Shown here: in pieces, positions 1 through 64,000 of the stretch
How the letters are laid out: every line of letters begins with the position of its first letter
Position numbering within the stretch: position 1 is the stretch's first letter
Source: Actinomycetes bacterium
Lineage (GTDB): Bacteria > Auribacterota > JAJCYG01
Assembly: GCA_029263055.1 (NCBI GenBank)
Contig: JAJCYG010000099.1
Location: 64,083-128,082 of the forward strand
Reading direction: 5' to 3'
Length of the DNA stretch: 64,000 nucleotides
Notes under the pieces: model-generated
The model's input: only the letters and a program-made list of their open reading frames with translations
Told to the model about the DNA's origin: nothing
Databases searched by the model: none
Translations under genes and position numbers: made by a program

Positions 1-410
1 AAGCAGAACCTCTTTCCATTTACACTCAATTTGAGTTTGATGTGCCATTAGGTGAGAACGGTGATTGTTATGACCGGTATACTGTGCGCATGGAAGAGAT
101 GGAGCAAAGTTTGAGATTAGTGGAACAAGCGTTGGATAAACTGCCAGAGGGGGCTTTTCAATGTAAGCCAGCCCCTAAACGAATCAAGCCAGAAGCAGGC
201 GAGTATTATCAAGCCATTGAAGGCGGGCGTGGGGAGTTTGGTATTTATTTGGTTTCTGACGGAAAAGACAAGCCCTACCGTGTGAAATTACGGACGCCTT
301 GTTTTTCAAATTTGAGTTTGCTTTCAGAAGTGAGTAAAGGGTTGACCATGCCAGACATGGTGGCCATTTTGGGTAGTTTAGATTTAGTCATTCCAGATAT
401 TGATAGGTAA
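1..410 (+). CDS. nuoD: NADH-quinone oxidoreductase subunit D (49-kDa subunit), C-terminal part; 5' end lies upstream of the window
   Basis: Frame 3 is open from nt 3 (AEPLSIYTQFEFDVPLGENGDCYDRYTVRMEE...), a typical NuoD C-terminus; nuoH starts 5 nt after the stop; the track ORF 42..410 is just the first internal Met. Confidence 0.85.
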   Translation, partial: AEPLSIYTQFEFDVPLGENGDCYDRYTVRMEEMEQSLRLVEQALDKLPEGAFQCKPAPKRIKPEAGEYYQAIEGGRGEFGIYLVSDGKDKPYRVKLRTPCFSNLSLLSEVSKGLTMPDMVAILGSLDLVIPDIDR

Positions 411-415
411 TAAAA

Positions 416-1372
416 TTGGATATGCTACTGGTAATGCTTAAAATTGGAATGTATGCGGCGATTGTGATTGGCTTTATCACAGTCAATGCGCTTTTTTTGG
501 TTTGGATGGAACGAAAAGTTTCTGCCAAAATCCAATTGCGCCATGGACCCATGGAAGTGGGTTGGCATGGAACATTTCAAACCTTTGCTGACGCGATCAA
601 GCTGTTTGGAAAAGAGCTGATTACGCCCGTTAATATTGATAAGGTTCCTTATCTCTTGGCGCCCATGCTGGCGATGTTTCCAACGATCTTAATCTTTTTA
701 GTGATTCCTATTGGAGAGAACCTGCACATCCTTGACTTGAATGTAGGTGTACTTTACATCTTTGCGTTTTCAGCTTTGGGGGTTCTCTCCATCTTTATGG
801 CTGGTTATGGGTCGAATAACAAATACTCTATGTTAGGAGCGGTTCGGGGAGTGGCCCAAAGTTTGGCTTATGAAATCCCTCTTCTGCTTTCTATCTTAGG
901 GGTGATCATGATCTGCGGCACGTTAAATCTAAAAGGGATTGTGATGGCGCAAGACAATGTTTGGTTTGTTCTGTATCAGCCTTTGGCTTTTGTGATCTTT
1001 TTTATCTCTACATTAGCTGAAACTAATCGAGCGCCATTTGATTTGCCAGAAGCTGAGTCTGAAATTATTGCTGGGTTTCATACAGAGTATTCAGGCATTC
1101 GTTTTGCGATGTTCTTTTTATCAGAGTACACGCATATGTTTATAGTGTCTGCTTTGGCCACGATTCTCTTTTTAGGGGGATGGAACGGTCCGTTTTTACC
1201 TGAACCGGTTTGGTTTCTCTTAAAAGTCTATTTTTTAATTTTTATGATGATGTGGATTCGATTTACATTTCCACGCATTCGAATCGATCAGTTGATGACT
1301 TTAGGGTGGAAGATTTTGATTCCACTTGCTTTGGTAAATCTTTTAGTTACTGGAATCGTGTTGAAACTATAA
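416..1372 (+). CDS. nuoH: NADH-quinone oxidoreductase subunit H (membrane subunit)
   Basis: 318 aa polytopic protein; NuoH/ND1 signature region GPMEVGWHGTFQTFADAIKLF and EAESEIIAGFHTEYSG; position between nuoD and nuoI. Confidence 0.9.
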   Translation: MDMLLVMLKIGMYAAIVIGFITVNALFLVWMERKVSAKIQLRHGPMEVGWHGTFQTFADAIKLFGKELITPVNIDKVPYLLAPMLAMFPTILIFLVIPIGENLHILDLNVGVLYIFAFSALGVLSIFMAGYGSNNKYSMLGAVRGVAQSLAYEIPLLLSILGVIMICGTLNLKGIVMAQDNVWFVLYQPLAFVIFFISTLAETNRAPFDLPEAESEIIAGFHTEYSGIRFAMFFLSEYTHMFIVSALATILFLGGWNGPFLPEPVWFLLKVYFLIFMMMWIRFTFPRIRIDQLMTLGWKILIPLALVNLLVTGIVLKL

Positions 1373-1888
1373 ATGAAAAATTTATTTAATTACTTCAAAG
1401 AAATACTTGTTGGTTTGTGGTCTCTGATTACAGGGATGGAAGTGACATTGCGTTATATGTTTAAAAAGCCTGTCACGGTTCAATACCCCAAAGAAAAGTT
1501 GACCATGACTAAAAACTTTCGTGGCCCGATTCAGTTTGTTTTGTTTGATAAGACTGGAAGTCATGACTGCATAGGTTGTTTTTTATGCGCGAAAGCATGT
1601 CCTACAGATTGTTATACCATTGAAGCGGCTAAAACAGAAGGGGGGCAAAAGCGTCCGACTCGTTTTGAGTACAATGTGTTGCAATGTAGTTTGTGTAATT
1701 TGTGCGTCCAGGTTTGTCCCACTAAGACACTTGAACATTCTAGAGATTACGAAGCCGCCGCTTATTCACCTGATGAGTACCGAGCGATTAACTTTATTGA
1801 GCATGTTGGTAAGCGAGCCACGGCACAAGGTATGACCTCAAAATTAGGGAAGCCTGTTGTTGAACAAGAAGAGAAGCCCGCATCATGA
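1373..1888 (+). CDS. nuoI: NADH-quinone oxidoreductase subunit I (2x[4Fe-4S] ferredoxin-type)
   Basis: Two CxxCxxCxxxCP motifs (CIGCFLCAKACP, CSLCNLCVQVCP); start abuts nuoH stop. Confidence 0.9.
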   Translation: MKNLFNYFKEILVGLWSLITGMEVTLRYMFKKPVTVQYPKEKLTMTKNFRGPIQFVLFDKTGSHDCIGCFLCAKACPTDCYTIEAAKTEGGQKRPTRFEYNVLQCSLCNLCVQVCPTKTLEHSRDYEAAAYSPDEYRAINFIEHVGKRATAQGMTSKLGKPVVEQEEKPAS

Positions 1889-2388
1889 TTAAAGAATTGA
1901 TTTTTTTATTATTTGCTGGAGGAGCGGTTGGGTTTGCCTTATTGGCTGTGAGCCTAAAGAATCTGTTCCATGCTGCGCTTTGTTTGGCTGCCACTCTTTT
2001 TAGTGTTGCCGGCATCTTTATCTTTTTAGGAAGCGAGTTCTTAGCTGTGATTCAATTGCTTGTTTACTTTGGTGCGATTGGGATTTTAATTATTTTTACC
2101 ATTATGATTTCGCCACCTGCTCTTTTAAAGAATGAAACCAAGTCTGTCAGTAAATTCTTTTTTGCGCTTGCAGCAGCAGGTTCGTTGTTTTTTATCTTGT
2201 TTGCTCTGCTTGCTCAATCAACATTAGAAACCGAGACCGTAGAATTAGGTTTGGTCTCGATTAGTCAGCTTGGTACGCTCTTGTTGACTGATTTTGTGTT
2301 TCCATTTGAAGTGATTGCTTTGGTATTGCTGTTAGCGATTGTCGGAGCAATCATTCATGCGTGGGGAGGGGCTGAAGGCCATGAGTGA
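1885..2388 (+). CDS. nuoJ: NADH-quinone oxidoreductase subunit J
   Basis: 167 aa, 5 hydrophobic helices, operon position between nuoI and nuoK; 4-nt overlap with nuoI. Confidence 0.85.
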   Translation: MIKELIFLLFAGGAVGFALLAVSLKNLFHAALCLAATLFSVAGIFIFLGSEFLAVIQLLVYFGAIGILIIFTIMISPPALLKNETKSVSKFFFALAAAGSLFFILFALLAQSTLETETVELGLVSISQLGTLLLTDFVFPFEVIALVLLLAIVGAIIHAWGGAEGHE

Positions 2389-2692
2389 TCAACTCTCAAC
2401 GTATCTTGTTTTAGCTGCGCTTCTCTTTTCAATTGGTCTGTTTGGTTTGCTTTATCGCCGTTCCTTAATAGGGATGTTGATTTCGCTTGAGCTGATGCTT
2501 AACAGTGTGAATATTAATTTGGTTGCCTTTGATCGGTTTATGACCCCTGATAAAGGGACCGGACAAATTTTTGCCATCTTTGTGATTGCCATTGCGGCGG
2601 CTGAAGCTGCGGTTGGGTTGTCGATCATCTTAGCTTTTTTTCGCCGCTACAAATCTATTGATGTGGAACAACCTGGGGAGTTAAAAGGATAA
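2381..2692 (+). CDS. nuoK: NADH-quinone oxidoreductase subunit K
   Basis: About 100 aa, 3-helix protein MSDQLSTYLVLAALLFSIGLFGLL... typical NuoK N-terminus; ATG at 2381 overlaps the nuoJ TGA (ATGAGTGA); the track ORF starts earlier at 2339 but the N-terminal extension would overlap nuoJ. Confidence 0.8.
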   Translation: MSDQLSTYLVLAALLFSIGLFGLLYRRSLIGMLISLELMLNSVNINLVAFDRFMTPDKGTGQIFAIFVIAIAAAEAAVGLSIILAFFRRYKSIDVEQPGELKG

Positions 2693-4518
2693 TGGAATCA
2701 TTGCTTCTTTCACTCATTTTGATTTCACCTTTTGTGGCGGCTTGGGGCATCTTGTTGTTTTTCTTTCGCAACCGTCAAATCGCGCCCATTTTTTCTGTTG
2801 TGTTGATGGGGGTTTCTGCGGTTTCAACATTGATTCTTCTTTTTACACACTTGCATTCTGCACCGATTGAAATCAGTTCTGTCTGGTTAGACCTAGGTGA
2901 TCGTCAAGTGATTATGGGCTTTTATCTGGATCCCTTAAGTTTGCTGATGCTCGCAATAGTTGGGGTGATTAGTTTCTTAGCTCAACTTTATTCCTTAGGT
3001 TATATGAAGGATGATGAAGACAGACCACGCTACTTTGCTTGGATGTCTCTCTTTAGTTGGTCCATGCTCTTTTTTGTGGCTGCCAGCAATATATTGCAAG
3101 CCTTGATCTTTTGGGAGTTAGTCGGTCTTTTTTCTTATCTGCTCATTGGTTTTTGGTACCACAAATCAAGCGCTGCAGCTGCGGCCAAAAAAGCATTTTA
3201 CTTAACTCGTTTAGGGGACATTGGTTTTTTTATTGGAGTCTTGCTTCTTTTAAGTTGGTTAGGAAATATTTCGTTTGCTCAATTAAATGCAGAAGCAGTC
3301 TTAGCCAATCATTCTCCAACCGCTCTTTTTATAGTTTGTCTCTTAATCTTTTGTGGTGTGGCAGGAAAGTCAGCTCAGTTCCCATTGCATAGTTGGTTGC
3401 CAGATGCCATGGAAGGTCCCACACCTGTTTCATCTTTGATTCACTCTGCCACCATGGTGGCTGCGGGAGTCTACTTGCTTGCACGTGCGTTTCCACTTTT
3501 TAGTGGTTCTCCTGAGGCAATGCACTTGTTCTTATTTATTGCCACCATCACTACTTTAATCGCAGCTTTCCTCGGCTTGATTGAAAAAGATATTAAACGC
3601 ATTATGGCTTATTCCACAGTGAGTCAGCTTGGGATGATGGTGATGGCCATTGCTGCGGGAAGTATGCAAGCAGGTATGTTTCATTTATTGACCCATGCCT
3701 TTTTCAAATCAATGCTCTTTCTTGTGGCTGGGATCTTGATTCATTCATTAGGAACCAATGATATTTTTGAATTGGCTTCCAAAGGGGCCCGCAAACATAA
3801 AGTGGCTTGGCTTGGTTTGATTGTGGGTTGTTTTGCCTTGAGCGGCTTGTTCCCCTTTTCAGGCTTCTTTAGTAAAGAAGCAATTTATGATGCGTTGTTG
3901 CATGGCCCGCATCCCATCTATTTTTACTTTGCGCTTTTCGGGAGTTTCTTAACTGCAGTCTATAGCTTTCGTTTGATCTTTGTTTTAGCTTTTCCAAAAG
4001 AAGAACAAAATGCCCACCGCCATGAAGAAAAGGTCATGAACTTACCGGTTCTTTTCTTGGCAGCAACCACCTTGGTTCTTGGTTTCTTTGGTGGAAAAAT
4101 AATGCATTTTCTCGGAGCAGGGGCACATCACAGCGAAGGCATGGAAAAAATTATTGCCATGAGTGTTACAGGGTTGATCGCGGGCGCTTTGATTTCATAT
4201 CTAAACTTTGGTGTCAAAAATAAACGTGGAGCCACTCTTGGTCTGTTTGACAAAGTCCCTGTCTTAACAACCGTGATACAAAATAAATTTTATGTGGATC
4301 ATGTGATCTACTTTTTATTCCGCCAAGGTTACATGGGTCTCTCGAAAGTGCTTCATTGGATTGACCTGAATGTGATTAATGCTTTGGTCAATTTAGTGGG
4401 ACGAAGCGTGATTGAACTAGGGCGATGGACCACTAAAATTCAAGCTGGTCTTGTGCAAGTCTATTTAGGAATTGGTTTTATTGGAATTGCCTTAGTGGTG
4501 GTCTTTTATCTGTTATAG
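2692..4518 (+). CDS. nuoL: NADH-quinone oxidoreductase subunit L (antiporter-like)
   Basis: 608 aa polytopic; Mrp/NuoL-family motifs (WLPDAMEGPTPVSSLIHSATMVAAGVYL); start overlaps nuoK stop. Confidence 0.9.
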   Translation: MESLLLSLILISPFVAAWGILLFFFRNRQIAPIFSVVLMGVSAVSTLILLFTHLHSAPIEISSVWLDLGDRQVIMGFYLDPLSLLMLAIVGVISFLAQLYSLGYMKDDEDRPRYFAWMSLFSWSMLFFVAASNILQALIFWELVGLFSYLLIGFWYHKSSAAAAAKKAFYLTRLGDIGFFIGVLLLLSWLGNISFAQLNAEAVLANHSPTALFIVCLLIFCGVAGKSAQFPLHSWLPDAMEGPTPVSSLIHSATMVAAGVYLLARAFPLFSGSPEAMHLFLFIATITTLIAAFLGLIEKDIKRIMAYSTVSQLGMMVMAIAAGSMQAGMFHLLTHAFFKSMLFLVAGILIHSLGTNDIFELASKGARKHKVAWLGLIVGCFALSGLFPFSGFFSKEAIYDALLHGPHPIYFYFALFGSFLTAVYSFRLIFVLAFPKEEQNAHRHEEKVMNLPVLFLAATTLVLGFFGGKIMHFLGAGAHHSEGMEKIIAMSVTGLIAGALISYLNFGVKNKRGATLGLFDKVPVLTTVIQNKFYVDHVIYFLFRQGYMGLSKVLHWIDLNVINALVNLVGRSVIELGRWTTKIQAGLVQVYLGIGFIGIALVVVFYLL

Positions 4519-4527
4519 GAATTTAAA

Positions 4528-5973
4528 ATGAACTGGATTGTACCAACAATTATATTAGCACCCGTGATTGGTGTGCTGGCTATTTTGCTTTCTCCAAAAG
4601 AAGCAGAAGCGCGGATCCGTTGCATTTCTGCATTGGCAACAGGGGCCACTTTATTAGCATCGCTGCTTCTCTTTTTTGTGTATGACCAAGCAGAAGCCGG
4701 GATTCAATTTATTTGGCGTATACCTGTTAGTGAAGCGTTAGGCATTAACTTAATTTTTGGAGTGGATGGAATCAATATTCCACTTCTAGTGTTAACAGCT
4801 GTGGTCGGTGTGGCAGGGGTTTTCTCTATGTGGCGCCTCACAAATCGAGTTAAAGAATTTTACGCCCTCTTCTTATTATTACTCGGTGGCATGTATGGTG
4901 GCTTTCTCTGCTTTGACCTTTTCTTTTTCTTTCTCTTTTATGAGTTAGCAGTGCTGCCAATGTATTTGCTTGTGACATTATGGGGTTCTAAAAACCGTGA
5001 GTATGCAGCCATGAAACTAACAATTTATTTGTTAGGGGCTTCTTGCTTAGTCATCACAGCCTTCTTAATGATCTATCAAGAAGCAGGATTAAAAACATTT
5101 GATTACTTAATCTTAGTGGAGCAAGCCAACTTTTCACCTGAATTTCAAAAATGGGTTTTCTTAATGCTCTTTATTGGATTTGGGGTTTTGGCCGCTCTGT
5201 TTCCTTTTCATACATGGTCACCTGATGGATATGCCGCAGCGCCAACTGCAGCAAGTATGGTTCATGCGGGTGTGCTGAAGCAGCTCGGGATTTATGGTAT
5301 TTTGCGTTTGGCGATTGGCTTGTGCCCAGAAGGTTTGCCGCATTGGTCTTTCTTAATGGGCTTTTTAGCGGTCTGCAACATTGTTTACGCCGCCATCATT
5401 GCAGCGAAACAGAAAGATTTAAAGTACATGATTGGGTATTCAAGTGTGGCTCATATGGGTGTGGTGATCTTAGGGCTTTCAACCATGTCAACTTTGGGTT
5501 ACACCGGGGTTGTTTATCAAATGTTTGCCCATGGTATGGTGACAGCGCTTCTCTTTTCCTGCATCGGTTATATCTATGAAACAACCGGCATACGTAACAT
5601 GGATCAGCTGGGTGGATTGGCTAAGCAGTTTCCTTTAATTGCCTTTGCGTTTGTGATGGCTGGTTTGGCCAACGTGGGTATGCCTGGTTTAGCAGGATTT
5701 CCTGCAGAGGTTCAGATTTTCTTAGCCGCACTTAGAAGTAATGTGATTTTCGGAGTGATTGGAATTTTTGGCATCATGTTTAGCACAATCTATATTTTTC
5801 GTGCCTTGCAACGGAGCTTGTTTGGCCCCATGGATGACAAGTTTAAACAATATGCCGATGCTAATTTTGTGATGGCATTTCCACGTTACCTGATAGTGGT
5901 CTTTTTACTCTTTTTTGGATTTTTTCCACAACTGCTTGTTCGGTTTATTCGGACAGCCACCGAGGGAATGTAG
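4528..5973 (+). CDS. nuoM: NADH-quinone oxidoreductase subunit M
   Basis: 481 aa antiporter-like subunit (HTWSPDGYAAAPTAASMVHAGVLKQLGIYGILR); operon order L-M-N. Confidence 0.9.
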   Translation: MNWIVPTIILAPVIGVLAILLSPKEAEARIRCISALATGATLLASLLLFFVYDQAEAGIQFIWRIPVSEALGINLIFGVDGINIPLLVLTAVVGVAGVFSMWRLTNRVKEFYALFLLLLGGMYGGFLCFDLFFFFLFYELAVLPMYLLVTLWGSKNREYAAMKLTIYLLGASCLVITAFLMIYQEAGLKTFDYLILVEQANFSPEFQKWVFLMLFIGFGVLAALFPFHTWSPDGYAAAPTAASMVHAGVLKQLGIYGILRLAIGLCPEGLPHWSFLMGFLAVCNIVYAAIIAAKQKDLKYMIGYSSVAHMGVVILGLSTMSTLGYTGVVYQMFAHGMVTALLFSCIGYIYETTGIRNMDQLGGLAKQFPLIAFAFVMAGLANVGMPGLAGFPAEVQIFLAALRSNVIFGVIGIFGIMFSTIYIFRALQRSLFGPMDDKFKQYADANFVMAFPRYLIVVFLLFFGFFPQLLVRFIRTATEGM

Positions 5974-7389
5974 ATGAACCATTGGTTTTTACTTAGCCCA
6001 GAATTGTTGATTGCTGTATCGAGCTTTCTCTTTCTTTATTTGTCCTCTCATACAAAGAATGGAAAACGTGATTTTACGCTCGCTTTGTTGGTTTCATTGG
6101 GAGCCGTAGTTCTTTCTGTGATGACTCTTGATTCTGAGGGGTCTCTTTTTAGTGGGACCTACAAAATTAATTTCTTCTCTCAAATCTTTAAGCTGATTTT
6201 ATCTTTAGGTCTGTTTCTATTGGTTTGGTTAAGCCGCAATCTTTCTGATTTAGATGAGCGGGTCGGCACAGAATATTTTTACTTTCTCTTCTCAGCCACA
6301 TTAGGCTTTTTACTTTTGCCAAGTTGTTCGGAGTTCATTACTTTGTTTGTGGCATTAGAGTTGTCTTCGATTGCACTTTATATTTTGATTCCACTTCGAA
6401 AAGGAGATGGCATTGATGCTGAAGCAGGAATCAAGTACTTGCTCATGAGTGCGGCTGCCACAGCTGTTTTCTTATACGGAGCAAGCTTGCTTTATGGAAT
6501 GGTTAAAACAACTGATTTAACCGTTGCAGCCACTCTTTTATCTCAAGGCGGGCTTTCACCGTTAGCTTATGTGGCGCTTTTCTTAACATCAGTTGCCTTC
6601 TTCTTTAAATTAGCTGTGGTCCCATTTCATTTTTGGGCCCCTGATGTGTATCAAAGTGCGAACAATCAAGTCACAGCTTTGATTGCCACCCTTTCAAAAG
6701 TAGTGGCTGTCGCCATCTTGCTTCGTTTTTTGCCAATGGGAGAGGGGAGTGCCAAGCTTGTTTTTATCTTAACTCTGCTAGCCATCTTTTCATTGTTAAT
6801 CGGAAACTTGGCAGCCATCTGGCAACAAGATGCCAAACGTCTTTTAGCTTATTCAAGCGTGGCCCAAGCAGGCTATCTCTTAATCGGTTTTGTGGCGCTC
6901 AGCGATGAAGGGTATCGTGCGGTATTTTATTATGTTTCAACTTATCTTTTTGCCACGATCGCCGTGTTTCATGTCATCACAAAATTAAGCCAAGATGGCC
7001 GTAACTTAAAACTGAATGACTTTATTGGCTTGTCTCAACGTTCACCCCTTTTAGCCTTAACTTTACTTCTAAGCCTTTTCTCATTAGCAGGCATTCCACC
7101 TCTAGTTGGTTTTGCCGCAAAATGGTTTGTCTTTACCGCGGCCGTAGAACAAGGCCATGTCCTGCTTGTTCTCTTTGCCTTCATTATGTCAGTGGTTTCA
7201 CTCTATTACTATTTAACCCTCATCAAAAAAGCCTATGTCGACAAATCAGATCAACCTCTTACAGCTCTATCCTTAACATGGGATGAGCAACTCGTAAGCA
7301 TTGGCTTAATCCTCTTCCTCGTCCTCTTCGGAATCTTCCCAGGCTGGATTCTTAACCTTGGAGACAAGGTCGCTAGAGCTATTGGGTAG
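5974..7389 (+). CDS. nuoN: NADH-quinone oxidoreductase subunit N
   Basis: 471 aa antiporter-like subunit (FHFWAPDVYQSANNQVTALIATLSKV); TGA/ATG junction with nuoM (TAGATG). Confidence 0.85.
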   Translation: MNHWFLLSPELLIAVSSFLFLYLSSHTKNGKRDFTLALLVSLGAVVLSVMTLDSEGSLFSGTYKINFFSQIFKLILSLGLFLLVWLSRNLSDLDERVGTEYFYFLFSATLGFLLLPSCSEFITLFVALELSSIALYILIPLRKGDGIDAEAGIKYLLMSAAATAVFLYGASLLYGMVKTTDLTVAATLLSQGGLSPLAYVALFLTSVAFFFKLAVVPFHFWAPDVYQSANNQVTALIATLSKVVAVAILLRFLPMGEGSAKLVFILTLLAIFSLLIGNLAAIWQQDAKRLLAYSSVAQAGYLLIGFVALSDEGYRAVFYYVSTYLFATIAVFHVITKLSQDGRNLKLNDFIGLSQRSPLLALTLLLSLFSLAGIPPLVGFAAKWFVFTAAVEQGHVLLVLFAFIMSVVSLYYYLTLIKKAYVDKSDQPLTALSLTWDEQLVSIGLILFLVLFGIFPGWILNLGDKVARAIG

Positions 7390-7443
7390 ACCAACTTGTT
7401 ATGGTATACTATTACCAAGAATCAAAATAGGTAATTTAAAATC

Positions 7444-7734
7444 ATGGATATCGAGATACTTCTTAAAAATAAAAGAGAAGAAATTTTAAAAGTAGCAGCA
7501 AAACATGGAGCTAAAAATATCCGTGTGTTTGGTTCTGTTGCTCGTGGTGAAGCAGACCAAGAAAGTGACATTGATTTTTTAGTTGATTTTGAATCTGGTA
7601 GAAGCTTGATGGATGTTGGTTCTTTATTAATGGATTTACAAGATCTATTAGGTCGTCGTGTTGATATTGTGGAGCCAGAAGGTCTTCATTGGTATATTCG
7701 AGATAAAATTCTCAAAGAAGCCATTGCAATATGA
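7444..7734 (+). CDS. Nucleotidyltransferase-domain protein, MNT-type antitoxin (Pol-beta superfamily)
   Basis: 96 aa; GSVARGEADQESDIDFLVDF = GS...(D/E)hD minimal nucleotidyltransferase motif; 4-nt overlap (ATGA) with the downstream HEPN gene. Confidence 0.8.
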   Translation: MDIEILLKNKREEILKVAAKHGAKNIRVFGSVARGEADQESDIDFLVDFESGRSLMDVGSLLMDLQDLLGRRVDIVEPEGLHWYIRDKILKEAIAI

Positions 7735-8072
7735 AGGGTGACAGTCTTTACCTTATTCATATCAAAGAATCAATAGAACGAATCCAAGAATATACTCATG
7801 AAGGTAAAGATGTCTTTAGTACAGATGTAAAGACTCAAGATGCTGTTTTAAGAAATCTTCACACTCTAACAGAATCAACACAAAAACTTTCTCCAAAACT
7901 TAAGGAAGAACACCCTGATATAGATTGGCGAGGTATATCCGGTTTTAGGAATATTCTTGTTCATGATTATCTTGGTGTTAATGTCGAGAGAGTTTGGGTT
8001 GTTGTTCAAAAAGAGCTCCCTTTGTTAAATGATAAAGTACGTTCTATTCTTCAAGAATTAGGTGAAATTTAA
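7731..8072 (+). CDS. HepT/DUF86-type HEPN-domain toxin
   Basis: 113 aa; R-x4-H-x-Y HEPN motif (RNILVHDY); translationally coupled to the upstream MNT gene, the classical MNT-HepT type II/VII TA architecture. Confidence 0.8.
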   Translation: MKGDSLYLIHIKESIERIQEYTHEGKDVFSTDVKTQDAVLRNLHTLTESTQKLSPKLKEEHPDIDWRGISGFRNILVHDYLGVNVERVWVVVQKELPLLNDKVRSILQELGEI

Positions 8073-8085
8073 TCTACTCGGTTTT

Positions 8086-9360
8086 CTACTTTTTAATTGC
8101 TTGCCAGGTGCGTTGGCTGGCGCCGTGGTGGGTGGTGAAGATGGAGGCAGCTTGTTGGCCGGTTTGGATTGCTTGGTCGGGATGGTGGAGTAGGTCTGTT
8201 ATTTTTTCTTCGAGCTCAGTTTTGTCTGAGACACAAAATGCTCCCCTTAATTTTAAGAGTTCGCCGGCGGCTTGGCGGAAGTTTTCCATGTGAGGGCCAA
8301 AGAGAATGGGTTTGGCAAAGATGGCTGGCTCTAATGGGTTTTGGCCGCCAAAACCAGATAAGCTCCGTCCCACATAAACAATGTTAGCTAGTCCATAAAC
8401 TTTATAAAGTTCTCCAATGGTGTCTAAAAGAATAATAGGGGAGCGGGCATTGCGTTTGCCTAATTTAGAACGAAGGGTATAGTTGAGCCCTAGTTTGGTT
8501 AAGTTTTTTTCAATCTCTTTCACGCGGGTGAGGTGGCGAGGGGCTAAGATTAGTCGCAGCGTATAGAATTTTTTGCTGAGCTCTTGATAGATTTCAGCAC
8601 AGATTTTTTCTTCATTGCCGTGTGTGCTTCCTGCAACCAAAATGAGATCGGTCTGCTCTACTCCATAAATCTGTTTGATCTCATCTATTTCAATGGCACT
8701 TGGTTTTTTTAAGTTAGCTGCATCAAACTTAATGTTTCCGGTGACCTGACACTTGTTTGAATCAAGCCCAAGTCCTTCAAACCGTTTCTGATCTTCATTG
8801 GTTTGAACCAGAACATGATCAAATTGGTTTAATACATGTTTAACCCAGATATGAACAAGCTGATACCGTTTATAAGAATGATCTGAAATGCGCCCATTGA
8901 TTAAGCTAAGAGGGATCTTTTTCTTTTTTGCCACACTCACAAAACTAGGCCAGAGCTCGGTTTCTAAAATCCAAATCATTTTTGGATTTATCTGATTCAG
9001 TACTTTTTGAGCAATGGGGTAAAGATCAATGGGGAAATAAACACAATTTAATTTTTTGCTTCGAAGCAAATCAATTCCTGTCATGGTGGTGGCACTAAAA
9101 AAGAGTTGGTACTGAGGAAAAGTAAGTTTGATCTCATCTAAGAAGGGGATGATGGTCTGTATTTCACCCACGCTAGATCCATGAATCCAGAGAACTGGTT
9201 TTTTGGATTCAGAGAGTGTTTGTTTAAGAAAGCCGAGTCGTTCGCCGAGTCCTGCTCTGTAATGCTTTTGGGTGAGAACCAACAGTATTAGAATAGGTGA
9301 GGCACAAATTAAGATGATAAAAAGAAATAAGTTATAAAGGAGTAAGAACATAATAGTCAA
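8086..9360 (-). CDS. waaA: 3-deoxy-D-manno-octulosonic acid (KDO) transferase
   Basis: 424 aa; N-terminal TM anchor then LWIHGSSVGEIQTIIPFLDEIK... (GT30 KdtA signature HGSSVGE); implies lipid A/LPS-type outer membrane. Confidence 0.85.
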   Translation of the reverse strand: MTIMFLLLYNLFLFIILICASPILILLVLTQKHYRAGLGERLGFLKQTLSESKKPVLWIHGSSVGEIQTIIPFLDEIKLTFPQYQLFFSATTMTGIDLLRSKKLNCVYFPIDLYPIAQKVLNQINPKMIWILETELWPSFVSVAKKKKIPLSLINGRISDHSYKRYQLVHIWVKHVLNQFDHVLVQTNEDQKRFEGLGLDSNKCQVTGNIKFDAANLKKPSAIEIDEIKQIYGVEQTDLILVAGSTHGNEEKICAEIYQELSKKFYTLRLILAPRHLTRVKEIEKNLTKLGLNYTLRSKLGKRNARSPIILLDTIGELYKVYGLANIVYVGRSLSGFGGQNPLEPAIFAKPILFGPHMENFRQAAGELLKLRGAFCVSDKTELEEKITDLLHHPDQAIQTGQQAASIFTTHHGASQRTWQAIKK

Positions 9361-10271
9361 GCTCTTGGATGGGCTGAAACATAAACTTTTTTCAGCAGCT
9401 CGGTGGTGACATGTGTGTAGATTTGTGTGGTTGATAAATTTTTGTGCCCTAAGAGTTCTTGAACTGAACGTAAGTCAGCGCCGCGTTGTAATAAGTGTGT
9501 GGCAAACGAGTGGCGCAAGGTATGCGGTGTTACTTTTTTAGAGGTGATCTGGATCACGTATGTTTTAAGTATGCGTTCAATGCTACGGGTTGTAAGACGA
9601 CCCCCTTTAGAGTTCACAAAGAACGCTTCTTTAGCAGGGATGGTTTTAAATCCTTTACGAGCTGCTTTGCCTGTTTTAAAGAAAACAGCCCGGATGTCTA
9701 AGTAAGCATTCATGGCTCGAATAGCGGGCATGCCGAGAGGGCAGAGTCGTTCTTTTTTCCCTTTCCCTTTTACCTTGATGATTTCACCCAGCAAATCAAC
9801 ATCGCTTAAGTTTAATCCTGCTAATTCACTTACCCGGGTACCACAAGAATAGAGTGTTTCAAAGATAGCTTTATCTCGCATCCCTGCTGGATCATTGGTT
9901 TTAGGGAGAGATAAGAATGCTTCAACTTCTTCTTCGGTTAAGAAGTGAGGCAGTTTTTTTTCTTTTTTAGGTGTATGGAGTGAGCTGGCAGGATTGGTTT
10001 TTAAAATGCCTTCACGGACTAAAAATTTAAAAAAGGAACGGAGAGAGGCGCATTTTCGGGCAATAGACGATTTCACATATTCTTTGTCATGCAGTGTACC
10101 TAAAAAACGGCGGAGCATTAAATGGTCTACAGATTTTAATGAAGAAATATTGCTCTTTTTTAAAAAATCAAAAAACTGATTCAAGTCTCGTTTATACGCA
10201 CTGGCTGTATGTTGTGAGATATTCTTGATTGTTTCAAGGGTTTGAAGAAAGTCTTTCAGATAAGCTTGCAT
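9357..10271 (-). CDS. Tyrosine site-specific recombinase, XerC/XerD family
   Basis: 304 aa; C-terminal catalytic region HTLRHSFATHLLQRGADLRSVQELLGHKNLSTTQIYTHV (R..HxxR..Y); cannot distinguish XerC from XerD from sequence alone. Confidence 0.85.
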   Translation of the reverse strand: MQAYLKDFLQTLETIKNISQHTASAYKRDLNQFFDFLKKSNISSLKSVDHLMLRRFLGTLHDKEYVKSSIARKCASLRSFFKFLVREGILKTNPASSLHTPKKEKKLPHFLTEEEVEAFLSLPKTNDPAGMRDKAIFETLYSCGTRVSELAGLNLSDVDLLGEIIKVKGKGKKERLCPLGMPAIRAMNAYLDIRAVFFKTGKAARKGFKTIPAKEAFFVNSKGGRLTTRSIERILKTYVIQITSKKVTPHTLRHSFATHLLQRGADLRSVQELLGHKNLSTTQIYTHVTTELLKKVYVSAHPRA

Positions 10272-10302
10272 AGCTTCTATTGTAACATAGATTTAGGGTG
10301 CT

Positions 10303-12519
10303 TTAGTCTACTTGGGTAGGAGGGAGTTTGGAGTTAGGATCTAAGGCTTTTAATGGAGGAATCCCTTGCCAGTCTTTAAATTCTCCGGTGGCTCCTTTTT
10401 CCCGTGCTTCTTCTTCAGTGTTGGCAATAAAGTCGCAATCAGGATAGCCGGTACAGCCAAAGAATGGGCGTCCTCTTTTGGATTTACGTTTGCTTAAATC
10501 TTTTTTACATTTGGGGCAGCTAAAGCCTGTTGGTAGTGATTTAGCATTGTAGCATTTGGGAAAGGCGCTACAGGCTAAGAATTGACCTCGGCGGCCTGAC
10601 TTGATAACCATTGGGCTATCACACTTATCACATTTTTGATCAGTGGGAATGGGTCCTTGCTTGATCGCCTGCATCTCAACTTCAGCTTTTTCTAAATCTC
10701 TCATCAAGGGAGCATAGAACTCTTTTAAGGTTTCAAGACGGGTTCCTTTTCCTTCTTCAATGTCATCCAGTTCTTGTTCCATTTTAGATGTAAACTTCAC
10801 ATCAAAGAGATCAGGAAAGTGTTTCACCAATAAAATGACGACAACGCGTCCTAATTCTGATGGAACTAATCGGCCTTTTTCTTTTTGCACGTAAATTCGT
10901 TTGGTGATTGTGGCAATAGTAGGGGCGTACGTACTTGGACGTCCAATGCCCAGTTCTTCTAATATTTTGATTAAAGTTGCCTCTGAATAACGAGCTGGAG
11001 GCTTGGTAAAATGTTGAGTCGGTCTGATCTCTTTTAAGTTTAAGCTCTCGCCTGCTTCTAATGGAGGAAGAATCCGGGTTTCGTCCTTTTCTTCATCATC
11101 ATCGTCGTCATCATCATCTTTTTTCTTTTTCTTTTTTGCAGCAGTGAGTTCTGTGCCTGAGATGAGCATAAATCCATCAAAAAGAACTTCAGTTCCGGTG
11201 GCTCTAAAAATATATTTGTCTGCAGCTTCAATTTCAGCCGCAGTGGTAAGCAATTGCGCATCTGCCATTTGGCAGGCCACAAAGCGTTCCCAAATCAGTT
11301 TGTACAAAGTGAGCTGATCTTTATTTAAAAATTTACTCATTGCTTCTGGATCACGAAAAACAGAAGAGGGGCGAACACATTCGTGAGCTTCTTGAGCTCC
11401 TTTTTTTGATTTATAAAAGTTAGGTTTTTCTGGCAAGTAAGCAGCAGGGTATTTGCCCGTAATGTACTTGCGCAATTCATTGAGTGCTTGTTGAGAAATA
11501 TTAAAAGAATCTGTTCTCATATAAGTGATCAGACCTGTGGAGCCTTCTTCACCAATTTCAATTCCTTCATACAGCTGTTGTGCCACCATCATGGTTTTTT
11601 GTGCAGACCATTTAAGACGATTGACTCCAGCTTGTTGAAGTGTTGAGGTAATAAATGGGGCATAAGGGTGGCGTTTCTTTTCTTTTTTATCGACTTTTTT
11701 AACTGTGTAAGTGGCGCCTTTAAGTGCAGCTAAAATCGTGTCAGACTCTTCTTTGATTTTGATTTCAGCTTTTTCACCGTCGATTTTATCGAGAAAAGTG
11801 ACAAAAGGTGTTTTAGGAGCCATGTTCTTAAAAAGATCTGCTGCGATTTTCCAATATTCTTCTGGATTAAATTTTTCAATCAAATCTTCTCGTTCGCAGA
11901 TTAAACGAAGCGCGACTGTTTGAACCCGGCCAGCAGATAAACCTGAGGCAACCTTTTTCCATAAAAGAGGACTGACTTTGTAACCTAGAATGCGGTCTAA
12001 GATTCGGCGAGTTTGTTGTGACTCTACTTTATTGATATTGATTTTTCCGGCATGATCAAACGCATCTAAAACAGCTTGTTTGGTGATTTCGTTAAAAGAG
12101 ACACGATAAATTTTATCTTTATCTTCAGTTAAGATTTCAGCTAAATGCCAGGCAATGGCTTCTCCTTCGCGGTCTGGATCAGGAGCAAGGTAAATGCGTT
12201 TGCAGCGTTCGGCATCATATTTAAGGTCTTTGACCAGTTCTTTACGGTCGCGGATGATATTGTATTTAGGCAAAAAGTCATTATCAGGATCAACTCCTAA
12301 GCGGTATTTAGGGAGATCACGAATATGCCCCATGGAGGCTTTAAGAATATAGTCTGTGCCAAGATACTTATTGATGGTCTTTGCTTTCGCAGGGGACTCA
12401 ACAATCACCAAAGACTTGTTCGTTTTACGAACTGTCTTCTTTTTGGACCGTTTCTTGGTGGTCTTTTTCTTGGTCGTCTTCTTCTTCTTGGTTGTTGTCT
12501 TCTTCTTAATTGTTGCCAT
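10303..12519 (-). CDS. topA: DNA topoisomerase I with N-terminal lysine-rich tail, internal poly-K/poly-D-E insert and C-terminal zinc-ribbon repeats
   Basis: 738 aa; Toprim region LVIVESPAKAKTINKYLG, active-site region YMRTDSFNIS, C-terminal C4 ribbons (CDKCDSP..., CPKCKKD...); N-terminus MATIKKKTTTKKKKTTKKKTTKKRSKKK; insert AAKKKKKKDDDDDDDDEEKDE. Confidence 0.9.
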   Translation of the reverse strand: MATIKKKTTTKKKKTTKKKTTKKRSKKKTVRKTNKSLVIVESPAKAKTINKYLGTDYILKASMGHIRDLPKYRLGVDPDNDFLPKYNIIRDRKELVKDLKYDAERCKRIYLAPDPDREGEAIAWHLAEILTEDKDKIYRVSFNEITKQAVLDAFDHAGKININKVESQQTRRILDRILGYKVSPLLWKKVASGLSAGRVQTVALRLICEREDLIEKFNPEEYWKIAADLFKNMAPKTPFVTFLDKIDGEKAEIKIKEESDTILAALKGATYTVKKVDKKEKKRHPYAPFITSTLQQAGVNRLKWSAQKTMMVAQQLYEGIEIGEEGSTGLITYMRTDSFNISQQALNELRKYITGKYPAAYLPEKPNFYKSKKGAQEAHECVRPSSVFRDPEAMSKFLNKDQLTLYKLIWERFVACQMADAQLLTTAAEIEAADKYIFRATGTEVLFDGFMLISGTELTAAKKKKKKDDDDDDDDEEKDETRILPPLEAGESLNLKEIRPTQHFTKPPARYSEATLIKILEELGIGRPSTYAPTIATITKRIYVQKEKGRLVPSELGRVVVILLVKHFPDLFDVKFTSKMEQELDDIEEGKGTRLETLKEFYAPLMRDLEKAEVEMQAIKQGPIPTDQKCDKCDSPMVIKSGRRGQFLACSAFPKCYNAKSLPTGFSCPKCKKDLSKRKSKRGRPFFGCTGYPDCDFIANTEEEAREKGATGEFKDWQGIPPLKALDPNSKLPPTQVD

Positions 12520-12561
12520 GTTCTTATAACATACCTGCTAATGAGTGATTGCACAAGTCGA

Positions 12562-13662
12562 CTAAAGCTTCACATAATATTGGCCTGGGAGCTGTTTGAC
12601 AAGGTTTTTTATCTCAAGGGTCAATAGGGTCTCAATGGTCTGATTTGGCTTAAGTCCTGTGTTATTAATAAGTTGCTCCAAATAAACCTCTTCATTTGAG
12701 AGGTTTTCCCACACCATTTTCTCTTGATCTGAGAGCCCTGGAGGGGAGCTGTTAAGGGGAAGTTCTTCATTTATATTGTTTTTAAAGAGGGGACTCTCCA
12801 GTTCTTCAATAATGTCTCCAACTTGAGTCACACATTTGGCCCCTTGTTGGATTAAGAGGTTGGGTCCTTCTGAGACCTTTGAATCAATCGGCCCAGGAAT
12901 GGCTAAAACCGGCTTTCCTTGCTCTAAAGCAAAGTCTGCTGTGATAAAGGCTCCGCTCCGTTTGGCAGCCTCTACAACCAAGACTGCTTTAGAGAGCCCT
13001 GAGATAATTCGGTTTCGCTGTGGGAAGTTACGTGGTAAAGGGGCAAAGTTCATGGGAAACTCAGATAGCATGGCTCCGTGCTGGCAAATCTGTTCAGCCA
13101 AAGATTCGTTGTCAGGTGGAAAAAGAGGAGTGGCGAGTCCTTGGCCAATCACGGCAAGAGTTCGTCCCTTTGCTTGTAATGCTCCTTTGTGCGCATGCGT
13201 GTCAATGCCCCAAGCAAGTCCGCTCACAATCGTCCAATTTTTTTGTGCCATTTGTTGAGCCAGGTTTAAAGTTGTTTTGGTGCCGTAGATTGTTGCGCGG
13301 CGCGAACCCACAATGCCAAGTGCGCGTTGGTCTTGAGGAAGCAATGTGCCTTTGCAATAAAGTAACAAGGGAGGATCTGGAATCTCTAATAAAGAAGGTG
13401 GGAAGTTAGGGTGATCATATGCAAGCACTGTGATGTTATTTTGTTCAATCAGTTTAATTTCTTCATCTAAATCAAATTTATCTGACCAATGTGAAATCAA
13501 ATGAGCGATTCGTTTGGTAAAAAATTTAGAGAGTGTGCTCTCTGATTGATTGACAATATTCTCAGTTGTTTTAAACAGAGTGAGCAGTTCTTGAAACCGA
13601 GGCCACCGAATGTCTTTTTGAAGGGCATTTAATATAAGGATAGATTCAAGACGGTTAGCCAT
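12562..13662 (-). CDS. dprA: DNA-processing protein DprA (Smf)
   Basis: 366 aa; Rossmann-like DprA core GIVGSRRATIYG...IVSGLAWGIDTHAHKGAL...TLAVIGQGL; conserved dprA-topA synteny. Confidence 0.85.
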   Translation of the reverse strand: MANRLESILILNALQKDIRWPRFQELLTLFKTTENIVNQSESTLSKFFTKRIAHLISHWSDKFDLDEEIKLIEQNNITVLAYDHPNFPPSLLEIPDPPLLLYCKGTLLPQDQRALGIVGSRRATIYGTKTTLNLAQQMAQKNWTIVSGLAWGIDTHAHKGALQAKGRTLAVIGQGLATPLFPPDNESLAEQICQHGAMLSEFPMNFAPLPRNFPQRNRIISGLSKAVLVVEAAKRSGAFITADFALEQGKPVLAIPGPIDSKVSEGPNLLIQQGAKCVTQVGDIIEELESPLFKNNINEELPLNSSPPGLSDQEKMVWENLSNEEVYLEQLINNTGLKPNQTIETLLTLEIKNLVKQLPGQYYVKL

Positions 13663-14743
13663 TTAAGGACTCCTGAATCACTTCATTAAGAAGGTCTTCA
13701 GGTACGTCCGTGCGTTGAGCCACTTTTCCTATTTTTTCTAATAGGATAAATTTAAGTTTACCGTCTTGTACTTTTTTATCGACATTCATATGTTTTCTAA
13801 CATTTTCTACAGAAAGCCCTTTAACTTGAGTTAAAAGACCTGCTTTTTGAATGAGCTGTTCAATCGCATTAACTTCATCGATTTTACACAGGCCCATCTT
13901 ATGAGAAAGCTTGGCTGCGGCAACCATACCCACAGCAATGGCTTCGCCATGGCGTAAATCTTTATATCCTTCAGCAGCTTCATAGGCGTGGCCAAAGGTG
14001 TGGCCGTAATTTAATACGGCGCGCATGCCTAATTCTTTTTCATCCATTTCAACAACCATGGCTTTGATTTCACATGACTTGGCAATGGCAGTTGTTAAAG
14101 GCTCTGTCTCTAAATTTAAAAGCGCTTCCATGTTTTTATCTAAAAAATTTAAAAAAGCATGATCCCAAATAATGCCGTACTTAATGATTTCAGCAATGCC
14201 TGCTTTAAATTCGCGTTCAGGTAATGTTTTTAAAACATCTAAATCAATTTGAACAGAGCGGGGTTGATAAAAAGCCCCAACTAAATTTTTTCCTTCAGGC
14301 AAGTTGATTCCTGTTTTGCCCCCAACACTGGAGTCGACTTGAGCTAAAAGAGTGGTGGGGATCTGAACAAATGGAATGCCACGTAAATAAGTGGAAGCCA
14401 CAAATCCACCTAAGTCACCCACTACGCCGCCGCCAAGTGTTAATAAGAAAGAACGTCTGTCTAATTTGAGTTCTAACATTTTTTTCCAAATACCGGTTGC
14501 CGTTTCAATGGCTTTAGAAGGCTCGCCTGCTGGAATTTCAATTAAAGAAAGATCAAAACCATTATCAGTCAAATGATCTAAAATCTTTTTTCCGAAATGA
14601 GGAAAGACATTAGAGTCTGTAATGAGCGCTCCCTTTTTACTCAAAGAAAGATCGCTTAATACTGAAGCAAGATTGGCAAGTGTGTTGCTTCCTACGTTAA
14701 TGTCATAACTCCGTTCACCTAAGCGAACATGAACTGTTTTCAT
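13655..14743 (-). CDS. aroB: 3-dehydroquinate synthase
   Basis: 362 aa; DHQS motifs LGGGVVGDLGGFVASTYLRGIPFVQIPTTLLAQVDSSVGGKTGIN and HGEAIAVGM; overlaps aroK start. Confidence 0.85.
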   Translation of the reverse strand: MKTVHVRLGERSYDINVGSNTLANLASVLSDLSLSKKGALITDSNVFPHFGKKILDHLTDNGFDLSLIEIPAGEPSKAIETATGIWKKMLELKLDRRSFLLTLGGGVVGDLGGFVASTYLRGIPFVQIPTTLLAQVDSSVGGKTGINLPEGKNLVGAFYQPRSVQIDLDVLKTLPEREFKAGIAEIIKYGIIWDHAFLNFLDKNMEALLNLETEPLTTAIAKSCEIKAMVVEMDEKELGMRAVLNYGHTFGHAYEAAEGYKDLRHGEAIAVGMVAAAKLSHKMGLCKIDEVNAIEQLIQKAGLLTQVKGLSVENVRKHMNVDKKVQDGKLKFILLEKIGKVAQRTDVPEDLLNEVIQESLNG

Positions 14744-15261
14744 TTAGTCTGTCCTAGTTTCTTTATAATTTTTTTAGCTGATTCACAAGCGGTCTGTCCG
14801 GTTGTAGAAACAGAAAAAGCAGCTGCTTTCTTATATAGCGGCCGTCGTGATTTTAATAACTTTTGCATGGTTTGAAAAGCATTTTTTGTATTTAATAGAG
14901 GACGTTTCTTATTTTTTGATGTTCTAGAATAGATTTCCCTCTGGCCTGCAGTTAAGCAAACCACCGTGGATTTGCTTTGCATGTCCCGTATATTGAGGGG
15001 ATTGACCACAATTCCACCCCCGGTTGAGATCACACGCTTTTTCTTCTTAAGTGCTTTTTGCAGCATGCGTCGTTCCACACGCCGAAAATAAGGCTCGCCC
15101 GAATCTGAAAAAATCTGAGCAATAGACCGTTTCTCAGCTTTCTCAATCTCAGTATCTATATCGAGAACCTGCCACTTGATCTTACGCGCCAAATAGCGTG
15201 CGACCGAAGTTTTGCCTGTTCCCATAAATCCGATAAGTAAAATATTTTCTGTTTTCATCAA
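14740..15261 (-). CDS. aroK: Shikimate kinase
   Basis: 173 aa; P-loop ILLIGFMGTGKTSV at N-terminus, size and context with aroB. Confidence 0.8.
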   Translation of the reverse strand: MMKTENILLIGFMGTGKTSVARYLARKIKWQVLDIDTEIEKAEKRSIAQIFSDSGEPYFRRVERRMLQKALKKKKRVISTGGGIVVNPLNIRDMQSKSTVVCLTAGQREIYSRTSKNKKRPLLNTKNAFQTMQKLLKSRRPLYKKAAAFSVSTTGQTACESAKKIIKKLGQTK

Positions 15262-15276
15262 TTGATCTCGTATTAA

Positions 15277-16389
15277 TTACCAATTTAAATTATAGCTTGA
15301 ACTCCGCCCTTTTGAAGGATTTTTCTTTAAAAAGCCTTTATCGAGCAATTCTGATATTTCTCGAAAGGCAGTGGCACGACTTATTTTTGCCATGGAAACA
15401 TACTTTCTTGTTGTTAATCCTCCTTGAAACCCTTGTTTTCCTGCATTCAAAAGTTTGTTCACAATCTTGATTTGTCTTGAATTGAGGTTGGCTTGATTGT
15501 GTTTTTGCCAAAACCGAGATTTTGCCAAAACATTTTCAATTAATTTTTCGGCATTGGTGACAGCTCGCTCGTGACAACCTAAATACCATTTTAGCCATTC
15601 TGTAACATTAAGCTCTCCTTTTTGGCTTTTTTCTAAAATACGATAGTATTCTTTTCTTTCTTCCATTATTTGAGAGGAAAGGCTGTAATAGCGTCGATTT
15701 AGATTTTCATCTTGGGCCAAAGCCATGTCTGTTAAGGCTCGGGCAATGCGTCCATTTCCATCTTCAAAGGGATGGATTGTGACAAAGTAAAAGTGTGCGA
15801 GTCCTGATCGAATGATTCCTTCTTCTTTGTTAAGAGTTGTTTTCCACCACAATAAAAACTGTTTAATTTCTGCTTCTATATTTTTTCCTGGTGGGGCTTC
15901 ATAATGAATTTTTTCTTTACCTATTGGTCCCGACAAAACTCTCATAGGTTCATTTCGCTTTCGCCATTTTCCTGTTTGAATAGGACGGAGTCCTACCTGT
16001 CCTGTAGGAAAGAGAGCTGCTTGCCAATGTTTGAGTCGAGTGGTTGTTAGCGGTTGCTCAAACTGTTGAGTGGCATCTAATAAGACTTCAACTAATCCAT
16101 CGATTGACCGGTTAGATGGGGGCATGCCAGCAGAGGGGAGCCCTAGGTGTTGTGCGACAGAAGAGCGAACGGATTCTTTGTTTAACTGTTCTCCTTCAAT
16201 AGCTGAAGTCTTGAGTGCTTCTTCAGTTAAAATGTTGGCTTGAGCTTCTTGGTTGAGTTCAAATCCTAAATTTGAGACCTTGCTCAACAGCTTTCCTTGA
16301 GCCAAACGGGCAGAACTGATCAAGGGGAGTAAGCTTTTGCTTTCCCATTTAAATTTCGGCCAGTTTTGATGTTGCCAGATATAAGGCAA
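15277..16389 (-). CDS. Fic/Doc family protein (class II Fic, carries its own inhibitory motif)
   Basis: 370 aa; Fic active-site motif HPFEDGNGRIARAL; N-terminal TSAIEG fits the [ST]xxxE[GN] autoinhibitory helix; TTG start preceded by AGGAGGG. Confidence 0.8.
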   Translation of the reverse strand: MPYIWQHQNWPKFKWESKSLLPLISSARLAQGKLLSKVSNLGFELNQEAQANILTEEALKTSAIEGEQLNKESVRSSVAQHLGLPSAGMPPSNRSIDGLVEVLLDATQQFEQPLTTTRLKHWQAALFPTGQVGLRPIQTGKWRKRNEPMRVLSGPIGKEKIHYEAPPGKNIEAEIKQFLLWWKTTLNKEEGIIRSGLAHFYFVTIHPFEDGNGRIARALTDMALAQDENLNRRYYSLSSQIMEERKEYYRILEKSQKGELNVTEWLKWYLGCHERAVTNAEKLIENVLAKSRFWQKHNQANLNSRQIKIVNKLLNAGKQGFQGGLTTRKYVSMAKISRATAFREISELLDKGFLKKNPSKGRSSSYNLNW

Positions 16390-16493
16390 TTAGCCCTCCT
16401 AATCGCTTCAAATTATGAAGCAATTATACATGCTAATCGCTTCATTTACAAGAGGGTCATGTAAGTTCTTTGTTGTGAACTATTTAAGTGAGA

Positions 16494-17315
16494 CTACTGA
16501 GCAAAACTAAAGTACCAATTCCACACGGTATCACCAAAGAAGAGGGCGAGCAGGGCGCCTAAGGCTAAATAAGGGCCAAACGGGAGTTTGCTTTTCCAGC
16601 CCCCTTTTCCCATTAGAAGTAGGGGAATGCTGATAAGAGATCCGACAACTGAGCCAAAAAAGAGAGTGAGGCAGACTTTTTCAATGCCTAAAAATGTGCC
16701 GATCATGGCGAGCAGTTTGATATCGCCCATCCCCATGGCATCTTTCTTTAAAATCATTTTTCCAATCACAGCAATGGCTAAAAGAAGGGCGCCTCCAAAA
16801 AAGCCTGAAAAGAGTGAGATGAGCAGTCCCCAAAGCGGAGTCGATTGATCCATGACAGAGGGGATTAAGAAAGAAGCAGCCAGTCCGAGAGGAATACCTC
16901 CTAAGCTGATGGAGTCAGGGATGAGGTAGAATTCGATATCAATAAATGAAGCGACAATCAAACCAATCACAAAGAGAGAATAAAAAACAAAGAAGAGTAG
17001 TGGTGCGGTTGAAGTTAAACTGAGTTGGTAGACTGAAGTTAAAAGAATGCCTGTTGTCAGTTCCACAAAGAAATAGCGAGAAGAAATATGAATGTGGCAA
17101 TGATGGCATTTTCCTTTTAAAAGAAGATAGCTGACTAACGGAATATTAAAATACCATTCAATCGGTCGTTTGCAATGGGTGCAGTGTGAACGCGGAGCCA
17201 CAATGGATTCGTTGCGCGGCATGCGATAGATGCAAACATTTAAGAAGCTTCCAATGGAAACGCTTAAAATGAAAACAACAAAAAGTTGAAAAAATAAAGG
17301 GGTTTCGGTCCACAT
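16494..17315 (-). CDS. Type IV prepilin leader peptidase (A24 family)
   Basis: 273 aa polytopic; N-terminal Cys pairs (CIYRMP... CTHCKRPI... CHHCHIH) typical of PilD/A24 zinc-binding loop, then the 6-TM peptidase core. Confidence 0.75.
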   Translation of the reverse strand: MWTETPLFFQLFVVFILSVSIGSFLNVCIYRMPRNESIVAPRSHCTHCKRPIEWYFNIPLVSYLLLKGKCHHCHIHISSRYFFVELTTGILLTSVYQLSLTSTAPLLFFVFYSLFVIGLIVASFIDIEFYLIPDSISLGGIPLGLAASFLIPSVMDQSTPLWGLLISLFSGFFGGALLLAIAVIGKMILKKDAMGMGDIKLLAMIGTFLGIEKVCLTLFFGSVVGSLISIPLLLMGKGGWKSKLPFGPYLALGALLALFFGDTVWNWYFSFAQ

Positions 17316-17318
17316 AAT

Positions 17319-18320
17319 TTAGTTAAAACTAAATCGAACAGGAGGAGCCATAAACTCAGGGCCAATTGGAGTATGAATCTCTTCAGCCACAATCTGATCG
17401 ATTTGTTTGAGTGTTTCAGAGTAGATCCGTTTTTTGAGTGTTTGTGCGTTTTGTTTGGCTTGAGTGGCGTTACGTGCGCCAACCAAGGCACTGGTGACAC
17501 CTGGTTGATTTAGCGTCCATAAAATAGCGAGTTGGCCCACGCTCATGTCGTGTGCTTTGGCTAAGGTTTCAAGCCGAGTCACGCAGTTTAAGTACATCTT
17601 TAATTGCGCGCCTTTAAATTTAGGATCGGCACTACGAATATCTGTATCAGGAAACGAAGCTGATTCTTTAAATTTACCTGAGAGAAGGCCGCGGCATAAA
17701 GCGCCGTAAGTTAATGTGCCGACATTTTTTTTCACACACCATGGCAATGTTTTTTCTTCAATGCCTCGTTCGTATAAATTGTAAGGAGGTTGAAGCGAAG
17801 CAAGGAGCGTGTATTTACGTGCTTCATTCATTTGTGCAATGCTGTAGTTGCTTACACCAATGGCTCTGATTTTCCCTGATTCTAAAATTCTATTTAAGGT
17901 TTGCATGGTCTCTTTGATTGGGGTGGTTAAGTCTGGCCAATGAATTTGATAGAGATCAATCACATCGGTTTGCAATCGTTTGAGGCTGTCATCCACTTCT
18001 TTGATTAAACGTTTGCGACTTGAATTGCGGCGAATTTTACTTTGATCGCGGCTCCATTCAAGTCCCCCTTTTGTGGCTAAGAGTACTTGGTCGCGGCATT
18101 TGGCTTGCTTGATTGCTTTACCTACAATGGTTTCTGATTTTCCGAATCCATAAACAGGGGCTGTATCAATAAGGTTGATGCCGTTTTTAACAGAACAGAC
18201 AATGGCTTGGATCGCTTCGTTTTCTTGGCTGCCACCCCACATCCAGCCTCCAGTGACCCAGGTGCCTAGACCAATCGGAGAGACTTGAAGATCGCTTTTG
18301 CCTAATTTTCTGAGCGACAT
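17319..18320 (-). CDS. Aldo/keto reductase family oxidoreductase
   Basis: 333 aa; AKR hallmarks (IDTAPVYGFGKSE, LQTDVIDLYQIHWPD, IRAIGVSNYS). Confidence 0.8.
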   Translation of the reverse strand: MSLRKLGKSDLQVSPIGLGTWVTGGWMWGGSQENEAIQAIVCSVKNGINLIDTAPVYGFGKSETIVGKAIKQAKCRDQVLLATKGGLEWSRDQSKIRRNSSRKRLIKEVDDSLKRLQTDVIDLYQIHWPDLTTPIKETMQTLNRILESGKIRAIGVSNYSIAQMNEARKYTLLASLQPPYNLYERGIEEKTLPWCVKKNVGTLTYGALCRGLLSGKFKESASFPDTDIRSADPKFKGAQLKMYLNCVTRLETLAKAHDMSVGQLAILWTLNQPGVTSALVGARNATQAKQNAQTLKKRIYSETLKQIDQIVAEEIHTPIGPEFMAPPVRFSFN

Positions 18321-19174
18321 AAGTATTTTTCTAAAGCGGTTTGCATGGTTTCAACAGGAGCTGGTTTGCCTGTCCAAAATTCAAATGAGAGGGCGCCTTG
18401 GTGAACAAGCATACTCAGTCCATTGAGCACTTCCATTTTGGATTGTTTGGCCACTTGAATCCAATTGGTTTCGCCATGATAAATCAGGTCGTAGAACAAC
18501 GTCCCTTTTTTAAAGAAAATAGGGGAGACAGGAATTGGATCGCTTGGATTTAACCCGAGTGTTGTGGCATTAACCACAATATCAATGTGTTCTAAATCTT
18601 CTTTAGAACGAATTTGATGATCTTCTAAAACATGGGGTGAGCAATAAGTAAAATGGTGATCAATGTGTTGTGATAAAAGATCAGCCCGTTCCCGTGTTCG
18701 ATTGTAAAGATAAAGTTCTTTAACGCCAGCATCTGCAAGTGCCACAGCAACGGCGCGAGCGGCTCCGCCAGCTCCTAAGACTAAAGCATTTTTACCTTTT
18801 GGATTAATTCCTTTTTCTTCAAGAGAACGGATAAAACCAATTCCATCGGTATTGTGGCCGTGGAGTTTATTTCCTTTAAAAAGAACGGTATTAATGGCGC
18901 AAATCTTTTTAGCTTCTTCTGAAATGGTGTCCATTAAAGTGAGAGCTGCTTGTTTGTGGGGGACTGTGATATTGACCCCGGAAACACCCATTTGAGGGAG
19001 TGTCTTAAGAACTGTTTCTAGATTATCCACACCTACTGGAAAAGGGACGTAGGTTGCTTTGATGCCGAGTTCTTGAAACGCGGCGTTTTGCATGACCGGT
19101 GAAAGCGTGTGCTTAATAGGGTGGCCAATGATTCCAAAAAGTTTAGTGTCACCGTTTAATTGAATATTTCCCAT
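18302..19174 (-). CDS. aroE: Shikimate dehydrogenase
   Basis: 290 aa; N-terminal shikimate-binding region LFGIIGHPIKHTLSPVMQNAAF and NAD(P) Rossmann LVLGAGGAARAVAVAL. Confidence 0.8.
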   Translation of the reverse strand: MGNIQLNGDTKLFGIIGHPIKHTLSPVMQNAAFQELGIKATYVPFPVGVDNLETVLKTLPQMGVSGVNITVPHKQAALTLMDTISEEAKKICAINTVLFKGNKLHGHNTDGIGFIRSLEEKGINPKGKNALVLGAGGAARAVAVALADAGVKELYLYNRTRERADLLSQHIDHHFTYCSPHVLEDHQIRSKEDLEHIDIVVNATTLGLNPSDPIPVSPIFFKKGTLFYDLIYHGETNWIQVAKQSKMEVLNGLSMLVHQGALSFEFWTGKPAPVETMQTALEKYLCRSEN

Positions 19175-19177
19175 AGT

Positions 19178-20725
19178 TTATACGAAGCTTGAGCCTTTCT
19201 TTTGTTTGCCCTTTTTTTGGCTATAATACAACACTTTGTTACATGCATTCAAATAGGCTTTTGCACTCGCTTCAATCACGTCCGTTGAAGCTGACTTGCC
19301 AATGGCTGTTCCTTTAGAGGTTTTGACTCGCACAGAGACTTCGCCTAAGGCATCTTTGCCTCGTGTGACAGAGTGAATATTGTATTCTAAAAGTTCCCCT
19401 TTTAACCCAACAATGCGGTCAATGGTCTTTAAAGCGGCATCCACAGGTCCATCGCCACAAGCGGCATCTTGAATCACTTTTTTATCTTTGATCAATTTGA
19501 CAGTGGCTGTTGGAACGGTTTTGTTTCCACTTGAAACGCTAATATATTCTAATGAGTAAGCTTCAGGAATAGAAGAGATCTCATCTTCAATGATGGCGGT
19601 TAAGTCTTCATCATAGATGGTCTTCTTTTTATCGGCTAATTTTTTAAAGCGTTCAAATGCTTGATCTAATTCTTTATCAGAAAGTTTGATCCCTAATTTG
19701 TTCAAGCGAGACTTAAAGGCGTGACGGCCTGAATGTTTTCCCATCACTAACTTGCTTTCAGACAATCCCACATCAGCCGGGTTCATGATTTCATAGGTTT
19801 CACGTTCTTTTAAAATACCATCTTGGTGAATGCCTGATTCATGAGCAAATGCGTTTTCACCCACGATTGCTTTATTGGGTTGAACGACCATGCCAGTGAT
19901 TAACGAAACCATTCGAGATGCTTTCATGATCTCTTTGGTTTTGATGTTGGTTTTTAAACCTTTAAAATAATCTTTACGTGTTTTAATGGCCATGGCAATT
20001 TCTTCCATGGAAGCATTACCGGCACGCTCGCCAATGCCGTTAATGGTGCATTCGATTTGTCGGGCGCCGTTTTTGACTGCTTCTAAAGAATTGGCAACAG
20101 CCAACCCTAAATCATTATGGCAGTGCACACTGATGATTGCTTTATCTGTTGCCGGGGCATGTTCTCTTAAGTAGCGGATTAATTTTCCGAATTCTCCTGG
20201 GATAGCGTAGCCAACTGTGTCAGGAATATTAACGGTTCGAGCCCCTGCTTTAATCACAGCTTGAACTACCTGGGCCAAAAAAGCAGGCTCGGTGCGTGAC
20301 GCATCTTCAGGTGAAAACTCCACATCAGTGGTGAACTTCCGTGCATATTTCACAGAATCAACCGCTTGTTTTAATATTTCATCTTCTGCTTTTTTTAATT
20401 TGTATTTCATGTGAATTTTAGAGGTGGCTAAAAAGACATGGATCCGACGGTTTTTATTCTTTTTTAAGGCTTCAGCCGCACGATCAATATCTTTCTTTAA
20501 AGAGCGAGCCAACCCAGCAATAGTAGGGCCTTTAATCTCTTTAGCAATGGTTTGCACTGCTTCAAAGTCACCAGGTGAGGCAATAGGAAAGCCTGCTTCA
20601 ATCACATCGACATTTAAGCGAGACAATTGTTGGGCCACTTCAAGCTTTTCGCGCAAGTTCATACTGGCGCCTGGGCATTGTTCTCCATCACGTAAAGTTG
20701 TGTCAAAAATTGTAATATTTTCCAT
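19178..20725 (-). CDS. 2-isopropylmalate synthase / citramalate synthase (LeuA/CimA family, with C-terminal LeuA-dimer regulatory domain)
   Basis: 515 aa; DRE-TIM metallolyase N-terminus [34 protein letters not shown]; no other leu genes in the window, so LeuA vs CimA is undetermined. Confidence 0.8.
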
Positions 20726-20809
20726 AATCTCTTCTTCTTAAATTAAACGCTCAAACTCCTTGAGTGGAAAGCATTATCCCTTCTTTTATGGCAAAAGTCA
20801 AATGGAGTT

Positions 20810-23692
20810 CTATAGGGAAGCTTCGACTGCAGAAGTAGGGAATATTTCTGATTCTAAAGGGATGTTTGAAATTAAAAAACGGTCTTGAACTGTTGAGAGG
20901 TATTTGGGAACGGTGGTGCGCCAAAAATAGTCTTCTTCTAAATCCTTAGAAATTTTATCGAGTTGGCCTGAGGCGTCAGCAGAAATGATCTGGTTGATTA
21001 GTTCTAATTGGACCATGCCTCTTTTTAAAAACCGTTTGCTTTCTTTAAAATTACTTTTTTTAGCTAAGGAATAACTCTTTATAATATAGAGCTGAGCTAA
21101 TTGTTCTTTGGTTTTAATTGATAGGTATCGATGTTGTTGCTCAACTTTTTTTCTTCTAAGCCCATATTCTTTAGCTTGTGCCATGATTTCTTCTTGGTCT
21201 TTAAGTTGTAAATAGGCGGCAGCATAATCAACTTCATCTAAAATGTCTTCTTCTTGTTCTTCAAACTCTTTAAGTTCAGCAAGCTTTTGATAAAAACTGA
21301 GTTTATTCAAAACTCTAAAACTTTTAATTGCTGGGTTTAGGTAATAGAGGACTTCATCTGGATTAACCTCTTCTTTGCTTAGAGCATTTAATGCTTCTTT
21401 AAAATTAAAGGTATAGTTGTTGAAGTCCCCTTGTTTATTAAGGGGTAATCGTTGAAAAGAACTAAAGCTTGTTTCAAAAGATTTGGTTTTCTTTTTCCAG
21501 AGTGTTTGTCTAAAAAGATATTCTAAAAGACTTGTGTAAGTTGAGAATGAATTAAGTGAGCGAGGAGAAACCATGACGTTTGTTCTATATGAATAAATAA
21601 AAAGTAGAATAGAAATCTTAACAGTGAGCCATCCATTACTTAATTGTGATCTAGAAAAAGTATAGATTTTATAAACGATAAATGATGCTCCTACAATGAG
21701 TGCGGTAGAGGTGGAAAAGATTAAAATGGGTATAGAAAAAGTGACAAAGAGGAAAGTGAAAATGCCTGCACCACTGCTTATAAGAAAGTCTTTCCATCCT
21801 TTTTCTCTGCGGCTGGCTTTGGTGACTCCAATAGCCGCGATCAGGCCTATTCCTATTAATGAAGGATGGGTGTAGGGCCATAAGTTGTGAGTCCAATCAA
21901 TGAGGTCATATATGAATTTAAAATTCATCATGTTCCCTTCAGCAAGGAAAAGGGGAAAGAGTAGAGGCCATGCCATGGAGTTGAGTCGAACCCCATTAGA
22001 TTTTTTGGTTTTTGTTACAGAAGGTTTTTTCTTAATTTTAGGTTTGGCGCCAAATCGTCCTTTTCTTGGTTTCTTTTTAGGTGAAAGCGGTGCATAAAAA
22101 GAGGCTAGAATTCGGCTCTGTTTGCCTAAAAGTTCAGCAAGTTTGGCTAAGTTAAGATGAAGCACTTTGCCTTCGGTATAAAGAATGTTTTCTCCATTAG
22201 CAGGGAGGTTAAATGTGACAGCCCCTCGTCTATAGTTTGATTCAAAGACGAGATGTGTATCTGAATGAATAAAAATTTCTTCAGTGATGTACGCGCCTGA
22301 AGAAGTGGTTGTTTCAAAAACAATAGGAGTGGGTCCTTTAGAATGAAGGTAGCCAAACGAGATCCCTAAAGTGCGTGTTTTGTCAGAGCCAGGCGTAATA
22401 GCAAGAGCCATTTCATTTTCATGAGTGAGTTTGTTTTGGTTGTTTAGATGAAACAAACTTCCTTTGATGGGTCCATCGTCATATGTGAGCGAAATTTCAT
22501 GGTGTTGAATTTCGTCAGATTCTGTTGATGGGATAAAACGTCGATAAAGAGAATGGGTCCTTCCATTTCGAACGGTTTTCATGTTGGAGAGCATTGTTAG
22601 AAAATGTTTTTTTAAAGCTTCTTTTGCTTGGTAAAATCGCTCTAGCCATTCTATTCTTGTTTTTTCTTCTTCTGATAGTTCTGTTTCTTCAGGTGGTGTG
22701 GCATTGTTGTTTTGATCTTGATCTTGTTCTTTCTTGCTTGCTTGACTGTTTGAAAGCAGAGCTCTTAAATTAAGATTGGCTTTAAAAATTCTTTTAATGA
22801 AAGTGTCATTCACATAGCGTTTGATCAGTATGTCGAGATCTTTTCGATTCATGCCGGTTTTAGCTAAAATTTGTTCGTCTTTAAAAATAGGGTGTAACAT
22901 CAGGTGAATGTGCGCTCCAGTTGGGTTTTTCTCAAATTCTCTTAGCACAAGAGGGAGCATGCGAACTCTAAGGCGATCTGTTCTTACTTGCCATAAGTGA
23001 TTTAAGAAGTAGTGGAGTATTTTATCACGCATTGAAAAAGAAACAATTCCTTCAAACTGACTCACTTCAATTGTGGCGAGAAATTCTTCAAGTGCATCTG
23101 CTGTTTCATCAGAAAGAACTCTTTTTTCTTCATTAATGGTTTCAAGACCATAAGTAACGGTATCAATCCAAAAACTCTTTTTTCTTCCTGGTCCGTTTAA
23201 AACTCTCTTTGTTTGAATTTGAGGAACATGTTTGATTAATAAGTTTAGAGCCTTTTCATGACAGGCTTCATCAGGAGCTGTTTTAAGGACTAAGCCAAAG
23301 GCGCTCGCAAAGTAATAACTATCCAAATGTTCTTCTAAAAAGAATTGAAAGGGGGTGAGCAATCTAAAAAAATCTTCTGAATTTTCCACGACAACTTTAT
23401 CTAATCCTTCTAAAAGAAGGTTTCCATTTCTTCTATTGAGCTCATAATGACTATTGGCTTGTATGGTTAAAAATCTAAAAATCGCTTGAGGAGTTAAGTG
23501 GAGCCTTTGTTTTGTTTTCAACTTTAAAACAAATGGAGGTGAATCTGGTGTTTGAATTGTTTTGGGCACAGCTGTTTTAGGGGCCAAAAATGAGAGATGG
23601 CGCTGAGTTGCTTCAGGCACACCAAAAGTGATCAGCAAGAACAAGCTGATTGCTTTTATCCAAATGTTGAATCGATACTTACTTTTAGACAC
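20810..23692 (-). CDS. Large hypothetical protein (960 aa): signal/TM N-terminus, central cluster of hydrophobic helices, coiled-coil-rich C-terminus
   Basis: Long uninterrupted ORF with coding-like composition; no recognisable catalytic motif; central region (about aa 560-700) holds several closely spaced TM helices. Confidence 0.6.
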   Translation of the reverse strand: MSKSKYRFNIWIKAISLFLLITFGVPEATQRHLSFLAPKTAVPKTIQTPDSPPFVLKLKTKQRLHLTPQAIFRFLTIQANSHYELNRRNGNLLLEGLDKVVVENSEDFFRLLTPFQFFLEEHLDSYYFASAFGLVLKTAPDEACHEKALNLLIKHVPQIQTKRVLNGPGRKKSFWIDTVTYGLETINEEKRVLSDETADALEEFLATIEVSQFEGIVSFSMRDKILHYFLNHLWQVRTDRLRVRMLPLVLREFEKNPTGAHIHLMLHPIFKDEQILAKTGMNRKDLDILIKRYVNDTFIKRIFKANLNLRALLSNSQASKKEQDQDQNNNATPPEETELSEEEKTRIEWLERFYQAKEALKKHFLTMLSNMKTVRNGRTHSLYRRFIPSTESDEIQHHEISLTYDDGPIKGSLFHLNNQNKLTHENEMALAITPGSDKTRTLGISFGYLHSKGPTPIVFETTTSSGAYITEEIFIHSDTHLVFESNYRRGAVTFNLPANGENILYTEGKVLHLNLAKLAELLGKQSRILASFYAPLSPKKKPRKGRFGAKPKIKKKPSVTKTKKSNGVRLNSMAWPLLFPLFLAEGNMMNFKFIYDLIDWTHNLWPYTHPSLIGIGLIAAIGVTKASRREKGWKDFLISSGAGIFTFLFVTFSIPILIFSTSTALIVGASFIVYKIYTFSRSQLSNGWLTVKISILLFIYSYRTNVMVSPRSLNSFSTYTSLLEYLFRQTLWKKKTKSFETSFSSFQRLPLNKQGDFNNYTFNFKEALNALSKEEVNPDEVLYYLNPAIKSFRVLNKLSFYQKLAELKEFEEQEEDILDEVDYAAAYLQLKDQEEIMAQAKEYGLRRKKVEQQHRYLSIKTKEQLAQLYIIKSYSLAKKSNFKESKRFLKRGMVQLELINQIISADASGQLDKISKDLEEDYFWRTTVPKYLSTVQDRFLISNIPLESEIFPTSAVEASL

Positions 23693-23828
23693 GTCTAGAA
23701 CCTCTTATTAAACAGATACTTATATCAAATCGACCTGATTCTGTCAATGCTTGAATTGAGGCCAGCTTGACGGAGTGACATTCTTAACGTAAGTTGATCT
23801 TTGGAAGCAGTTTAGTTCATCAGGGAGG

Positions 23829-24131
23829 ATGAAAATGAAGCGTCAAAAAAGTTGGTTTTTAGGTTTGTTGATTGTTTTGGCATTAGTTGCCATGCCCTGT
23901 CTTGGAATGGCTGATGAAATGAAAGCCACACCTATTGCGACAGATGTAGGAGCGTGGGAACAGTTGAGTGGAGTTCTTATGATTCCAGTCGACATCTTGT
24001 TGGCCATGACTTATGCCGAGGGAGAAATGGCTGAAGAGGGCCGTCTTTACGAAGGGGATTATGCGCGCCATGGTTATAACCGCAAGCACGCTCGTTGGTG
24101 GGATCCCTTTTTCTTTCATCATGGAAAGTAG
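23829..24131 (+). CDS. Small secreted hypothetical protein (100 aa)
   Basis: AGGGAGG RBS 6 nt upstream of ATG; N-terminal signal-peptide-like segment WFLGLLIVLALVAMPCLGMA. Confidence 0.45.
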   Translation: MKMKRQKSWFLGLLIVLALVAMPCLGMADEMKATPIATDVGAWEQLSGVLMIPVDILLAMTYAEGEMAEEGRLYEGDYARHGYNRKHARWWDPFFFHHGK

Positions 24132-24138
24132 TTAAAAT

Positions 24139-24354
24139 GTGAAACAATTTTTTGTTTTAATTTTAATCTTAAGCCTTGCTTTCATTCCTATGGAAGTTCA
24201 AGCCAAAGAGGTGGATATAGAAATCAACCTCTTTACTATTGTAGATGATCTGATCGCACTCCCATTTGCGATTCTAAACATCATCTTAGGCCCTTCAGAA
24301 ACCACGCTCCCAACAGCCGAAGATGTCTCCGACCCAGACCCAATCATGATCTAG
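24139..24354 (+). CDS. Small secreted hypothetical protein (71 aa, GTG start)
   Basis: Signal-peptide-like N-terminus FFVLILILSLAFIPMEVQA; acidic C-terminus; low confidence (GTG start, no obvious RBS). Confidence 0.3.
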   Translation: MKQFFVLILILSLAFIPMEVQAKEVDIEINLFTIVDDLIALPFAILNIILGPSETTLPTAEDVSDPDPIMI

Positions 24355-24452
24355 CAGCTTGTGGATAACCGGGGTCAGGCCCCGTTATCCACAGGCCGTG
24401 TCTTTGAAAGCATTTGTTTAACTCCTTAAAGGCAGTGTGTTAAACTCTTTTT

Positions 24453-25112
24453 ATGTTTCCTACTTTAGTCCGTGATTTTAAAGCTGTTTTTGAAAGAGAT
24501 CCTGCAGCCCAAGCTACCTTGGGGTGGCTTGAGGTTTTGTTGAGCTACTCGGGTTGGCATGCGGTTTTTGCGTATCGCTTTAATCATATTTTAAAAACAA
24601 AGTTACATATTCCTGTGTTGCCGCGTTTGCTTTCTCAAATTGTAAAAATTTTTACCGGTGTTGAGATTCATCCTGCGGCACAAATTGGAAAAGGTTTTTT
24701 TATTGATCATGGCATGGGTGTGGTGATTGGGGAGACAACTGAAATTGGCGATGATGTGACTATTTTTCAAGGTGTTACTTTGGGTGGAACCGGTAAAGCG
24801 GTTTGCAAACGACATCCCACGATTGGAAACAATGTGACGATTGGTGCGGGAGCAAAAGTTTTAGGCGGGGTTAAGATTGGAGACCATGTTAAGATTGGTG
24901 CCGGCTCTGTTGTTGTGCACGATGTACCAGCTAATTGCACGGTTGTCGGTGTGCCGGGTCGAGTGGTCCGCCGAAAAGGAAAAGAAGTTCCTAATATTGA
25001 TTTAGATTCAGCAGACTTACCTGATCCTTTGATTGGAAAGTTGGCTAAGATCCAACGTGAAATGCATTCTATAGAAAAATATATCGAAGAACTTAAGAAG
25101 GGTAAAAAGTAG
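24453..25112 (+). CDS. cysE: Serine O-acetyltransferase
   Basis: 219 aa; SAT N-terminal domain plus left-handed beta-helix hexapeptide repeats (GVEIHPAAQIGKGFFIDHGMGVVIGETTEIGDDVTIFQGVTLGG). Confidence 0.85.
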   Translation: MFPTLVRDFKAVFERDPAAQATLGWLEVLLSYSGWHAVFAYRFNHILKTKLHIPVLPRLLSQIVKIFTGVEIHPAAQIGKGFFIDHGMGVVIGETTEIGDDVTIFQGVTLGGTGKAVCKRHPTIGNNVTIGAGAKVLGGVKIGDHVKIGAGSVVVHDVPANCTVVGVPGRVVRRKGKEVPNIDLDSADLPDPLIGKLAKIQREMHSIEKYIEELKKGKK

Positions 25113-25483
25113 TGACCGTTGTCCGCAAAAAATTAGGTACCTCTTCTGAAAATCTTGCCTCTGAGTATTTAATTCGTCAAGGATTTCAACTCATAGAAAA
25201 AAATTATCGTTGTCCGATTGGCGAAATTGATTTGATTGTTCGTGATCAAAGCCATCTTGTTTTTGTGGAAGTGAAGTCAAAACGATCCATTAAATATGGT
25301 ATACCTGCTTATGCTGTTAATTGGCGCAAACAAAATAAATTAGTTCAATTAGCTAAGTGGTATTTGAAATCAAATAGAATCGATAAACAGTCTTGCCGAT
25401 TTGATGTGGTATCGATCCACTGGCCTCTTGGAGAAGAGGCCGAGATCAAACATGTTCGAAATGCCTTTTCTTCCCGCCGCTAA
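25112..25483 (+). CDS. yraN: YraN family (UPF0102) predicted endonuclease
   Basis: 123 aa; AEYLIRQGFQLIEKNYRCPIGEIDLIVRDQSHLVFVEVKSKRS matches the UPF0102/YraN restriction-endonuclease-like fold. Confidence 0.75.
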   Translation: MTVVRKKLGTSSENLASEYLIRQGFQLIEKNYRCPIGEIDLIVRDQSHLVFVEVKSKRSIKYGIPAYAVNWRKQNKLVQLAKWYLKSNRIDKQSCRFDVVSIHWPLGEEAEIKHVRNAFSSRR

Positions 25484-25723
25484 TTAATCGAGTTTGGAGT
25501 GAGAGCCATCACAAAAGGGTGATCCTTGAGTGTGCTTACACTGACAAAGAGCCACTTTCTTTTTCTCATCAATTGTAAATGGGAGAGGGGTGAAATCTGT
25601 TCCTGCATGCCCGCCATCACAAAAAGGTTGGTTTTGGGATAAACCGCATTGGCACCATTTATAAGTACCTGCTTCTAGTTCGATGACAGCTGGTTTTTTA
25701 TCGGCTATTTTGGGATCACTCAT
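25484..25723 (-). CDS. CDGSH iron-sulfur domain protein (two CDGSH-type motifs)
   Basis: CQCGLSQNQPFCDGGHAG and CQCKHTQGSPFCDGSHS; likely start at the internal Met (MSDPKIADKK, nt 25723) rather than track start 25771, which would overlap the upstream gene by 56 nt. Confidence 0.7.
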   Translation of the reverse strand: MSDPKIADKKPAVIELEAGTYKWCQCGLSQNQPFCDGGHAGTDFTPLPFTIDEKKKVALCQCKHTQGSPFCDGSHSKLD

Positions 25724-26663
25724 TGTTTTCTCCTTTTGCTCGTATCCATTTTTTAATAGAGAAATAGTCACTTTGTTTTGAAAACCAATCTAAGGTCCAA
25801 GTCTCTTTCATGGAAAAAGTCTCTTTTGGTTTTAGTTTAATTAAAGGGCTGTGCACCTCTACTTCAAAGTAGGGGAATGAGCCTGAGTCAAAAACTTCAG
25901 TCACACATTCGTGAGGATAATCTGTGCTTAAGTTGGTTTCAAATGTTTTTAAGTAACCGAGCCATTTATCTTGATCTGTTTCTAATAGCGCACAAATCCA
26001 GCCTTCATCACTGTCATTTCCATATTTAAAGTTTTCTTTTTGATCGCAGTTTAAAATAACAATGTCTTCATTGAAGCTAAGGTGACTCTCTTTGTTTTTT
26101 GTTGAAAGCCCTTCGTCATCATAACCTTTAACTTTTTTATCAAATTTAGAACTGTGGTGAAGTGGCATGAGTACTTTACCAGGTCCTTTTATTTGAGTGA
26201 CATCCCAAATGCCCCAAGAGGCTTCCTCTGAATTATGATTGGTCATGGTTTGATCCACATGAACTTGTCCTGAATCAGAAAGTGAAATTGTTCTTCCAAA
26301 CTGCATGCCTGTTTCTCGGCAAATAGGGCTGGTTAAGATGACTGCATTTTGATCAATGGTATAAGCATAAGGTCCACTGTCTAAATCAAAGAAGGGGAGT
26401 TTGTCATTCCAATTATCTTGAGGGGCAAGCCATGTTTTATATCCACCATAATGAAGCCAGCCTAAATCTTTTTTATGAGCAGGGGTTTCTAATTCAAATT
26501 TCTTTCCATGTAATTCTGGAAGCGTAAAAAAAGTTTCAATATCATCTAAAGTCAGGCTGATGATGCGGCCACCAATATCAGGTGTGATTTCAAGCGTGAT
26601 CCGGTCAGTTTTTAACTGAAGGCTTTTCCATCCGTGACATTCTTGTTCTTTGATTTGATTCAT
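25716..26663 (-). CDS. Hypothetical protein (315 aa), probably all-beta
   Basis: Coding-like ORF, 8-nt overlap with the CDGSH gene; no diagnostic motif recognised. Confidence 0.55.
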   Translation of the reverse strand: MNQIKEQECHGWKSLQLKTDRITLEITPDIGGRIISLTLDDIETFFTLPELHGKKFELETPAHKKDLGWLHYGGYKTWLAPQDNWNDKLPFFDLDSGPYAYTIDQNAVILTSPICRETGMQFGRTISLSDSGQVHVDQTMTNHNSEEASWGIWDVTQIKGPGKVLMPLHHSSKFDKKVKGYDDEGLSTKNKESHLSFNEDIVILNCDQKENFKYGNDSDEGWICALLETDQDKWLGYLKTFETNLSTDYPHECVTEVFDSGSFPYFEVEVHSPLIKLKPKETFSMKETWTLDWFSKQSDYFSIKKWIRAKGENNE

Positions 26664-26716
26664 AGTTGCGACTCAATAATGATTTCCATGCTTATTTGAT
26701 TGGCCTATAATAGCAC

Positions 26717-27364
26717 ATGCTTTGTCCTCTATGTGAATCACAAAAGTGTGCTCTCTTCTATGAGAGAGAAGATAAACGATATGGAACGCGAGTCTATATT
26801 CGGTGTGGTGAATGCCGTTTGATCTTTCTTTCGCCCGAACATCGTTTTGATTTGGAGCAAGAAAAAACGCGTTACGATACTCATGAGAATGATCCGAATG
26901 ATCCTGGGTATGTTGCTTTTTTAAGCAAGCTTGCCAATCCTTTAAACGAACAGTTAAAACCAAGCGCGCAGGGTCTTGACTTTGGATGTGGCCCTGGACC
27001 TACAATGAAAGTTATTTTGGAGGAAAAAGGACACCACATTGAAAATTATGATCCGATCTATTTTTTTAATGAAGCATTGCTTTTAAAGCAATATGACTTT
27101 ATTACCTGCACTGAAGCAATCGAACATTTCTATCAACCTAAAAAAGAATTTGATCTGCTTAAAAAATGCCTGAAGCCAAATGGAATTTTAGGCATCATGA
27201 CTGAAGTTTTACATGATGAAAAAACCTTTCCTGATTGGTGGTATCACAAAGACCCGACTCACGTCTGTTTCTACCAGCCCCAAACTTTTGAGTGGATTGC
27301 TCAGTATTACAATTGGAAAAATGAGCCTGTCTCAAAAAATGTGGTTTTCTTTAAGCAGCTTTAA
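26717..27364 (+). CDS. Class I SAM-dependent methyltransferase with N-terminal zinc ribbon
   Basis: 215 aa; CPLC...CGEC N-terminal ribbon; SAM motif I LDFGCGPGP. Confidence 0.75.
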   Translation: MLCPLCESQKCALFYEREDKRYGTRVYIRCGECRLIFLSPEHRFDLEQEKTRYDTHENDPNDPGYVAFLSKLANPLNEQLKPSAQGLDFGCGPGPTMKVILEEKGHHIENYDPIYFFNEALLLKQYDFITCTEAIEHFYQPKKEFDLLKKCLKPNGILGIMTEVLHDEKTFPDWWYHKDPTHVCFYQPQTFEWIAQYYNWKNEPVSKNVVFFKQL

Positions 27365-27650
27365 CCACATGTAAAACTGTTTTTAGGCCAAACGGTTTGA
27401 GGTATTTGTCTAGGGTGGACTGTTTGGGGTGGCGGCGGCCTTTGACAAAATCGACAATGTTTGAAGGGGCTTGACCTGTGAGTTTGGCAAATTCTTTAAC
27501 TCCCATACTTTCGATAGTTACACGAAGAGCTTTATTAAGAGAAAAGCCATCTTCTCCTTCCATGAGTGTTTCTAAAAACCCTCTTCTATATTTTTTACTT
27601 AATTTTAATTCTCTACTAATAACAATGTCATAGTTTTTAGATCTTCTCAT
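27351..27650 (-). CDS. HTH-type addiction-module antidote-like protein (HigA/TIGR02684-like), apparently orphan
   Basis: 99 aa; C-terminal HTH (SMGVKEFAKLTGQAPSNIVDFVKGRRHPKQSTLDKYLKPFG) typical of killer-antidote pair antitoxins; no intact partner toxin ORF in the 170-nt upstream gap. Confidence 0.6.
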   Translation of the reverse strand: MRRSKNYDIVISRELKLSKKYRRGFLETLMEGEDGFSLNKALRVTIESMGVKEFAKLTGQAPSNIVDFVKGRRHPKQSTLDKYLKPFGLKTVLHVVKAA

Positions 27651-27821
27651 TATAATGTCTCCAAAACTTTTTAGATTCCTTAATATCTTTGAATTGGCTC
27701 TTTTTCTGAAAGCTTATGAATCCATGATGTAAATGGTTGCCGCCCATTTGCATCAATATAAGCGTCGAATTTAGTTGTTTTAAAGTTATCAAAATAGATA
27801 ATTTAGGTCAAGTTTTTTCTC

Positions 27822-29387
27822 CTATTCTCTGGTTGTTTTCCAGAAGGAGCGATCGAGAGAGCGGAATTGGACCGCTTCAGCAATGTGAGTGGATTCGATT
27901 TGTGGTTTGGCTTCAAGGTCGGCGATGGTGCGGGCGACTTTTAATATTTTGTGAAAAGCTCGGGCGCTGATTTGGAGTTGCTTGATGGCTTGGTGGAGTA
28001 AGCGTTCGCTTTCAGAGTGGAGTGAGCAAAATTGTTTGATCTCTTTGGGAGACATGGCCGCATTAGTGTAGATGGGGATTTTTTGGAAGCGTTTTAATTG
28101 GCATTGGCGTGCAGATTCAACCCGTTCTCGAATAGAAGCTGAATTTTCTGAAGCTTCTTTTTTTTGAATCAGTTCCGTTGCTTTAACTGCAGGCACATTT
28201 AAATGAAGATCTATTCGGTCGAGTAGAGGCCCTGAAACTTTAGACCAATATTTTTGTACTTGTAGTGGACGGCATCGACAGGTTCGTTTTGCATTTGAGA
28301 AATGTCCGCAGGGGCATGGATTCATAGCCACAACAAGCATAAAGTTAGAAGGAAACACAAGCGTTCGAGTGGCGCGATTAATAGTGACAGTGCGCTCTTC
28401 CATGGGTTGGCGTAACACTTCTAAAGCATCACGTCTAAATTCAGGCAGTTCATCTAAAAAAAGAACGCCATTGTGTGACAAGCTTACTTCACCGGGTGTG
28501 GGATAGGCGCCGCCGCCAACCAAGCCAACGCTAGAGATGGTGTGATGAGGTGAGCGAAAAGGGCGCGTTCCTACAATCCCATTTTTAGGGGATAGTTTTT
28601 TTGAAATGCTATGAATTTTAGTTGTTTCTAAAGCCTCATCTAAAGACATGGCTGGCAAAATAGTGGGGAGTCGAGAAGCAAGCATTGTCTTACCTGCTCC
28701 GGGAGGACCCACCATTAATAAATTATGTCCACCAGCAGCAGCGATTTCCATGCCGCGCTTTACGTGATGTTGTCCGCGTACTTCGGCAAAATCAATCGCA
28801 TAACTAATTGAGTGAGTGAGTTCCATTGGATTATATGGAGTGGCAATAATTTTTTTATTTCCGTTTAAGTAATCCATTGTTTCTTTTAGTGTTTCAACCG
28901 GAATAATAGAAACACCTTCAACCACACTTGCTTCAGTTGCATTTTGTTTGGGTAAAATTAAACGTTTGATATTTTGTTGTCGACAAAACATGGCAACATT
29001 TAATGCTCCTTTAATCGGTCTCAAGCGGCCATCTAATGCAAGCTCGCCTAAAAAAAGAGTTTTCTCTAAAGCGGTTTGTTCAATTTGATTTGAAGCCGAT
29101 AAAATACCGAGTGCAATGGGCAGGTCAAAACTAGCCCCTTCTTTTTTAATTGAAGCGGGAGCTAAGTTAATGGTGACTCGATCGACTGGGTAGACAAAGT
29201 CACTGTTTTCAATGGCAGCTTTGATTCGATCCCGGCTTTCGCGAATAGTGGAATCTGGCAATCCAATAATCACCTCTGTTGGCAGCCCGTTTGAAATATC
29301 AACTTCGACTTCAATAAAGTAGCCTTCGACACCAAGTACTCCTGCAGTTAAAACATGCGTCATCATATTGACCTCCAGATGTGACAA
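27822..29387 (-). CDS. YifB/ComM family Mg-chelatase-like AAA+ ATPase
   Basis: 521 aa; Walker A GPPGAGKT, Lon-like N-terminal domain, C-terminal ComM domain with CxxC (NPCPCGHFSNAKRTCRC); true start probably the internal MMTHVLTAGVLG (about nt 29366). Confidence 0.85.
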   Translation of the reverse strand: MSHLEVNMMTHVLTAGVLGVEGYFIEVEVDISNGLPTEVIIGLPDSTIRESRDRIKAAIENSDFVYPVDRVTINLAPASIKKEGASFDLPIALGILSASNQIEQTALEKTLFLGELALDGRLRPIKGALNVAMFCRQQNIKRLILPKQNATEASVVEGVSIIPVETLKETMDYLNGNKKIIATPYNPMELTHSISYAIDFAEVRGQHHVKRGMEIAAAGGHNLLMVGPPGAGKTMLASRLPTILPAMSLDEALETTKIHSISKKLSPKNGIVGTRPFRSPHHTISSVGLVGGGAYPTPGEVSLSHNGVLFLDELPEFRRDALEVLRQPMEERTVTINRATRTLVFPSNFMLVVAMNPCPCGHFSNAKRTCRCRPLQVQKYWSKVSGPLLDRIDLHLNVPAVKATELIQKKEASENSASIRERVESARQCQLKRFQKIPIYTNAAMSPKEIKQFCSLHSESERLLHQAIKQLQISARAFHKILKVARTIADLEAKPQIESTHIAEAVQFRSLDRSFWKTTRE

Positions 29388-29520
29388 ATTTGTGTTTGAT
29401 TTTTAGGTTAAGTTACATATTTGTAAGGATTTGCTTTGATTTAAGTGATTCCAGTCAAAGAGATGGATAAAGCAATTTTAGTGCCTGACAGAGAAACAGG
29501 GTCTGTGGTAAACTTTTCCG

Positions 29521-30309
29521 ATGAAATTAGGAGAAGAGATGGTCCAGGAACAGAATAAAGAAGCCGAGCTTGCTTATTACAGACAGTATGCCCAAAACCT
29601 TGAAGGGGCAGGAGAAGACTTTACCGAAGAGATCTTTAATATGCTCTTTGATAAGTTTGGTGCTGTAAATGGAAATGGGGCATTGCTCCTTGATGCAGGC
29701 TGTGGTTCGGGTATCTATGGCAAGCGTTTGGCTCAGCGTGGTTATCAAGCAACCGGAGCTGATTTGTGCGATGACATGGTAGAAATTGCCAACACACGTA
29801 ATCCTGTTGAAGGCTTTAAAGCCATTCAAGGTGATTTGGAAGACCTTTCTCTTTTTCCTGAAAACCATTTTGATGTGATCTTTTTTGGTCAAATGCTTCA
29901 CCACTTTCCTAATATTGCTAAAGTGATGAAAGCAACGCACCACTGGTTGAAGCCAGGTGGCAAAATGATGATCTTAGAACCGAATGGTTCTAATCCTGTT
30001 AATTTAATCAGTAAAGAGATTGGCAAGGTAATGTCCTTTTTTAGCAATGCTATGAAAGCTTCTATTGGAACGGAAAATGAACGAAGCTTAGGTCACAAAG
30101 AAATTTTAGGTTATCTTGATCAAAATCAAATGAAGATCTTGCAAAAGTTTTCTTTAGATTTTCGTGTTGAAATTCCAGAGGGGGATCCGATTCCTCCGGT
30201 GTTGCGTTTTATGGTGGGCGTGCGCGAGTTGACTTATCGACTTGTTGCCAACATCCTTCCTATTATGAATCGTGGTCGCATCATGCTCATGATTGCAGAA
30301 AAAGTGTGA
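29521..30309 (+). CDS. Class I SAM-dependent methyltransferase
   Basis: 262 aa; motif I LLDAGCGSGIYGKRL, acidic post-I residue, Methyltransf_11/25-like. Confidence 0.7.
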   Translation: MKLGEEMVQEQNKEAELAYYRQYAQNLEGAGEDFTEEIFNMLFDKFGAVNGNGALLLDAGCGSGIYGKRLAQRGYQATGADLCDDMVEIANTRNPVEGFKAIQGDLEDLSLFPENHFDVIFFGQMLHHFPNIAKVMKATHHWLKPGGKMMILEPNGSNPVNLISKEIGKVMSFFSNAMKASIGTENERSLGHKEILGYLDQNQMKILQKFSLDFRVEIPEGDPIPPVLRFMVGVRELTYRLVANILPIMNRGRIMLMIAEKV

Positions 30310-30719
30310 TGAGACGTTTATCGGTTCTCTTTCTTTTAATCTTCTTTTCTTTTAGCTCTGTCCCTCCTGTTTATTCTGTTGAACGTATTGAACGATTAAA
30401 AAGTCGTGTCAAAAGAGGGGTTAATTTTTATCGTGATGGTCGTTTTACAATCTCTAAGTTGACCAAGCAAGGTTTGGGAAGTGGAGCTACTTTGATCCGA
30501 GGTTTGGTGACTAATGACACTAATCGAAGAGCAGTTTCAGTTCAATTAGAGGTCACATGTTATGACAAAGAAAGTGATTTGATTGACTCTAAATTATTTG
30601 AAATCAACTACCTTGACTCCCGCCAAACCCAACCCTTCAAAGTCCGTATCCGAGAACGCGAAGACATCATCACCTTATTCGAAGCCAATATCCAGGACGT
30701 TATCTGGGACGAATTTTAG
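30306..30719 (+). CDS. Small secreted hypothetical protein
   Basis: 137 aa; signal peptide LSVLFLLIFFSFSSVPPVYS; 4-nt overlap with the upstream methyltransferase. Confidence 0.5.
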   Translation: MMRRLSVLFLLIFFSFSSVPPVYSVERIERLKSRVKRGVNFYRDGRFTISKLTKQGLGSGATLIRGLVTNDTNRRAVSVQLEVTCYDKESDLIDSKLFEINYLDSRQTQPFKVRIREREDIITLFEANIQDVIWDEF

Positions 30720-30745
30720 TATTAGGGAAATTTAAGGCACACTGC

Positions 30746-30965
30746 GTGTCGAAATGTTTCCACAAAGGGCCGTTCCATAAGCAACTTGCCGCCCGGCAAG
30801 TCACTTATTCCACTCATACTCGGATCCACACCCAGAAAAAGTTGCCTTCTTAGGCAGGGTCTCCCTCCGGTTCTGCTTCGCTGCACCTGCGGGAGCCCCT
30901 GTCGGAAGTCAACTTTCTCTGGGCCCCTGTCTCCTCAGATGCCCTTTGTGGAAACATTTCGACAC
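30746..30965. repeat. 220-bp unit closed by a perfect 25-bp inverted repeat (GTGTCGAAATGTTTCCACAAAGGGC / GCCCTTTGTGGAAACATTTCGACAC) enclosing about 170 nt of GC-rich, hairpin-dense sequence
   Basis: Read directly: arms at 30746-30770 and 30941-30965; internal local hairpins (CTTGCCGCCCGGCAAG; ATAAGCAACTTGCC/GGCAAGTCACTTAT); the left arm sequence also forms the 5' end of the second repeat copy at 58738. Confidence 0.7.
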
Positions 30966-31010
30966 TCCGTTGATCAAGTCTATATTTATAAAAGAATATT
31001 TAACCACGTA

Positions 31011-31235
31011 AAAATAATCTGAAAGATGTTTCCCCCGAACCTTTAAGGAATGTTGCCGCAAAGACGGAGCAAAAAATGTGAGGGAAAGAGCAAGACTGGT
31101 GTCTGAACGGAGCCTCGCGCCGAATGTGCGAAGCCATTCGGACCAGAGGCGCAGTGAGTTCATTCTTGCCCTCACATTTTTTGCGCAGTCTGCTGCAAAT
31201 TCCGGGTGAGGGGGAGACATCTTTCAGATTATTTT
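31011..31235. mobile_element. MITE-like element: 25-bp terminal inverted repeats (AAAATAATCTGAAAGATGTTTCCCC ... GGGGAGACATCTTTCAGATTATTTT, 1 mismatch) flanking a core of about 175 bp that is itself a long imperfect palindrome
   Basis: Read directly; core (31046-31210) is nearly identical, a few substitutions over about 170 nt, to 58752-58944; no ORF of its own (overlapping track ORFs are artefacts of the repeat). Confidence 0.6.
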
Positions 31236-31244
31236 GGACCTAGC

Positions 31245-32450
31245 TCAATCTGAAACAAAGAACGGGTTGAAGTTGACTTCAGGGGCGGCGAAGATCATCC
31301 ATAGGGCGCCGATGCTTGGAAAAGGGAGGTTGTGTGGCCAGGCTAGTTGAGGGGGGCCAATGATGTGTGGGAATCTTCCTGAAGGGAGTTTTAGTTTTTC
31401 CATTTCTGAATAAAAGTAATTGGCTTGTTGCAAAAAGCCGAGTTGTCTAAAAGCTAAAATCGCTCCAGCCACTCCTTCAATCCAAATCGAGTTATCAACA
31501 ATGCCATCTCCGTTTGTGTCTAGACGAGGATCATACGAATAGGTTACTTTTGAAAAACCTTCTGCTTTATTGGAGCGGGTGCGGTATTGCAACATCCACT
31601 TGAGTGCCATTTTATATTTTAAAGGAGATCGGCCGTGCAGTTTCTCCGTTGCTTTTAGAGAGAGAAGAGGCCATGTTTGAGAATCAAGCATTTCAGGAAA
31701 CGAAGAGATGTCTCCTTTGCTATTTAAAAAAGCGACGGCGAAATGTTCTTTTTGCCATAACTTATCTGTTAAAAATCGAGCCACTAAACGGCCTGCTTCA
31801 CGATAGCGAATTCGATTAAGTGGTTTTTGGGCAAAGACAGACATGGCGTAAAAGGCAGCCAAGCAGTTGGCATTTGCCTCGGTATTGCGCACATCTGAAT
31901 AAGGATAAGCCTTACCCAGTTTGACGCCGCCATAAGTAAAACTATTTGGATTTTTATCTTGATGGCTTAAAAGCCAGTCTGTATTTTTTTCAGCAAGTTT
32001 CCAAGCAAGTGGGTCTTTAGTTTTTTTGTAATAATGAAGCAGTGCCAACACCATCCAAGCATTAGGGCCGGTTGCGCGGTTCCATGCTGTAATCCGACCT
32101 GTTTGAATATGAAACGCGTCAGCCCAGGGGCCGTCTTCATCTTGGAGTTTTTCAAATCCCTGCACAATCTCTTTGGCTAATTGTAGATCTTTTTCTTCAC
32201 CTCTAAGCACCAGTAAGATTAGAGCTATAGCATTGGTGTAGGTATAAGAATTATGTGGATTAGAAGGGTCTGCTGAAGAGAGTGTTAATTTGGTTAGACT
32301 GTTTTGCTGTGAGATTAACCAATCATAATCAGCTTTAAACGGATCTAAATTATGTGCGGCAAAAGAAGTCGGCGTTGGTATTCCTACCAATAAAAGAGAG
32401 AGGAAAATAAGAAGTTGTTTTTTAATTTTCATGGAAAAGGAAGGTAACAC
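31245..32450 (-). CDS. Secreted hypothetical protein (401 aa), possibly alpha/alpha-toroid fold
   Basis: Signal peptide KKQLLIFLSLLLVGIPTPTSFA; repetitive helical hairpin-like segments (NAIALILLVLRGEEKDL..., NAWMVLALLHYYKKTKD...); function unknown. Confidence 0.6.
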   Translation of the reverse strand: MLPSFSMKIKKQLLIFLSLLLVGIPTPTSFAAHNLDPFKADYDWLISQQNSLTKLTLSSADPSNPHNSYTYTNAIALILLVLRGEEKDLQLAKEIVQGFEKLQDEDGPWADAFHIQTGRITAWNRATGPNAWMVLALLHYYKKTKDPLAWKLAEKNTDWLLSHQDKNPNSFTYGGVKLGKAYPYSDVRNTEANANCLAAFYAMSVFAQKPLNRIRYREAGRLVARFLTDKLWQKEHFAVAFLNSKGDISSFPEMLDSQTWPLLSLKATEKLHGRSPLKYKMALKWMLQYRTRSNKAEGFSKVTYSYDPRLDTNGDGIVDNSIWIEGVAGAILAFRQLGFLQQANYFYSEMEKLKLPSGRFPHIIGPPQLAWPHNLPFPSIGALWMIFAAPEVNFNPFFVSD

Positions 32451-32505
32451 AAAGGGTATTTTAATTCAAGTTAAACTATTTAAGTCTTTCTTTTAGAGCG
32501 ATCTG

Positions 32506-34020
32506 CTAAAGATTGGTTTGAACTGGCACCTTGTTTAGGTGGGCTTGGATTTCTTCAGATGAAAGGAGTCTTTTTTCTTCGAGTTCTTTTTTGTGCAGCT
32601 GTGTGATTTGCTCTTTGTTGGTGTAGGTTAGTCCCCGTTCTTTTAAAAGTGCTTCTAAGTTTGTTTGAGTTTGAGTCTTTTTGTGAAAGATCTCTTTTAG
32701 ATGACCCATTAAATCCCAAATGCCATTAGCGACATCTTGTTTGGCTTCCCCCACTAAACCGCTGCTTGGACGTCGGGCCCATCCAAAAGCCCAAATCAAA
32801 CGTTCTTTATAAACAAGCCGATAGGGAAAGTTCGGTATAGGAACAGGCCACCCTTTTTCTGTTTCTAGTCCTAGCTCAGGGTTGATCACACTGCCAATGG
32901 AATAAATAAATGTGTCAATAGGGATGGTTTTATTATCGCACTCAATCTTTAATGCTTTAACTCGCCCTGATTTTGTTCCAAGAACCAACTTGTTGTGGGA
33001 TAAATGAATTTTAGCTAATTGGTTTTTTTCGTTACGTTCTAGCTCTTCAGGTTGAGTGAGAAAATGGAATGAAACAGTGGGACCTGTTGGGTTAAATGTT
33101 TCTTTTCCAAGCGCGACGTTTTTAATGAAATTAATTTTTTCTTCGGGAATGAGCATGTTGTGCATCAGAGTGGTGACATCTTTTTCTAGACTACCTGTTA
33201 GTTTATGCTCGTTGACTTTGGGTTCTTTGGTCCGTTCATCTAAAACAACGCCACCTGTATCGCTATCAATAATAATATCTAAAAAATAGGGAAGGGATTG
33301 GCCTTCAGCTTCCATCTCTTTTTGTTCTTCGTAAATAACGTGGAGCACTCTCTTGAGTTCAAGGTCTAATTTAATCGGATCAATGGTATCAATGAGTTCT
33401 TTAACTTCAGGATGTTTCATTTTAAATTCAAATGGCCCACGTCGGGCAAAAACTGTAATCTCTTTGACCACATCTTGTTTTTCATGGGTGAGCCAGTAGA
33501 TCATGTCTGCGGTTACGTTTCCCATCCCTAATATAGCGACATGTTCTCCAATATGGAGTTGATAGTCTTTATAGCCAGGAGCTTGGTTGTAGCATTGGGC
33601 CACATCATAGGCATTGTGCACGCCAAGTAGTTCAATCCCTTTAATGGAAAGAGGTTTGCTGCCGCGTGAGCCTGTTGCCAGGACAAGGGCATTGGGTTCT
33701 AACGAAAGAAGATCCTCTAATGTTAAGTCGTGTCCTCCACCTACAGACAGCCCGCCATAATAACCAATAAAGTTAGGGTCATCTAAAATTTTAGAAAAAG
33801 CGCGTAATAAACCGAGTTTCATTTTTTTGTCTTTATCGTAACGAATAAAGTATCGGGTTCCGCCACCAATGGCGTGATCGCGGTTAATCATTAATACTTG
33901 GTAGCCTTCGTTCATGAGGCTGCGAGCTGTGTAAAAGCCAGTAGCCCCTCCGCCGAGAATAACGACTTGAGAGGGAGTGCTTGCTGTCTCTGTTGCTGAA
34001 TTATTTTCTGATGCAATCAT
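32506..34020 (-). CDS. FAD/NAD(P)-binding oxidoreductase, adrenodoxin-reductase / FprA (ferredoxin-NADP+ reductase) family, paralog 1
   Basis: 504 aa; FAD Rossmann VVILGGGATGFYTA, second NADP Rossmann HVAILGMGNVTADMIYWL, FprA-like blocks VFARRGPFEFKM, FHFLTQPEEL, AFGWARRPSSGLVGEAKQD, same order as in FprA/AdR-type enzymes. Confidence 0.7.
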   Translation of the reverse strand: MIASENNSATETASTPSQVVILGGGATGFYTARSLMNEGYQVLMINRDHAIGGGTRYFIRYDKDKKMKLGLLRAFSKILDDPNFIGYYGGLSVGGGHDLTLEDLLSLEPNALVLATGSRGSKPLSIKGIELLGVHNAYDVAQCYNQAPGYKDYQLHIGEHVAILGMGNVTADMIYWLTHEKQDVVKEITVFARRGPFEFKMKHPEVKELIDTIDPIKLDLELKRVLHVIYEEQKEMEAEGQSLPYFLDIIIDSDTGGVVLDERTKEPKVNEHKLTGSLEKDVTTLMHNMLIPEEKINFIKNVALGKETFNPTGPTVSFHFLTQPEELERNEKNQLAKIHLSHNKLVLGTKSGRVKALKIECDNKTIPIDTFIYSIGSVINPELGLETEKGWPVPIPNFPYRLVYKERLIWAFGWARRPSSGLVGEAKQDVANGIWDLMGHLKEIFHKKTQTQTNLEALLKERGLTYTNKEQITQLHKKELEEKRLLSSEEIQAHLNKVPVQTNL

Positions 34021-34037
34021 ATTGGGATTATACCAAG

Positions 34038-35810
34038 TTAGAGGCTCTGTTCTAGTCTAAATTGCTCGAATCGACCCCAAACTTCGGGTTGAGTGAGTAA
34101 GGTTTTTGAGTCAAGTTCTTGAAGGTGAAGTCTTAGAGCTTGATCTTGAGTGACCCAGTTTAGGTCTTTTGTTCTTAAAAGTGTTTCAACCTTTTTTGCT
34201 GTGAGCTGACTTGGTTTTAAGACCAGTCCTTTAGTTGCGTTTTGAGCATCTGTTTTGGCTAAGCCAGCTAAACCAGAACTTGGTTTGCGATTCCAGCCAG
34301 AAACACGCAAGGGGACTGAATCTTTATTTGAAGAGGGAATTTTAAAAGGGTCTTCTACCTCTGTAATAGGTTGGCCCCATTTTGTTGGGACACCTAGCTC
34401 TGGATCAACTAAGCTTCCAATAGAATAGATGAAGTAGTCTGTTGCGATAGAGGCGCTGTCAGTTTGTTCAGGTTTGATGCGAGCTGAGTTAGAGTCGTAT
34501 GTGAGCTTGTTACGGGCTAATCGAGTCTCTTTTAAATTTATTCCTGCTTCGTCTGAAAGAAATTCAATCGGTTGGGTTAAAAATTGAAATGAAAGTTTTA
34601 AATTGTTTTTGTCAAATTCAAACGTATTGGCTAAAACTTTATTGTAAGTTGAAACTGAAAGCATTCTTTTGAGAACGGTTTCAATATCTTGGTCCATCTC
34701 TCCTGTGAGCGGAAACTCAACTTGTGTGAAATAAGGAAACGACGCACCACTTTTATTTAGTTTTGCTTCTTCTAAGTAAATGGTTTCTAAGACTCTTCTA
34801 ATTTCTCCTCGAAGTTGGTCTATTTCGATAAAGGAGAGAACCTCTTTTGCTTCATTAGGGTTCATTTTGAATTCAAACGGTCCTCGTCGAGCAAAGACAG
34901 AAACGTCTGTTGTTTTAGATTCAAATAAGAGCGGTTTTGATTTGACCGTCCTATTTTCTTGATTGAATTCAATAAAACCAAGGTAATGTAATAAGCGGAG
35001 TGTAAAATCAAATTGGGTGACAAATTTTTTAAATTGATCTTTAGGACTGAGTTCTTTAATAGCACTTTTTAATTGATCAATAAAAACCTCATCCTGTTCT
35101 GAGTTTAAAGAATCAAATGCTTGGGCAAATCGGTTGATAAAAGCGAGCCAGACAATCATGTCTGCAGTCACATTTCCAACACCCAGTATGCCGATATGTC
35201 CGCTTAGTTTTAATTCACTGAGTTCATAGCCGGGAGCAATATTGTATTGTTGGGCAATTTGGTAGGCGTCATAAATTTTTCCTAATTCAATTCCTGGTAT
35301 GTTTGGAGTGTTGCTGGTGCGGGAGCCTGCTGCTAAATAAATGAGGCTCGGTTTAAGCTGGGCAAGTTCATCTAAAGTAATATCTCCGTTTGCACCTACT
35401 TTAATGCCTCCGTAATAGCCTTCAAAGTGTTCGTTGCTTAAGGTGCTGGCAAAACGTTTTAACATTCCTGATTTGAGTTTGATTTTATCGGGTCGAATGA
35501 GAAAGCGGGTTCCGCCTCCAATGGGCCCATCTTCATTGAGCATTAAGACTCTGTTGCCTTGTTTGATGAGCGCTTCAGCGGCATAAAAGCCAGAGGCGCC
35601 TCCTCCGACAATGATGACGAGAGGGGGTTGGAGCTTAGTTGAGGGAGAAAGTGCCTGAGAGTTTAGCCTGTTTATAGGGTTAGGGCTTAATGCCATATAG
35701 AGTGAAAGAAAGAGCATCAGACTCAAATAAAACAAACGGCAGAGCAACATATTAAGACCTATTTTAAAGTGATTTTCTTCACAAATGTTTACCAAAAAAC
35801 CGGTCTCCAA
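34038..35810 (-). CDS. FprA/adrenodoxin-reductase family oxidoreductase, paralog 2, with N-terminal membrane anchor
   Basis: 590 aa; hydrophobic N-terminus (LLCRLFYLSLMLFLSLYMAL) then IIVGGGASGFYAAEAL, GGGTRFLIRPDK, HIGILGVGNVTADMIVWL, VFARRGPFEFKM, FQFLTQPIEF; clear paralog of the downstream gene. Confidence 0.65.
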   Translation of the reverse strand: METGFLVNICEENHFKIGLNMLLCRLFYLSLMLFLSLYMALSPNPINRLNSQALSPSTKLQPPLVIIVGGGASGFYAAEALIKQGNRVLMLNEDGPIGGGTRFLIRPDKIKLKSGMLKRFASTLSNEHFEGYYGGIKVGANGDITLDELAQLKPSLIYLAAGSRTSNTPNIPGIELGKIYDAYQIAQQYNIAPGYELSELKLSGHIGILGVGNVTADMIVWLAFINRFAQAFDSLNSEQDEVFIDQLKSAIKELSPKDQFKKFVTQFDFTLRLLHYLGFIEFNQENRTVKSKPLLFESKTTDVSVFARRGPFEFKMNPNEAKEVLSFIEIDQLRGEIRRVLETIYLEEAKLNKSGASFPYFTQVEFPLTGEMDQDIETVLKRMLSVSTYNKVLANTFEFDKNNLKLSFQFLTQPIEFLSDEAGINLKETRLARNKLTYDSNSARIKPEQTDSASIATDYFIYSIGSLVDPELGVPTKWGQPITEVEDPFKIPSSNKDSVPLRVSGWNRKPSSGLAGLAKTDAQNATKGLVLKPSQLTAKKVETLLRTKDLNWVTQDQALRLHLQELDSKTLLTQPEVWGRFEQFRLEQSL

Positions 35811-35841
35811 GCAAGAAGGCTTATGATAAAATAAGAGGCTT

Positions 35842-36906
35842 ATGAATAATCCGGCTCAAATTATTTTTGCAAGTGCTTTAGGGGCATCAGTCTTGATACA
35901 TGGAATGGTCTATTCCGGGCTAGAGGTCTCTTCTATGATTGTTCCGGCTCAGCCTATTCAGGTCATGCCTCAAATGAAGCGCCCTCCTAAAGTGACGTTT
36001 GAATTCACAGATGCTCCTGATGACTTAAAAGATGAAGAGACGCCTCTAAAACAGACAAATAAGATTTCGAGTAAAAACAGTTCTGCGCGTGATTTGATTG
36101 CGGACAAAGTTAAATCTCCGCAAACAGGGCCAGCAGCGCCTGTAGTTAAAGATGGGGCGCAGCAATTGGCTAAAAAAAATCAGCCAGATCTTTACATACA
36201 AGATAAGAAAGGAGCGCAGGTTCCAAATCAAGATTACCTCACTCCTTTAGATCAGAAGCTTCCTTTAGAAGAAACATTTGAAGCCGAGCCTGATAAAAAA
36301 GAAGAAGCGATTGCTGAAATGAAAAAAGATTTGATTAGTTTAGAGAAATTAAAAAAAGATTTAGATAAAAAACTGTCTAAAAAAAGAGAAGACTTACTTG
36401 AGAAGCAAAAGAAAAAAGTTCAAAAAGAACGAACTCAAGAGATGAGTCAAACATATACGCCTCAAGGTAATGCCAAACAAGATAAGCGGGTTGTTGTTTA
36501 TGATCCGACACGCAACGTAGACACTTATCAAGCAGAGATGGTTCAAAAATTTGTGGCGACAGCCATTGATATTGGCTCTCCTTCATTTAGTTCTAACAAA
36601 CATATTTTAGGTCCTTACTTGGATCGTCTCAAAAGTCGAGTGTCACCGTTATGGCATTTGAAATTAGAATCACAAGATTCAGGAAGGCTCTTTAACACGA
36701 AAAAAGTGGTAATAGGGGTTCAAATATTAAAAGATGGAAGTTTAGGCGCGTTATTGATTCTTCAAGATTTTGGAGATGATCTGTTTAATAAACTTTGCTT
36801 AGACACTTTTATTGAGCTTGCCCCTTTTGAGTTTTTACCCACAGAGTGGAAGCAAGAGAGTGGGTTGGACCATTTGAATCTTATTTATCGATTTAAGGCG
36901 TATTAG
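35842..36906 (+). CDS. TonB/TolA-like protein candidate (N-terminal TM anchor, Pro/charged linker, C-terminal TonB-C-like domain)
   Basis: 354 aa; TM IIFASALGASVLIHGMVYSG; linker rich in P, K, E, D; C-terminus VVIGVQILKDGSLGALLILQDFGDDLFNKLCLDTFIELAPFEFLP resembles the TonB C-terminal beta-beta-alpha-beta fold ending F.P; assignment tentative. Confidence 0.4.
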   Translation: MNNPAQIIFASALGASVLIHGMVYSGLEVSSMIVPAQPIQVMPQMKRPPKVTFEFTDAPDDLKDEETPLKQTNKISSKNSSARDLIADKVKSPQTGPAAPVVKDGAQQLAKKNQPDLYIQDKKGAQVPNQDYLTPLDQKLPLEETFEAEPDKKEEAIAEMKKDLISLEKLKKDLDKKLSKKREDLLEKQKKKVQKERTQEMSQTYTPQGNAKQDKRVVVYDPTRNVDTYQAEMVQKFVATAIDIGSPSFSSNKHILGPYLDRLKSRVSPLWHLKLESQDSGRLFNTKKVVIGVQILKDGSLGALLILQDFGDDLFNKLCLDTFIELAPFEFLPTEWKQESGLDHLNLIYRFKAY

Positions 36907-36909
36907 AAC

Positions 36910-38568
36910 ATGAAACAAAACAGCTTTGTTTTTCTTCTTTTTATTTTGTTAACAGCCATCATGACTTTTCCTTTGGTCAAGACAATGTCTGTTTTTATGG
37001 ATACCACTGGAGATCCTTTTTTTAATGCATGGACCTTAGCTTGGACTCAGCATCAGCTCTTAACAGATCCGCTTCATTTGTTTGATGCTAATATTTTTTA
37101 TCCTTATAAATTGACTTTGGCTTTTTCAGAGCATCAAGTGGCTTCAGCTTTGTTGGCTCTGCCTGTTTATCTTTTAGGAGGAAGTCCTATCCTCGTTCAC
37201 AATGTGGTTTTTTTCTTAACATTTGTTCTTTCTGGTTTTGGACTTTATCTTTTAGTTAAAGATCTAACAGGAAATTCTCTTGCTGCAATTTTAGCTGGAA
37301 TGGCGTTTGCGTTTAGTTCTTACCGTTTTTCTCAATTAGCACACCTCCAGATTTTAGCATTTCAATGGATGCCATTTGCTTTAGTCTATTTGCATCGAGC
37401 ACTCAACCAACCTCAGTGGAAAAACTTTTTGCTTATGGGGCTGTTTGTTTTTCTTGTTTTAATGTCTTCTAATTACTTAGGTCTTATTTTTCTTATTTTT
37501 ATCAGCTTTTTTCTTCTTATTGTGGTTCCAAAAAAATGGTTTGAAGAAAAGGGGAGAGGGTTGAGACGTTGTTTTTTTACGTTGCTTGCTGTTGGAATTT
37601 TATTTCTTCCTTTTGCTTTGCCATATGTGAAAGTGAAAGAGGAATATGGTTTTTCTCGAGAATTAATTGATATGAAGCAGTACAGTGCTCGGGCTGAAAA
37701 CTATTTAGGTGTGAGCACTAATCACAAGTTCTATCCTAATAAATTAAAGAAAATGGGCAAGCCTGAAAGCAGACTCTTTTTTGGTTTTCTTGTGATGGGG
37801 ATGGCGTTTTTAGGTTTGTTGTTAGCTAAGAACATTTCTTTACGTATTCGTTTAGGCTATGGTGTTGTTTTATTGCTCTCATTTTTACTCTCAATGGGAG
37901 GAGGGGCAAAACTTTTTGGAATCAACTTAAATGGTTGGCCATACCAATTCTTTTATTCCTATGTGCCTGGCTTTGATGGAATGCGTGTGCCAGCCCGATT
38001 TGCGATTAATGTCGGTCTTTGCTTGGCTGTGCTAGCTGGATTTGGATTTGCTCTTGTGTTTCAAAAAATAAAGGGAAAACTTCTTTCTTGTTGTTTGGTC
38101 TTTCTTTTAAGCGCCGGGATTTTAGCTGAAGCATGGGCTGCTCCTTTAAGATATATTCACTTTGCTTTCAAAGCGCCTCCTGTTCACCCTTGGTTGGGGC
38201 ATCAAGATGATGTTGATGGGGTTGTTTTTTTACCTGCTTATATTAATAACTCAGTCCATTTAGAGATGAATTATATTTTTTGGTCTAATCTTCATTGGAA
38301 AAAAATAATGAATGGCTATAGTGGGTTTTTTCCTGCTGAGTGGAATGAATTTAAGTTAAAGCTTCGAGAATTTCCAACTAAAGAAACGGTTGATCATCTG
38401 CGTCGAGTAGGGGTAAACTATGTGGTGATTAACAAACACAAATATCCGCAAGATATGCTGAATAGAATGGAAAAGCGGATCAAGCGTTTTTCAAACGAAT
38501 TAGAACAGATTAAGAATTGGGGCGGTCAAACGGTTTATCGCCTTAAAATGAAAGGGATTGAAAATTGA
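36910..38568 (+). CDS. Polytopic membrane protein, putative GT-C-fold glycosyltransferase-like protein
   Basis: 552 aa, more than 10 predicted TM helices; N-terminal region with conserved acidic residues (DTTGDPFFNAW...) as in lipid-linked glycosyl/aminoarabinose transferases; overlaps the start of the downstream epimerase gene (TTGA). Confidence 0.55.
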   Translation: MKQNSFVFLLFILLTAIMTFPLVKTMSVFMDTTGDPFFNAWTLAWTQHQLLTDPLHLFDANIFYPYKLTLAFSEHQVASALLALPVYLLGGSPILVHNVVFFLTFVLSGFGLYLLVKDLTGNSLAAILAGMAFAFSSYRFSQLAHLQILAFQWMPFALVYLHRALNQPQWKNFLLMGLFVFLVLMSSNYLGLIFLIFISFFLLIVVPKKWFEEKGRGLRRCFFTLLAVGILFLPFALPYVKVKEEYGFSRELIDMKQYSARAENYLGVSTNHKFYPNKLKKMGKPESRLFFGFLVMGMAFLGLLLAKNISLRIRLGYGVVLLLSFLLSMGGGAKLFGINLNGWPYQFFYSYVPGFDGMRVPARFAINVGLCLAVLAGFGFALVFQKIKGKLLSCCLVFLLSAGILAEAWAAPLRYIHFAFKAPPVHPWLGHQDDVDGVVFLPAYINNSVHLEMNYIFWSNLHWKKIMNGYSGFFPAEWNEFKLKLREFPTKETVDHLRRVGVNYVVINKHKYPQDMLNRMEKRIKRFSNELEQIKNWGGQTVYRLKMKGIEN

Positions 38569-39440
38569 AATCAGTATTAGTAACTGGAGCTGATGGGATT
38601 GTTGGAAAACGTTTGATTGAGAAACTTGTTAAAGAAGGGATTGTGCCTGAAGTTTTTGTTCGAACAGACCGAGAAAAAGCATTTTTTGATTCTCATAAAG
38701 TTGAAATGATTGTTGGCTCGGCAAAAGATTCTTCTTTATTAGAGAGCCTTGTTAAAGGGAAAGAAGCTGTGATTCATTTGATTGGTTCGTTTGCTCCTGA
38801 AAATGGAGATTCCCTTGACGATGTGAACAACATGATTAGTTATAACCTGCTTAATGCAGCCCAAGATAATGGCGTGCAAAAATTTATTTATCTTTCTGCT
38901 TATGGTGCTTCTGTTGCTGTTCGCAATCCTTTCTTGGTGAGTAAAGGAAATGCAGAAGTTGATATTATGCAGGGAGAAGTTCCTTATTTTATTTTAAAAG
39001 CAGCGCCGATTTATTCTAAAGAGACCTGTTTGGGCGAGTTGCTTCAAGAGTTTGTTCAAACTAAAAAAGCGCAGTTAATTGGAACTGGAAAACAACAGAT
39101 TCAACCGATCTTCTTAGACGATGTGATTGAATATTTGTACCAAGCTTTAGTCGACCCTAATGCGCGTCAACAAGTGTTAGAAATTGGGGGTCCTGACAAA
39201 GTGAGCTACGAAGAATTAGTTCAGCTTGCTTCAGAAGTTTCAGGCCAAGCTATTCAAATTAAAAAAGTCCCTTCTTTTTTAAAATCTCTTTTAGCTCCAG
39301 TAAAATTAAAAGGGAAATTACTTCCAGAAGATGTGGTTGACTTTTATAGCCGTGATACATTCATCTCAAAAGAACGTGCAGACAAAGTTATTCCTCTCAC
39401 ATTAGTTTCATTACGCGATGGTCTGAAAAAAATTCTGTAA
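38565..39440 (+). CDS. NAD(P)-dependent epimerase/dehydratase (NmrA/SDR-like)
   Basis: 291 aa; N-terminal GxxGxxG Rossmann VLVTGADGIVGKRLIEKL; TTG start translationally coupled to the upstream gene. Confidence 0.7.
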   Translation: MKSVLVTGADGIVGKRLIEKLVKEGIVPEVFVRTDREKAFFDSHKVEMIVGSAKDSSLLESLVKGKEAVIHLIGSFAPENGDSLDDVNNMISYNLLNAAQDNGVQKFIYLSAYGASVAVRNPFLVSKGNAEVDIMQGEVPYFILKAAPIYSKETCLGELLQEFVQTKKAQLIGTGKQQIQPIFLDDVIEYLYQALVDPNARQQVLEIGGPDKVSYEELVQLASEVSGQAIQIKKVPSFLKSLLAPVKLKGKLLPEDVVDFYSRDTFISKERADKVIPLTLVSLRDGLKKIL

Positions 39441-39536
39441 ATTTGTTTGACATTATGTCCGACTCAAATTAACTTAATGACTGAAAAAATTTTATGATTC
39501 CGATCTAATGGGTTGTTAAAAAAGGAGGATCACACA

Positions 39537-39794
39537 GTGGCAACGGGTACTGTAAAATGGTTTAGTGATAAAAAAGGTTTTGGTTTTATTGTCGATGAGC
39601 AAGGACGCGATGTTTTTGTGCACTACACTGAAATTAAAGAAGATGGTTTTCGTTCTTTAAAAGAAGGCGAAAAAGTAGACTATGAATTGATTGAAGATGT
39701 CAAAGGATTGAAAGCCAAGCAAGTTCAAAAAGCAGCTGGTTCTTCCGATGGCACATCTCAAGAAGAGTCTCAACCAGAAGAAGTAACGATCTAA
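39537..39794 (+). CDS. cspA: Cold-shock protein (CspA family) with short acidic C-terminal tail
   Basis: GTG start 7 nt after AAAGGAGG gives MATGTVKWFSDKKGFGFI...RDVFVHYTEI (RNP1/RNP2 motifs); the track ORF begins at an upstream TTG (39513) that overlaps the RBS. Confidence 0.8.
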   Translation: MATGTVKWFSDKKGFGFIVDEQGRDVFVHYTEIKEDGFRSLKEGEKVDYELIEDVKGLKAKQVQKAAGSSDGTSQEESQPEEVTI

Positions 39795-39824
39795 GGATCT
39801 TTTAAGATTCCATTGATTTAGAGC

Positions 39825-39864
39825 AGCCCCTCTTTCATCGAAAGATTGAAGAGGGGCTTTTTTA
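39825..39864 (+). terminator. Rho-independent terminator after cspA
   Basis: GCCCCTCTTTC...GAAAGATTGAAGAGGGGC hairpin followed by CTTTTTTATT. Confidence 0.65.
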
Positions 39865-39891
39865 TTGAAAAAAGCCGGTATTTTTATATAA
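39864..39891 (+). promoter_or_regulatory. Sigma70-like promoter for the FmdB-family gene (TTGAAA-N16-TATAAT)
   Basis: TTGAAA at 39864-39869, TATAAT at 39886-39891, about 55 nt upstream of the ATG at 39948. Confidence 0.4.
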
Positions 39892-39947
39892 TACTCGCCC
39901 AGCTCCAAGGAGTTGCAGAAATTAGTATATAGTGGAGAACGGTTTCA

Positions 39948-40226
39948 ATGCCAACATATGATTATGCATGCAAAAAATGCGAAGAAGTTTTTGAAGTTTT
40001 TCACAACATGACAGCCACTCCAGAAGTGACCTGTGAAAAGTGTGGTAGTACAGATGTGGAAAAACAAATTGGAGCAGGGGCAGGGCTTGTTTTTAAAGGA
40101 AGCGGTTTTTATGAAACTGATTATAAAAAGAAGCCAAGTCCAAAAGAGTCTAAAAAATCAACTCCAAAGAAAAAAGAAGACTCTTCTCCAAAAAAGAGCC
40201 CTGATACAGGGACTAAATCTAATTAA
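39948..40226 (+). CDS. FmdB-family zinc-ribbon protein
   Basis: MPTYDYACKKCEEVFEV...CEKCGSTDVEKQIGAGAGLVFKGSGFY: the canonical FmdB (TIGR02605-like) two-CxxC ribbon; Lys/Ser-rich tail. Confidence 0.7.
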   Translation: MPTYDYACKKCEEVFEVFHNMTATPEVTCEKCGSTDVEKQIGAGAGLVFKGSGFYETDYKKKPSPKESKKSTPKKKEDSSPKKSPDTGTKSN

Positions 40227-40232
40227 GCAAGT

Positions 40233-41054
40233 TTGAGGCCTCTTATGTTAAAACGACATGTTGTTCTTTTTAGCTTGATCGTTTTTTCTTTTGCTTCTTC
40301 TTCCTTAGCAGAAACCAATCTCTATCAAGTTTTCTCTCTTGATGATCAATTTGTAGTCTATTCAGAAGATCCAAAACTGGCCCAAGAAGGGGCTGCCATT
40401 GCTGAAGAGACCCGTAACCTTTTGTTTAAAGAACTTGGCTGGATGAACTACAGCCAGTATCCGACTCAAGTCTGGTTTGAAAAGGGGAGAGCAGACATTG
40501 AATTTGCAGTCCAACGACGTCAAGCAAGCTGGCTCAAAAAAGTAACCCTTCCTGTTGAAGAAAATTTGAATCAAGTGGGTTTGCCTCGTGAAGTGATTCG
40601 TTTGGCTCTTTTTGAATTTGCTCTTAGTGGCGAGTCTCAAGTCAAAATAAAGCCTCAAGAATTTCCTTTATGGCTTGTAGAGGGGTTGAGACTAAAAATA
40701 AGCCGAACTTTGAATAAGGGGAAGGCAACCACTCTATTTATGAATGTTGAAGAACTTTTCTCGCAAGAAGAGCAGTTTTCTAACTCTGTGGAACAAGAGC
40801 AATTCGCACGCCTCTCTAAAGAGTTTCTTACCTTTCTTCAGAACTTGCCAAATGGCCAAAAGAAGCTAAAAGAATATCTTCAAGCAATGAATTCTGCTCA
40901 AAGTCGTTCAGAAACTTTTTTCAAAGTCTATTCAGAAACTTTTCCAGACTTTCAACAATTACAATTTGCCTGGAATATTTCCTCACCTGACGAACCTAAA
41001 CAAGAGCGCCAAGAAGTGATTTTAAAGTATCTTGATGCCTTAGATGTGGAGTAA
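40233..41054 (+). CDS. Secreted hypothetical protein (273 aa)
   Basis: Signal peptide VVLFSLIVFSFASSSLA; no recognisable domain. Confidence 0.55.
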   Translation: MRPLMLKRHVVLFSLIVFSFASSSLAETNLYQVFSLDDQFVVYSEDPKLAQEGAAIAEETRNLLFKELGWMNYSQYPTQVWFEKGRADIEFAVQRRQASWLKKVTLPVEENLNQVGLPREVIRLALFEFALSGESQVKIKPQEFPLWLVEGLRLKISRTLNKGKATTLFMNVEELFSQEEQFSNSVEQEQFARLSKEFLTFLQNLPNGQKKLKEYLQAMNSAQSRSETFFKVYSETFPDFQQLQFAWNISSPDEPKQERQEVILKYLDALDVE

Positions 41055-41057
41055 GTC

Positions 41058-41909
41058 TTATTTTCCCCAATCGCGGGCGTAGCGAAAGTCTCGGCCGATT
41101 GTTCGCAAGGAGAGTTTGGCGATGAGTGGGAGGCGGCGTTTGTATTGGGAGAGTTGGACTTTTCGTTGGATTTGGTCAATCCGTTCTGCTTCAAAGCCTA
41201 GTTCAATCAGTTCTTCCCGTGTTTGGCGTTCATCAACCAAATGGTAGAGAATCAAATCAGCTTCATCATAGGTAAAGCCTAATTCTTGTTCATCGCTTTG
41301 GCCTAACCATAAGTCGGCTGAAGGGGGTTTGTCTAAAATCGATGCAGGCACTTTTAAATGCTGAGAGAGTTGGCGTACTTGTCCTTTGTACAAATCTCCA
41401 ATAGGATTAATGGCTGAAGCCATATCACCGAATTGAGTTCCATATCCCAGTAAGAGTTCGGTTTTGTTGCTTGTGCCTAATACGAGTGCATTTTCTTTGG
41501 CTGAATAGTCATAGAGAATGGTCATTCGTTCTCGAGCCATTTTGTTTCCACGGCGTAGGGATGAGGCACGAGGAAAATGTTTGAAGTAAGCATTGATCAT
41601 GGGTGTGATCTCAAGGACAAAAGATTGCATTCCTGTTTTGTCTATGACTTGTTTGGCATCTGAAATAGATTCTTTGCTGCTTGTGGCATAAGGCATCAGA
41701 ATGCCTGTCACATTTTTAGGGCCTAAAGCTTTTGCGGCTAAAACAGCCACAAGCGCAGAGTCAATTCCGCCAGAGAGACCCAGAACCACTTTTGAAAAAC
41801 CAACTTTAGTCACTTCTTCACGGATGAAGTCGACTAAAATCTGTTCGACATATTTGGCATCAATAGTCAGCAGGTCAGAAAGGTTTTTTAAATTGTTCGT
41901 TTTGGACAC
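41058..41909 (-). CDS. nadE: NAD+ synthetase, synthetase (PP-loop ATPase) domain; probably the C-terminal half of a frameshifted glutamine-dependent NadE
   Basis: 283 aa; PP-loop [17 protein letters not shown]; GTG-started ORF overlaps the upstream C-N hydrolase ORF by 35 nt in the +1 frame; the overlap contains an A6 run. Confidence 0.75.
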
Positions 41910-42735
41910 GTTGAAGTTCTCTTAATGTGAGTTCAAATTTTTCATCTCGGAGCAATGGGTTTTGCGTGCGTATTCGAGTTAAGCTGTTGAGCGAAAGTGT
42001 GGCTGTGATCAAGTCTGTTTTATTTTCTTTGGCTTTAGCTAAAACTTTGCCTGTAGGATCTATAATTTCTGAACCACCCCAAAAGTGAACCCCATCTTCA
42101 AATCCAACCCGATTCACATAAAGTACAAACACGGTATAAAATTGAGCATAGAAACGGTTGAGTTGTTCCCATGTTTGGCTTGATTGGAGTTTGCCCTCTT
42201 TGCTAAGGCCTCGGCCAGGACTGCTCGAAGGAACAATTAAAAAGCTCGCTTTATCTAGAACAGCCGTATAAGGAAGCATAGGGTGCCACATATCTTCGCA
42301 AATTAAGACTGAAGAGCGGCCAAACTGAGTGTCAAAGGCGCGCATTCGGTCGCCTTGAGCCAAGTAACGTTGTTCGTCAAACAAACCGTAAGTTGGAAGG
42401 TATATTTTTCTGTGGATGTGCTTGAGTTTGCCTTTTTCAAAATAAGCTGTTGAGTTATAGAGGTGGGCATCATTACCTTGTTCGACAAAGCCAAATGCAA
42501 TTGAAATCTTTTTACTTTCACGTGCTAAGCGCTGGATTATTTTATCTTTTAAGGTAAGCGCCACATCTGTGACTTGATCTCTTAAAAAATAACCGGTTAA
42601 ACTTAATTCAGGAAAAAGAATTAACTGGGCTTTCTTTTTTTGTGCCGCAGCGATTTGTTCTAAGTGAATATCTAAGTTTTTATTTAGATTGCCTAGAGTT
42701 GGCTTGATTTGAGCGAGAGCTACATTTAACTTCAT
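41875..42735 (-). CDS. Carbon-nitrogen hydrolase (nitrilase superfamily) domain; glutaminase half of glutamine-dependent NAD+ synthetase
   Basis: 286 aa; C-N hydrolase catalytic triad context ([26 protein letters not shown]); directly followed by the synthetase domain ORF. Confidence 0.75.
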
Positions 42736-43352
42736 TAGTTTTTTCCTAGCTGTTTTAAATATTCAGTCGCTTCTTTATTCCACTTAGTGGAGTCTTTTGT
42801 TTTGCGATATTGCTCAAAATATTTTTTAGCTTTCTTTTTTTGACCTAGTTCAAAGTGAACTTTGCCTAATTGGTACATGGCATCCCAATCGTCTTTATCT
42901 GATTTCAGCGCTTTTTCAAAATCAACCCGTGCAGACTTTAGTTCGCCATTTAAAAAGAAGATTCGCCCTGAAGCATAAAAGTCTTCAGCTTCTTCCTCTT
43001 CTTCGATTGTCTCAAAGGCTTTAGTTTCTTCTTCAATATCTTTTTTAGCTGTAATTTCTGTTTTCTTTTTCTTTTTTTCTTTAACCGGTTCTTCCTCAAC
43101 TTAAGGCAGGGGTTGATTTGAGGCCAAGTCCATATAATCTAAATAGTTGTAGACCCAAATCAATCCAGCTAAGACTTCGCACAAAACCCCAATAGGGAGG
43201 CCGAGCGGATGATCGAGTAAAAAGAAGAGCCCCCCCACCAACATACAGTCCCAAAACGCAAGCGTGAGGGTCCAGCCACGCACCTTCTTGTCATAAAGAA
43301 GCTGCCCATACCCAGGAAACAAAGCCGGATGTTTTCTCAGAAATGCTTTCAT
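42735..43352 (-). pseudogene. Membrane-anchored TPR-repeat protein interrupted by an in-frame TAA (43101-43103); could be a pseudogene, programmed readthrough or a sequencing error
   Basis: ORF 43101..43352 (83 aa, two TM helices) continues in the same frame after the TAA: VEEEPVKEKKKK...AEDFYASGRIFFLNGELKSARVDFEKALKSDKDDWDAMYQLGKVHFELGQKKKAKKYFEQY... (two TPR motifs) ending at TAA 42735-42737, which overlaps the ATG of the C-N hydrolase gene (TAATG); the downstream part has no in-frame start codon until 47 aa from its end. Confidence 0.5.
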
Positions 43353-43402
43353 AAGGGGACCATTTTACCCCTTTTAATGACCTGACTCAATGGGAACTTT
43401 AA

Positions 43403-44146
43403 CTAGAGGTTTTCAAGATTTTCGATGGGGATGGCGTAGCTGATGCCAGTGGGCATTTTGAATTTTGTTTTGGATTGTGTCTCTTTAAAGTGCCCGCTAC
43501 TCATGATGCCTAAGAGCTTGCCGGTATTGGGGTCAAATACTGGACCGCCACTGTGGCCTTGATAGACCACGGCATCTAAATGAAAAATATTAAATTTTGA
43601 GATGAGGGCTTTTCTGATTTCAGGGCTCAGACCTTTTGTGGAGACAATAGGAATAATATTGGGGCTGATCGAGCTGATAATACCTGTGTGAGTGGTGGGG
43701 TGAAGTCCTAGTTGAATGCCGTAGGGATAACCTGTAAAGGCAATGCTATCTCCTTCACGTAGTTTTGTGGAGTCTCCTTTTTTAAGATAAGGAAAATCAG
43801 TTCCTTCAATCTTTATAATGGCTAAATCGTTTCGGCTGTTTTGTGAAACAACTTTAGCTGCGTAGCCTCGTTTTGTGGAATCTTTGTAAAGATAAACACG
43901 TAAGTAATCGAGTTGATTCTCTTGAGCAATCGCATCAATCACATGATTGGCTGTGACAATAAGTCCGTCCGATGAAATGAGAGCGCCTGTTCCATTAAAA
44001 AGAGAGCGAGGCTTACGTTTGATATGGAATGTGCCAACCGCAACCACAGAGGTCTTAATTTGTTCAATCACATCGGGAAGAGGTTCGGTTTCAGCTCGTG
44101 GTGTCCAGAAAGTAAGAATAAGTAAAGCGCTTAAAAGTTTTTTCAT
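43403..44146 (-). CDS. Trypsin-like serine protease (S1 family), secreted
   Basis: Catalytic His region LIVTANHVIDA, Ser region GHSGGPVFD; signal peptide MKKLLSALLILTFWTPRA suggests start at 44146 rather than track start 44266. Confidence 0.7.
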   Translation of the reverse strand: MKKLLSALLILTFWTPRAETEPLPDVIEQIKTSVVAVGTFHIKRKPRSLFNGTGALISSDGLIVTANHVIDAIAQENQLDYLRVYLYKDSTKRGYAAKVVSQNSRNDLAIIKIEGTDFPYLKKGDSTKLREGDSIAFTGYPYGIQLGLHPTTHTGIISSISPNIIPIVSTKGLSPEIRKALISKFNIFHLDAVVYQGHSGGPVFDPNTGKLLGIMSSGHFKETQSKTKFKMPTGISYAIPIENLENL

Positions 44147-44419
44147 TGGGTTGACTCTATCAACTCTTTTCACGTGTGTCAAAAACCCAAATGGAGCCGA
44201 TACGTTTACCTCAGGAACTGTGACGCCCCCTTTAATCAAAAGTGGAAGGGCCATCATATATTTCATTAAAGGTGGGAGTTTCTACTTTAGCGGCGTAGAG
44301 ATTTATAATAATGAAGAGAAGGGCTGAGGTTAAGGTAACCCAAAGCCAAAAACCTTTTTCTGGATGTGTGAACTTTGTAGAAAGAATTCAGTCCCTTTTT
44401 TGTTACAATACCGCAACTT

Positions 44420-45811
44420 ATGAAAGAATTAAAGGCAAAACAACGCAATTTATTACGGGAATTAATCCAAAAGCACAAAGAGGCGTGTGATTATTTGGAG
44501 ATTCGTTTGGAGCAGTCTGCAGAAAGCGGGCTTGTGTTTAGTGGAAAAGAATTGGAATCACTCACCCAAAAGCAAGAACAAGGGGGTTATGTTCGAGCTT
44601 TGATTAAAGGGGGATGGGGAGAAGCGAGTTTTAACGACCTCTCACAAATTGAAAGCTATGTGCAGCAAGCGATTCAATCAGCTAAACGAATTGGCAAAGG
44701 AACTTCTCAGCTCGCTTCTGTGAATGGAGTTGAAGATGATGTTGCTTTAGACCTTAAAGAAGATCCTCGCACTCTTGCATTAGAAGAAAAGGTCAAACTC
44801 TTTTCAAATTATAACCAACAAATATTAAAAGCAGATCCATTGATTACAAGTAGTCGTGTCGGTTATTTTGATCAACATAAAATTTTGTGGATTGCCAATA
44901 GTTTTGGCACTAACATTGTGCAGGAAAAACTCGACTTGGCGGGTCGCATGACTGCGATTGCCACAAATGGAAAAAATAGCCAAGCTTATGGTACGACGTT
45001 TGGAAGTAGTAATAATTTTGGTGTGACCCGTAACTTAGAAAAGCAAGTTACCAAGGCTTGTGCAGATGCGGTTGAACTTGTTAAAGCCCCGAAAGTTAAA
45101 GGGGGTTCTTACCCGGTTGTGATTGATCCTATTCTGACAGGTGTGTTTGCGCATGAAGCATTTGGCCATTTGAGTGAAGGGGATAATGTGTATGAAAGCG
45201 AACAAATGAAACAAGTGATGAAACTTGGAACAGAATTTGGTCGTCCTATTTTAAATATTTTTGACACCGGTTTAACGACTGGATCGCGTGCTTATATGAA
45301 GTATGACGACGAGGGAGTGCCTACAGAAGAGACGCCACTAATTAAAGAAGGAAAATTAGTTGGGCGATTGCATTCGCTTGAAACCGCTGGAAAGATGAAA
45401 GAAAAACCAACCGGAAGTGCGCGCGCCATGTCATATAAGTTTCCGCCGATTTGTCGGATGCGTAATACCTGTATTGGACCTGGAACCAGTTCGTTTGAAG
45501 AGATGATCAAAGATATTGAGTTAGGCGTCTACGCAGTTGAAACCAATGGCGGACAAACCAATGGGGAAATTTTTGCATTTGTTGCTTCTAAAGGTTACAT
45601 GATTCGAAACGGTCAAATTGCAGAAATGGTTCGAGATGTTTCCTTATCAGGAAATGTGTTTGAGACGTTGAAAAAAATTGATGCCATTGGTAGTGATTAC
45701 ACGGTCCGTGATGCAGCAGGGGGATGTGGTAAAGGGGGGCAGTGGCCTTTACCCACAGCAGAATCAGGTCCTCATATTCGTATTGAATCGGCTGTGGTAG
45801 GTGGCGTATGA
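44420..45811 (+). CDS. tldD: Metalloprotease TldD
   Basis: 463 aa; TldD zinc motif GVFAHEAFGHLSEGD; PmbA/TldD family fold; followed by paralogous pmbA. Confidence 0.85.
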   Translation: MKELKAKQRNLLRELIQKHKEACDYLEIRLEQSAESGLVFSGKELESLTQKQEQGGYVRALIKGGWGEASFNDLSQIESYVQQAIQSAKRIGKGTSQLASVNGVEDDVALDLKEDPRTLALEEKVKLFSNYNQQILKADPLITSSRVGYFDQHKILWIANSFGTNIVQEKLDLAGRMTAIATNGKNSQAYGTTFGSSNNFGVTRNLEKQVTKACADAVELVKAPKVKGGSYPVVIDPILTGVFAHEAFGHLSEGDNVYESEQMKQVMKLGTEFGRPILNIFDTGLTTGSRAYMKYDDEGVPTEETPLIKEGKLVGRLHSLETAGKMKEKPTGSARAMSYKFPPICRMRNTCIGPGTSSFEEMIKDIELGVYAVETNGGQTNGEIFAFVASKGYMIRNGQIAEMVRDVSLSGNVFETLKKIDAIGSDYTVRDAAGGCGKGGQWPLPTAESGPHIRIESAVVGGV

Positions 45812-47151
45812 AAAAAATAATCCAAAAGGCACTTAAAAAAGGGGCTGACCAAGCAGAACTTTTTGTGATTGAAAGTAAAGATCAAGGCGTTTTGTTTGAA
45901 AATGGAACCTTAAAAAAAATCGAAGGATCGCAAAGTCAAGGTGGAGCATTGCGCGTGTTACGAAATGGCAAGCTTGGTTTTGCAACCACCACTGATTTTG
46001 ATTCTGAAGATTCTTTAATTGATCAAGCGATTGCTGCTTCTGAATTTGGCTCTCCTTTTAAATTTGATTTTGCTCCAAATGCTGAATTTAAAGAATTGAT
46101 TCCTTTTGATCCTCAAATTGAAACATTTGATGAAGAGCAAATGCTTAATATTGGCTCTCAGGCGATCAGTCATATGAAAGCTTATGACGCCAATATCTTG
46201 AGTTCTTGTTCTATCGGTAAATCAATTCAAACCATTTCAGTTGTCACTTCAAATGGATGTGAAGAAAGTTATGATCGTTCCTATTTTGGATTTTCTCTAA
46301 GCGGACAATTGGTGGAACCCGGTAATTTTTTAGAAAACTATGATGGCATCGAACAAACGAGAATTGATTTTGATTTGGGAAGTTACTTGTCGAGTGTGAT
46401 TCAACCCTTTCGTCAGGGAAGAAAAAATATTTCAATCTCTTCAGGTAAGTATCAAGTGATTTTAACGCCGCGTGCATTAAGTGGACTTTTTCTTGCCTTG
46501 GAACAAGGGCTTAATGGAAATAATGTGGCAAAAGGGATCTCTCCTTTAAAAGATAAACACTCTCAAAAAGTTTTAGATGAACGGATCAATCTTTATGCGG
46601 ACGGCACATTAAAAGGAACAGCCTCTTACGCGCCTTTTGATGATGAAGGAACCCCTTCTCAAAAAAACATTCTTTTTCAAAATGGCGTCTTAAAAAATTA
46701 CTTACTTGATTTACAAAGCGCTGAAAAATTAAATATGTACCCTTCAGGCAATGCAATGCGTCGCAACCGTCTCTACATGAACCGCGATTACTTAGAATTG
46801 CCTTCTCCTTCAATTAACAGTTGGGTTATGGATGGAGGAGCTCGTCAATTTGATGAAATATTTTTAGACGTTAAAGAAGCTGTTTTAGTCGATCAAATCA
46901 TGGGATTACTCATGAGCTGCCAAGTTAATGGCGATTTTTCTGGAACCATTTCATTGGGCTATCATGTTAAGGATGGCCAAGTCACAGGCCGAGTCAAAGA
47001 CTGTATGATCGCGGGTAACATCTACGACCTTTTAAGCGAAGTCCATCTTCAAGAGATTTCCCAAGACCAACGCTGGATTTTAGGCGCCCATGGCGGCACA
47101 CATATGCTTCCCACTCTTTTCTTAAAAGATATTTTTCTTTCAACTAAATAA
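45808..47151 (+). CDS. pmbA: Metalloprotease PmbA/TldE
   Basis: 447 aa; PmbA_TldD family, 4-nt overlap with tldD. Confidence 0.8.
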   Translation: MKKIIQKALKKGADQAELFVIESKDQGVLFENGTLKKIEGSQSQGGALRVLRNGKLGFATTTDFDSEDSLIDQAIAASEFGSPFKFDFAPNAEFKELIPFDPQIETFDEEQMLNIGSQAISHMKAYDANILSSCSIGKSIQTISVVTSNGCEESYDRSYFGFSLSGQLVEPGNFLENYDGIEQTRIDFDLGSYLSSVIQPFRQGRKNISISSGKYQVILTPRALSGLFLALEQGLNGNNVAKGISPLKDKHSQKVLDERINLYADGTLKGTASYAPFDDEGTPSQKNILFQNGVLKNYLLDLQSAEKLNMYPSGNAMRRNRLYMNRDYLELPSPSINSWVMDGGARQFDEIFLDVKEAVLVDQIMGLLMSCQVNGDFSGTISLGYHVKDGQVTGRVKDCMIAGNIYDLLSEVHLQEISQDQRWILGAHGGTHMLPTLFLKDIFLSTK

Positions 47152-47153
47152 TT

Positions 47154-48182
47154 TTAGTTTTGCAGTGTTTTTTCTACAAGTTCATTGGCCACATAAAAGG
47201 GCGCAATGTTTTTTTCTTGAGCCACTGGAAGAATTTCGCGAAGGCGTTTGGGAATGATTGCCATGCGTGGCATTAAGGTGTGAATTTGATTCGTGTGTTC
47301 ACAATATAAATTAATAATGCCACCTGCATTGTTAACGTAATCAGGCGCATGCCAGATTCCTTTTTCATGAAGTTGAGTGGGATCTTTTTCTTCATCATCA
47401 AATTGATTGTTGGCTGCACCAGCGACGATCTTGCAATTTAATTGATTGATGGTTTCTTTATTTAACGCTCCTCCATAGGCACAAGGAGCAAACACATCTA
47501 CTTCTTGTTTGAAGATATCTTTGGGATCAACCGCGGTTGCTTTTAAATTCTTTTTAACGCGTTCTAAATTTTTTTCATTAGGATCGCAGACAATTAATTC
47601 AGCGCCGACTTTAAATAAACGTTCAGCCAAAGGATAACCTACGTTGCCCACTCCTTGTATGGCCACTTTTATTCCTTCGAGGCGACGCATGTCAAACAGC
47701 ACTTCTAATAAAGTAGCAATTCCTTGAAAGACACCTAATGCGGTGACGGGTGATGGATCTCCTTCACGGTTTGTTCCAGTTACAGACTTTGTTGTTTTGC
47801 GGATTGCTTTCATATCTTCAATGGCAGTACCTGAATCTTCGGCCGCTAAGTAAGCTCCTTTTAAAGAATCAATCACTTTGCCAAGTTCGTTAAAAAGAGC
47901 AGGGCTCTTATCTTTATGTGGATCTCCAAATAAAACGCATTTGCCGCCACCTAAAGGAAGATCGGCTGCTGCGGCTTTATAGGTCATGGCGCGTGAAAGT
48001 TTAAGCACATCGGTTAAAGCTTCGTCTTCATTTTGATATGGACGCATGCGTACGCCCCCCATAGAAGGGCCTAATTTGGTTGAGTGAACCGCAATCAAGC
48101 CTTTAAGGCGCAGTTTGGCATTCTCAAAGGAGATAAGTTGTTCGTAACCAGGCTGTTTTAATTGCTTTATCGTGGTGTCCAT
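47154..48182 (-). CDS. Glu/Leu/Phe/Val dehydrogenase family enzyme (leucine/valine-dehydrogenase-like size)
   Basis: 342 aa; catalytic-lysine motif PLGGGKCVLFGDP and Rossmann IQGVGNVGYPLAERL. Confidence 0.75.
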   Translation of the reverse strand: MDTTIKQLKQPGYEQLISFENAKLRLKGLIAVHSTKLGPSMGGVRMRPYQNEDEALTDVLKLSRAMTYKAAAADLPLGGGKCVLFGDPHKDKSPALFNELGKVIDSLKGAYLAAEDSGTAIEDMKAIRKTTKSVTGTNREGDPSPVTALGVFQGIATLLEVLFDMRRLEGIKVAIQGVGNVGYPLAERLFKVGAELIVCDPNEKNLERVKKNLKATAVDPKDIFKQEVDVFAPCAYGGALNKETINQLNCKIVAGAANNQFDDEEKDPTQLHEKGIWHAPDYVNNAGGIINLYCEHTNQIHTLMPRMAIIPKRLREILPVAQEKNIAPFYVANELVEKTLQN

Positions 48183-48296
48183 TCTGAAGCTCCCTATAGT
48201 ATCAATATAGCATATGCACTTATGAGCAGGGGCTCTCTAAGTGATTTACTTATCCCTACCAGATAGTGTACACTAAACCCCTGTATAACAAAATGT

Positions 48297-48326
48297 TTGA
48301 CCTAATCATCAATTTGTGGCTACAAT
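48297..48326 (+). promoter_or_regulatory. Sigma70-like promoter (TTGACC-N18-TACAAT) for the small secreted-protein gene
   Basis: TTGACC 48297-48302, TACAAT 48321-48326; GGAGGGG RBS at 48359-48365 before ATG 48368. Confidence 0.35.
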
Positions 48327-48367
48327 AAAGATACGTCTTTTGAGGTATAATTATAACGGAGGGGAGC

Positions 48368-48673
48368 ATGAAAAGAGTTTTCGTTTTATTTTTAGTGGGT
48401 CTGTTTTGTATAGGGGCTATGGGCATGTCGGCCGAAGCTGATCCTGTTGATAAATTGGGTCGGGGTACTGTCAATGTGTTGACAGGTTGGTTAGAAGTGC
48501 CTAAGACCATTTACGAAGATAGTGTGGCACACAATCCTATTTTTGGTGGTACATTTGGATTGTTGCACGGAGTAGCAGGCGCTATTTACCGCGCAGGTGC
48601 AGGGTTGATTGATATTGTGACTGCTCCTTTTCCTCCGTATGATGTGCATATTGTTCCTGAATACGTTTTCTAA
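48368..48673 (+). CDS. Small secreted protein (101 aa); resembles the exosortase-system-associated small protein family (TIGR04073-like), tentative
   Basis: Signal peptide [21 protein letters not shown]; [18 protein letters not shown]...[17 protein letters not shown] pattern recalled from that family; from memory only. Confidence 0.5.
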
Positions 48674-48699
48674 ATAACGTAAGGGACAAAGGAGCCTGT

Positions 48700-50184
48700 A
48701 TGGGCCAGCTGTTTAAGAACTACATTGGTGGCAAGTGGGTTGGGGCAAGAAGTGGTAAAACATTTTCAAACCTCAACCCAGCCAACACTGATGACCTCGT
48801 AGGTCGCTTTCCTCTTTCCGATTCTAAAGATATTAATCTTGCTGTTGTTGCGGCTAAAAAAGCTTATGCTTCCTGGAATGAAGTTCCTCTGCCTGAGCGG
48901 GGTGACATCATTATGCGTGCCCGCGATATTTTAATTCGTGATAAACAAGAATTGGCAAAGCACATGACCCGTGAAATGGGAAAAGTGCTTAAAGAAACTT
49001 TGGGTGATGTGCAAGAAGCAATTGATATGGCAGGTTTTATTGCTGGTGAGGGGCGTCGCCTTTATGGTGAAACCACTCCTTCTGAATTAGCGAATAAATT
49101 TTGTATGACAGTCCGCGCTCCGATTGGTGTGTGTGGTTTGATTACGCCGTGGAACTTTCCTATGGCGATTCCTTCATGGAAAGTGTTGCCCGCCATTTTA
49201 TGTGGAAACACCGTTGTGTTTAAGCCTGCTGAAGACACACCTCTTTCTTCAATTCGAATGATCCAAGCTTTAGAGCGTGCTGGTCTTCCTCCCGGGGTGG
49301 TTAATTTAGTTTGTGGGTATGGTGAAACGGCTGGTGCGGCATTAGTCGATCATCCAGACGTCTCTTTAATTTCATTTACAGGTTCGTGTGAAGTGGGGCG
49401 CGAAGTCGCGTCAAAATGTGGGCAAGATTTAAAACGAGTTAGTTTGGAAATGGGCGGAAAAAATGCTCAGATAGTGATGGATGATGCTGACTTAGAGTTA
49501 GCCATTGAAGGAGCTGTGTGGGGCGCGTTTGGCACCACGGGTCAACGCTGCACAGCCACATCTCGTTTAATCGTACACGAAAAAGTAGTCGCTAAATTCA
49601 CAAAAATGCTGGTGGCGCGTGCTAAAAAAGTGAGTGTGGGCGATGGTCTTAAAAAGAATATTGAGATGGGCCCGATCATTAATGAAAAGCAACTTAAACA
49701 AGTTTTAAATTATATTGAAATAGGTAAAAAAGAGGGCGCTAAACTTTTGTGCGGTGGAAAACGTTTAGACAAAGGTAAATTTAAAAAAGGCTTTTTTGTC
49801 GAGCCAACCGTTTTTACAAATGTCACCCCTAAAATGCGCATTGCTCAAGAAGAAATCTTTGGGCCTGTTGTCTCAATCATAAAAGTTAAAAGTTTAGCTG
49901 AAGCCATTAAAGTGCATAACGGAACAGACTATGGTTTGTCTTCTTCAATTTACACACGTGATGTAAACCAAGCGTTTCAAGCCTTAACAAAAATGGAAGC
50001 AGGATTAACTTATGTCAATGGTCCCACCATTGGAGCTGAAGTGCACCTTCCTTTTGGAGGGGTCAAAAACACAGGCAATGGCCACCGCGAAGGGGGCAAA
50101 ACCGTCGTCGACATCTTCACAGAATGGCGCGCCATCTTTTTTGACTATTCTGGTAAGTTGCAAAAAGCACAAATAGACGATTGA
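48700..50184 (+). CDS. NAD(P)-dependent aldehyde dehydrogenase
   Basis: 494 aa; ALDH catalytic Glu/Cys motifs LEMGGKNA and [10 protein letters not shown], plus GSCEVG. Confidence 0.85.
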
Positions 50185-50208
50185 TGTTGATGTGAAAGGA
50201 GGCCAACA

Positions 50209-51456
50209 TTGAAAGTGCCTCATATTAAAACAAAGCTACCTGGTCCAAAGGCAAAAAAGATTATTGCCCGAGACCATAAAACTATCTCTTCCTGTTATAA
50301 TCCGCGACCATACCCTCTTGTTGTTGACTATGCTAAAGGGCTTGTCTTAACTGATGTGGATGGGAATAAGTTTCTCGATTTCACAGCAGGGATTGCTGTT
50401 TGTTCGACAGGGCATGCGCATCCTAAAGTGGTGGCTGCAATTCAAAAGCAAGCGTCCAAATTTTTGCATATGTGCGGGGCTGATTTTTATTATGAAAATC
50501 AGGTTGAGCTTTCTGAACGATTAGCTCGATTGGCTCCTGGAAATTTTAAGAAACAGGTCTTTTTTACAAACTCAGGTGCGGAAGCTGTTGAGGCGGCACT
50601 TAAGTGTGCCCGTTACACCACTAAAAGAAAAAAGATACTCGCTTTTTATGGCGCGTTCCATGGTCGGACCATGGGAGCGCTTTCGTTAACCAATTCTAAA
50701 GCCATTCAACGCAAACATTTTGGGCCCTTTGTTCCTGAAGTGGTGCATGCACCTTATGGGGATATTGATTTTATTGAAAACAAACTGTTTAAAAATTTAG
50801 TGGATCCTTCTGAATTAGCCGCTGTGTTTGTGGAGCCGATTCAGGGTGAAGGGGGCTATATTGTGCCGCCTAAAGGTTTTTTAAAAAAGCTGAGAGCTTT
50901 GGCCACGCGCCATAAGTTTTTGTTTATTTGCGACGAGATTCAAGCAGGGATGGGGCGAACAGGTAAGATGTTTGCTATTGAGCATGAGAACGTGGTCCCT
51001 GATATGGTTTTGTTGGCTAAAGGGATTGCTTCAGGTATGCCTATTGGAGCCTTGATTGCAAATGCGAAGTATATGACATGGGTTCCTGGTGCACACGGAT
51101 CAACGTTTGGAGGCAATCCTGTGTCGTGTGCCGCTGCGATTGAAACGTTGAACTTGATTGAAAAGAGCTTTATGGCTAATGCTAAGAAACAAGGGGATGA
51201 GCTTCGAAAGCATTTAGATCAAATGGCTCATGATTTTAAATCAGTTCAAGAAGTTCGGGGCCGTGGTTTGATGCAAGCAATCGAAATTGGGAATGCTAAA
51301 AAGAGAGATGCGATTGCTGAAGCTTGTTTTGAAAAAGGGTTGTTATTGCTTGGGTGTGGTGCCAGTGCAATACGGTTTAGCCCGGCGTTAAACGTGTCTA
51401 AGAGTGAAGTGTTAACTGCAGTTAAGATTTTAAGAGAAGTTCTAAATCAGTTTTAA
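50209..51456 (+). CDS. Class III pyridoxal-phosphate aminotransferase (ornithine/GABA/acetylornithine aminotransferase-like)
   Basis: 415 aa; TTG start 6 nt after AAAGGAGG; PLP-lysine region DEIQAGMGRTGKMFA; LPGPKAKK N-terminus typical of GabT/RocD. Confidence 0.85.
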   Translation: MKVPHIKTKLPGPKAKKIIARDHKTISSCYNPRPYPLVVDYAKGLVLTDVDGNKFLDFTAGIAVCSTGHAHPKVVAAIQKQASKFLHMCGADFYYENQVELSERLARLAPGNFKKQVFFTNSGAEAVEAALKCARYTTKRKKILAFYGAFHGRTMGALSLTNSKAIQRKHFGPFVPEVVHAPYGDIDFIENKLFKNLVDPSELAAVFVEPIQGEGGYIVPPKGFLKKLRALATRHKFLFICDEIQAGMGRTGKMFAIEHENVVPDMVLLAKGIASGMPIGALIANAKYMTWVPGAHGSTFGGNPVSCAAAIETLNLIEKSFMANAKKQGDELRKHLDQMAHDFKSVQEVRGRGLMQAIEIGNAKKRDAIAEACFEKGLLLLGCGASAIRFSPALNVSKSEVLTAVKILREVLNQF

Positions 51457-52094
51457 TCTTTTCTAAAACTCAAATCATCAATAAAAAGAGTGTCGCCTCG
51501 ACGGTTTCCGATACTATCTCCGAATTCAATTCCAACCACAACTAGTTTTGTTAAATCAATGCTTCGTTTTTCATATTTTTCACTGAACTTAGAAACTCGA
51601 CTTAAAGGAATATCAATGCGGCGCCAGTTGGTGGTTGCTGTGTTGTCATCAGGTGTGTACTTTACTGTTGGAAGATAACTTTTTGAATGGCCATCACGTA
51701 AGATGACGTTAAACCGTTCGCCTCCATTTTTTCCTCGAATCCAGAAGGAAAAATATTTGTATTGGCTTACATCTAAAGGTCGGACTGTAAGCGGTTCGGT
51801 TTTAGCATCTAAAATTGGGCCTAAGTTCATACTCATTGATCCCCAGTTTTCTTTGGCGCGTGGGCTGTTGACCAATTTAAACGAGGAGCTTCCTGTGTGA
51901 AGATAGCGAGGTTGAAAGTCGCTACTGTAAGATGTTAGCTGACCTGAAAAAGGATAGCCTGATCCCCAGACCTCTGGCTTACTCCCTAAATAACCTGGGG
52001 TGACCTCAAAATCAGTGACCAAAATTTCTGGATATCGATAAGAGAGAGGAGCTGCGACAACTGTGAGTAATAAAAAGCTGAGTAATAGGTTCAT
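51453..52094 (-). CDS. Secreted hypothetical protein, tandem paralog A
   Basis: 213 aa; signal peptide; shares blocks with the upstream gene (FWIRGKNGGERFNVILRDGH vs FWIKGKTGGEKVTIAFRDAH; TLFIDDLSF vs IFYIDDFYF). Confidence 0.6.
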   Translation of the reverse strand: MNLLLSFLLLTVVAAPLSYRYPEILVTDFEVTPGYLGSKPEVWGSGYPFSGQLTSYSSDFQPRYLHTGSSSFKLVNSPRAKENWGSMSMNLGPILDAKTEPLTVRPLDVSQYKYFSFWIRGKNGGERFNVILRDGHSKSYLPTVKYTPDDNTATTNWRRIDIPLSRVSKFSEKYEKRSIDLTKLVVVGIEFGDSIGNRRGDTLFIDDLSFRKD

Positions 52095-52780
52095 GATTCA
52101 GGCTCATCCTTTGCACTTTTTGCAAAATAAAAATCATCAATATAAAAAATATTGCCTTCGTTATTTCCGCGGTTTAATCCAAATTCTAAAATAACTTGAT
52201 CTAATTTTGAGAGGTCTATTTTTTCTTCAAGCTCTTTTAATGAGATGACAATTTTTTGCCATTTTTTTGAGAGACCTTCTGGTTTGGGGTCAATGGTTAC
52301 TTGTGGCAGATCATTGATTGCGTGGGCATCACGAAAGGCTATTGTGACCTTTTCTCCGCCAGTCTTTCCTTTAATCCAAAAAACAAGATAGTTGAAATTG
52401 CGGACATCTAAACTTTCAATCTTAATAGGAATAGATTCTGTATCAACTAGTTTTCCTAAGCCTAAGCTAAAAGTTGCCCAGCGGAGTTTTTCTTTAGCAA
52501 ATCCATTGGTACAAATAAAAGATTGTCCACCGCGGCGAACATTGAAATCTTGATAGTTAGGTGTGAGTTCCCCGTAATACCAGCTATGAGCCGCTTCAGT
52601 ATCTTCCCAATTAGGCTCGGCTGCGCCAAATACACCTACAGAACCGCCTAAATTGTTTGGATAGGATTCAAAGTCAGCAATGACCAGGGTTGATTCTTTT
52701 TGGGCATGAATGGAGTGTGGCGAGATTAAGATCTGCCAGGCAATCAAAAATGGATTGAGTTTTTTGAATAGTCTTCTCAT
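52091..52780 (-). CDS. Secreted hypothetical protein, tandem paralog B
   Basis: 229 aa; signal peptide LIAWQILISPHSIHA; paralogous to 51453..52094; 4-nt overlap. Confidence 0.6.
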   Translation of the reverse strand: MRRLFKKLNPFLIAWQILISPHSIHAQKESTLVIADFESYPNNLGGSVGVFGAAEPNWEDTEAAHSWYYGELTPNYQDFNVRRGGQSFICTNGFAKEKLRWATFSLGLGKLVDTESIPIKIESLDVRNFNYLVFWIKGKTGGEKVTIAFRDAHAINDLPQVTIDPKPEGLSKKWQKIVISLKELEEKIDLSKLDQVILEFGLNRGNNEGNIFYIDDFYFAKSAKDEPES

Positions 52781-52855
52781 ATCGAAATTTAAGGTAATAA
52801 CCTAACAAATGGACCCTTCATTGTCAAGGCTTAATCTTCGTGATACAATCCCCTT

Positions 52856-53767
52856 ATGGAAAAAATGACATCCGATTTTAATTTAAAATCGTTCTTAAAA
52901 CAAAACCAAAAATGTATAGACGATGCGTTGGAAGAGTTTATTCCCCAACCAGTTGGAGCGTTCGCCCAGATTCATGAGGCGATGCGTTATTCTATCTTTG
53001 CGGGCGGAAAGAGGTTGCGGCCGATTCTCTGTTTGGCCAGTTACCACATTTTTCAGTCTGAACAAGATGATTTAAGTTCTATTTTACCTGCTGCCAGTGC
53101 CTTAGAGATGGTTCATACTTATTCTTTGATTCATGATGATCTCCCCTCAATGGATAATGACGATTTTCGCCGAGGCAAGCCTACGAACCATAAAGTTTAT
53201 GGGGAGGCAGTGGCTGTTTTGGCTGGAGATGCGCTTTTGACCCTGGCTTTTGAAGTGGTGAGCAAAACAGAAAAGATTGGCTCAGAAACCGTTAATCAGG
53301 TGCTTCAAGAATTGGCGCTTCGAAGCGGAACGTTAGGATTGATTGGCGGACAAATTTTAGATTTAGATGCTGAAGGCAAGACTTTGTCTGGTGATCAACT
53401 TAAAGCCATTCATTTGCATAAAACTGCTGCTTTGATTCAAGCCTCGATTCGAATGGGAGCCATTGTTGGGGGCGCTGATGAAGCGCCGTTAAAATCACTC
53501 ACTTTATTTGGAGAAAAAGTAGGACTCGCATTTCAGATCGTGGATGATATTTTAGATGTTGAAAGCAGCACAGAAACTTTAGGAAAAACCGCAGGCAAAG
53601 ATGTGAACCAAGAAAAATCAACCTATCCCTCTGTTTATGGTTTAGCTGAATCAAAAAAAATGGCAGAAGCATTAAAAAATGAAGCGATTGAAGAAATTGA
53701 TTTGTTTGGAGAAAAAGGGGAGCCTCTTAAGTCGCTTGCTCTTTATGTCATTGAACGAAAGAATTAA
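52856..53767 (+). CDS. Polyprenyl diphosphate synthase (farnesyl/geranylgeranyl diphosphate synthase)
   Basis: 303 aa; first and second Asp-rich motifs LIHDDLPSMDNDDFRRGKPT and FQIVDDILD. Confidence 0.85.
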   Translation: MEKMTSDFNLKSFLKQNQKCIDDALEEFIPQPVGAFAQIHEAMRYSIFAGGKRLRPILCLASYHIFQSEQDDLSSILPAASALEMVHTYSLIHDDLPSMDNDDFRRGKPTNHKVYGEAVAVLAGDALLTLAFEVVSKTEKIGSETVNQVLQELALRSGTLGLIGGQILDLDAEGKTLSGDQLKAIHLHKTAALIQASIRMGAIVGGADEAPLKSLTLFGEKVGLAFQIVDDILDVESSTETLGKTAGKDVNQEKSTYPSVYGLAESKKMAEALKNEAIEEIDLFGEKGEPLKSLALYVIERKN

Positions 53768-53777
53768 CCCTCTCTAT

Positions 53778-56063
53778 TTAAGAAGTTCTTTTCCAATTAA
53801 ATAAGTGTTTTCCACTCCAATACCACCGTTGTTTGTTTTTATCCCGTTTAATTGAAAAGAGAACAAAGGAAGAAGTTTTTTCTTTAACAAATGAGATTTT
53901 ATTTTTTGTTAATTGTTCTTCAACATCCTTTGCTGTTTCATTAGGAACAACTAAAAGAGTTGGCTTTGAAAATGTTAGAACTCTATTTTTAAGGACCTCA
54001 TTATTAATTGGAGCTTGCCAGATATTGACCACATCTAAATGCCTTTGATTTTCTGATAGATGAGCTGAGAGCCAAACTGTTGAGTAAATTTTATGATTTG
54101 AATAGTTGTTTAATTTTTTGCTGAGGTGATCAATCTCTTCTTTTTTAAGTGTTTGTAAAGGAGTCTTGGTTTGGCGGTACAAGCAAATTTCTGCAAAGGC
54201 CCAGTAGTGGGGGTGCTGGCGATTTGGTTTAGTGAGTTCTACTTTGATAAAACGAACGGGTTTTCCATTGAGTGCGATTTCTTTGCGATCGTGCACGCCA
54301 TGATCAAAAGGGTGAGCTCCATCCCAGAAAAACCCCCATAAAGGGGCTATGCTGGGTGTTTCTTTCCAAGACTTTCCGTTGAGAGAGGTGCTAACTTTAA
54401 TTTCTTCTGCCACGCCATTAAGTGCGTTTCCAATATAGAGTTCCATCTTATTGATAGGTTCAGGGCGTGAAAGTTCTATGGTAAAACTCATTCCTTCAAC
54501 TTGTTTGGTTTTTGTCATCCAGACAGAACGTAAATTGTGATCTGCGGCTAAAGAAGTCTCGAGATTATTATCTGAAGCGTTTAATTTCCAGCTTGCAGGA
54601 TCAATTAAAATAGAAGCATTTCCTTTTTTGTTGAATGAAGAATAAAAATCAAAAGGGGCCGCATTAAATTTTTCATAATCAATATTTAAAGCTTGAAACG
54701 AGTCTTCTAACTTTTTATTGTGGCCAACTGTTAAAAAAGCAGGATTCCATAATGCATCGGTTTTTCGAGTATAAAGAGGGTAACGATCTAAAAAAGGATG
54801 TGGAAAGACTATTGTTTCACCCATATCAAATGTGGCAACAGGGCCAAGCCAATAAGTGTAGGTGTAAGCTCCGTAGACTTGTTTCTCTAAAAGAGTCTGT
54901 TTTGTTTTTTTCTTGGTGGCCATGTCTTCGCGAAAGCGTTTGATCCGTTCTGTATGAACAAAGGGGTGGCTTAATGAGTTATCTTGAAAAAAGATAATGA
55001 GCAGCAAACCAACAAAACCATATCCTAGCCAATGGCTTTTTTCTTTTAACGTTTGAAAGGCGCGTGCTAAAAATATCGGTAACACCGAATAGAGAGGGAG
55101 TAAATGACGTTGTGTGTTTTCTCCACCGTAAAAGCTGGCACTTTGTAGGTAAATAATGATCAGCAGAAAGGCAAATGGGAGCCAAAGTTCTTTTGGGTGT
55201 TTGCGTGTGAGAAGCCAGATTGCTGTAAAAATAAAAATAAGTATACTGAAAACCTTCCAAAACTCGGGTGTGCGGTCACGAATGCCTAAAACAAACATTA
55301 GTTTCCATTTAAAGAAACTAATCACATTGCTCCATAGATTGACTTCGCTATTTTTAAAAAAGATAGTGATAGAAGCAAAGTCATGTGTGAAGTTGTAAAT
55401 CCAAAAAGGAAGGCTTCCAATAAAGAACATGCCTAAAAGTAGAAAAAATTCTTTTTTGAAAAATATTTTTTTATCATGCCAAAGTAAAAACAGGCCGCAT
55501 GTAGCAAAGTAATAGAGACATAAGAAATTTGTCCACCATGCTAATCCTGCAATCAAACCAAACCAGAGAAAATATTTTTTTCTTTGGTTGAAAGTCGGTG
55601 TGCCAAAAACAATTTTAGCTGTCAGTAGCATTAGTAAACTTCCAAAAATCATGGTCTCTAAATACCCGTGTCGAGCCCATGCCCCATGTAAGACTAAAAA
55701 GTAAGGTCCAAAAGCTGTGAGCAGTGCAGCAACTAAGGCGCTTCCTTTGTTTTTTAAAAATTCATTGGCCAGTAAGTATGTGACGAAGATAAAGACTAAA
55801 GAGAGAAGTAGTGGAACGCTGTTTAAGGTGTAGCGATTAAGGCCAAACAGAGCAAATGGAATGGCATCGAGATAAGATTGTAGGGTACCCATATAATGGT
55901 AGCCCCATTGAAAAACAGGGAATTCACCTTGAAGTACATGCCAGCCCGCTAAACCAAAGATAGCTTGATCCGCGTCCATATGGGGTGCAAGCAAATAGCC
56001 TAATCGATAAATGGCTGCACCGATTAGAATCAAAGCTAAAGAAAGTGTTGTTTTACTTTTCAT
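53778..56063 (-). CDS. GT-C-fold membrane glycosyltransferase (ArnT/PMT-like) with C-terminal extracytoplasmic F5/8-type-C (discoidin-like) domain
   Basis: 761 aa; about 12 N-terminal TM helices with ArnT/PMT-like first loop (APHMDADQAIFGLAGWHVL); C-terminal 150 aa (SVWMTKTKQVEGMSFTIELSRPEPINKMELYIGN...WAFAEICLY) resembles a discoidin domain. Confidence 0.65.
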   Translation of the reverse strand: MKSKTTLSLALILIGAAIYRLGYLLAPHMDADQAIFGLAGWHVLQGEFPVFQWGYHYMGTLQSYLDAIPFALFGLNRYTLNSVPLLLSLVFIFVTYLLANEFLKNKGSALVAALLTAFGPYFLVLHGAWARHGYLETMIFGSLLMLLTAKIVFGTPTFNQRKKYFLWFGLIAGLAWWTNFLCLYYFATCGLFLLWHDKKIFFKKEFFLLLGMFFIGSLPFWIYNFTHDFASITIFFKNSEVNLWSNVISFFKWKLMFVLGIRDRTPEFWKVFSILIFIFTAIWLLTRKHPKELWLPFAFLLIIIYLQSASFYGGENTQRHLLPLYSVLPIFLARAFQTLKEKSHWLGYGFVGLLLIIFFQDNSLSHPFVHTERIKRFREDMATKKKTKQTLLEKQVYGAYTYTYWLGPVATFDMGETIVFPHPFLDRYPLYTRKTDALWNPAFLTVGHNKKLEDSFQALNIDYEKFNAAPFDFYSSFNKKGNASILIDPASWKLNASDNNLETSLAADHNLRSVWMTKTKQVEGMSFTIELSRPEPINKMELYIGNALNGVAEEIKVSTSLNGKSWKETPSIAPLWGFFWDGAHPFDHGVHDRKEIALNGKPVRFIKVELTKPNRQHPHYWAFAEICLYRQTKTPLQTLKKEEIDHLSKKLNNYSNHKIYSTVWLSAHLSENQRHLDVVNIWQAPINNEVLKNRVLTFSKPTLLVVPNETAKDVEEQLTKNKISFVKEKTSSFVLFSIKRDKNKQRWYWSGKHLFNWKRTS

Positions 56064-56085
56064 ACTTTTTGATCTGAATGAGCTG

Positions 56086-57174
56086 CTATTGTTTAACAGT
56101 ATACCAAAATTCAGGTTGGATCAATTTGAGGGCTTGTTTGAAATATTTTTCTGAGCCAGAGCCAATCACATTCATGAGTGATTGCCCCATAACAGTGGCC
56201 ATTCCCATTGGAATGCCAAGCGTTTTTTCGTGCCAAAGGTAAACACAACCTTTGCATATACCGCAATGTTTCTCATAAGTTTGGTCGACCATGCTTTGTC
56301 GAAACTCAACCATTTTATCGTTATTCCAAATCTCTTTTAGCGAGTGCGTATTGGTATCCCCAATCTCACATTCACCTTCAAAGTCAAAACAGCATGGCAC
56401 TACTTTTCCATTGGCTAAAATAGACATTGAGACCCAAAGGTAAGAGCATGGGGAATAGGTTTCTTCGGTCAAAGTTTTGGGTTTATATTGATCGGTGTTA
56501 TTTAAGGTGTTACCCCAATTGTGTGGAAAGCGGATATTAACTTCATCAATTGGAAGATCATCAAAAATTGTGTGGAATTTTTGTTCTAACTCATTTCCAG
56601 GAACATAGGTGTCTGAATCTGTGATTAAGGTTTGGAGCACGGTGTAAGGTTTTTTAACGCCAAGTTCTTTTTTGCGTTTTAAAAATTTAACAATGTTTTC
56701 AATGGTCTTTTCATATTTAGCGCCAACCCGAACTTTTTCATACTGTTCTTTGGTATAGCCATCAAATGAAAAGGAGATGTAGTCAAGGCCACTTTTAAAG
56801 ATCTCTTCGATGTATTTGTCTGTTAGTATTGTGGCGTTGGTATGAATAAGAGGGCGAATTCCTTTGTCCTCTGCATACCGAATCATTTTAAAGATATCTT
56901 TATGTAGAAAAGATTCTCCTCCCAAAAAGAGAAACGCAGACCCAATAAATTCAGAGGCTTCATCCACAATCTTTTTAAACTGTCCTAAAGGCATGTAGGT
57001 GATGTTTTCTTTGCTTTCTAAAACAGAGTTCGGGCAGACCACGCAAGCTAAGTTACATTGTCCTGTTGGTTCCAGCCATAAAAACTGAGGCAAATAGGGG
57101 AGTTTGACTGTCTTTTTATTATAGTGATACAGAGAACGGACACTGTTATTGAGAACTTTTAATTTATTAGCCAT
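56086..57174 (-). CDS. Radical SAM enzyme with C-terminal SPASM (auxiliary Fe-S cluster) domain
   Basis: 362 aa; CxxxCxxC at LEPTGQCNLACVVCP; C-terminal Cys cluster CSYLWVS...VVPCCFDFEGECEIGD...CGICKGC. Confidence 0.8.
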   Translation of the reverse strand: MANKLKVLNNSVRSLYHYNKKTVKLPYLPQFLWLEPTGQCNLACVVCPNSVLESKENITYMPLGQFKKIVDEASEFIGSAFLFLGGESFLHKDIFKMIRYAEDKGIRPLIHTNATILTDKYIEEIFKSGLDYISFSFDGYTKEQYEKVRVGAKYEKTIENIVKFLKRKKELGVKKPYTVLQTLITDSDTYVPGNELEQKFHTIFDDLPIDEVNIRFPHNWGNTLNNTDQYKPKTLTEETYSPCSYLWVSMSILANGKVVPCCFDFEGECEIGDTNTHSLKEIWNNDKMVEFRQSMVDQTYEKHCGICKGCVYLWHEKTLGIPMGMATVMGQSLMNVIGSGSEKYFKQALKLIQPEFWYTVKQ

Positions 57175-57183
57175 AACAACAAA

Positions 57184-57963
57184 TTACTCTTTTTTTGAAT
57201 GGGCTAAAGCTTCAATTTTAGTTGAGAGCTTAAACATAGAATATCTTTTGATACCCCATTTCCAGAATAAAAACTTTCTTAAGGTATTAAGTGTTTTGAG
57301 CCCATAAATAGAGCTGTTCACAAAATTTATTCGGGAAGCTTCTTCAAAGTAACGAGTAGGAATGCCTATCTCGCTAATTTTAAAACCACGTGCCACTGCT
57401 TGGGCCACGATTTCAGTATCAAAAACAAAATCATTCGAACACTCGTACCAGGCAATCTCATCTAAAAAGTGACGGGAGTAAGCACGCAACCCTGTGTGGT
57501 ATTCAGAAAGTTTGCGGTTAAAAGCAGTGTTCTCTGTCCATGTTAGAAATTTATTCGCAATAAATTTCCACATTGGCATCCCACCTTTTAAAGCACCTTC
57601 ACCCAGCATTCGTGAACCAAAGACCACATCGGCTTCACCGCTTACGATAGGGGCTACCATTTCAGGAAGCTTAGTTGCATCGTATTGATAGTCCGGGTGA
57701 ATCATCACGACAACATCTGCATCGTGTTTCAGAGCGGCTAAGTAACATGTTTTTTGATTGGCGCCATAACCAGAGTTGATCGAGTGAACAATGATTTCAA
57801 TTCCCAATCGTTGGGCGATTTCAACCGTGTTATCTTGACTTGCATCATCGACTAGAATAGTTTCATCCACTAAATCTTTTGGGATGTCTTTGTAAGTCCG
57901 TTCTAATGTTTTTGCGGCATGGTAAGCCGGCATGATCACAACTACTTTTTTACCTTGAATCAT
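57184..57963 (-). CDS. Family 2 glycosyltransferase (polyprenyl-phosphate sugar synthase, Dpm1/GtrB-like)
   Basis: 259 aa; GT-A motifs VVIMPAYHAAKTL, DDASQDNT, DxD-like HPDYQYD. Confidence 0.8.
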   Translation of the reverse strand: MIQGKKVVVIMPAYHAAKTLERTYKDIPKDLVDETILVDDASQDNTVEIAQRLGIEIIVHSINSGYGANQKTCYLAALKHDADVVVMIHPDYQYDATKLPEMVAPIVSGEADVVFGSRMLGEGALKGGMPMWKFIANKFLTWTENTAFNRKLSEYHTGLRAYSRHFLDEIAWYECSNDFVFDTEIVAQAVARGFKISEIGIPTRYFEEASRINFVNSSIYGLKTLNTLRKFLFWKWGIKRYSMFKLSTKIEALAHSKKE

Positions 57964-57972
57964 TTTTTACCT

Positions 57973-58668
57973 CTAATTGACAAATCGATATTTTAATAGA
58001 GTCCACAGAGCGGCAATGCCATCTCTCCAGGTTATTTTTTTGCCTTCATTAAATTCACGACCACAATATGAAATTGGCACTTCATAGATACGAATGCCCT
58101 GTTTCAAAATTTTTGCAGTTAGTTCGGGTTCAAAATCAAATCGATGAGAATTGATTGTTAAGCTTTGTATAATATCACGTTTTATCACCTTATAACATGT
58201 TTCCATGTCGGAAAGAGTTGAATTATAAAGAACATTGGTCATAAAGGAGAGAAACTTGTTTCCGACCCAATGGTGAAAAAACATGTTTCGGTGTTCTCCC
58301 GTAAACCTCGATCCATAAACGACTTCTGCTCTTCCTTTTTGAATAGGTAAGATTAATTTAGCGTAATCTTCAGGGTCATATTCCAAATCAGCATCTTGAA
58401 TCAGGACATAATCACCCGTGGCTGCGGTTAATCCGGTGCGAATCGAAGCCCCTTTTCCTTGATTAACTTGATGAGAGAGGAACTTTACAGAGCCGTTAAA
58501 TTCGGTTTCACAGATTTTACGGGTCCCATCTGTAGAGGCATCATCAATTAAAATGATCTCTTTTTCAATGCCTTCTAAAGAAACAGCTTGGACTTGCTTC
58601 ATGATCTCAAGCAAGGTTCCTTCTTCATTATAGACTGGAATAATTATCGAAAGTTTCATAAAGGCCAC
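57973..58668 (-). CDS. Family 2 glycosyltransferase (polyprenyl-phosphate glycosyltransferase, ArnC/Dpm1-like)
   Basis: 231 aa; SIIIPVYNEEGTL, IDDASTDGT, QDADLEYDPED (DxD). Confidence 0.8.
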   Translation of the reverse strand: MAFMKLSIIIPVYNEEGTLLEIMKQVQAVSLEGIEKEIILIDDASTDGTRKICETEFNGSVKFLSHQVNQGKGASIRTGLTAATGDYVLIQDADLEYDPEDYAKLILPIQKGRAEVVYGSRFTGEHRNMFFHHWVGNKFLSFMTNVLYNSTLSDMETCYKVIKRDIIQSLTINSHRFDFEPELTAKILKQGIRIYEVPISYCGREFNEGKKITWRDGIAALWTLLKYRFVN

Positions 58669-58737
58669 AACCCTAACAATTTTCCCCTATAAATACAACA
58701 AGAAAGGCCTGTGTTTGTCGTGTACTGAATTCAGGGT

Positions 58738-58969
58738 ACACTGCGTGTCGAAATGTTGCCACAAAGACGGAGCAAAAAATGTGAGGGAAAGAGCAAGACT
58801 GGTGTTTGAACGGAGCCCCGCGCCGAATGTGCGTCTGCCAAGGGGGCTTTAGCCCTCTGGCAGAAAGCCATTCGGACCAGAGGCGCAGTGAGTTCATTCT
58901 TGCCCTCACATTTTTTGCGCAGTCTGCTGCAAATTCCGGGTGAAGGGGAAACATCTTTTAGATTATTTT
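58738..58969. repeat. Second copy of the MITE-like core: the 5' segment ACACTGCGTGTCGAAATGTTGCCACAAAG, then a core nearly identical to 31046-31210 (a few substitutions) carrying a 31-nt dyad-symmetric insertion (58834-58864), then a right terminal inverted repeat GGGGAAACATCTTTTAGATTATTTT
   Basis: Read directly by aligning the two regions; lies in the divergent intergenic region between the GT2 gene and aroC; lacks the left terminal inverted repeat of the 31011 copy. Confidence 0.65.
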
Positions 58970-59052
58970 GGCACTAGCTGATGAACGTAGCGTAACCACC
59001 TATATGTCTAAAGGCTTGAAAGATGGGGGGAGGAGGTTTATACTAAGTCATT

Positions 59053-60132
59053 ATGAGTAGCATGTTTGGGCAATTATTCAGAGTTTCGACGTTTGGGGAG
59101 TCTCATGGCGGCGCTGTTGGCGTGGTGGTGGATGGCTGTCCTCCAATGTTAGCTATTTCTGAAAAAGAGGTCCAAAAGGAGCTGAATCGGCGTAAACCTG
59201 GGCAGAGCCGAATTACCACAGCCCGAAACGAAGCTGATCAAGTCCAAATCCTTTCTGGAGTCTTTCAAGGCAAAACCCTTGGAACCCCTATTTTAATGCT
59301 CGTGGGAAACACCGATGCCCGTTCTCAAGATTATAAGCAGATGCAAGATCTGTTTCGTCCCTCTCATGCTGATTTTACTTATCAAATGAAGTATGGCATT
59401 CGTAACTGGCAAGGGGGAGGTCGTTCTTCTGCACGTGAAACCATTGGTCGTGTGGCAGCAGGGGCTATTGCGAAAAAGCTTTTAAAAGAGCGTTATAAAA
59501 CAGAAATTTTAGCTTATGTGAAACAAGTTCATGATTTGTATGCTGAAGTCGATTCCAATAAAGTTCAATTAAAAGATATTGAGAAAAATATTGTTCGTTG
59601 TCCAGATGCTAAAGTGGCTAAAGAGATGATTGCGTTAATTGACCAGGTTCGCAAACAAGGCGATTCACTTGGGGGTGTCGTTGAAGCAGTGGCTCGTAAC
59701 GTTCCTATTGGTTGGGGGGAGCCTGTGTTTGATAAGCTCGAAGCTGATTTAGCTAAAGCCATGATGTCGCTTCCTGCTTCTAAAGGTTTTGAAATTGGAA
59801 GTGGTTTCTCTTCAATCATGATGACCGGTTCCGAGCATAATGATCCTTTTACACTTAAAGGAAACAAAGTTAAAACCAAATCAAATTTTTCCGGTGGCGT
59901 GCAAGGTGGCATTTCTAATGGAGAAAATATTGTGATTCGTACTGCGTTTAAACCAACTGCAACAATTATGAAATCCCAAGAAACAGTTTCCGTAAAAGGG
60001 AAAAAAGCAATCCTTAAAGCTAAAGGGCGTCACGATCCATGTGTGCTGCCTCGTGCTGTTCCTATGGTGGAGTCGATGATTGCTTTAGTCTTAGCGGATC
60101 ACGCTTTGCGCCATGAAGCACAGTGTCGCTAA
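59053..60132 (+). CDS. aroC: Chorismate synthase
   Basis: 359 aa; [28 protein letters not shown] and [25 protein letters not shown] motifs. Confidence 0.9.
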
Positions 60133-62543
60133 AGAGCAGATTCGATTGGTTCTGTAGAAGCTAATGCTAAAATCTCCTTTTCATTATCAAAACTAAATAA
60201 ACTTCTTAGTTCATCCATTTGTTGCTGAACTCTTTTCTTTCTTTCTTCAAATGTACCACTTCTAACTTTGTGTAAAAAAATCGGTGTTATTTCAGGAAAA
60301 TGGTAAACCAATATTTCAATTAAAGGAATGATCTCTTTAAATTCTTCCCGGTTATTTAAGATTTGTGATCTGACAATGGATTGAACCATCGCTATTTTTT
60401 CTTTGGGTTCTTTGATGAAGCCTTCTTCTCTTAAAACTTCTAGATCAGGAAGTTCTTTTAATAACTCTTGTGTATGAGCCTCTGAAAAAAAGAGTTTAAG
60501 TTGACTTCCTTTAGGATAAGTCACGTATGAAATGACTTGAGCTAAAAATTCTTCAATATTAGAGGTGCCCGGGATGGTTTTGTTATCAACAAATAAACTT
60601 TTTCTTTGAATAAGAAACCGGTTGTTGAGTTTGTTGAATAATTCACCAAGGGTTTGAATTGAAAAGAGTAAGTCTTCAAATGAAATCGTTTTTTCTCTTA
60701 GTCTGCTTCCTTGATAGTAAGATTTTATTTTCATTTGGACGTGTGAGTGGATGACTGCTTCATGGTGGATAACACCTAAAACAAAATCCCCAAAAGAGTC
60801 GACAAAAGCATTTTCTAATGTTTGGTTTGAGAGGGCTTGAGATAGAATTTTCCAAATCTTAAGTAAATGATCTTTGCTGATTCGAATCAAACCATTTTGA
60901 TTGGCTCCTAAAGGTTCGGCTAAAGAGTGTCGGGCAGTTTCTGTCATTCTAGAAGAGCTACCTCTTAAATTTTCTATGGCTTCACGGATGACTTCTTTAT
61001 CTAGAGAAGAAAATTGACTGATTGCTTCAGTTGCATTGTAAAAATTAACTTTCCCTTTAGCTAAAATCATTTCATTGGTTGCTTCAGCTGAAGGACCTAG
61101 TTGGGGTGTGATGAACTGTCCTCGTTGACGTAAGACTAAAATAACACCACCGTGCGTGCCAGAAACACCGGTTGCTGTATTGGCTGCAGTAGTGCCTACT
61201 CCTTGCCTACTCTGTATCGAAAGGATTTCTCCATTTACAATTTGTTGAACGGCTTCCGGAGTAAATGTGGTGCCGAGATTGGCATTGTCATGAGTTGCTT
61301 GAGAGAGTGCATTGGCAAAGCGAACTGTTTGAGCGCTATCAAGACCGCTATTTGCTGTCCCTAAAGTAAACGCAATGCCAGATGGATTTTGTGTGCCGAG
61401 TTGCTGTTTGATGCTATTGGGTTGAGTGGGATCAAGTGCTCTTACAAAATTTAGCTGGCCATTGCCGCTTGTATTTCCAAGAGTCATAACAGTACTGGTT
61501 TGCATGTCTGCGGCATAACCGGTGTCTAATGTTTGGTAATTACCGTTAGCCACTCCATTTGAATTACGTCCTTGGTTGAATCGTCCTTGAGTGTCATTCC
61601 ACAAGCTTTCAATAAATAAACGAAGATTAATGGCCGCTGTTCTGTACTGAGTGGCTTTTGTTGAATTTGTTGTGATGTTAGTAAACTCATTTAAAAAGGA
61701 AAATGCGGCAATATTTTCTTCTCCTGAAAGAGCTAACTGAGCACTGTTTTCAACAGCTTGTCCTGGAAATGTAGGGCGAGAGACGAGCGTGGTTAAAAGG
61801 TAGTCTGCAATGTTTTCTCCCATTGGAACAAATTGTCTGTCTCCAGTTTTGAGTGTGTAGAGGTTGATCGCCAATCCTGTAAAGGCAATAGCTCCTGTTT
61901 CTTTTTCTGTGAGGTCTTGAGTTGAGTTTGTTAAATGAAAACAAGCTGTAAAAGAGCCATCGGCATTTTGATTGGAGTGAAGAGTGCTTAAAATAGTTTG
62001 AGCCGTTTGTTGATAATTATTATTTGGAGCTTTGCTCTCAGCAACTAAGAGCGCCATAACAGCCATGGCTTGATTGTAAACGTGAGCAAATGAATTTGTA
62101 TTGGCTTCAAAACTTTTAACCAGTCCAACCAGGTTTGTGCGAGGCGTTCCGCTCGATTGAATGAGCTGCGTGGCGCGTTGGATTTGAAGCGTTAGCCAGT
62201 CTGCATGTTCTTGAATGCTTAAGTTTGGAGTTGGTAGTGTGGGTGCTTGTGTTGAAGGAGTGCGGCGTTTCTCAGAGCTACAGCCAATAATAGGGGCAAA
62301 TACAATGACTCCTAAAAGAGATCCGATTCCTGCAACCACAAGACGGCGATGCCGAAAAAAACGTTCTTCATTGGTTTCAGCTTTTATTTTGGGAGGTCCC
62401 CTAAAGATGGAGGGGCTTATGCTTGTTGAAATGATCTGTGATGGAACCGCTAAGTATTCTAGATCAGTATTGTGCTTGATTGGAGTGGATAGACTCAAGC
62501 AGAGGCAAACAAAAGCTGATAAAAACTTGAGCAGAAAAGACAT
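60129..62543 (-). CDS. Large secreted/lipoprotein-like hypothetical protein (804 aa)
   Basis: N-terminal signal peptide, then a hydrophobic segment ending in IIGCSS (possible lipobox); Asn/Gln/Thr-rich central part; helical C-terminus; no catalytic motif recognised. Confidence 0.6.
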
Positions 62544-62564
62544 GCATTAATGGTAGCAGCCTGT

Positions 62565-63773
62565 TTAAGCCCTGTCAATTAAGCAGACAAGTTCCATATG
62601 TGCGGTTTGGGGGAACATGTCTAGTAAAGTCACTTCTTTTAATGTGTAACCTTCTTGATTCAGTTTTGACAAGTCACGAGCGAGGGTTGCAGGATTACAA
62701 GAGACATAGATTAATTTATCGATCTTGTTTTTGACAATGGTTTCTAATACCTTGGCATCGCATCCTCTTCTTGGGGGATCTAAAAGCAACACTGGGGAGT
62801 TTTCTTTATTTTTCTCTAACACTTCAGCTAGTTTCTCTTCAACTTTTCCTTGAACAAAAGCGCTGTTTTTAATGTGGAGGATTTGATTGTTTTTCTTTGC
62901 GCAACCAATGGCACGAAAATCATATTCAATTCCAATTGATTTTTTTACATCAGGAGCAAACAAAAGGGTGAAAAGTCCGACGCCACAATAGGCATCAATG
63001 AATGTACTGTTAGGTTTAAGATCTAATTTATCTTTGACTTCTTCAACTAATTTTTCAAGCATTTCATGGTTGGTTTGAAAAAAAGAATCAAAGGGAGAAA
63101 GAAAGGCTTTGCCAGCTATTTGATCTTTGATTAAAGGGAGCGCTACTTTTCTCTCTTCTTCTCGTTCGAAAAAGAAATCTTTTTCTACTTCTTTAGAATT
63201 AACACGTGCGACCCATGTTCCTCTAAAATCATCTTGTTCTTTGCTGGCACCTTCACGAAAGACTTTTAACCGTTCATTAATTTTAGGATGGGCAATGGCG
63301 CATGTTTCAATATTAATGATTTGTCTGTTGTCTTCACCAATGAAACCGGCTTTCCATTCTGTTCCCTTTTTTTCAGCATGAATTTTTATTTTATTTCGAA
63401 AGCCAAAGTGAGTGTCTGAAGCAATTGTTTTGATCTCTGGAAAAGTCGTTAGTTTTCCAATGCGCTGAAAAAGATCTATGACCTGTTTCTTTTTTAAATC
63501 GAGTTGGTTGGAATAATCAGTATGCTGATACGCGCAACCTTGACATGATTCAAAGTATTCGCACTTTGGATCAATCCGTTTGGGACTTGCTTTTAGGATT
63601 TTGGTTACTCTTGCATTGGAGAATTTCTTCTTTTTCTCCACTATAGAGACTTCAACTTTTTCCCCTGGTAAGGTATTTGGGACAAAAATCACCTGTTTTT
63701 CGTGACGGCCAACACCAGCTCCACCAAAGGCGACATCTTCAATCGTAAGGGTTAAGTTTTCGTTTTTCTTCAT
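62565..63773 (-). CDS. rlmD: 23S rRNA (uracil-5)-methyltransferase RlmD/RumA family (TRAM + [4Fe-4S] + MTase)
   Basis: TRAM N-terminus MKKNENLTLTIEDVAFGGAGVGR, Cys cluster CEYFESCQGC, MTase motifs DAYCGVGLF and VSCNPATLARD; start taken at the internal Met (63773) instead of the track start 63854. Confidence 0.8.
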   Translation of the reverse strand: MKKNENLTLTIEDVAFGGAGVGRHEKQVIFVPNTLPGEKVEVSIVEKKKKFSNARVTKILKASPKRIDPKCEYFESCQGCAYQHTDYSNQLDLKKKQVIDLFQRIGKLTTFPEIKTIASDTHFGFRNKIKIHAEKKGTEWKAGFIGEDNRQIINIETCAIAHPKINERLKVFREGASKEQDDFRGTWVARVNSKEVEKDFFFEREEERKVALPLIKDQIAGKAFLSPFDSFFQTNHEMLEKLVEEVKDKLDLKPNSTFIDAYCGVGLFTLLFAPDVKKSIGIEYDFRAIGCAKKNNQILHIKNSAFVQGKVEEKLAEVLEKNKENSPVLLLDPPRRGCDAKVLETIVKNKIDKLIYVSCNPATLARDLSKLNQEGYTLKEVTLLDMFPQTAHMELVCLIDRA

Positions 63774-63835
63774 AATGGGCAGGATCCTAGCATGTTCCTC
63801 AAATTTCAGGTACACTAATTTAGGGGGAAAAATCA

Positions 63836-64000
63836 TGAAAGACCACGAAATCAAAGGGTTAGAGCTAAAAATAAGGACTTTTTTAGAGGATCAAAAGATC
63901 AGCCACCACCCTGAGTTTATTCACCAAATCTTACACTCAGGGTTTTCCCTAGCACGCGATAAAGCAGGCCGAGGAGATATTAAGCTAATTAATTCAGCAC
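63836..64000 (+). CDS. Partial ORF running off the window end (N-terminal 55 aa), unknown product
   Basis: ATG at 63836 preceded by GGGGGAAAAA; open to nt 64000 (MKDHEIKGLELKIRTFLEDQKISHHPEF...). Confidence 0.3.

Follow-up and report, generated by a model that had tools for sequence, protein, structure and literature searches.

Long, branched hairpin repeats with a modular structure in the intergenic DNA of an uncultured bacterial lineage

Introduction

Classical bacterial MITEs comprise, for example, the Correia/NEMIS elements of Neisseria, the pneumococcal RUP and the cyanobacterial Nezha elements. ERIC/IRU and BIME are mosaic intergenic elements of enterobacteria, and REP/BIME and ERIC elements have been suggested to serve the host as two-way terminators, mRNA-stabilising hairpins or nucleoid-protein sites. 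The end hairpins of IS200/IS605 elements are about 20-30 nt long and resemble each other. REPINs have a length of ~70-110 nt and consist of two REPs of 20-40 nt with a conserved 5' GTAG. Their hairpins commonly carry compensatory changes (PMC3116915).

Here, we describe a real, non-coding, hairpin-forming repeat family with a modular structure, found in a 64,000-nt stretch of DNA that is referred to as the window. Two types of long hairpin, A and B, are placed side by side in a composite, and a second B copy lies at a distance. The repeats are new, while their kind, bacterial non-autonomous palindromic repeats, is already known; they are a modest addition that introduces no new principle.

With MITEs the elements share a small size (under ~600 bp), non-coding sequence, more than one copy and an intergenic position next to promoters or terminators, as well as terminal inverted repeats of 25-45 nt (one arm is missing from the copy B2), a foldback over the whole length, size variants that correspond to internal deletions, and presence or absence at orthologous sites. 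They differ in that the arms vary and the interior is conserved, the usual MITE having conserved ends and a free interior, and in that neither target-site duplications at the window copies nor, in the window and in plasmids, phages, E. coli or viral contigs, an IS with matching ends were found. The label "MITE-like", given in a previous reading of the DNA that used the sequence alone (the sequence-only reading), is roughly right in kind, but target-site duplication and a cognate transposase or IS are missing from the window, and we do not class the family with the classical MITEs.

The likeness to ERIC/IRU and BIME elements includes imperfect palindromes in intergenic, often transcribed DNA, mosaic combinations of modules and size classes produced by internal insertions at fixed points, comparable to a 31-nt hairpin at the apex of B. 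Nevertheless, the elements described here are about twice as long and belong to another host lineage, and a sensitive blastn search with positions 30725-31250 found nothing similar in 5,426 complete E. coli genomes. PATEs derived from IS200/IS605 resemble the composite in their different hairpins at the two ends, in the missing inverted repeat between these ends and in the missing target-site duplication; the hairpins here, in contrast, exceed 200 nt and are unrelated to each other, and three copies do not establish a conserved target tetra- or pentanucleotide.

The REPIN/RAYT system is similar in that the elements are non-coding and intergenic, that the replicative unit is a long hairpin, that clusters or higher-order arrangements are formed, and that target-site duplications as well as a transposase inside the element are missing. 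Moreover, compensatory changes keep the hairpin paired, here in the core of A and likewise in REPINs (PMC3116915). The elements are larger, with 205-235 nt for a single hairpin and ~520 nt for the composite, they have no REP headed by GTAG, and the core is branched and asymmetric. Since units of 20-40 nt, a GTAG head and a RAYT gene in the window are all missing, we do not file the family under REPINs.

Results and discussion

Units A and B1 form a composite between convergent genes

Three repeat elements were located in two intergenic regions of the window, A (30739-30972), B1 (31011-31245) and B2 (58728-58979). The elements of the family are found in intergenic DNA only and in both orientations, range in size from 205 to 252 nt and have a GC content of 55-61% (57-61% in unit A) compared to 40% for the window.

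Unit A (30739..30972, plus strand) is a long branched hairpin closed by 30-nt arms at 30741-30770 and 30941-30970, which are 93% complementary and confirm the adjacent inverted-repeat unit that had been noticed previously. B1 (31011..31245, plus strand), recognised by its inverted repeats and its fold, is a hairpin of 225 nt, and the repeat runs on to position 31245. Its terminal inverted repeats had been given as 25 nt with one mismatch (31011-31035 and 31211-31235), which is correct, and they extend to outer arms of 31 nt with 90% complementarity (31011-31041 and 31205-31235). Also the view of the core as an imperfect palindrome holds, with the inner arms at 31062-31089 and 31164-31191. The arms of B1 show an A-tract/hairpin/T-tract arrangement in both directions (AAAATAATCTG...CAGATTATTTT). 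Folding had been suggested as a check, and all three elements are much more stable than shuffled sequences: unit A with -116 kcal/mol and z -9.95, B1 with -121.8 kcal/mol and z -11.8, and B2 with z -4.6. For every arm motif, the number of matches expected from shuffled windows was 0.

A and B1 are separated by a spacer of 38 nt and together form a composite of 517 nt (30729..31245, plus strand), which is delimited by the alignment with B2 and by collinearity with a protein entry, P0001, described below. The composite ends do not form an inverted repeat with each other. Directly outside the B core, the stem repeats the inner portion of the A arm (CCRCAAAG) in degenerate form, and this resemblance indicates that the sharing of modules is real. 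An interpretation of B as a structural homologue of A was rejected, as the comparison by model R1 and blastn did not support it and the two hairpins are unrelated; the same tools found no further copies in 158,663 bases (the 64-kb window plus loci of 13 relatives, ~95 kb).

The composite nearly fills a gap of 525 nt between convergent genes. An ORF of 137 aa without Pfam match (30306..30719, plus strand) ends ~10 nt before it, and on the other side the stop codon of a gene for a secreted-looking protein of 401 aa without family match (31245..32450, minus strand) touches the right end of B1. B2 lies between the gene for a family 2 glycosyltransferase (GT2; 57973..58668, minus strand; 74% identity to the orthologue in the relative L028) and aroC, which encodes chorismate synthase (PF01264; 59053..60132, plus strand). 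Hence, the contexts are as had been stated, with convergent stop codons at 30719 and 31245 at the first copy and divergence of GT2 and aroC at the second. A promoter-like site at 59016-59044 is located downstream of B2 and upstream of aroC.

B2 as a probable derivative of the composite

In B2 (58728..58979, plus strand), an A-type left arm (58740-58766) is followed by the B core and by the right outer arm (58945-58969), while the left outer arm is missing. This agrees with the sequence-only reading, which had described a second copy 27.7 kb away that keeps only the right terminal repeat. The core recurs in two blocks, 31049-31130 in 58752-58833 (82 nt) and 31131-31245 in 58865-58979 (115 nt), each with 96% identity (E 3e-71 for B1 against B2 in an in-window blastn). 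Between the blocks, a dyad of 31 nt forms an apical hairpin on the B core (58834..58864, plus strand). This insertion had also been reported; it is shared by B2 and P0001, absent from B1 and occurs only once in the window. Furthermore, the left end of B2 (58728-58766) matches the left arm and flank of A at 30729-30767 over 39 nt with 90% identity, in line with the earlier remark on this 5' end. The right end of B2 is reproduced exactly by an independent Logan assembly.

These features had been interpreted as a chimera of at least three modules. The modularity is evident; an assembly from modules is the less economical explanation. In a global alignment of B2 with the whole of A+B1, only two events are required, a 296-nt gap (30753-31048) and the 31-nt insertion, and the gap is bounded by 15-nt direct repeats (AATGTTKCCRCAAAG). 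According to the boundaries of the alignment blocks, the first of these (AATGTTTCCACAAAG; 30753..30767, plus strand) marks the left end of the deletion within the left arm of A. The second (AATGTTGCCGCAAAG; 31049..31063, plus strand) marks the right end within B and is a degenerate copy of the inner A arm. As a single gap between direct repeats and one insertion suffice, B2 would most simply be a deletion derivative of an A+B composite and not a fresh assembly of three modules. The variable positions at the junction of B2 (G then A) do not correspond to a simple crossover product of the present window sequences, so the parent composite must have differed slightly there.

A third copy of the composite

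The sequence-only reading regarded the ORFs across the repeats as artefacts with a shared peptide. The peptide (HPEFAADCAKNVRARMNSLRLWSEWL) is indeed present in both copies, and the ORFs are artefactual: the 31-nt indel shifts the frame, and the 103-aa ORF across B1 has one database homologue only, P0001 (128 aa, NCBI only), which is itself a repeat-borne ORF. P0001 is encoded on an NCBI contig of 91,986 nt, compared to 192,105 nt for the contig of the window. It is collinear with the composite in tblastn and shows, in this order, the right half of B, then the 31-nt insertion and the left B half, followed by the left outer arm, a spacer that is 18 nt shorter than in the window composite, the A arm and hairpin 2 of A. 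Residues 36-65 span the 31-nt insertion and are 93% identical to B2. A HMMER search with P0001 in 1.84 billion representatives retrieved only P0001 itself and a spurious repetitive protein, and exact look-ups returned no record for P0001 or for the window proteins beside the first copy. A concatenated six-frame peptide query of 1575 aa found no match, but it missed even P0001 and is hence uninformative.

P0001 most likely stems from a paralogous copy in the same assembly. An orthologous locus of a close strain is unlikely, because the window AroC has no relative with at least 90% identity in the collection other than itself. B is documented in three copies and A in two or three in this genome (the two window sites and P0001), and each of the three B copies is joined either to A or to one A arm; B was never found apart. 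Since P0001 represents a third intact composite, comparison of the copies identifies a composite of the adjacent hairpins A and B with a length of ~520-550 nt as the unit that was copied in this genome. That B moves on its own is unproven.

The third copy also bears on the simplest explanation for two window copies with 96% identity, namely a one-off segmental duplication or gene conversion in this chromosome that involves neither a family nor mobility. The flanks of the copies are unrelated, P0001 is located on another contig, independent assemblies end inside the elements, and homologous A cores occur at other loci of another species (see below). We therefore consider such an event highly improbable; it is largely refuted by P0001 together with the match in the second species.

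The core of A is conserved in a second species

The sequences nearest to the window AroC have identities of 88, 85, 83, 80, 76 and 75%, and all of them originate from metagenomes or MAGs; matches at ~70% identity are scattered over several phyla. The relative with 85% identity (L006; GCA_040960375.1, 47% GC) contains two A-like elements at loci other than that of unit A. L006a (9420-9624) has arms of 45 nt that are 100% complementary, and L006b (1-124), which is inverted and located 100-230 nt upstream of aroC, is truncated where the contig ends. A covariance model (R2) built from L006a and L006b alone gave a single match in the 64-kb window, which was unit A at 30760-30951 (62.1 bits, E 4e-12). 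This indicates that the A core is a family common to two species.

The A core (30760..30951, plus strand) is composed of a closing stem, hairpin 1 with 11 bp, a linker and a compound hairpin 2, which is ~57 nt longer in the window copy. The unpaired linker (CACTCATAYTCG; 12-14 nt) is invariant in all three copies. Among the 49 stem pairs of the three sequences, 10 show a change in both partners and 1 in a single partner. Standard pairs account for 92.8% of the pair cells, compared to 34-47% in slid controls, and none of 500 shuffles reached any of five covariation measures. The interior is conserved, whereas the outer arms differ among the window copy, L006a and L006b. A conserved GTAG head and REP-like units are missing from A and B; the only GTAG lies in the hairpin 1 loop of L006a, and L006b lacks it.

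Compensatory changes had been named as the test for a structured RNA, and the outcome differs between the two hairpins. They are present in the A core, but B1 and B2, the two sequences available for B, differ at three paired positions with 0 compensatory changes (two break pairs and one gives a wobble), so the idea of a structured RNA gains nothing from B. It is conceivable that the A core, perhaps together with B, encodes a structured non-coding RNA in multiple copies, with a cis-regulatory role or as a small RNA, and is not selfish DNA. The strong covariation with almost no one-sided changes, the asymmetric three-way junction with its invariant linker, and the very stable folds of A and the L006 copies (z -8 to -20) are in line with this possibility. 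Furthermore, L006a ends 28 nt before the start codon of a PTS-EIIA gene in sense orientation. However, the surroundings of the copies are unrelated and either orientation occurs (downstream of a stop codon, between divergent promoters, antisense upstream of aroC), and the copies are present or absent among close relatives. The truncated B2 is still 96% identical to B1, which points to recent copying over selection, and none of the three differences of these two copies at paired positions is compensated. Outer arms that are long, perfect and specific to each copy would also be odd for an RNA gene. Compensatory change is known in the DNA hairpins of REPINs as well (PMC3116915), and as it is common there, the covariation of the A core alone is no argument for an RNA gene.

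The search in Rfam that had been suggested was negative: Rfam 15 gave 0 matches at the gathering score over the window, and relaxed searches with both sites and L006a gave only generic hairpins below threshold, for example a plant miRNA precursor with 49.8 bits against a threshold of 137. Overall, we regard an RNA gene as unlikely. The invariant linker is unexpected for a purely structural palindrome and is as compatible with an RNA as with a motif for protein recognition.

Several known structures were compared with the elements and rejected. The motif CUGANGA on the reverse strand of A recalls a hammerhead ribozyme, but a compensatory change in L006b breaks it and Rfam shows no ribozyme. Integron attC sites have a length of 57-141 nt compared to 205-235 nt here; the end boxes RYYYAAC...GTTRRRY (R''/R') are missing, no integrase or cassette array is located nearby, and the sole tyrosine recombinase (9357..10271) looks like XerC/D. 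A 6S-like RNA was dismissed on the basis of length, missing consensus boxes and the Rfam result.

Wider sequence searches returned chance or unrelated similarities at most. Plasmids gave one 38-nt chance match and phages none, and five patterns searched in viral contigs gave chance matches or none. The exact B-arm pattern SRGCAAAAAATGTGAGGGMAA had two single-arm chance matches in a genome collection that probably does not contain the source species; they come from a gammaproteobacterial and an Ignavibacterium MAG, where the DNA is coding or unrelated. In metagenome contigs, the gapped two-arm pattern of B matched one unrelated GC-rich palindrome only, probably a foldback of the assembly. A soil metagenome contig (L004, Ga0137417_1371396) carries at 3350-3950 a near-perfect GC-rich palindrome that exceeds 500 nt; it has no relation to the family and is probably an artefact of foldback during assembly. 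The start of contig L005, from the relative with 88% identity, was considered as a right end of B; the resemblance is loose and not significant. The same contig contains at 5874-5927 a hairpin with 25-nt arms, 96% complementarity and a 4-nt loop directly after a LOG-family (Lysine_decarbox) gene. Its appearance is that of a strong terminator, and it has no relation to A or B.

Filled and empty sites in relatives

An element occupies the site upstream of aroC in the window and also in L006, where it is a different, A-like family member; the site is empty in the relatives L028, L009 and L010. The spacer between GT2 and aroC measures 92 nt in L028 (AroC 80%) compared to 384 nt in the window, and the relative with 83% identity has ~100 element-free nucleotides between aroC and the upstream gene. 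In the relatives with 75-76% identity, toxin-antitoxin genes are found at this position. Similarly, ~258 nt including L006a precede the PTS-EIIA gene in L006, and the corresponding distance in L009 is ~11 nt with otherwise collinear flanks. Such orthologous empty sites point to gain or loss of an element, and presence or absence among relatives of 80-88% identity does not tell insertion from deletion. Mobility, which had been proposed as recent from the similarity of the two window copies, is plausible in view of the filled and empty sites upstream of aroC, although classical hallmarks of a MITE are missing.

Target-site duplications had been suggested as a further check. The flanks were read directly, and neither A, B1 and B2 nor the composite is bordered by direct repeats. 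At L006a, ATAGGG is a possible duplication that is ambiguous, as TAGGG also precedes unit A of the window on one side only. The flanks of L006a (9380-9420 and 9625-9651) contain extra sequence missing from the orthologous site of L009, with short repeated motifs (GGAGTTGCAATA, GGAGTTGAGAGA) and ATAGGG on both sides. This extra sequence may represent the true ends of the element or a target duplication of 5-6 bp.

Two assemblies break off within the elements: the Logan contig with the window aroC (L001) ends inside B2 at window position 58924, and the MAG contig of L006 ends inside its A core. This fits repeat-induced breaks, though the evidence is weak because further Logan contigs break off close to aroC where no repeat is present.

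The filled and empty sites are also relevant for a possible benefit to the host. The elements could be structural or regulatory DNA that is retained as a two-way terminator, mRNA-stabilising hairpin or nucleoid-protein site, was spread by recombination and is no longer mobile. The stop codon of the 401-aa gene directly adjoins B1, whose arms provide an A-tract and a T-tract both ways, the composite fills a convergent intergenic gap, and B2 is placed upstream of the predicted aroC promoter and not within it, all of which would suit such a role. On the other hand, a terminator scan did not call any canonical terminator formed by the elements, their stems of at least 100 bp go far beyond the needs of termination, the same sites are element-free and still working in relatives, and the differing contexts do not suggest a single regulatory role. 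Taken together, this makes retention for a host function decidedly unlikely.

The region upstream of aroC was seen to be a variable spot among the relatives. It contains ParE/Phd, HicB and an AAA_14/DUF4143 gene in L029 (240-2429), HepT/MNT, NTase_sub_bind and DUF433 in L030 (1168-2843), a 1292-aa HEAT-like protein in L009 (6021-9899), the A-like repeat in L006 (1-230), B2 in the window (58669-59052) and nothing in L028. On the other side of aroC, the adjacent 804-aa gene has a 784-aa counterpart in L005 (88%) and is missing at that position in the relatives with 85% and 83% identity.

Hairpin-dependent mobile repeats as the best explanation

With a probability of roughly 0.6, we interpret the family as small, non-autonomous repeats without coding function that act as a long branched hairpin, either of single-stranded DNA or within a transcript. 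Multiple copies, different loci in two species, empty sites, both orientations, an atypical GC content and rapid structural decay are all in keeping with mobile DNA. A single-strand mechanism that recognises the hairpin would account for the missing target-site duplication and the covarying core better than a cut-and-paste MITE.

An enzyme encoded elsewhere in the genome would recognise the folded core, and the element would be copied into intergenic DNA without target-site duplication, in a movement presumably closer to REPIN/RAYT or to single-strand transposition of the IS200/IS605 type than to that of a cut-and-paste MITE. The 48 window ORFs of at least 150 aa include no transposase, RAYT (Y1, PF01797) or IS; the window genes are ordinary chromosomal ones, such as nuo, topA, dprA, a xerC/D-like gene, shikimate and leucine biosynthesis genes and a Kdo transferase gene. 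If only those lineages that keep the hairpin went on to spread, the covariation would be explained. Inserted copies would then decay by rearrangements driven by short repeats and palindromes: B2 would have lost 296 nt between the two 15-nt direct repeats, and the 31-nt apex hairpin would have been either lost by B1 or gained by B2 and P0001. A function of B1 as a two-way terminator between the convergent genes may be a by-product.

It may be speculated further, and this we find unlikely, that the A core within its long, near-perfect, copy-specific arms is the recognition module of an undescribed hairpin-dependent mobile element, moving as single-stranded DNA or through RNA, or else a structured RNA of a new kind with several copies; in both cases it would be restricted to an uncultured lineage without cultured or annotated relatives.

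If confirmed genome-wide, the repeats would bring unusually long (more than 200 nt), branched, GC-rich hairpins that lack target-site duplications into the small set of non-autonomous elements known from bacteria. They would provide, in a lineage known from metagenomes alone, a case of a covarying, conserved interior with terminal arms that vary between copies. The repeats are also of practical relevance. They give rise to spurious ORFs, at least one of which has already entered the NCBI protein sets (P0001), and short-read contigs stop inside them (L001, L006), which matters for annotation and binning.

Further observations in the window

Five sizeable ORFs of the window are without Pfam match, with 960 aa (20810-23692), 804 aa (60129-62543), 552 aa (36910-38568), 354 aa (35842-36906) and 401 aa (31245-32450); four of them were scanned against NCBIfam and gave no match. 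The shikimate-pathway genes aroB, aroK, aroE and aroC are scattered over the window (13655-15261, 18302-19174 and 59053-60132) and do not form a single operon. Finally, two 31-nt direct repeats with 81% identity lie 34 nt apart at 16380-16444, at the start of a Fic/DUF4172 gene (15277..16389, minus strand) and in the spacer beyond.

Follow-up and report, generated by a model that had tools for sequence, protein, structure and literature searches.

Correia/NEMIS elements of Neisseria, ERIC/IRU elements of enterobacteria and RUP/BOX elements of pneumococcus are non-coding, intergenic, multi-copy repeats of 100-250 bp that form long hairpins, vary in their presence at orthologous sites and frequently share transcripts with adjacent genes. 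Their terminal repeats are conserved, and most of them are accompanied by direct target duplications. REP sequences and REPINs, with their RAYTs, are hairpin-forming intergenic repeats that are thought to be moved as single strands without target duplications. The conserved REP (about 20-25 nt) is a palindrome tagged with GTAG or CGTC, in a REPIN a short variable spacer separates two copies of one REP in inverted orientation, and the RAYT gene is flanked by that same REP. PATEs, derived from IS200/IS605, have similar subterminal hairpins at either end, lack terminal inverted repeats and are inserted 3' of a fixed tetra- or pentanucleotide. In retrons, a specific inverted repeat (a1/a2) closes the structured msr-msd RNA, which has a variable long hairpin. 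Inverted-repeat arms are also subject to a mutational process, since template switching in replication homogenises and expands them (PMC8794818, PMC8604942, PMC13100816).

The element described here was analysed in a window of 64,000 nt (the whole stretch of DNA under study). It is an inserted element, conserved, multi-copy and folded strand-specifically, and its insertion sites differ between genomes. Size, non-coding character, intergenic location, copy multiplicity, presence or absence at orthologous sites and long hairpins are all shared with the Correia/NEMIS, ERIC/IRU and RUP/BOX groups. Unlike these, only about 14 nt of its termini are conserved, no target duplication was seen, and its conserved part is an asymmetric interior forming a three-way junction. 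With the REP/REPIN systems it shares hairpin formation and intergenic position, but the conserved part is here the spacer (the core) and the arms are variable. Coordinates of all features are given in Table 1.

The unit in the window and the search for relatives

The unit, referred to as element A, is bounded by the 25-mer GTGTCGAAATGTTTCCACAAAGGGC, which occurs at exactly two sites in the window, 30746-30770 (+) and 30941-30965 (-). The first-pass annotation of this DNA had reported a perfect 25/25 inverted repeat around about 170 nt, and this was recovered as described, with a chance expectation of 0 in 100 shuffles; when extended, the repeat reaches 30 nt at 93% (2 mismatches), and 170 nt lie between the arms. 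The interior had been called more GC-rich than its surroundings, and it is (56.5%, compared with 40.3% in the window as a whole and 26.7% in the spacer on the right); the local helices that had been listed are also present, ATAAGCAACTTGCC/GGCAAGTCACTTAT in hairpin P3 and GCCTTCTTAGGC within hairpin P2. Folding gave -115 kcal/mol on the plus strand (z = -12.0 against shuffles) and -124.8 kcal/mol on the minus strand (z = -11.4). No tRNA or tmRNA was found in the window, and promoter and terminator scans gave chance-level results only, with no terminator and no conserved upstream promoter. A promoter-like site at 30959-30986 (+) (TCGACA, 16 nt, TATATT; 10/12 matches), within chance expectation for the region, begins in the right arm of element A and is directed into the neighbouring element B.

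Table 1. Coordinates of the composite, of element A and of the copies found in the related genome GCA_040960375.1 (window positions unless a contig handle is given)
Feature	Position	Strand	Basis or property
Inserted composite (L, A, spacer, B), 517 nt	30729..31245		Repeat boundaries; empty gap in L033/L034
Terminal segment L, 17 nt (AATTTAAGGCACACTGC)	30729..30745	+	Direct repeat 30729-30767 vs 58728-58766, 90%
P1 arm, 3' on sense strand	30746..30770	-	Perfect 25/25 complement of 30941-30965
Structured core, three-way junction	30771..30940	-	R1 match, covariation, strand stability
P3, hairpin	30772-30813	-	Contains ATAAGCAACTTGCC/GGCAAGTCACTTAT helix, 30777-30808
Conserved joining strand GGAUCCGAGUAUGAGUG	30811-30827	-	
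P2, long hairpin	30822-30934	-	CAUCUGA/GA(G)UAUG internal loop at base
P1 arm, 5' on sense strand	30941..30965	-	Perfect complement of 30746-30770; R1 match
AT-rich spacer between A and B, 45 nt	30966..31010		26.7% GC
Element B, different long-hairpin palindromic element	31011..31235		Inverted repeats; second copy 58752-58979
15-nt direct repeat AATGTTGCCGCAAAG	31049..31063	+	Partner AATGTTTCCACAAAG at 30753-30767
Second composite copy	58728..58979		Direct repeats
Copy c1	L028 3007-3054 / 3168-3215		Arms 48 nt, 100%
Copy c2	L028 15039-15084 / 15198-15243		Arms 46 nt, 100%
Copy c3	L028 19099-19147 / 19262-19310		Arms 49 nt, 100%
Copy c4	L049 9729-9788 / 9904-9963		Arms 60 nt, 100%

The open reading frame 30786-31022, which overlies the unit and had been taken for an artefact, has one relative among 5.8 billion proteins, designated P0001. 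P0001 is also a spurious ORF, reading through L, A, the spacer and the left arm of B in a further copy, and the differences between the two are compensating stem changes, so that the frame was rightly set aside. An exhaustive protein search with P0001 returned P0001 itself only, and its copy probably sits on another contig of the window's genome. Between the window and P0001, 8 of 15 codons are changed in the spacer and 17 of 73 in A, the spacer changing about twice as fast. The P0001 composite keeps the same arms as the window copy, with one compensating change; in that copy, the arms have thus been inherited rather than newly made. All known occurrences of the element in the window's own genome lie within the 517-nt composite.

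Contigs of relatives were reached by way of proteins homologous to TopA and to the neighbouring 401-aa protein. A covariance model (R1) was built from only three copies in L028 of the related genome GCA_040960375.1, in which the extent read (L028 and L049) amounts to about 40 kb on one contig. R1 matched the window at 30953-30758, on the minus strand only and at full length (80.1 bits, E 2.8e-13), with a 65-nt insertion at the apex of P2; the left arm 30746-30770 aligns to model positions 126-137. That a model made from the L028 copies alone finds the window unit disposes of the suggestion that the unit might be an idiosyncratic hairpin-rich spacer. Rfam 15 gave 0 matches at the gathering threshold over the window, and in E-value mode the long and short forms gave only sub-threshold chance matches and generic miRNA-precursor hairpins, the latter because of the long stem; the covariance-model search proposed in the first-pass annotation thus produced no Rfam family, and homologs of the interior came through R1.

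Four copies (c1-c4) are present in L028 and L049. Their interiors, of 113-115 nt and about 92% identical among themselves, have GGATSCGARTATGAGTG and further strands in common with the window unit read on its minus strand; the core of the window unit is longer (170 nt) because its P2 is 65 nt longer. A sixth, partial copy lies at the extreme end of L033, where the L terminus (AATTCAG....CACTGCGTGTC) is followed by a different outer arm, the conserved terminal repeat and the start of the core. In total, five full copies and one partial copy were found in three lineages. R1 had no match in the rest of the window, in L048 (22 kb, the closest relative), L051 or L052, nor in 400 kb of unrelated genomes, and none of 13 matches of the core motif in viral contigs was confirmed by the covariance model.

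The search for further arm sequences that the first-pass annotation had advised found 0 matches in 185,579 genomes and 1 chance match in JGI metagenomes, inside an rfbC-like gene. This search found nothing because the 25-bp arm is not the family signature, and the accompanying rule, by which an arm occurring nowhere else, around an interior lacking homologs or expression, would reduce the unit to a spacer, would have wrongly dismissed the element.

The nearest named relatives of the TopA protein (about 50-55% identity) belong to MAGs of Verrucomicrobiae, Chlamydiota, Planctomycetes, Ca. Aureabacteria and Ca. Theseobacter, and a genome scan based on ComM returned only relatives of at most 54% identity. 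From the TopA comparison we infer that the host belongs to an uncultured lineage akin to the PVC group, in a clade whose nearest named relatives would be Verrucomicrobiota, Chlamydiota and Planctomycetota MAGs.

Fold, covariation and strand of the core

The consensus fold is a three-way junction with a closing stem (P1) made by the arms, a long hairpin (P2) and a second hairpin (P3). P2 sits on the helix GCAUCCA/UGGAUGC and an internal loop in which CUGA faces GAA(U), where tandem G·A pairs are possible; P3 is extended via small symmetric loops. Across five distinct copies, 98.5% of base-pair cells were paired. Changes on both sides were counted at 18 of 53 pairs, compared with 6.5 +/- 1.8 in shuffles (0/500) and 2-5 in slid-partner controls, the alignment used for these counts having been fitted to the model itself. 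P0001 adds five compensating pairs (1 in P1, at 30754/30957, 2 in P3 and 2 in P2), for which the minimal nucleotide changes were back-inferred from the protein sequence. The sense strand, which is the minus strand of the window, was the more stable in 5/5 copies, by 3-11 kcal/mol. All G·U pairs of the L028 and L049 copies (4/4) are on the sense strand, and the window copy has 4 on the sense strand versus 2 on the antisense strand. Judged from these alignments and folds, the fold of the family is maintained by compensating changes and is strand-specific.

The neighbours of the copies encode a methyltransferase, an FxLYD-domain protein, ComM, NadE, DprA, TopA and DUF4380, and relative to a neighbouring gene the element may be antisense, or sense and either downstream or 5' of it. 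Going by local GC skew (+0.087 in the window, -0.047 in L028, -0.043 in L049), the sense strand is on the C-rich strand in 4/5 copies, too few for a replication-strand bias to be called.

These data also bear on the possibility that the copies are host small-RNA genes, with a stable core RNA, possibly a three-way junction that has tandem G·A pairs and binds a protein, and a closing stem cut by RNase III in read-through transcripts, as for rRNA processing stems. Such genes would account for the compensating changes, for G·U pairs lying mainly on one strand, for joining strands kept between genomes whose neighbouring proteins have only 73-77% amino-acid identity, and for the slower evolution of element A, compared with the spacer beside it, in the paralogous copy. 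Copy number, however, is uneven (4 copies in 40 kb of GCA_040960375.1, 1 in the 64-kb window, 0 in the 22 kb of L048), orientation to neighbouring genes is not constant, upstream promoters are not conserved because the arms differ, neither a terminator nor an Rfam match was found, and a stem selected as RNA should tolerate G·U, of which the arms have none in 228 bp. We regard the small-RNA reading, including its processing by RNase III, as unlikely.

A retron msr-msd ncRNA, in which the inverted repeat would be a1/a2 and the short and long hairpins the msr and template parts, has a superficially similar anatomy, since a copy-specific repeat closes a short hairpin and a long one of variable length. 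No reverse transcriptase gene lies beside any of the 5 copies, however, genomes carry several copies, and the better-supported strand has the long hairpin first, opposite to the msr-msd order, which makes this identification very improbable.

The hammerhead ribozyme, which has a similar stem order, was rejected by eye: the invariant CUGANGA ... GAAA with A15.1-U16.1 is found in no copy, the L028 copies having CUGAGCA (G8 -> C) and the window copy CUGAGGA but GAG in place of GAA, and CUGA and GAA are opposed across an internal loop instead of at a junction.

Empty sites, the composite and the arms

Orthologous sites were compared between genomes. Where the window has 517 nt between the convergent genes 30306-30719 (+) and 31245-32450 (-), L033 and L034 have 7 nt (TAA-ACAGAAA-CTA), so that the whole 517-nt block is an insertion. 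The site of c1 corresponds to 3 nt in the window (41055-41057) and that of c4 to 42 nt in the window (12520-12561) and in L048; as these sites are empty in relatives, the elements are insertions. No direct target-site duplication was found outside the arms or outside the termini of about 14 nt in 5/5 copies. At empty sites as short as 3 nt and 42 nt, outer arms of 30-45 nt cannot have been derived from local flank alone, so simple outward growth is not enough; at least some of the arm sequence must have been brought in by the element or have come from another source.

At another site, the 232-nt gap between the DUF4380 and UPF0102 genes of the window, positions 25484-25715 (-) translate by eye into a small protein that bears a pair of CDG(G/S)H motifs and probably belongs to the CDGSH iron-sulfur domain proteins. 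The CDGSH-type gene is missing from L028, where c3 occupies that gap.

The 517-nt composite consists of segment L, element A, a spacer and element B. L is common to the second copy of the composite and to the partial copy in L033. Element B is also strongly folded (-110.7 kcal/mol, z = -11.3), and its inner stem GGAATGTTGCCGCAAAG (31047-31063) matches the arm of A at 14/17 positions. The motif GAAA(GA)TGTTKCC, of which the arm of A is also made, is contained in the stems of B in two nested versions. In the second composite copy, L and the left arm of A are joined straight to the core of B, the core and right arm of A, the spacer and the outer left arm of B being absent, and B has an additional perfect 31-nt apical hairpin (58834-58864). 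The first-pass annotation had seen the left arm of A re-used at the border of the second copy of the neighbouring repeat, and it does recur there, at 58745-58766 with one T>G. The two copies of the composite differ by 296 nt, a difference bracketed by the 15-nt direct repeat AATGTTKCCRCAAAG, and the two direct-repeat families between them overlap at 58752-58766. The inserted unit is therefore the composite of A and B, of which the second copy is a version lacking the core of A.

Two suggestions had been made for the unit, a MITE subtype or a structured ncRNA hitch-hiking on a repeat, and each is half right: a repeated, inserted, non-coding family is MITE-like, and compensatory changes in a folded interior are structured-RNA-like. 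What did not hold is the 25-bp arm as family signature, other copies having arms of 46-60 bp with unrelated outer sequence, and the hitch-hiking, the 517-nt composite being what was inserted; the conserved folded interior stood.

The element proper is a terminal inverted repeat of about 14 nt around a core, with copy-specific arm extensions. Shared between copies are only the core and the inner 14 nt or so of the arms (consensus TCTCYAAAAAGGG), of which the inner 13-14 nt of the window's left arm (TTCCACAAAGGGC) are the representative, the outer part being specific to the window copy. The outer arms (outer 11-46 nt) are no more alike between copies than shuffles, a copy-specificity that was established on 4 copies in about 40 kb of GCA_040960375.1 and the window copy. 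They have no match elsewhere in the window and the collected related loci, nor in phage or plasmid collections, so that there is no sign of a spacer-like acquisition. The arms of 48, 46, 49, 60 and 25 bp total 228 bp with 0 mismatches and 0 G·T, all pairs being Watson-Crick. In L028 and L049, every inverted repeat of at least 46 nt (95-100% complementary) encloses a core, and the others are of 14-27 nt and mostly imperfect; no comparable long inverted repeat was found in L033, L048, L051 or L052.

If the unit were a classical MITE, its 25-bp arms would be the termini of a deleted insertion sequence and its DDE transposase would be encoded elsewhere. A small, non-coding, intergenic, repeated sequence closed by an inverted repeat whose inner 14 nt or so are conserved across genomes is in keeping with this, and the resemblance between the arm of A and the inner stem of B (14/17) means that A and B might share one recognition sequence. 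The absence of a direct target-site duplication at 5/5 copies and of any relationship between arms past about 14 nt argues against it, and a strand-asymmetric fold with compensating changes is not required by a double-strand DDE mechanism. No transposase gene was present among the ORFs scanned in the 64-kb window, and no parent insertion sequence with the same termini in that window or in about 150 kb of related loci. A classical MITE consequently appears improbable. IS200/IS605-derived PATEs were also considered and rejected: the hairpins P2 and P3 do not resemble each other, the element has a terminal repeat, and no short motif is common to the flanks.

The arms extend as far as adjacent genes. 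The c1 arm takes in the native last 7 nt of nadE (CAAATAA), and the opposite gene, whose end is different in the window, receives its Lys-stop terminus from the inverted copy of the arm end. The perfect run of c3 starts inside the final codons of one gene and reaches one base beyond the stop of the other. In L054 (2685-2851, JGI 3300022690), at the convergent-gene junction of the window, a 28-nt 100% inverted repeat includes both TAA stops and encloses an unrelated, AT-rich interior of 111 nt; the locus also carries an older, decayed arm copy (78%), and its right arm is duplicated in tandem. Perfect arms reaching from stop to stop therefore arise in this clade without the core. At the same junction, L053 (6768-6897, Logan SRR18502801) has a different GC-rich, nested palindromic repeat (TGTCATTGCGAGGAG ... 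CGACGAAGCAATCTC ... GAGATTGCTTCGTCG ... CTCCTCGCAATGACA). The junction 30306-30719 / 31245-32450 seems to collect palindromic insertions.

Assembly ends are also informative. The Logan unitig of L033 ends 30 nt (k-1) past the start of the terminal repeat, as expected if the sequence common to copies begins at that repeat. More generally, Logan unitigs (k = 31) end exactly 30 nt into the arms or into the terminal repeat and core (L030 at both ends, L050 at its start, L033 and L001 at their ends).

Mobilisation of the element and its significance

A gene that could be considered as mobilising the element is found in the most copy-rich genome. At L028 16999-17508, 1.6-1.8 kb from two copies, lies a RAYT-like gene whose product matches Pfam Y1_Tnp (E 2.8e-14) and NCBIfam REP_Tyr_transpos (63.8 bits). 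It would suit a REPIN-like element whose movement, via ssDNA, depends on a REP-associated tyrosine (Y1/HUH) transposase, and the strand-specific hairpin fold and the absent target duplications fit HUH chemistry. The NCBIfam score is nevertheless below the 80-bit cutoff, the window has no RAYT-like gene, and the perfect 14-nt inverted repeat flanking the L028 gene (CAGGGACAGTCCTC) has only a 7-mer in common with the core and occurs at no other site in the window and the collected related loci. Moreover, a REPIN is two inverted copies of one REP, and here an asymmetric interior is conserved. A REPIN-like element served by this type of transposase is, in our view, an improbable identification. 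The RAYT-like gene adjoins ComM in L028, and the window has an HTH_3 ORF at the matching place.

Quasipalindrome correction and the ebb and flow of plastid inverted repeats offer an explanation for the arms: they would produce perfect, outward-growing arms without G·T, arms that stop at coding boundaries, and regeneration after decay, as in L054. As a mutational process, quasipalindrome correction leaves the conserved core and its spread to new loci unexplained.

On balance, we favour a reading that combines mobility with such a process: the copies would belong to a hitherto uncatalogued family of small repeats that are mobile but non-coding and non-autonomous, of MITE/REPIN-like structured type, moved in trans via a single-stranded intermediate, with arms perfected at the DNA level, probably by template switching. 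Copies would be mobilised in trans by an enzyme that is presumably not encoded in the window and that would recognise the single-stranded intermediate (ssDNA or RNA) by its shape, the outer arms not serving as recognition sequences. The arms would then be made, extended and kept perfect in DNA by snap-back or by intra-strand template switching that is seeded at the terminal repeat, and would lengthen until they meet the stop codons of adjacent genes. The outcome for the host would be a very large intergenic hairpin, which may act as a read-through barrier or as a protector of mRNA 3' ends.

A doubtful extension of this scheme is an insertion chemistry not described before: a single-stranded core, recognised by its shape, might be joined at the target and the new strand snap back, copying 10-45 nt of adjoining DNA. 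If true, such snap-back copying would mean that each insertion makes its own perfect inverted duplication, the inverted counterpart of a target-site duplication. More speculative still, the copy-specific arms could be functional, 'programmable' duplexes on a constant scaffold.

The element adds to RNA and repeat libraries a structured repeat family that is absent from them and that comes from a poorly sampled lineage, for which a covariance model and present/absent sites are now available. Since the arms break k-mer assemblies exactly 30 nt in, elements of this kind are systematically lost from short-read MAGs, where they will be under-represented, and assemblies are fragmented. A terminal-repeat search fails for such elements and the core is needed as a probe, for which the core patterns GGATRCGARTATGAGTG or CTAGCGAACGT can be used. 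The usual rule for bacterial repeats is inverted here, the interior being constant and the perfect arms variable, and a constant core with variable arms would point either to a new mode of DNA insertion or to an unusually active growth of palindromes by template switching.

What the first reader, a model, noticed from the sequence alone, without database searches (positions are those of the whole stretch)
41870..41915. Glutamine-dependent NAD+ synthetase split into two overlapping ORFs at an A6 homopolymer
A C-N hydrolase domain ORF (41875..42735) and an NAD-synthetase PP-loop ORF (41058..41909, GTG start) overlap by 35 nt, offset by +1. In fused NadE enzymes these are one polypeptide of about 560 aa. 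The overlap contains the minus-strand run TTTAAAAAACC. Removing one A reads ...[17 protein letters not shown]..., continuous into the synthetase frame. This looks like a sequencing/assembly indel, an authentic frameshift (inactivating, or compensated by ribosomal slippage), or a genuinely split two-subunit enzyme.
Basis: partly seen in the sequence, partly recalled or inferred. Interest (0 to 1): 0.55.

Follow-up and report, generated by a model that had tools for sequence, protein, structure and literature searches.

The report
Two-subunit NAD synthetase, overlapping genes
The "broken" NAD synthetase is not broken: it is an ordinary, already described two-gene form of the enzyme, a glutaminase subunit gene followed by a synthetase subunit gene, and the short overlap between them is conserved in distant relatives.

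Summary
On the minus strand, a 286-aa CN-hydrolase ORF (41875..42735) and a 283-aa NAD-synthase ORF (41058..41909, GTG start) overlap by 35 nt. The second ORF is in the +1 frame, and an A6 run lies at 41884..41889. The indel/frameshift reading is not supported.

- **Same layout in relatives.** Relatives at 80, 75, 70, 55 and 43 % identity have the same G-then-S layout, with +1-frame overlaps of 29, 29, 29, 26 and 20 nt.
- **Own start sites.** In those relatives the synthetase has its own ATG. One has AAGGAGG upstream of it.
- **The A-run is not an indel site.** One relative has A5 in the same frames and two have no A-run.
- **No indels.** The G+S unit is exactly 1678 nt in four genomes that are 68-76 % identical in DNA. 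Each gene shows third-codon-position variation in its own frame.
- **No fused homologues nearby.** The 120 best homologues of each half are all single-domain proteins.
- **Wrong profile for a fusion.** The synthetase passes the single-domain NadE profile. A virtual one-A-deleted fusion fails the fused-NadE cut-off.
- **Subunit signature present.** The synthetase carries the C-terminal loop that marks glutaminase-partnered subunits.

This is a clustered ("type C") two-subunit glutamine-utilising NAD synthetase, as characterised in Thermus thermophilus. Interest is low.

The only local peculiarity is that the relatives' ATG is lost here and a GTG two codons upstream replaces it. The gene just upstream carries an in-frame TAA that relatives lack.

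The parts
41875..42735 (-). G-subunit gene: stand-alone nitrilase-type glutaminase of NAD synthetase, 286 aa, ATG start, TGA stop at 41875..41877.
   Evidence: PF00795 at 2.7e-47. The best NCBIfam match is the N-terminal half of fused NAD+ synthase PRK13981, profile positions 4-247. The best PDB match is the glutaminase domain of glutamine-dependent NadE 5kha. The Glu-Lys-Cys triad motifs are present: FPE43LSLTGY, HRK110IYLP, LIC146EDMW. The nine nearest relatives (55-80 % identity) are all exactly 286 aa.
41058..41909 (-). S-subunit gene: single-domain NAD synthetase (NadE), 283 aa if started at GTG 41907..41909, TAA stop at 41058..41060.
   Evidence: PF02540 at 2.3e-85. NCBIfam single-domain equivalog PRK13980 scores 352.7 bits against a cut-off of 255, with profile position 5 at residue 12. 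The P-loop S46GGIDS is present. The C-terminal tail [15 protein letters not shown] aligns to the C-terminal loop of fused enzymes 3n05 and 5kha and is conserved across the subfamily. All 120 best homologues are 272-296 aa single-domain proteins.
41875..41909 (-). 35-nt dual-coding overlap. It encodes the last 11 codons plus the stop of G ([11 protein letters not shown]) and the first 11 codons of S ([11 protein letters not shown]).
   Evidence: Relatives have the same +1-frame overlap of 29, 29, 29, 26 and 20 nt. The G+S unit is 1678 nt in all four close relatives with no indel. There is no stable RNA structure across the junction: MFE -6.3 kcal/mol, z = +1.15.
41884..41889 (-). A6 run. It forms Lys-Lys (AAA AAA) in the G frame and part of Leu-Lys-Asn (TTA AAA AAC) in the S frame. 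It is ordinary coding sequence, not a frame-break site.
   Evidence: It is A6 in L002 and L004, A5 (CCAAAAACC) in L006 with unchanged frames, and absent in L008 and L011. The window has 251 A/T runs of 6 or more.
41907..41909 (-). Inferred GTG start codon of the S-subunit. It is the only canonical start in the open S frame upstream of the conserved domain.
   Evidence: The S frame opens after a TAA four codons upstream. The relatives' ATG, two codons downstream, is AAA here (CATGAAG changed to CAAAACG). The start is inferred and no protein data exist.
41917..41923 (-). Weak Shine-Dalgarno-like AAGAGAA, 7 nt upstream of the GTG, inside the G coding sequence.
   Evidence: Duplex with a generic anti-SD is -2.9 kcal/mol. 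This is within the range of most genes in the window, many of which have no SD. The equivalent position in L008 is AAGGAGG and in L011 ACGAGGA.
42735..43352 (-). Co-oriented upstream gene (two predicted TM segments plus a TPR domain). Its stop overlaps the G start (TAATG). It is probably the first gene of the same operon, and here it is interrupted by an in-frame TAA at 43101..43103.
   Evidence: The TM/TPR-G-S order is conserved in L002, L004, L006 and L007, where this gene is one ORF of 180-192 aa.

Best explanation
These are two intact genes of a clustered ('type C') two-subunit, glutamine-utilising NAD+ synthetase. The upstream gene encodes a stand-alone nitrilase-fold glutaminase (G-subunit). 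By analogy, it hydrolyses glutamine to supply ammonia. The downstream gene encodes a single-domain NadE (S-subunit). It adenylates nicotinic acid adenine dinucleotide (NaAD) and amidates it to NAD+.

The S gene starts inside the last 35 nt of the G gene, in the +1 frame, from its own start codon. Here that is GTG 41909; relatives use an ATG two codons further on.

- **Shown here:** the domain identities, the conserved stop of G, the independent start of S in relatives, the absence of indels, and purifying selection in each gene's own frame.
- **Inferred:** that ribosomes translating the end of G keep the unstructured, A-rich initiation region of S open, so the two subunits are made in coupled amounts.
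- **Inferred from the Thermus thermophilus enzyme:** that G and S form a 1:1 complex that channels ammonia.
For: 1. Relatives at 80, 75, 70, 55 and 43 % G identity (L002, L004, L006, L008, L011) all have G (283-286 aa) followed by S (273-281 aa). The overlaps are in the +1 frame and measure 29, 29, 29, 26 and 20 nt. NC10 and Tectomicrobia relatives (about 52 %) have a 4-nt overlap.
2. S starts at ATG in all of these. L008 has AAGGAGG 7 nt upstream and L011 has ACGAGGA.
3. The A-run is A5 in L006 with the same frames, and is absent in L008 and L011.
4. The G+S unit is exactly 1678 nt in the window, L002, L004 and L006, although the DNA is only 68-76 % identical. The fraction of columns invariant in all four is 0.19 at codon position 3 against 0.72-0.73 at positions 1 and 2, in each gene's own frame.
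5. The 120 best homologues of G are 283-373 aa with PF00795 only. The 120 best homologues of S are 272-296 aa. None is fused.
6. S passes the single-domain NadE equivalog PRK13980 (352.7 against 255). The virtual one-A-deleted fusion scores 374.4 against fused-NadE PRK13981, below its cut-off of 479.
7. G is closest to the glutaminase domain of fused NadE and has the E-K-C motifs.
8. S has the extended C-terminal loop that De Ingeniis et al. 2012 give as the signature of G-partnered S-subunits.
9. The two-subunit enzyme is experimentally established for T. thermophilus TTC1538/TTC1539. Clustered pairs are listed there for Thermus, Meiothermus, Geobacter, Alicyclobacillus and Denitrovibrio (PMC3376133).
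Against: - No reads were available. The only other assembly with this junction (L001, a Logan contig of SRR15505515) is 100 % identical over 4962 nt, so it is the same strain and not independent.
- The window has lost the ATG used by its relatives. Its GTG start has only a weak SD-like AAGAGAA (-2.9 kcal/mol), so the S start is assigned by elimination.
- Complex formation, glutamine use and translational coupling are inferred and were not tested.
- The Thermus enzyme itself still preferred ammonia about 50-fold in vitro.
Confidence: 0.9

Rival explanations
1. A sequencing or assembly indel at the A6 homopolymer has split what is really a fused ~558-aa NadE.
For: Deleting one A gives a continuous 558-aa ORF. 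Homopolymers are typical error sites. No reads could be inspected, and the second assembly (L001) is the same strain.
Against: The same frame change is present in independent genomes and metagenomes at 43-80 % identity. These include one with A5 and two with no A-run. The stop of G is conserved at 286 aa in nine relatives. No fused protein appears among the 120 best homologues of either half. The virtual fusion fails the fused-NadE cut-off, 374 against 479.
Confidence: 0.01
2. An authentic frameshift mutation has inactivated a fused gene, making it a pseudogene.
For: Two adjacent out-of-frame ORFs are the classical look of a frameshifted gene.
Against: Both ORFs are full length with intact catalytic motifs. 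Both are under codon-position-specific purifying selection in their own frames, and there are no indels over 1678 nt in four diverged genomes. The arrangement is ancestral to a broad clade.
Confidence: 0.01
3. Programmed +1 ribosomal frameshifting, or transcriptional slippage on the A-run, makes a fused G-S polypeptide, perhaps alongside the separate subunits.
For: The overlap is always in the +1 frame in the close clade. The motif AAAAAACCTTTCTGA/TAA is conserved in the window and L002, and nearly so in L004 and L006.
Against: That conservation is what dual coding predicts. The motif is absent in L008 and L011, which keep the overlap and have a strong SD plus ATG. A6 is short for slippage. 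The sequence UUC-UGA is not a known +1 shift site (own knowledge of prfB-type sites). The junction has no stimulatory structure (z = +1.15). An independent start codon is kept by selection, including an ATG-to-GTG turnover in the window.
Confidence: 0.03
4. The CN-hydrolase is an unrelated amidase (for example N-carbamoylputrescine amidase or a Nit-type enzyme) that merely sits next to an ammonia-dependent NadE.
For: The second-best NCBIfam hit is aguB at 108.7 bits. No model's full-length cut-off is reached by G. NCBI names relatives only as 'nitrilase-related carbon-nitrogen hydrolase'.
Against: The best profile and best PDB hits are the glutaminase domain of fused NadE. The G-S adjacency, with overlapping or abutting genes, is conserved across several phyla. 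The S partner carries the C-terminal loop used for G contact in fused enzymes.
Confidence: 0.05

Closest known systems
Two-subunit ('type C', clustered) NAD synthetase of Thermus thermophilus HB27, TTC1538 (S) / TTC1539 (G). De Ingeniis et al. 2012, PLoS One 7:e39115 (PMC3376133).
   Same: It has a separate single-domain NadE gene and a separate nitrilase-type glutaminase gene, adjacent in one operon. The S-subunit belongs to the single-domain NadE branches and carries the extended C-terminal loop. G is most similar to the G-domain of fused enzymes.
   Different: The genes here overlap by 35 nt out of frame, and S starts at GTG. The host is an uncultured lineage with no close named relative; the nearest named TopA hits are 50-54 % identical. 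No biochemical data exist for this pair. Direct sequence comparison with TTC1538/1539 was not possible with the tools.
Fused ('type F') glutamine-dependent NAD+ synthetase, NadE-Gln (NCBIfam PRK13981 / PRK02628; PDB 5kha, 4f4h, 3n05).
   Same: It has the same two catalytic modules in the same order, glutaminase first and synthetase second. It has the same catalytic motifs and a homologous C-terminal loop on the synthetase.
   Different: Here there are two polypeptides. The junction carries about 36 extra G residues after the last position that matches the fused profile, plus about 22 S residues before its first matching position. The fused profile has only about 23 positions between the two matched blocks. 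The virtual fusion scores 374 bits against a cut-off of 479. The S half is much closer to single-domain NadE: 1xng at 9e-61 against 5kha at 2e-38.
Single-component ammonia-dependent NadE ('type N'; e.g. Helicobacter pylori 1xng, Campylobacter jejuni 3p52, Pyrococcus horikoshii 2e18; NCBIfam PRK13980).
   Same: These are the closest solved structures and the best profile for the S half. The length is about the same and the protein is single-domain.
   Different: The S half here has a dedicated G partner gene. It also has a C-terminal [15 protein letters not shown] tail that aligns with fused enzymes beyond the point where the alignments to 1xng, 3p52 and 2e18 stop, at residues 262-265.

Membership tests
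Two-subunit clustered (type C) glutamine-utilising NAD synthetase | A separate gene for a single-domain NAD synthetase (S-subunit) with the PP-loop ATP-pyrophosphatase motif. | tested here: met
   PF02540 at 2.3e-85. PRK13980 scores 352.7 bits against a cut-off of 255. SGGIDS lies at residues 46-51.
Two-subunit clustered (type C) glutamine-utilising NAD synthetase | A separate gene for a nitrilase-fold protein that is closest to the G-domain of fused NadE and has the Glu-Lys-Cys triad. | tested here: met
   The best NCBIfam hit is PRK13981 positions 4-247 (7.7e-46). The best PDB hit is the 5kha glutaminase domain (3.1e-32). The E43, K110 and C146 motifs are present by sequence inspection.
Two-subunit clustered (type C) glutamine-utilising NAD synthetase | The G and S genes are adjacent on the chromosome in one transcription unit, and the adjacency is conserved. 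| tested here: met
   The overlap is 35 nt here. G-S adjacency holds in L002, L004, L006, L008, L011, L012, L014 and L016. Co-transcription itself is inferred.
Two-subunit clustered (type C) glutamine-utilising NAD synthetase | An extended C-terminal loop on the S-subunit, given as the signature that separates partnered from single-component NadE in branches IV/V. | tested here: met
   The tail ...[19 protein letters not shown] aligns to the C-terminal loop of fused 3n05 and 5kha up to residues 276-278. Alignments to the single-component structures end at 262-265. The tail is conserved in 13 of 13 subfamily members. The criterion comes from PMC3376133.
Two-subunit clustered (type C) glutamine-utilising NAD synthetase | Presence of the alpha-9 and alpha-18 contact helices on the S-subunit. 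| not tested
   No structure model was made. According to the paper these helices are also present in single-component members of branches IV/V, so they would not discriminate.
Two-subunit clustered (type C) glutamine-utilising NAD synthetase | G and S form a stable complex with glutamine-dependent NAD synthetase activity. | not testable with these tools
   This is known only for T. thermophilus TTC1538/1539. It needs co-expression, pull-down and enzyme assays.
Fused (type F) glutamine-dependent NadE | Both domains lie on one polypeptide. | tested here: not met
   A stop follows residue 286 of G. It is conserved in relatives down to 43 % identity, and S has its own start.
Fused (type F) glutamine-dependent NadE | The full-length score reaches the equivalog cut-off of PRK13981 (479 bits) or PRK02628 (473 bits). 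| tested here: not met
   The virtual one-A-deleted fusion scores 374.4 and 129.3 bits respectively.
Programmed frameshift / transcriptional-slippage gene | A shift-prone motif conserved at the frame junction in relatives. | tested here: not met
   The run is A6 in three sequences (the window, L002 and L004), A5 in L006, and absent in L008 and L011, while the +1 overlap persists.
Programmed frameshift / transcriptional-slippage gene | The downstream frame lacks an initiation site of its own. | tested here: not met
   Five relatives have an ATG, and L008 also has AAGGAGG. The window has a GTG.
Programmed frameshift / transcriptional-slippage gene | A stimulatory RNA structure at the site. | tested here: not met
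   The 111-nt junction folds at -6.3 kcal/mol, weaker than shuffles (z = +1.15; 181 of 200 shuffles fold at least as well).

The most novel reading that the evidence does not exclude
The unusually long out-of-frame overlap kept in this clade (20-35 nt, against 4 nt in NC10 and Tectomicrobia relatives) could be more than a by-product of an N-terminal extension of S. It could be a regulatory device. One possibility is obligatory translational coupling that fixes G:S stoichiometry. Another is a low rate of +1 shifting near AAA-AAA-CCU-UUC-UGA that gives a minor fused G-S isoform next to the separate subunits. The evidence does not exclude a minor fused product.
Probability: 0.03. Interest if true: 0.45.

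Novelty: new member of a known kind. Interest (0 to 1): 0.1.

Why it matters
It matters mainly for annotation. This locus should be called as two intact genes, an NAD synthetase glutaminase subunit and an NAD synthetase, and not as a frameshifted or pseudogenised fused nadE. The homopolymer should not be 'corrected'.

It also shows that the two-subunit form described from a handful of genomes in 2012 is widespread in uncultured lineages. G-S pairs were found here in NC10, Tectomicrobia, Eiseniibacteriota and the window's own clade. The G-S junction also evolves, through overlap length and start-codon turnover, while the split is preserved. None of this would surprise a specialist.

Tried and rejected
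- **Exact look-up of the G protein** found no contig.
- **Exact look-up of S** found one Logan contig. It proved 100 % identical to the window over 4962 nt, so it cannot serve as independent support for A6.
One of them, an Anaerolineae MAG, has no adjacent nadE.
- **Cluster look-ups** gave almost no organism names.
- **A TopA search to name the organism** gave only 50-54 % hits to Verrucomicrobiae, Chlamydiota, Planctomycetes, Ca. Aureabacteria and Ca. Theseobacter MAGs, so the taxon stays unresolved.
- **Rfam** found nothing in the window.
- **The promoter/terminator scan** was not above shuffles (9 against 5.9 ± 2.5, and 6 against 4.3 ± 2.0) and adds nothing firm.
- **Nucleotide conservation in the overlap** was not clearly higher than in the gene bodies (0.62 against 0.55 invariant columns over only 29 nt). 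It was therefore not used as evidence.
- **A prfB-like +1 site at UUC-UGA** was considered and rejected, because the motif is not conserved and does not allow re-pairing.
- **Structure prediction** was not run, because single-chain models would not test the subunit contact.

Full report
**1. The observation**

- An ATG-initiated ORF at 42735..41875 encodes 286 aa and ends ...[14 protein letters not shown].
- A GTG-initiated ORF at 41909..41058 encodes 283 aa and begins [20 protein letters not shown].
- They overlap by 35 nt, and the second ORF is in the +1 frame relative to the first.
- The run TTTAAAAAACC lies in the overlap, with A6 at 41884..41889.
- Deleting one A gives a continuous 558-aa product.
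- Pfam assigns the first ORF to CN_hydrolase (2.7e-47) and the second to NAD_synthase (2.3e-85).
- The A-run is not special. The 40 % GC window holds 251 A/T runs of 6 or more.

**2. What the two halves are**

The synthetase half passes NCBI's equivalog model for the single-domain, 267-position NAD+ synthase PRK13980.
- It scores 352.7 bits against a cut-off of 255.
- The match starts at profile position 5, which falls at residue 12. The protein's N-terminus therefore sits where a stand-alone NadE begins.
- Its best solved relatives are single-domain NadE: 1xng (9e-61), 3p52 and 2e18. Fused enzymes come later: 3n05 and 5kha (about 1e-38).

The hydrolase half is most similar to the N-terminal glutaminase half of fused NadE.
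- Its best NCBIfam match is PRK13981 positions 4-247, and its best PDB match is 5kha.
- It has the Glu43, Lys110 and Cys146 motifs of the nitrilase triad. The synthetase has the SGGIDS P-loop.

A virtual fusion made by removing one A scores 374.4 bits against PRK13981, below that model's cut-off of 479. Even when 'repaired', this is not a typical fused NadE.

**3. Relatives: the decisive evidence**

The 120 best database homologues of the hydrolase half are all stand-alone proteins of 283-373 aa with PF00795 only. The nine nearest (55-80 % identity) are all exactly 286 aa. The 120 best homologues of the synthetase half are all 272-296 aa.

I fetched the contigs that encode several of these relatives and worked out the junctions.

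| Locus | G identity | G length (aa) | S start | Overlap |
|---|---|---|---|---|
| L002 | 80 % | 286 | ATG | 29 nt, +1 frame |
| L004 | 75 % | 286 | ATG | 29 nt, +1 frame |
| L006 | 70 % | 286 | ATG | 29 nt, +1 frame |
| L008 | 55 % | 286 | ATG, with AAGGAGG 7 nt upstream | 26 nt, +1 frame |
| L011 | 43 % | 283 | ATG, after ACGAGGA | 20 nt, +1 frame |
| L014 (NC10) and L016 (Tectomicrobia) | about 52 % | 294 and 283 | gene-caller start, codon not read | 4 nt |
| L012 (Eiseniibacteriota) | 42 % | 301 | GTG or ATG | 4 nt overlap (GTG), or a 4-nt spacer (ATG) |
| L010 (Anaerolineae MAG) | 51 % | 286 | no adjacent nadE | none |

The junction alignment bears directly on the homopolymer.
- L002 and L004 have A6.
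- L006 has A5 (CCAAAAACC) by substitution, with both frames unchanged.
- L008 and L011 have no A-run at all.

The whole G+S unit is exactly 1678 nt in the window, L002, L004 and L006, although their DNA is only 68-76 % identical. The fraction of columns invariant in all four is 0.19 at third codon positions and 0.72-0.73 at first and second positions, for each gene in its own frame. Both reading frames have therefore been kept by purifying selection, without any indel, over a long time. That is incompatible with an assembly error, a recent frameshift or a pseudogene.

**4. The start of the synthetase gene in this window**

The S frame opens only four codons upstream of GTG 41909. That GTG is the only canonical start before the conserved domain. 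The ATG that the three closest relatives use two codons downstream is AAA here (CATGAAG changed to CAAAACG), and the relatives lack the GTG (CGAGTT against CGTGTC). This looks like a start-codon turnover that preserves an independent initiation site.

The upstream AAGAGAA is a weak Shine-Dalgarno (-2.9 kcal/mol). Many genes in this window have no better one.

The junction RNA is less structured than shuffled controls (z = +1.15). That suits initiation in an open, A-rich region. It also gives no stimulatory element for frameshifting.

The start assignment and any translational coupling are inferences.

**5. Comparison with what is known**

De Ingeniis et al. 2012 (PMC3376133) classified NAD synthetases as fused (F), clustered two-gene (C), remote two-gene (R) or without glutaminase (N).
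- They showed that the clustered pair TTC1538/TTC1539 of Thermus thermophilus forms a tight complex of about 1:1.
- That complex uses glutamine, whereas the S-subunit alone uses only ammonia.
- Their Table S3 lists adjacent pairs in Thermus, Meiothermus, several Geobacter, Alicyclobacillus and Denitrovibrio.
- They place most type C and R enzymes in the single-domain branches IV and V.
- They name an extended C-terminal loop as the feature that separates partnered S-subunits from single-component ones there.

The window's S-subunit fits that description.
- It ends ...[29 protein letters not shown].
- This tail aligns with the C-terminal loop of fused 3n05 and 5kha up to residues 276-278.
- Alignments to the single-component structures stop at 262-265.
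- The tail is conserved in all 13 subfamily members aligned.

The locus therefore meets every sequence-level criterion of the type C family. Complex formation and glutamine use remain untested here.

One point of caution about the paper: its text calls the S-domain N-terminal. The profile coordinates obtained here place the glutaminase N-terminal in fused enzymes, which matches the G-then-S gene order at this locus.

**6. Rivals**
- **Assembly indel or pseudogene:** excluded by the evidence in section 3.
- **Programmed +1 frameshifting or slippage:** the motif is not conserved where the overlap is, the downstream gene has its own start, and there is no structure. A minor fused product cannot be formally excluded (about 3 %).
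- **An unrelated amidase next to NadE:** this is unlikely, given the best-hit relationship to NadE glutaminase domains, the adjacency conserved across phyla, and the contact loop on S (about 5 %).

**7. Context**

The organism is an uncultured bacterium. The nearest named topoisomerase I hits are only 50-54 % identical and come from Verrucomicrobiae, Chlamydiota, Planctomycetes, Ca. Aureabacteria and Ca. Theseobacter MAGs.

The order HtrA-like protease, TM/TPR protein, G, S is conserved in the close relatives.

The gene directly upstream of G carries an in-frame TAA that relatives lack, and it, unlike nadE, is the gene here that looks interrupted.

**8. Verdict**

The frameshift/indel interpretation is rejected and the 'genuinely split enzyme' alternative is accepted. 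This is a new member of a known kind, of low interest beyond correct annotation.

Noticed in passing
window 43101..43103 (minus strand), within 42735..43352: The gene immediately upstream of the G-subunit (two predicted TM segments plus a TPR domain) is a single 180-192-aa ORF in L002, L004, L006 and L007. In the window it carries an in-frame TAA after ...ASNQPLP. The stop lies at the start of a K/E-rich linker that is about 30 aa longer than in relatives. The next canonical in-frame start (ATG 42878) lies inside the TPR part. This could be a nonsense mutation, a sequencing error, a real split or read-through.
   Followed up: partly
window 41901..41909 (minus strand): Start-codon turnover in the synthetase gene. 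The ATG used by the three closest relatives is AAA here, and a GTG absent from those relatives lies two codons upstream. The N-terminus is two residues longer, 283 against 281 aa.
   Followed up: yes
window 41052..41060: The synthetase gene (minus strand, stop 41058..41060) and a convergent 273-aa gene of unknown family (plus strand 40233..41054) end 3 nt apart. That leaves no intergenic room for terminators. The only terminator-like hairpin on the minus strand downstream (40903..40878) lies inside the convergent gene.
   Followed up: no
window 20810..23692, 53778..56063, 60129..62543, 34038..35810, 36910..38568: Five large ORFs (960, 761, 804, 590 and 552 aa) have no NCBIfam match at E <= 1e-10. 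This fits a poorly characterised lineage whose nearest named TopA relatives are only 50-54 % identical.
   Followed up: no
L010 2501..3361 (Anaerolineae MAG JAVVFG010000006.1): A 286-aa G-subunit homologue (51 % identity) is not followed by nadE; a different gene follows its stop. This is a possible 'remote' (type R) arrangement or an orphan glutaminase.
   Followed up: no
S-subunit subfamily, alignment A2: NadE proteins annotated as 'NH(3)-dependent NAD(+) synthetase' in Fusobacteria (Cetobacterium, Propionigenium, Haliovirga) are 65-66 % identical to the window's S-subunit. They share the C-terminal RTI(G/D)R(D/E)F.Y.RDW tail that marks glutaminase-partnered subunits. Their 'ammonia-dependent' annotation may be wrong if a G-subunit exists in those genomes.
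   Followed up: no

Follow-up and report, generated by a model that had tools for sequence, protein, structure and literature searches.

Why does a reading frame close after 83 codons when the same frame then stays open for another 121? The stop could be a real mutation within one gene, an error in the assembled sequence, a site at which translation partly continues, or the boundary between two genes. We weighed these possibilities for a locus on the minus strand of the window, the whole 64,000-nucleotide stretch of DNA that was analysed. The answer that we consider probable is one gene with a genuine recent nonsense mutation, a loss-of-function (pseudogene) allele of a lineage-restricted accessory gene. 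We call it the TM-TPR gene, and its parts are as follows.

43101..43352, minus strand: 5' part of the interrupted gene (83 codons and the premature stop TAA), coding for a basic N-terminus that carries a PGYGQLxY(G/D)KKxRGW motif and for a pair of hydrophobic helices (TM hairpin)
43101..43103, minus strand: premature in-frame TAA, codon 84, right after the second TM helix and at the start of the disordered linker
42738..43100, minus strand: 3' part of the interrupted gene, 121 codons, with a Lys/Glu-rich disordered linker (~40 codons), then two TPR motifs and a capping helix
42735..42737, minus strand: native stop of the full-length gene, a TAA that shares a base with the C-N hydrolase ATG (TAATG)

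Read along the minus strand, the ATG at 43352 opens 83 codons that end at the TAA 43103..43101. Past this stop the same frame is open for 121 codons (43100..42738) and ends at the TAA 42737..42735. The final A of this second stop is the first base of the C-N hydrolase ATG (42735..42733), in the sequence ...AAAAACTAATGAAG... The original prediction had described this arrangement (a two-TM frame of 83 aa closed by an in-frame TAA, 121 further open codons, and a terminal stop overlapping the hydrolase start), and on the minus strand all of it holds. One detail has to be corrected. The T of the premature stop had been placed on the plus strand at 43103; it is a minus-strand base, the plus strand reads TTA at 43101..43103, and its base at 43103 is an A.

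An open stretch of this length rarely arises by chance in such A-rich DNA: when the 363 nt are shuffled by mononucleotides, only 1 of 20000 shuffles is free of in-frame stops. The two TPR motifs that had been proposed for the downstream half are also borne out. It exceeds the Pfam gathering score of TPR_2 (40.3 bits, cutoff 27) and of five more TPR models: TPR_8 (34.7, cutoff 25.7), TPR_19 (33.9, cutoff 25), TPR_6 (33.1, cutoff 26.3), TPR_1 (31.3, cutoff 27.8) and TPR_11 (31.2, cutoff 26.8). The first half, 83 aa long, has no Pfam match at E values up to 1 and no NCBIfam match.

An AlphaFold2 model of the full-length protein, made from a four-sequence alignment (mean pLDDT 66.8), divides it into three parts. 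Helices at residues 22-45 and 51-79 form a hydrophobic hairpin. Residues 79-122 are modelled as a disordered Lys/Glu-rich linker with a pLDDT below 50. The TPR module follows as five helices (125-134, 138-151, 156-169, 172-184 and 193-203), for which the mean pLDDT of 10-residue blocks is 73-93 with this alignment of four sequences. The stop position lies at the boundary of TM part and linker, among the first linker residues. The N-terminus is strongly basic (K2, R6, K7, K22, K23 and R25; net charge ~+5) and the loop between the two helices is short. By the positive-inside rule, we infer that the linker and the TPR domain should face the cytoplasm.

What the second half lacks is a start. It had been predicted to contain no start codon until 47 aa from its end, and this is the case: the earliest in-frame ATG, GTG or TTG is codon 75 of 121, which leaves a 47-aa ORF (42735..42878). 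Two successive open stretches of one frame, each of at least 70 codons, occur at 15 sites in the window. We checked 12 of the other such sites, and at every one the second stretch offers a start no more than 11 codons past the stop (no more than six in real gene pairs); the TM-TPR locus alone has none.

The missing start bears on a reading of the locus as two genuine genes, one for a small two-TM protein and one for a separately translated TPR protein. A single observation speaks for it, namely that the stop falls exactly between structural modules, at the start of the linker. Yet about 23% of the gene's one-step nonsense paths lie in the linker, and a hit there is unremarkable. A second gene would have to do without a start codon for most of its length, and all orthologues are fused, single ORFs. 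We give this reading next to no credence.

The orthologues just mentioned are few. When the joined halves were searched against ~5.8 billion proteins, P0001 (202 aa), P0002 (192 aa) and P0003 (186 aa) were the only homologues. Identity to the joined query is 57-60%, and in each of the three a single uninterrupted ORF spans 100% of the query. The 83-aa N-terminal part is 61-65% identical to their N-termini. The contigs that carry them come from one NCBI MAG (GCA_040960375.1) and several Logan assemblies. To compare gene order, three neighbours of the TM-TPR gene are needed.

43403..44266, minus strand: trypsin-like serine protease gene (HtrA-type, no PDZ match; Pfam Trypsin_2 2.6e-24), directly upstream, used as a synteny marker
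41875..42735, minus strand: C-N hydrolase gene, 286 aa (Pfam CN_hydrolase 2.7e-47), directly downstream, apparently intact
41058..41909, minus strand: NAD+ synthase (NadE) gene (Pfam NAD_synthase 2.3e-85; NCBIfam PRK13980 352.7 bits against a cutoff of 255)

The order protease, TM-TPR, C-N hydrolase, NadE is common to the window and the orthologue contigs, with one exception on the upstream side. The protease gene is present at the loci L005 and L008, and at L001 a Kdp operon takes its place. Because the homologues lie on contigs with the gene neighbourhood of the window, they are true orthologues. The C-N hydrolase is 75-80% identical to its syntenic orthologues and equal to them in length.

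All three orthologues are thus single ORFs across both halves in the same neighbourhood, in agreement with the earlier proposal that the halves are, or once were, one gene. That proposal had named what would speak against it: orthologues that also terminate at this position and are followed by a downstream gene with its own start. We looked for this among the three and did not find it. All four genes, including that of the window, end in TAA, and all four proteins end at one alignment column.

The junction with the C-N hydrolase gene is less uniform. The TAATG overlap recurs at L005, and the other two orthologues have gaps of 1 and 9 nt. Hence the tight packing of the two genes is conserved and the exact overlap is not.

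Which codon do the orthologues have in place of the stop? In the DNA alignment the window reads CCT TAA GTT, and the orthologues read CCC AAA TTA, CCT AAA CCA and CCC AAG CTT. If the sequences are instead placed in the ungapped register that starts from the conserved YLDY(L/M)DL, the orthologue codons at the stop are AAA, GAA and AAA. In either register, TAA is a single first-position substitution away from a Lys or Glu codon in every orthologue. The comparison with orthologues that had been recommended for this position therefore returns sense codons one base from TAA, and the premature stop is kept in none of the three relatives.

Apart from the variable linker, the DNA of the window is collinear with that of the orthologues. 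Repeats at the break are short and at chance level. Neither a mobile-element insertion nor a repeat-mediated rearrangement fits these two observations, and we rejected both. We also considered whether the Lys/Glu-rich linker is a hot spot for nonsense mutations. This is not supported: per codon, the linker has 0.56 one-step nonsense paths, similar to the 0.49 of the TM part and the 0.64 of the TPR part.

The 3' half carries no second stop and no frameshift. In the TPR part, dN between the window and the orthologues is 0.155-0.205, compared with 0.132-0.180 between one intact gene and another. The other three sequences share 53 invariant TPR columns, and the window agrees with them at 45 (85%); leaving out each intact gene in turn gives 83-94%. 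Judged by these comparisons, the TPR half appears not to be measurably decaying, with the proviso that pS of 0.66-0.93 to the nearest relatives is saturated and a very recent relaxation would be invisible. An undecayed 3' half would mean that the lesion is young, or unreal, or that the second half is still used.

An unreal lesion would be a consensus base error. In that case the organism has a sense codon (AAA or GAA) at this position and makes the full-length TM-TPR protein, and the TAA exists in the assembly only. One substitution would then account for everything, and the 3' half would be intact and conserved as in the orthologues, as is observed. Moreover, exact look-ups, GTDB representatives and JGI metagenomes yielded no independent assembly with which the base could be compared. 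Against an error stands the condition of the rest of the window, which is densely packed with long intact ORFs: among its about 57 genes there is no other interrupted or frameshift-split one. The substitution also lies outside any homopolymer, in CCTTAAGTT, and is not of the usual error mode of long-read assemblies.

The expected frequencies point the same way. Polished assemblies contain far fewer than one stop-creating error per 64 kb. Real nonsense alleles are normal at about 1 in 50-100 bacterial genes, and isolated ones are common in bacterial genomes. Because the rest of the window is clean and isolated nonsense alleles are common in bacteria, we prefer a real mutation over an error and infer that the base is real. 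A base error remains the main rival, though an unlikely one.

The third possibility is that the second half is still used through functional recoding. Partial readthrough of the TAA, or reinitiation behind it, would yield the 83-aa membrane peptide together with some full-length or TPR-only protein. Several features fit this idea: the 3' half has not decayed, a Pro codon (CCT) directly precedes the stop, and an SD-like GAGGAAG follows it. In Escherichia coli, a C-terminal proline slows termination.

The remaining features of the site argue against recoding. The stop is absent from all three orthologues and is thus not a conserved recoding site. Its 3' context is TAA-G, and a UAA with G behind it terminates translation efficiently. 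RNA structure downstream of the stop does not go beyond chance, with a minimum free energy of -9.3 kcal/mol for the 121-nt fold (z = 0.26); 115 of 200 shuffles give a fold that is as good or better. Reinitiation would meet no in-frame ATG, GTG or TTG for 74 codons. Close to the SD-like element there is just one start, a TTG that is out of frame and begins a +1-frame ORF (42950..43099). Its product is a Lys/Arg-rich 49-mer and not the TPR domain, since the ORF runs to 42950 and ends before the TPR repeats.

Nor does the window offer the means to decode TAA as sense. It contains no tRNA genes, and hence encodes no suppressor tRNA; Rfam, at gathering scores, finds no matches in it. A suppressor tRNA was rejected on these grounds. 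TAA is the major ordinary stop of the window: the 45 open frames of at least 200 codons end in TAA (20), TAG (16) or TGA (9). An alternative genetic code with TAA reassigned is rejected as well, given that TAA is the commonest terminator in the window, that the native stop is a TAA in the orthologues' column, and that there is no other internal stop. A programmed +1 or -1 frameshift at the stop or at the A-rich run downstream fares no better, as the +1 frame does not reach the TPR repeats and the orthologues read straight through and conserve nothing similar. The site has no slippery sequence.

Like known sites of programmed readthrough or recoding, the TM-TPR stop is in frame and has a long, conserved open frame behind it. 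It differs from them in being unconserved, in being a UAA-G and not a leaky UGA or UAG, and in having no downstream structure. We regard functional recoding as quite improbable. A particular form of it would be a real TAA that is tolerated through low-level readthrough or reinitiation at the Pro-stop and GAGGAAG, that is, a newly arisen, unconserved recoding in an orphan family; this we hold to be very improbable. If recoding were true, the cell would contain a free two-TM micro-protein and little full-length or TPR-only protein.

The original prediction had left nonsense mutation, readthrough and base error side by side. The first and the last of these stand, and they give the same sequence picture. 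Readthrough does not find support, in view of the TAA-G context, the lack of structure and the unconserved stop.

We thus return to a recent nonsense mutation in a single gene. The ancestral product would have been a protein of ~205 aa, composed of a two-helix membrane hairpin, a Lys/Glu-rich linker of ~40 residues and a small C-terminal TPR domain. Codon 84 (ancestral AAA for Lys or GAA for Glu) would have become TAA through one substitution at its first position, A to T or G to T on the coding strand. What leaves the ribosome now would be a membrane hairpin of 83 residues with the C-terminus ...NQPLP. The TPR domain would not be made, and the downstream 363 nt would no longer be translated.

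The two genes that follow would presumably be spared. An AGGA lies 7 nt before the C-N hydrolase ATG, so the hydrolase is probably translatable without coupling to the TM-TPR gene. C-N hydrolase and NadE would still be expressed, by way of the hydrolase's own AGGA site.

A nonsense allele of this kind has all the marks of known pseudogenes with an 'internal stop': the stop is one step from a sense codon, the orthologues are uninterrupted, the remainder has no start and the context is intact. It does not differ from them in kind. The TM-TPR gene is special only in having no secondary lesions, and hence the event would be very recent or an artefact.

What does the gene do when it is whole? The C-terminal ~80 residues belong with the Pfam clan TPR (CL0020), as they pass several gathering scores (TPR_1/2/8/11/19) and are modelled as five helices. 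None of the curated NCBIfam TPR families is reached: PilW, YbgF/CpoB, PrsT, MamA, LapB and others all score far under their cutoffs. No function can therefore be transferred to the TM-TPR protein.

The N-terminal domain could not be assigned to a known family either. A profile of the N-terminal module, run with HMMER against 1.84 billion representatives, recovers the cluster of its own family and one marginal match, P0004 (E 8.5e-4). P0004 is itself a weak match to DUF5683 (PF18935), with 21.7 bits against a gathering cutoff of 26.7, and shares the motif order PGWGQNYKG...KG, TM, ...WIYSYLD. DUF6677 (PF20382) matches orthologues weakly over residues 10-77, with E values of 0.03 and 0.26; its cutoff is 24.3 bits, and the two scores are 15.3 and 12.3. 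Since these hints are sub-threshold, the likeness to the two-TM 'PGxGQxY...(K/R)G' modules of DUF6677 and DUF5683 would be one of resemblance only. By the searches made here, the N-terminal two-TM module (PGYGQLxYGKKxRGW ... WVYSYLDYLDL; 43104..43352, minus strand) appears to be essentially an orphan.

The family is very rare: 5.8 billion proteins contain 3 homologues, and in 1.84 billion representatives it forms a single cluster. When GTDB species representatives and JGI metagenomes were scanned with the TM-TPR alignment, no relatives came up. The collection of gene positions has no exact-protein match to the window's C-N hydrolase or to the 83-aa ORF. The nearest relatives of the C-N hydrolase among GTDB representatives are from Planctomycetota MAGs, are only 40-46% identical and have no TM-TPR gene upstream. 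For this last reason, the TM-TPR gene seems to be confined to a small uncultured lineage. The window has a GC content of about 0.40 and is apparently from a sparsely sampled lineage.

For annotation, the consequence is that the 83-aa ORF and the 363-nt 'intergenic' stretch are to be read as one interrupted gene, labelled as a pseudogene or internal stop, and not as a small membrane protein followed by a gap. The only functional hint for the TM-TPR family is its constant place just upstream of the genes for a probable two-subunit NAD+ synthetase. As a natural knockout, the allele tells us no more than that this organism, under the conditions in which it now lives, can do without the TPR domain. 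It is an ordinary case of gene interruption, in a family that is rare and uncharacterised, and it bears on no open question.

The downstream genes deserve a remark of their own. The C-N hydrolase matches the N-terminal half of the NCBIfam NAD+ synthase PRK13981 (7.7e-46), under the cutoff for the full-length protein. Going by this match, it is probably the glutaminase subunit of a two-subunit NAD+ synthetase. Glutamine-dependent NAD+ synthetase is usually a fusion; here C-N hydrolase and NadE (about 281-283 aa) are encoded separately, by genes with an overlap of ~30 nt (41058..42735, minus strand). L001 and L005 share this split and overlap, and L008 starts likewise until its contig ends.

On the other side of the TM-TPR gene, a consensus scan reports one promoter-like element.

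43362..43390, minus strand: promoter-like TTGAGT-17-TAAAAT, with the -10 hexamer 9 nt before the TM-TPR ATG and no Shine-Dalgarno between

It is possibly the start of a transcription unit of TM-TPR, C-N hydrolase and NadE. In all four lineages a -10-like hexamer lies exactly 9 nt before the TM-TPR ATG, again with no Shine-Dalgarno between; it is TAAAAT, or TAAACT at L001. The regions concerned are 43350..43390 of the window (minus strand), 3895..3955 of L005, 948..1010 of L008 and 4956..5013 of L001. The short distance and the missing Shine-Dalgarno suggest that the mRNA of the unit begins with no leader or almost none.

The hexamer is moreover enclosed by an inverted repeat, AAGGGG-taaaatggt-CCCCTT (43355..43380, minus strand), that abuts the TM-TPR ATG. 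It may be what is left of a terminator of the protease gene, or else a regulatory hairpin. L005 has a counterpart of this repeat, GAGGG-taaaatagt-CCCCTT.
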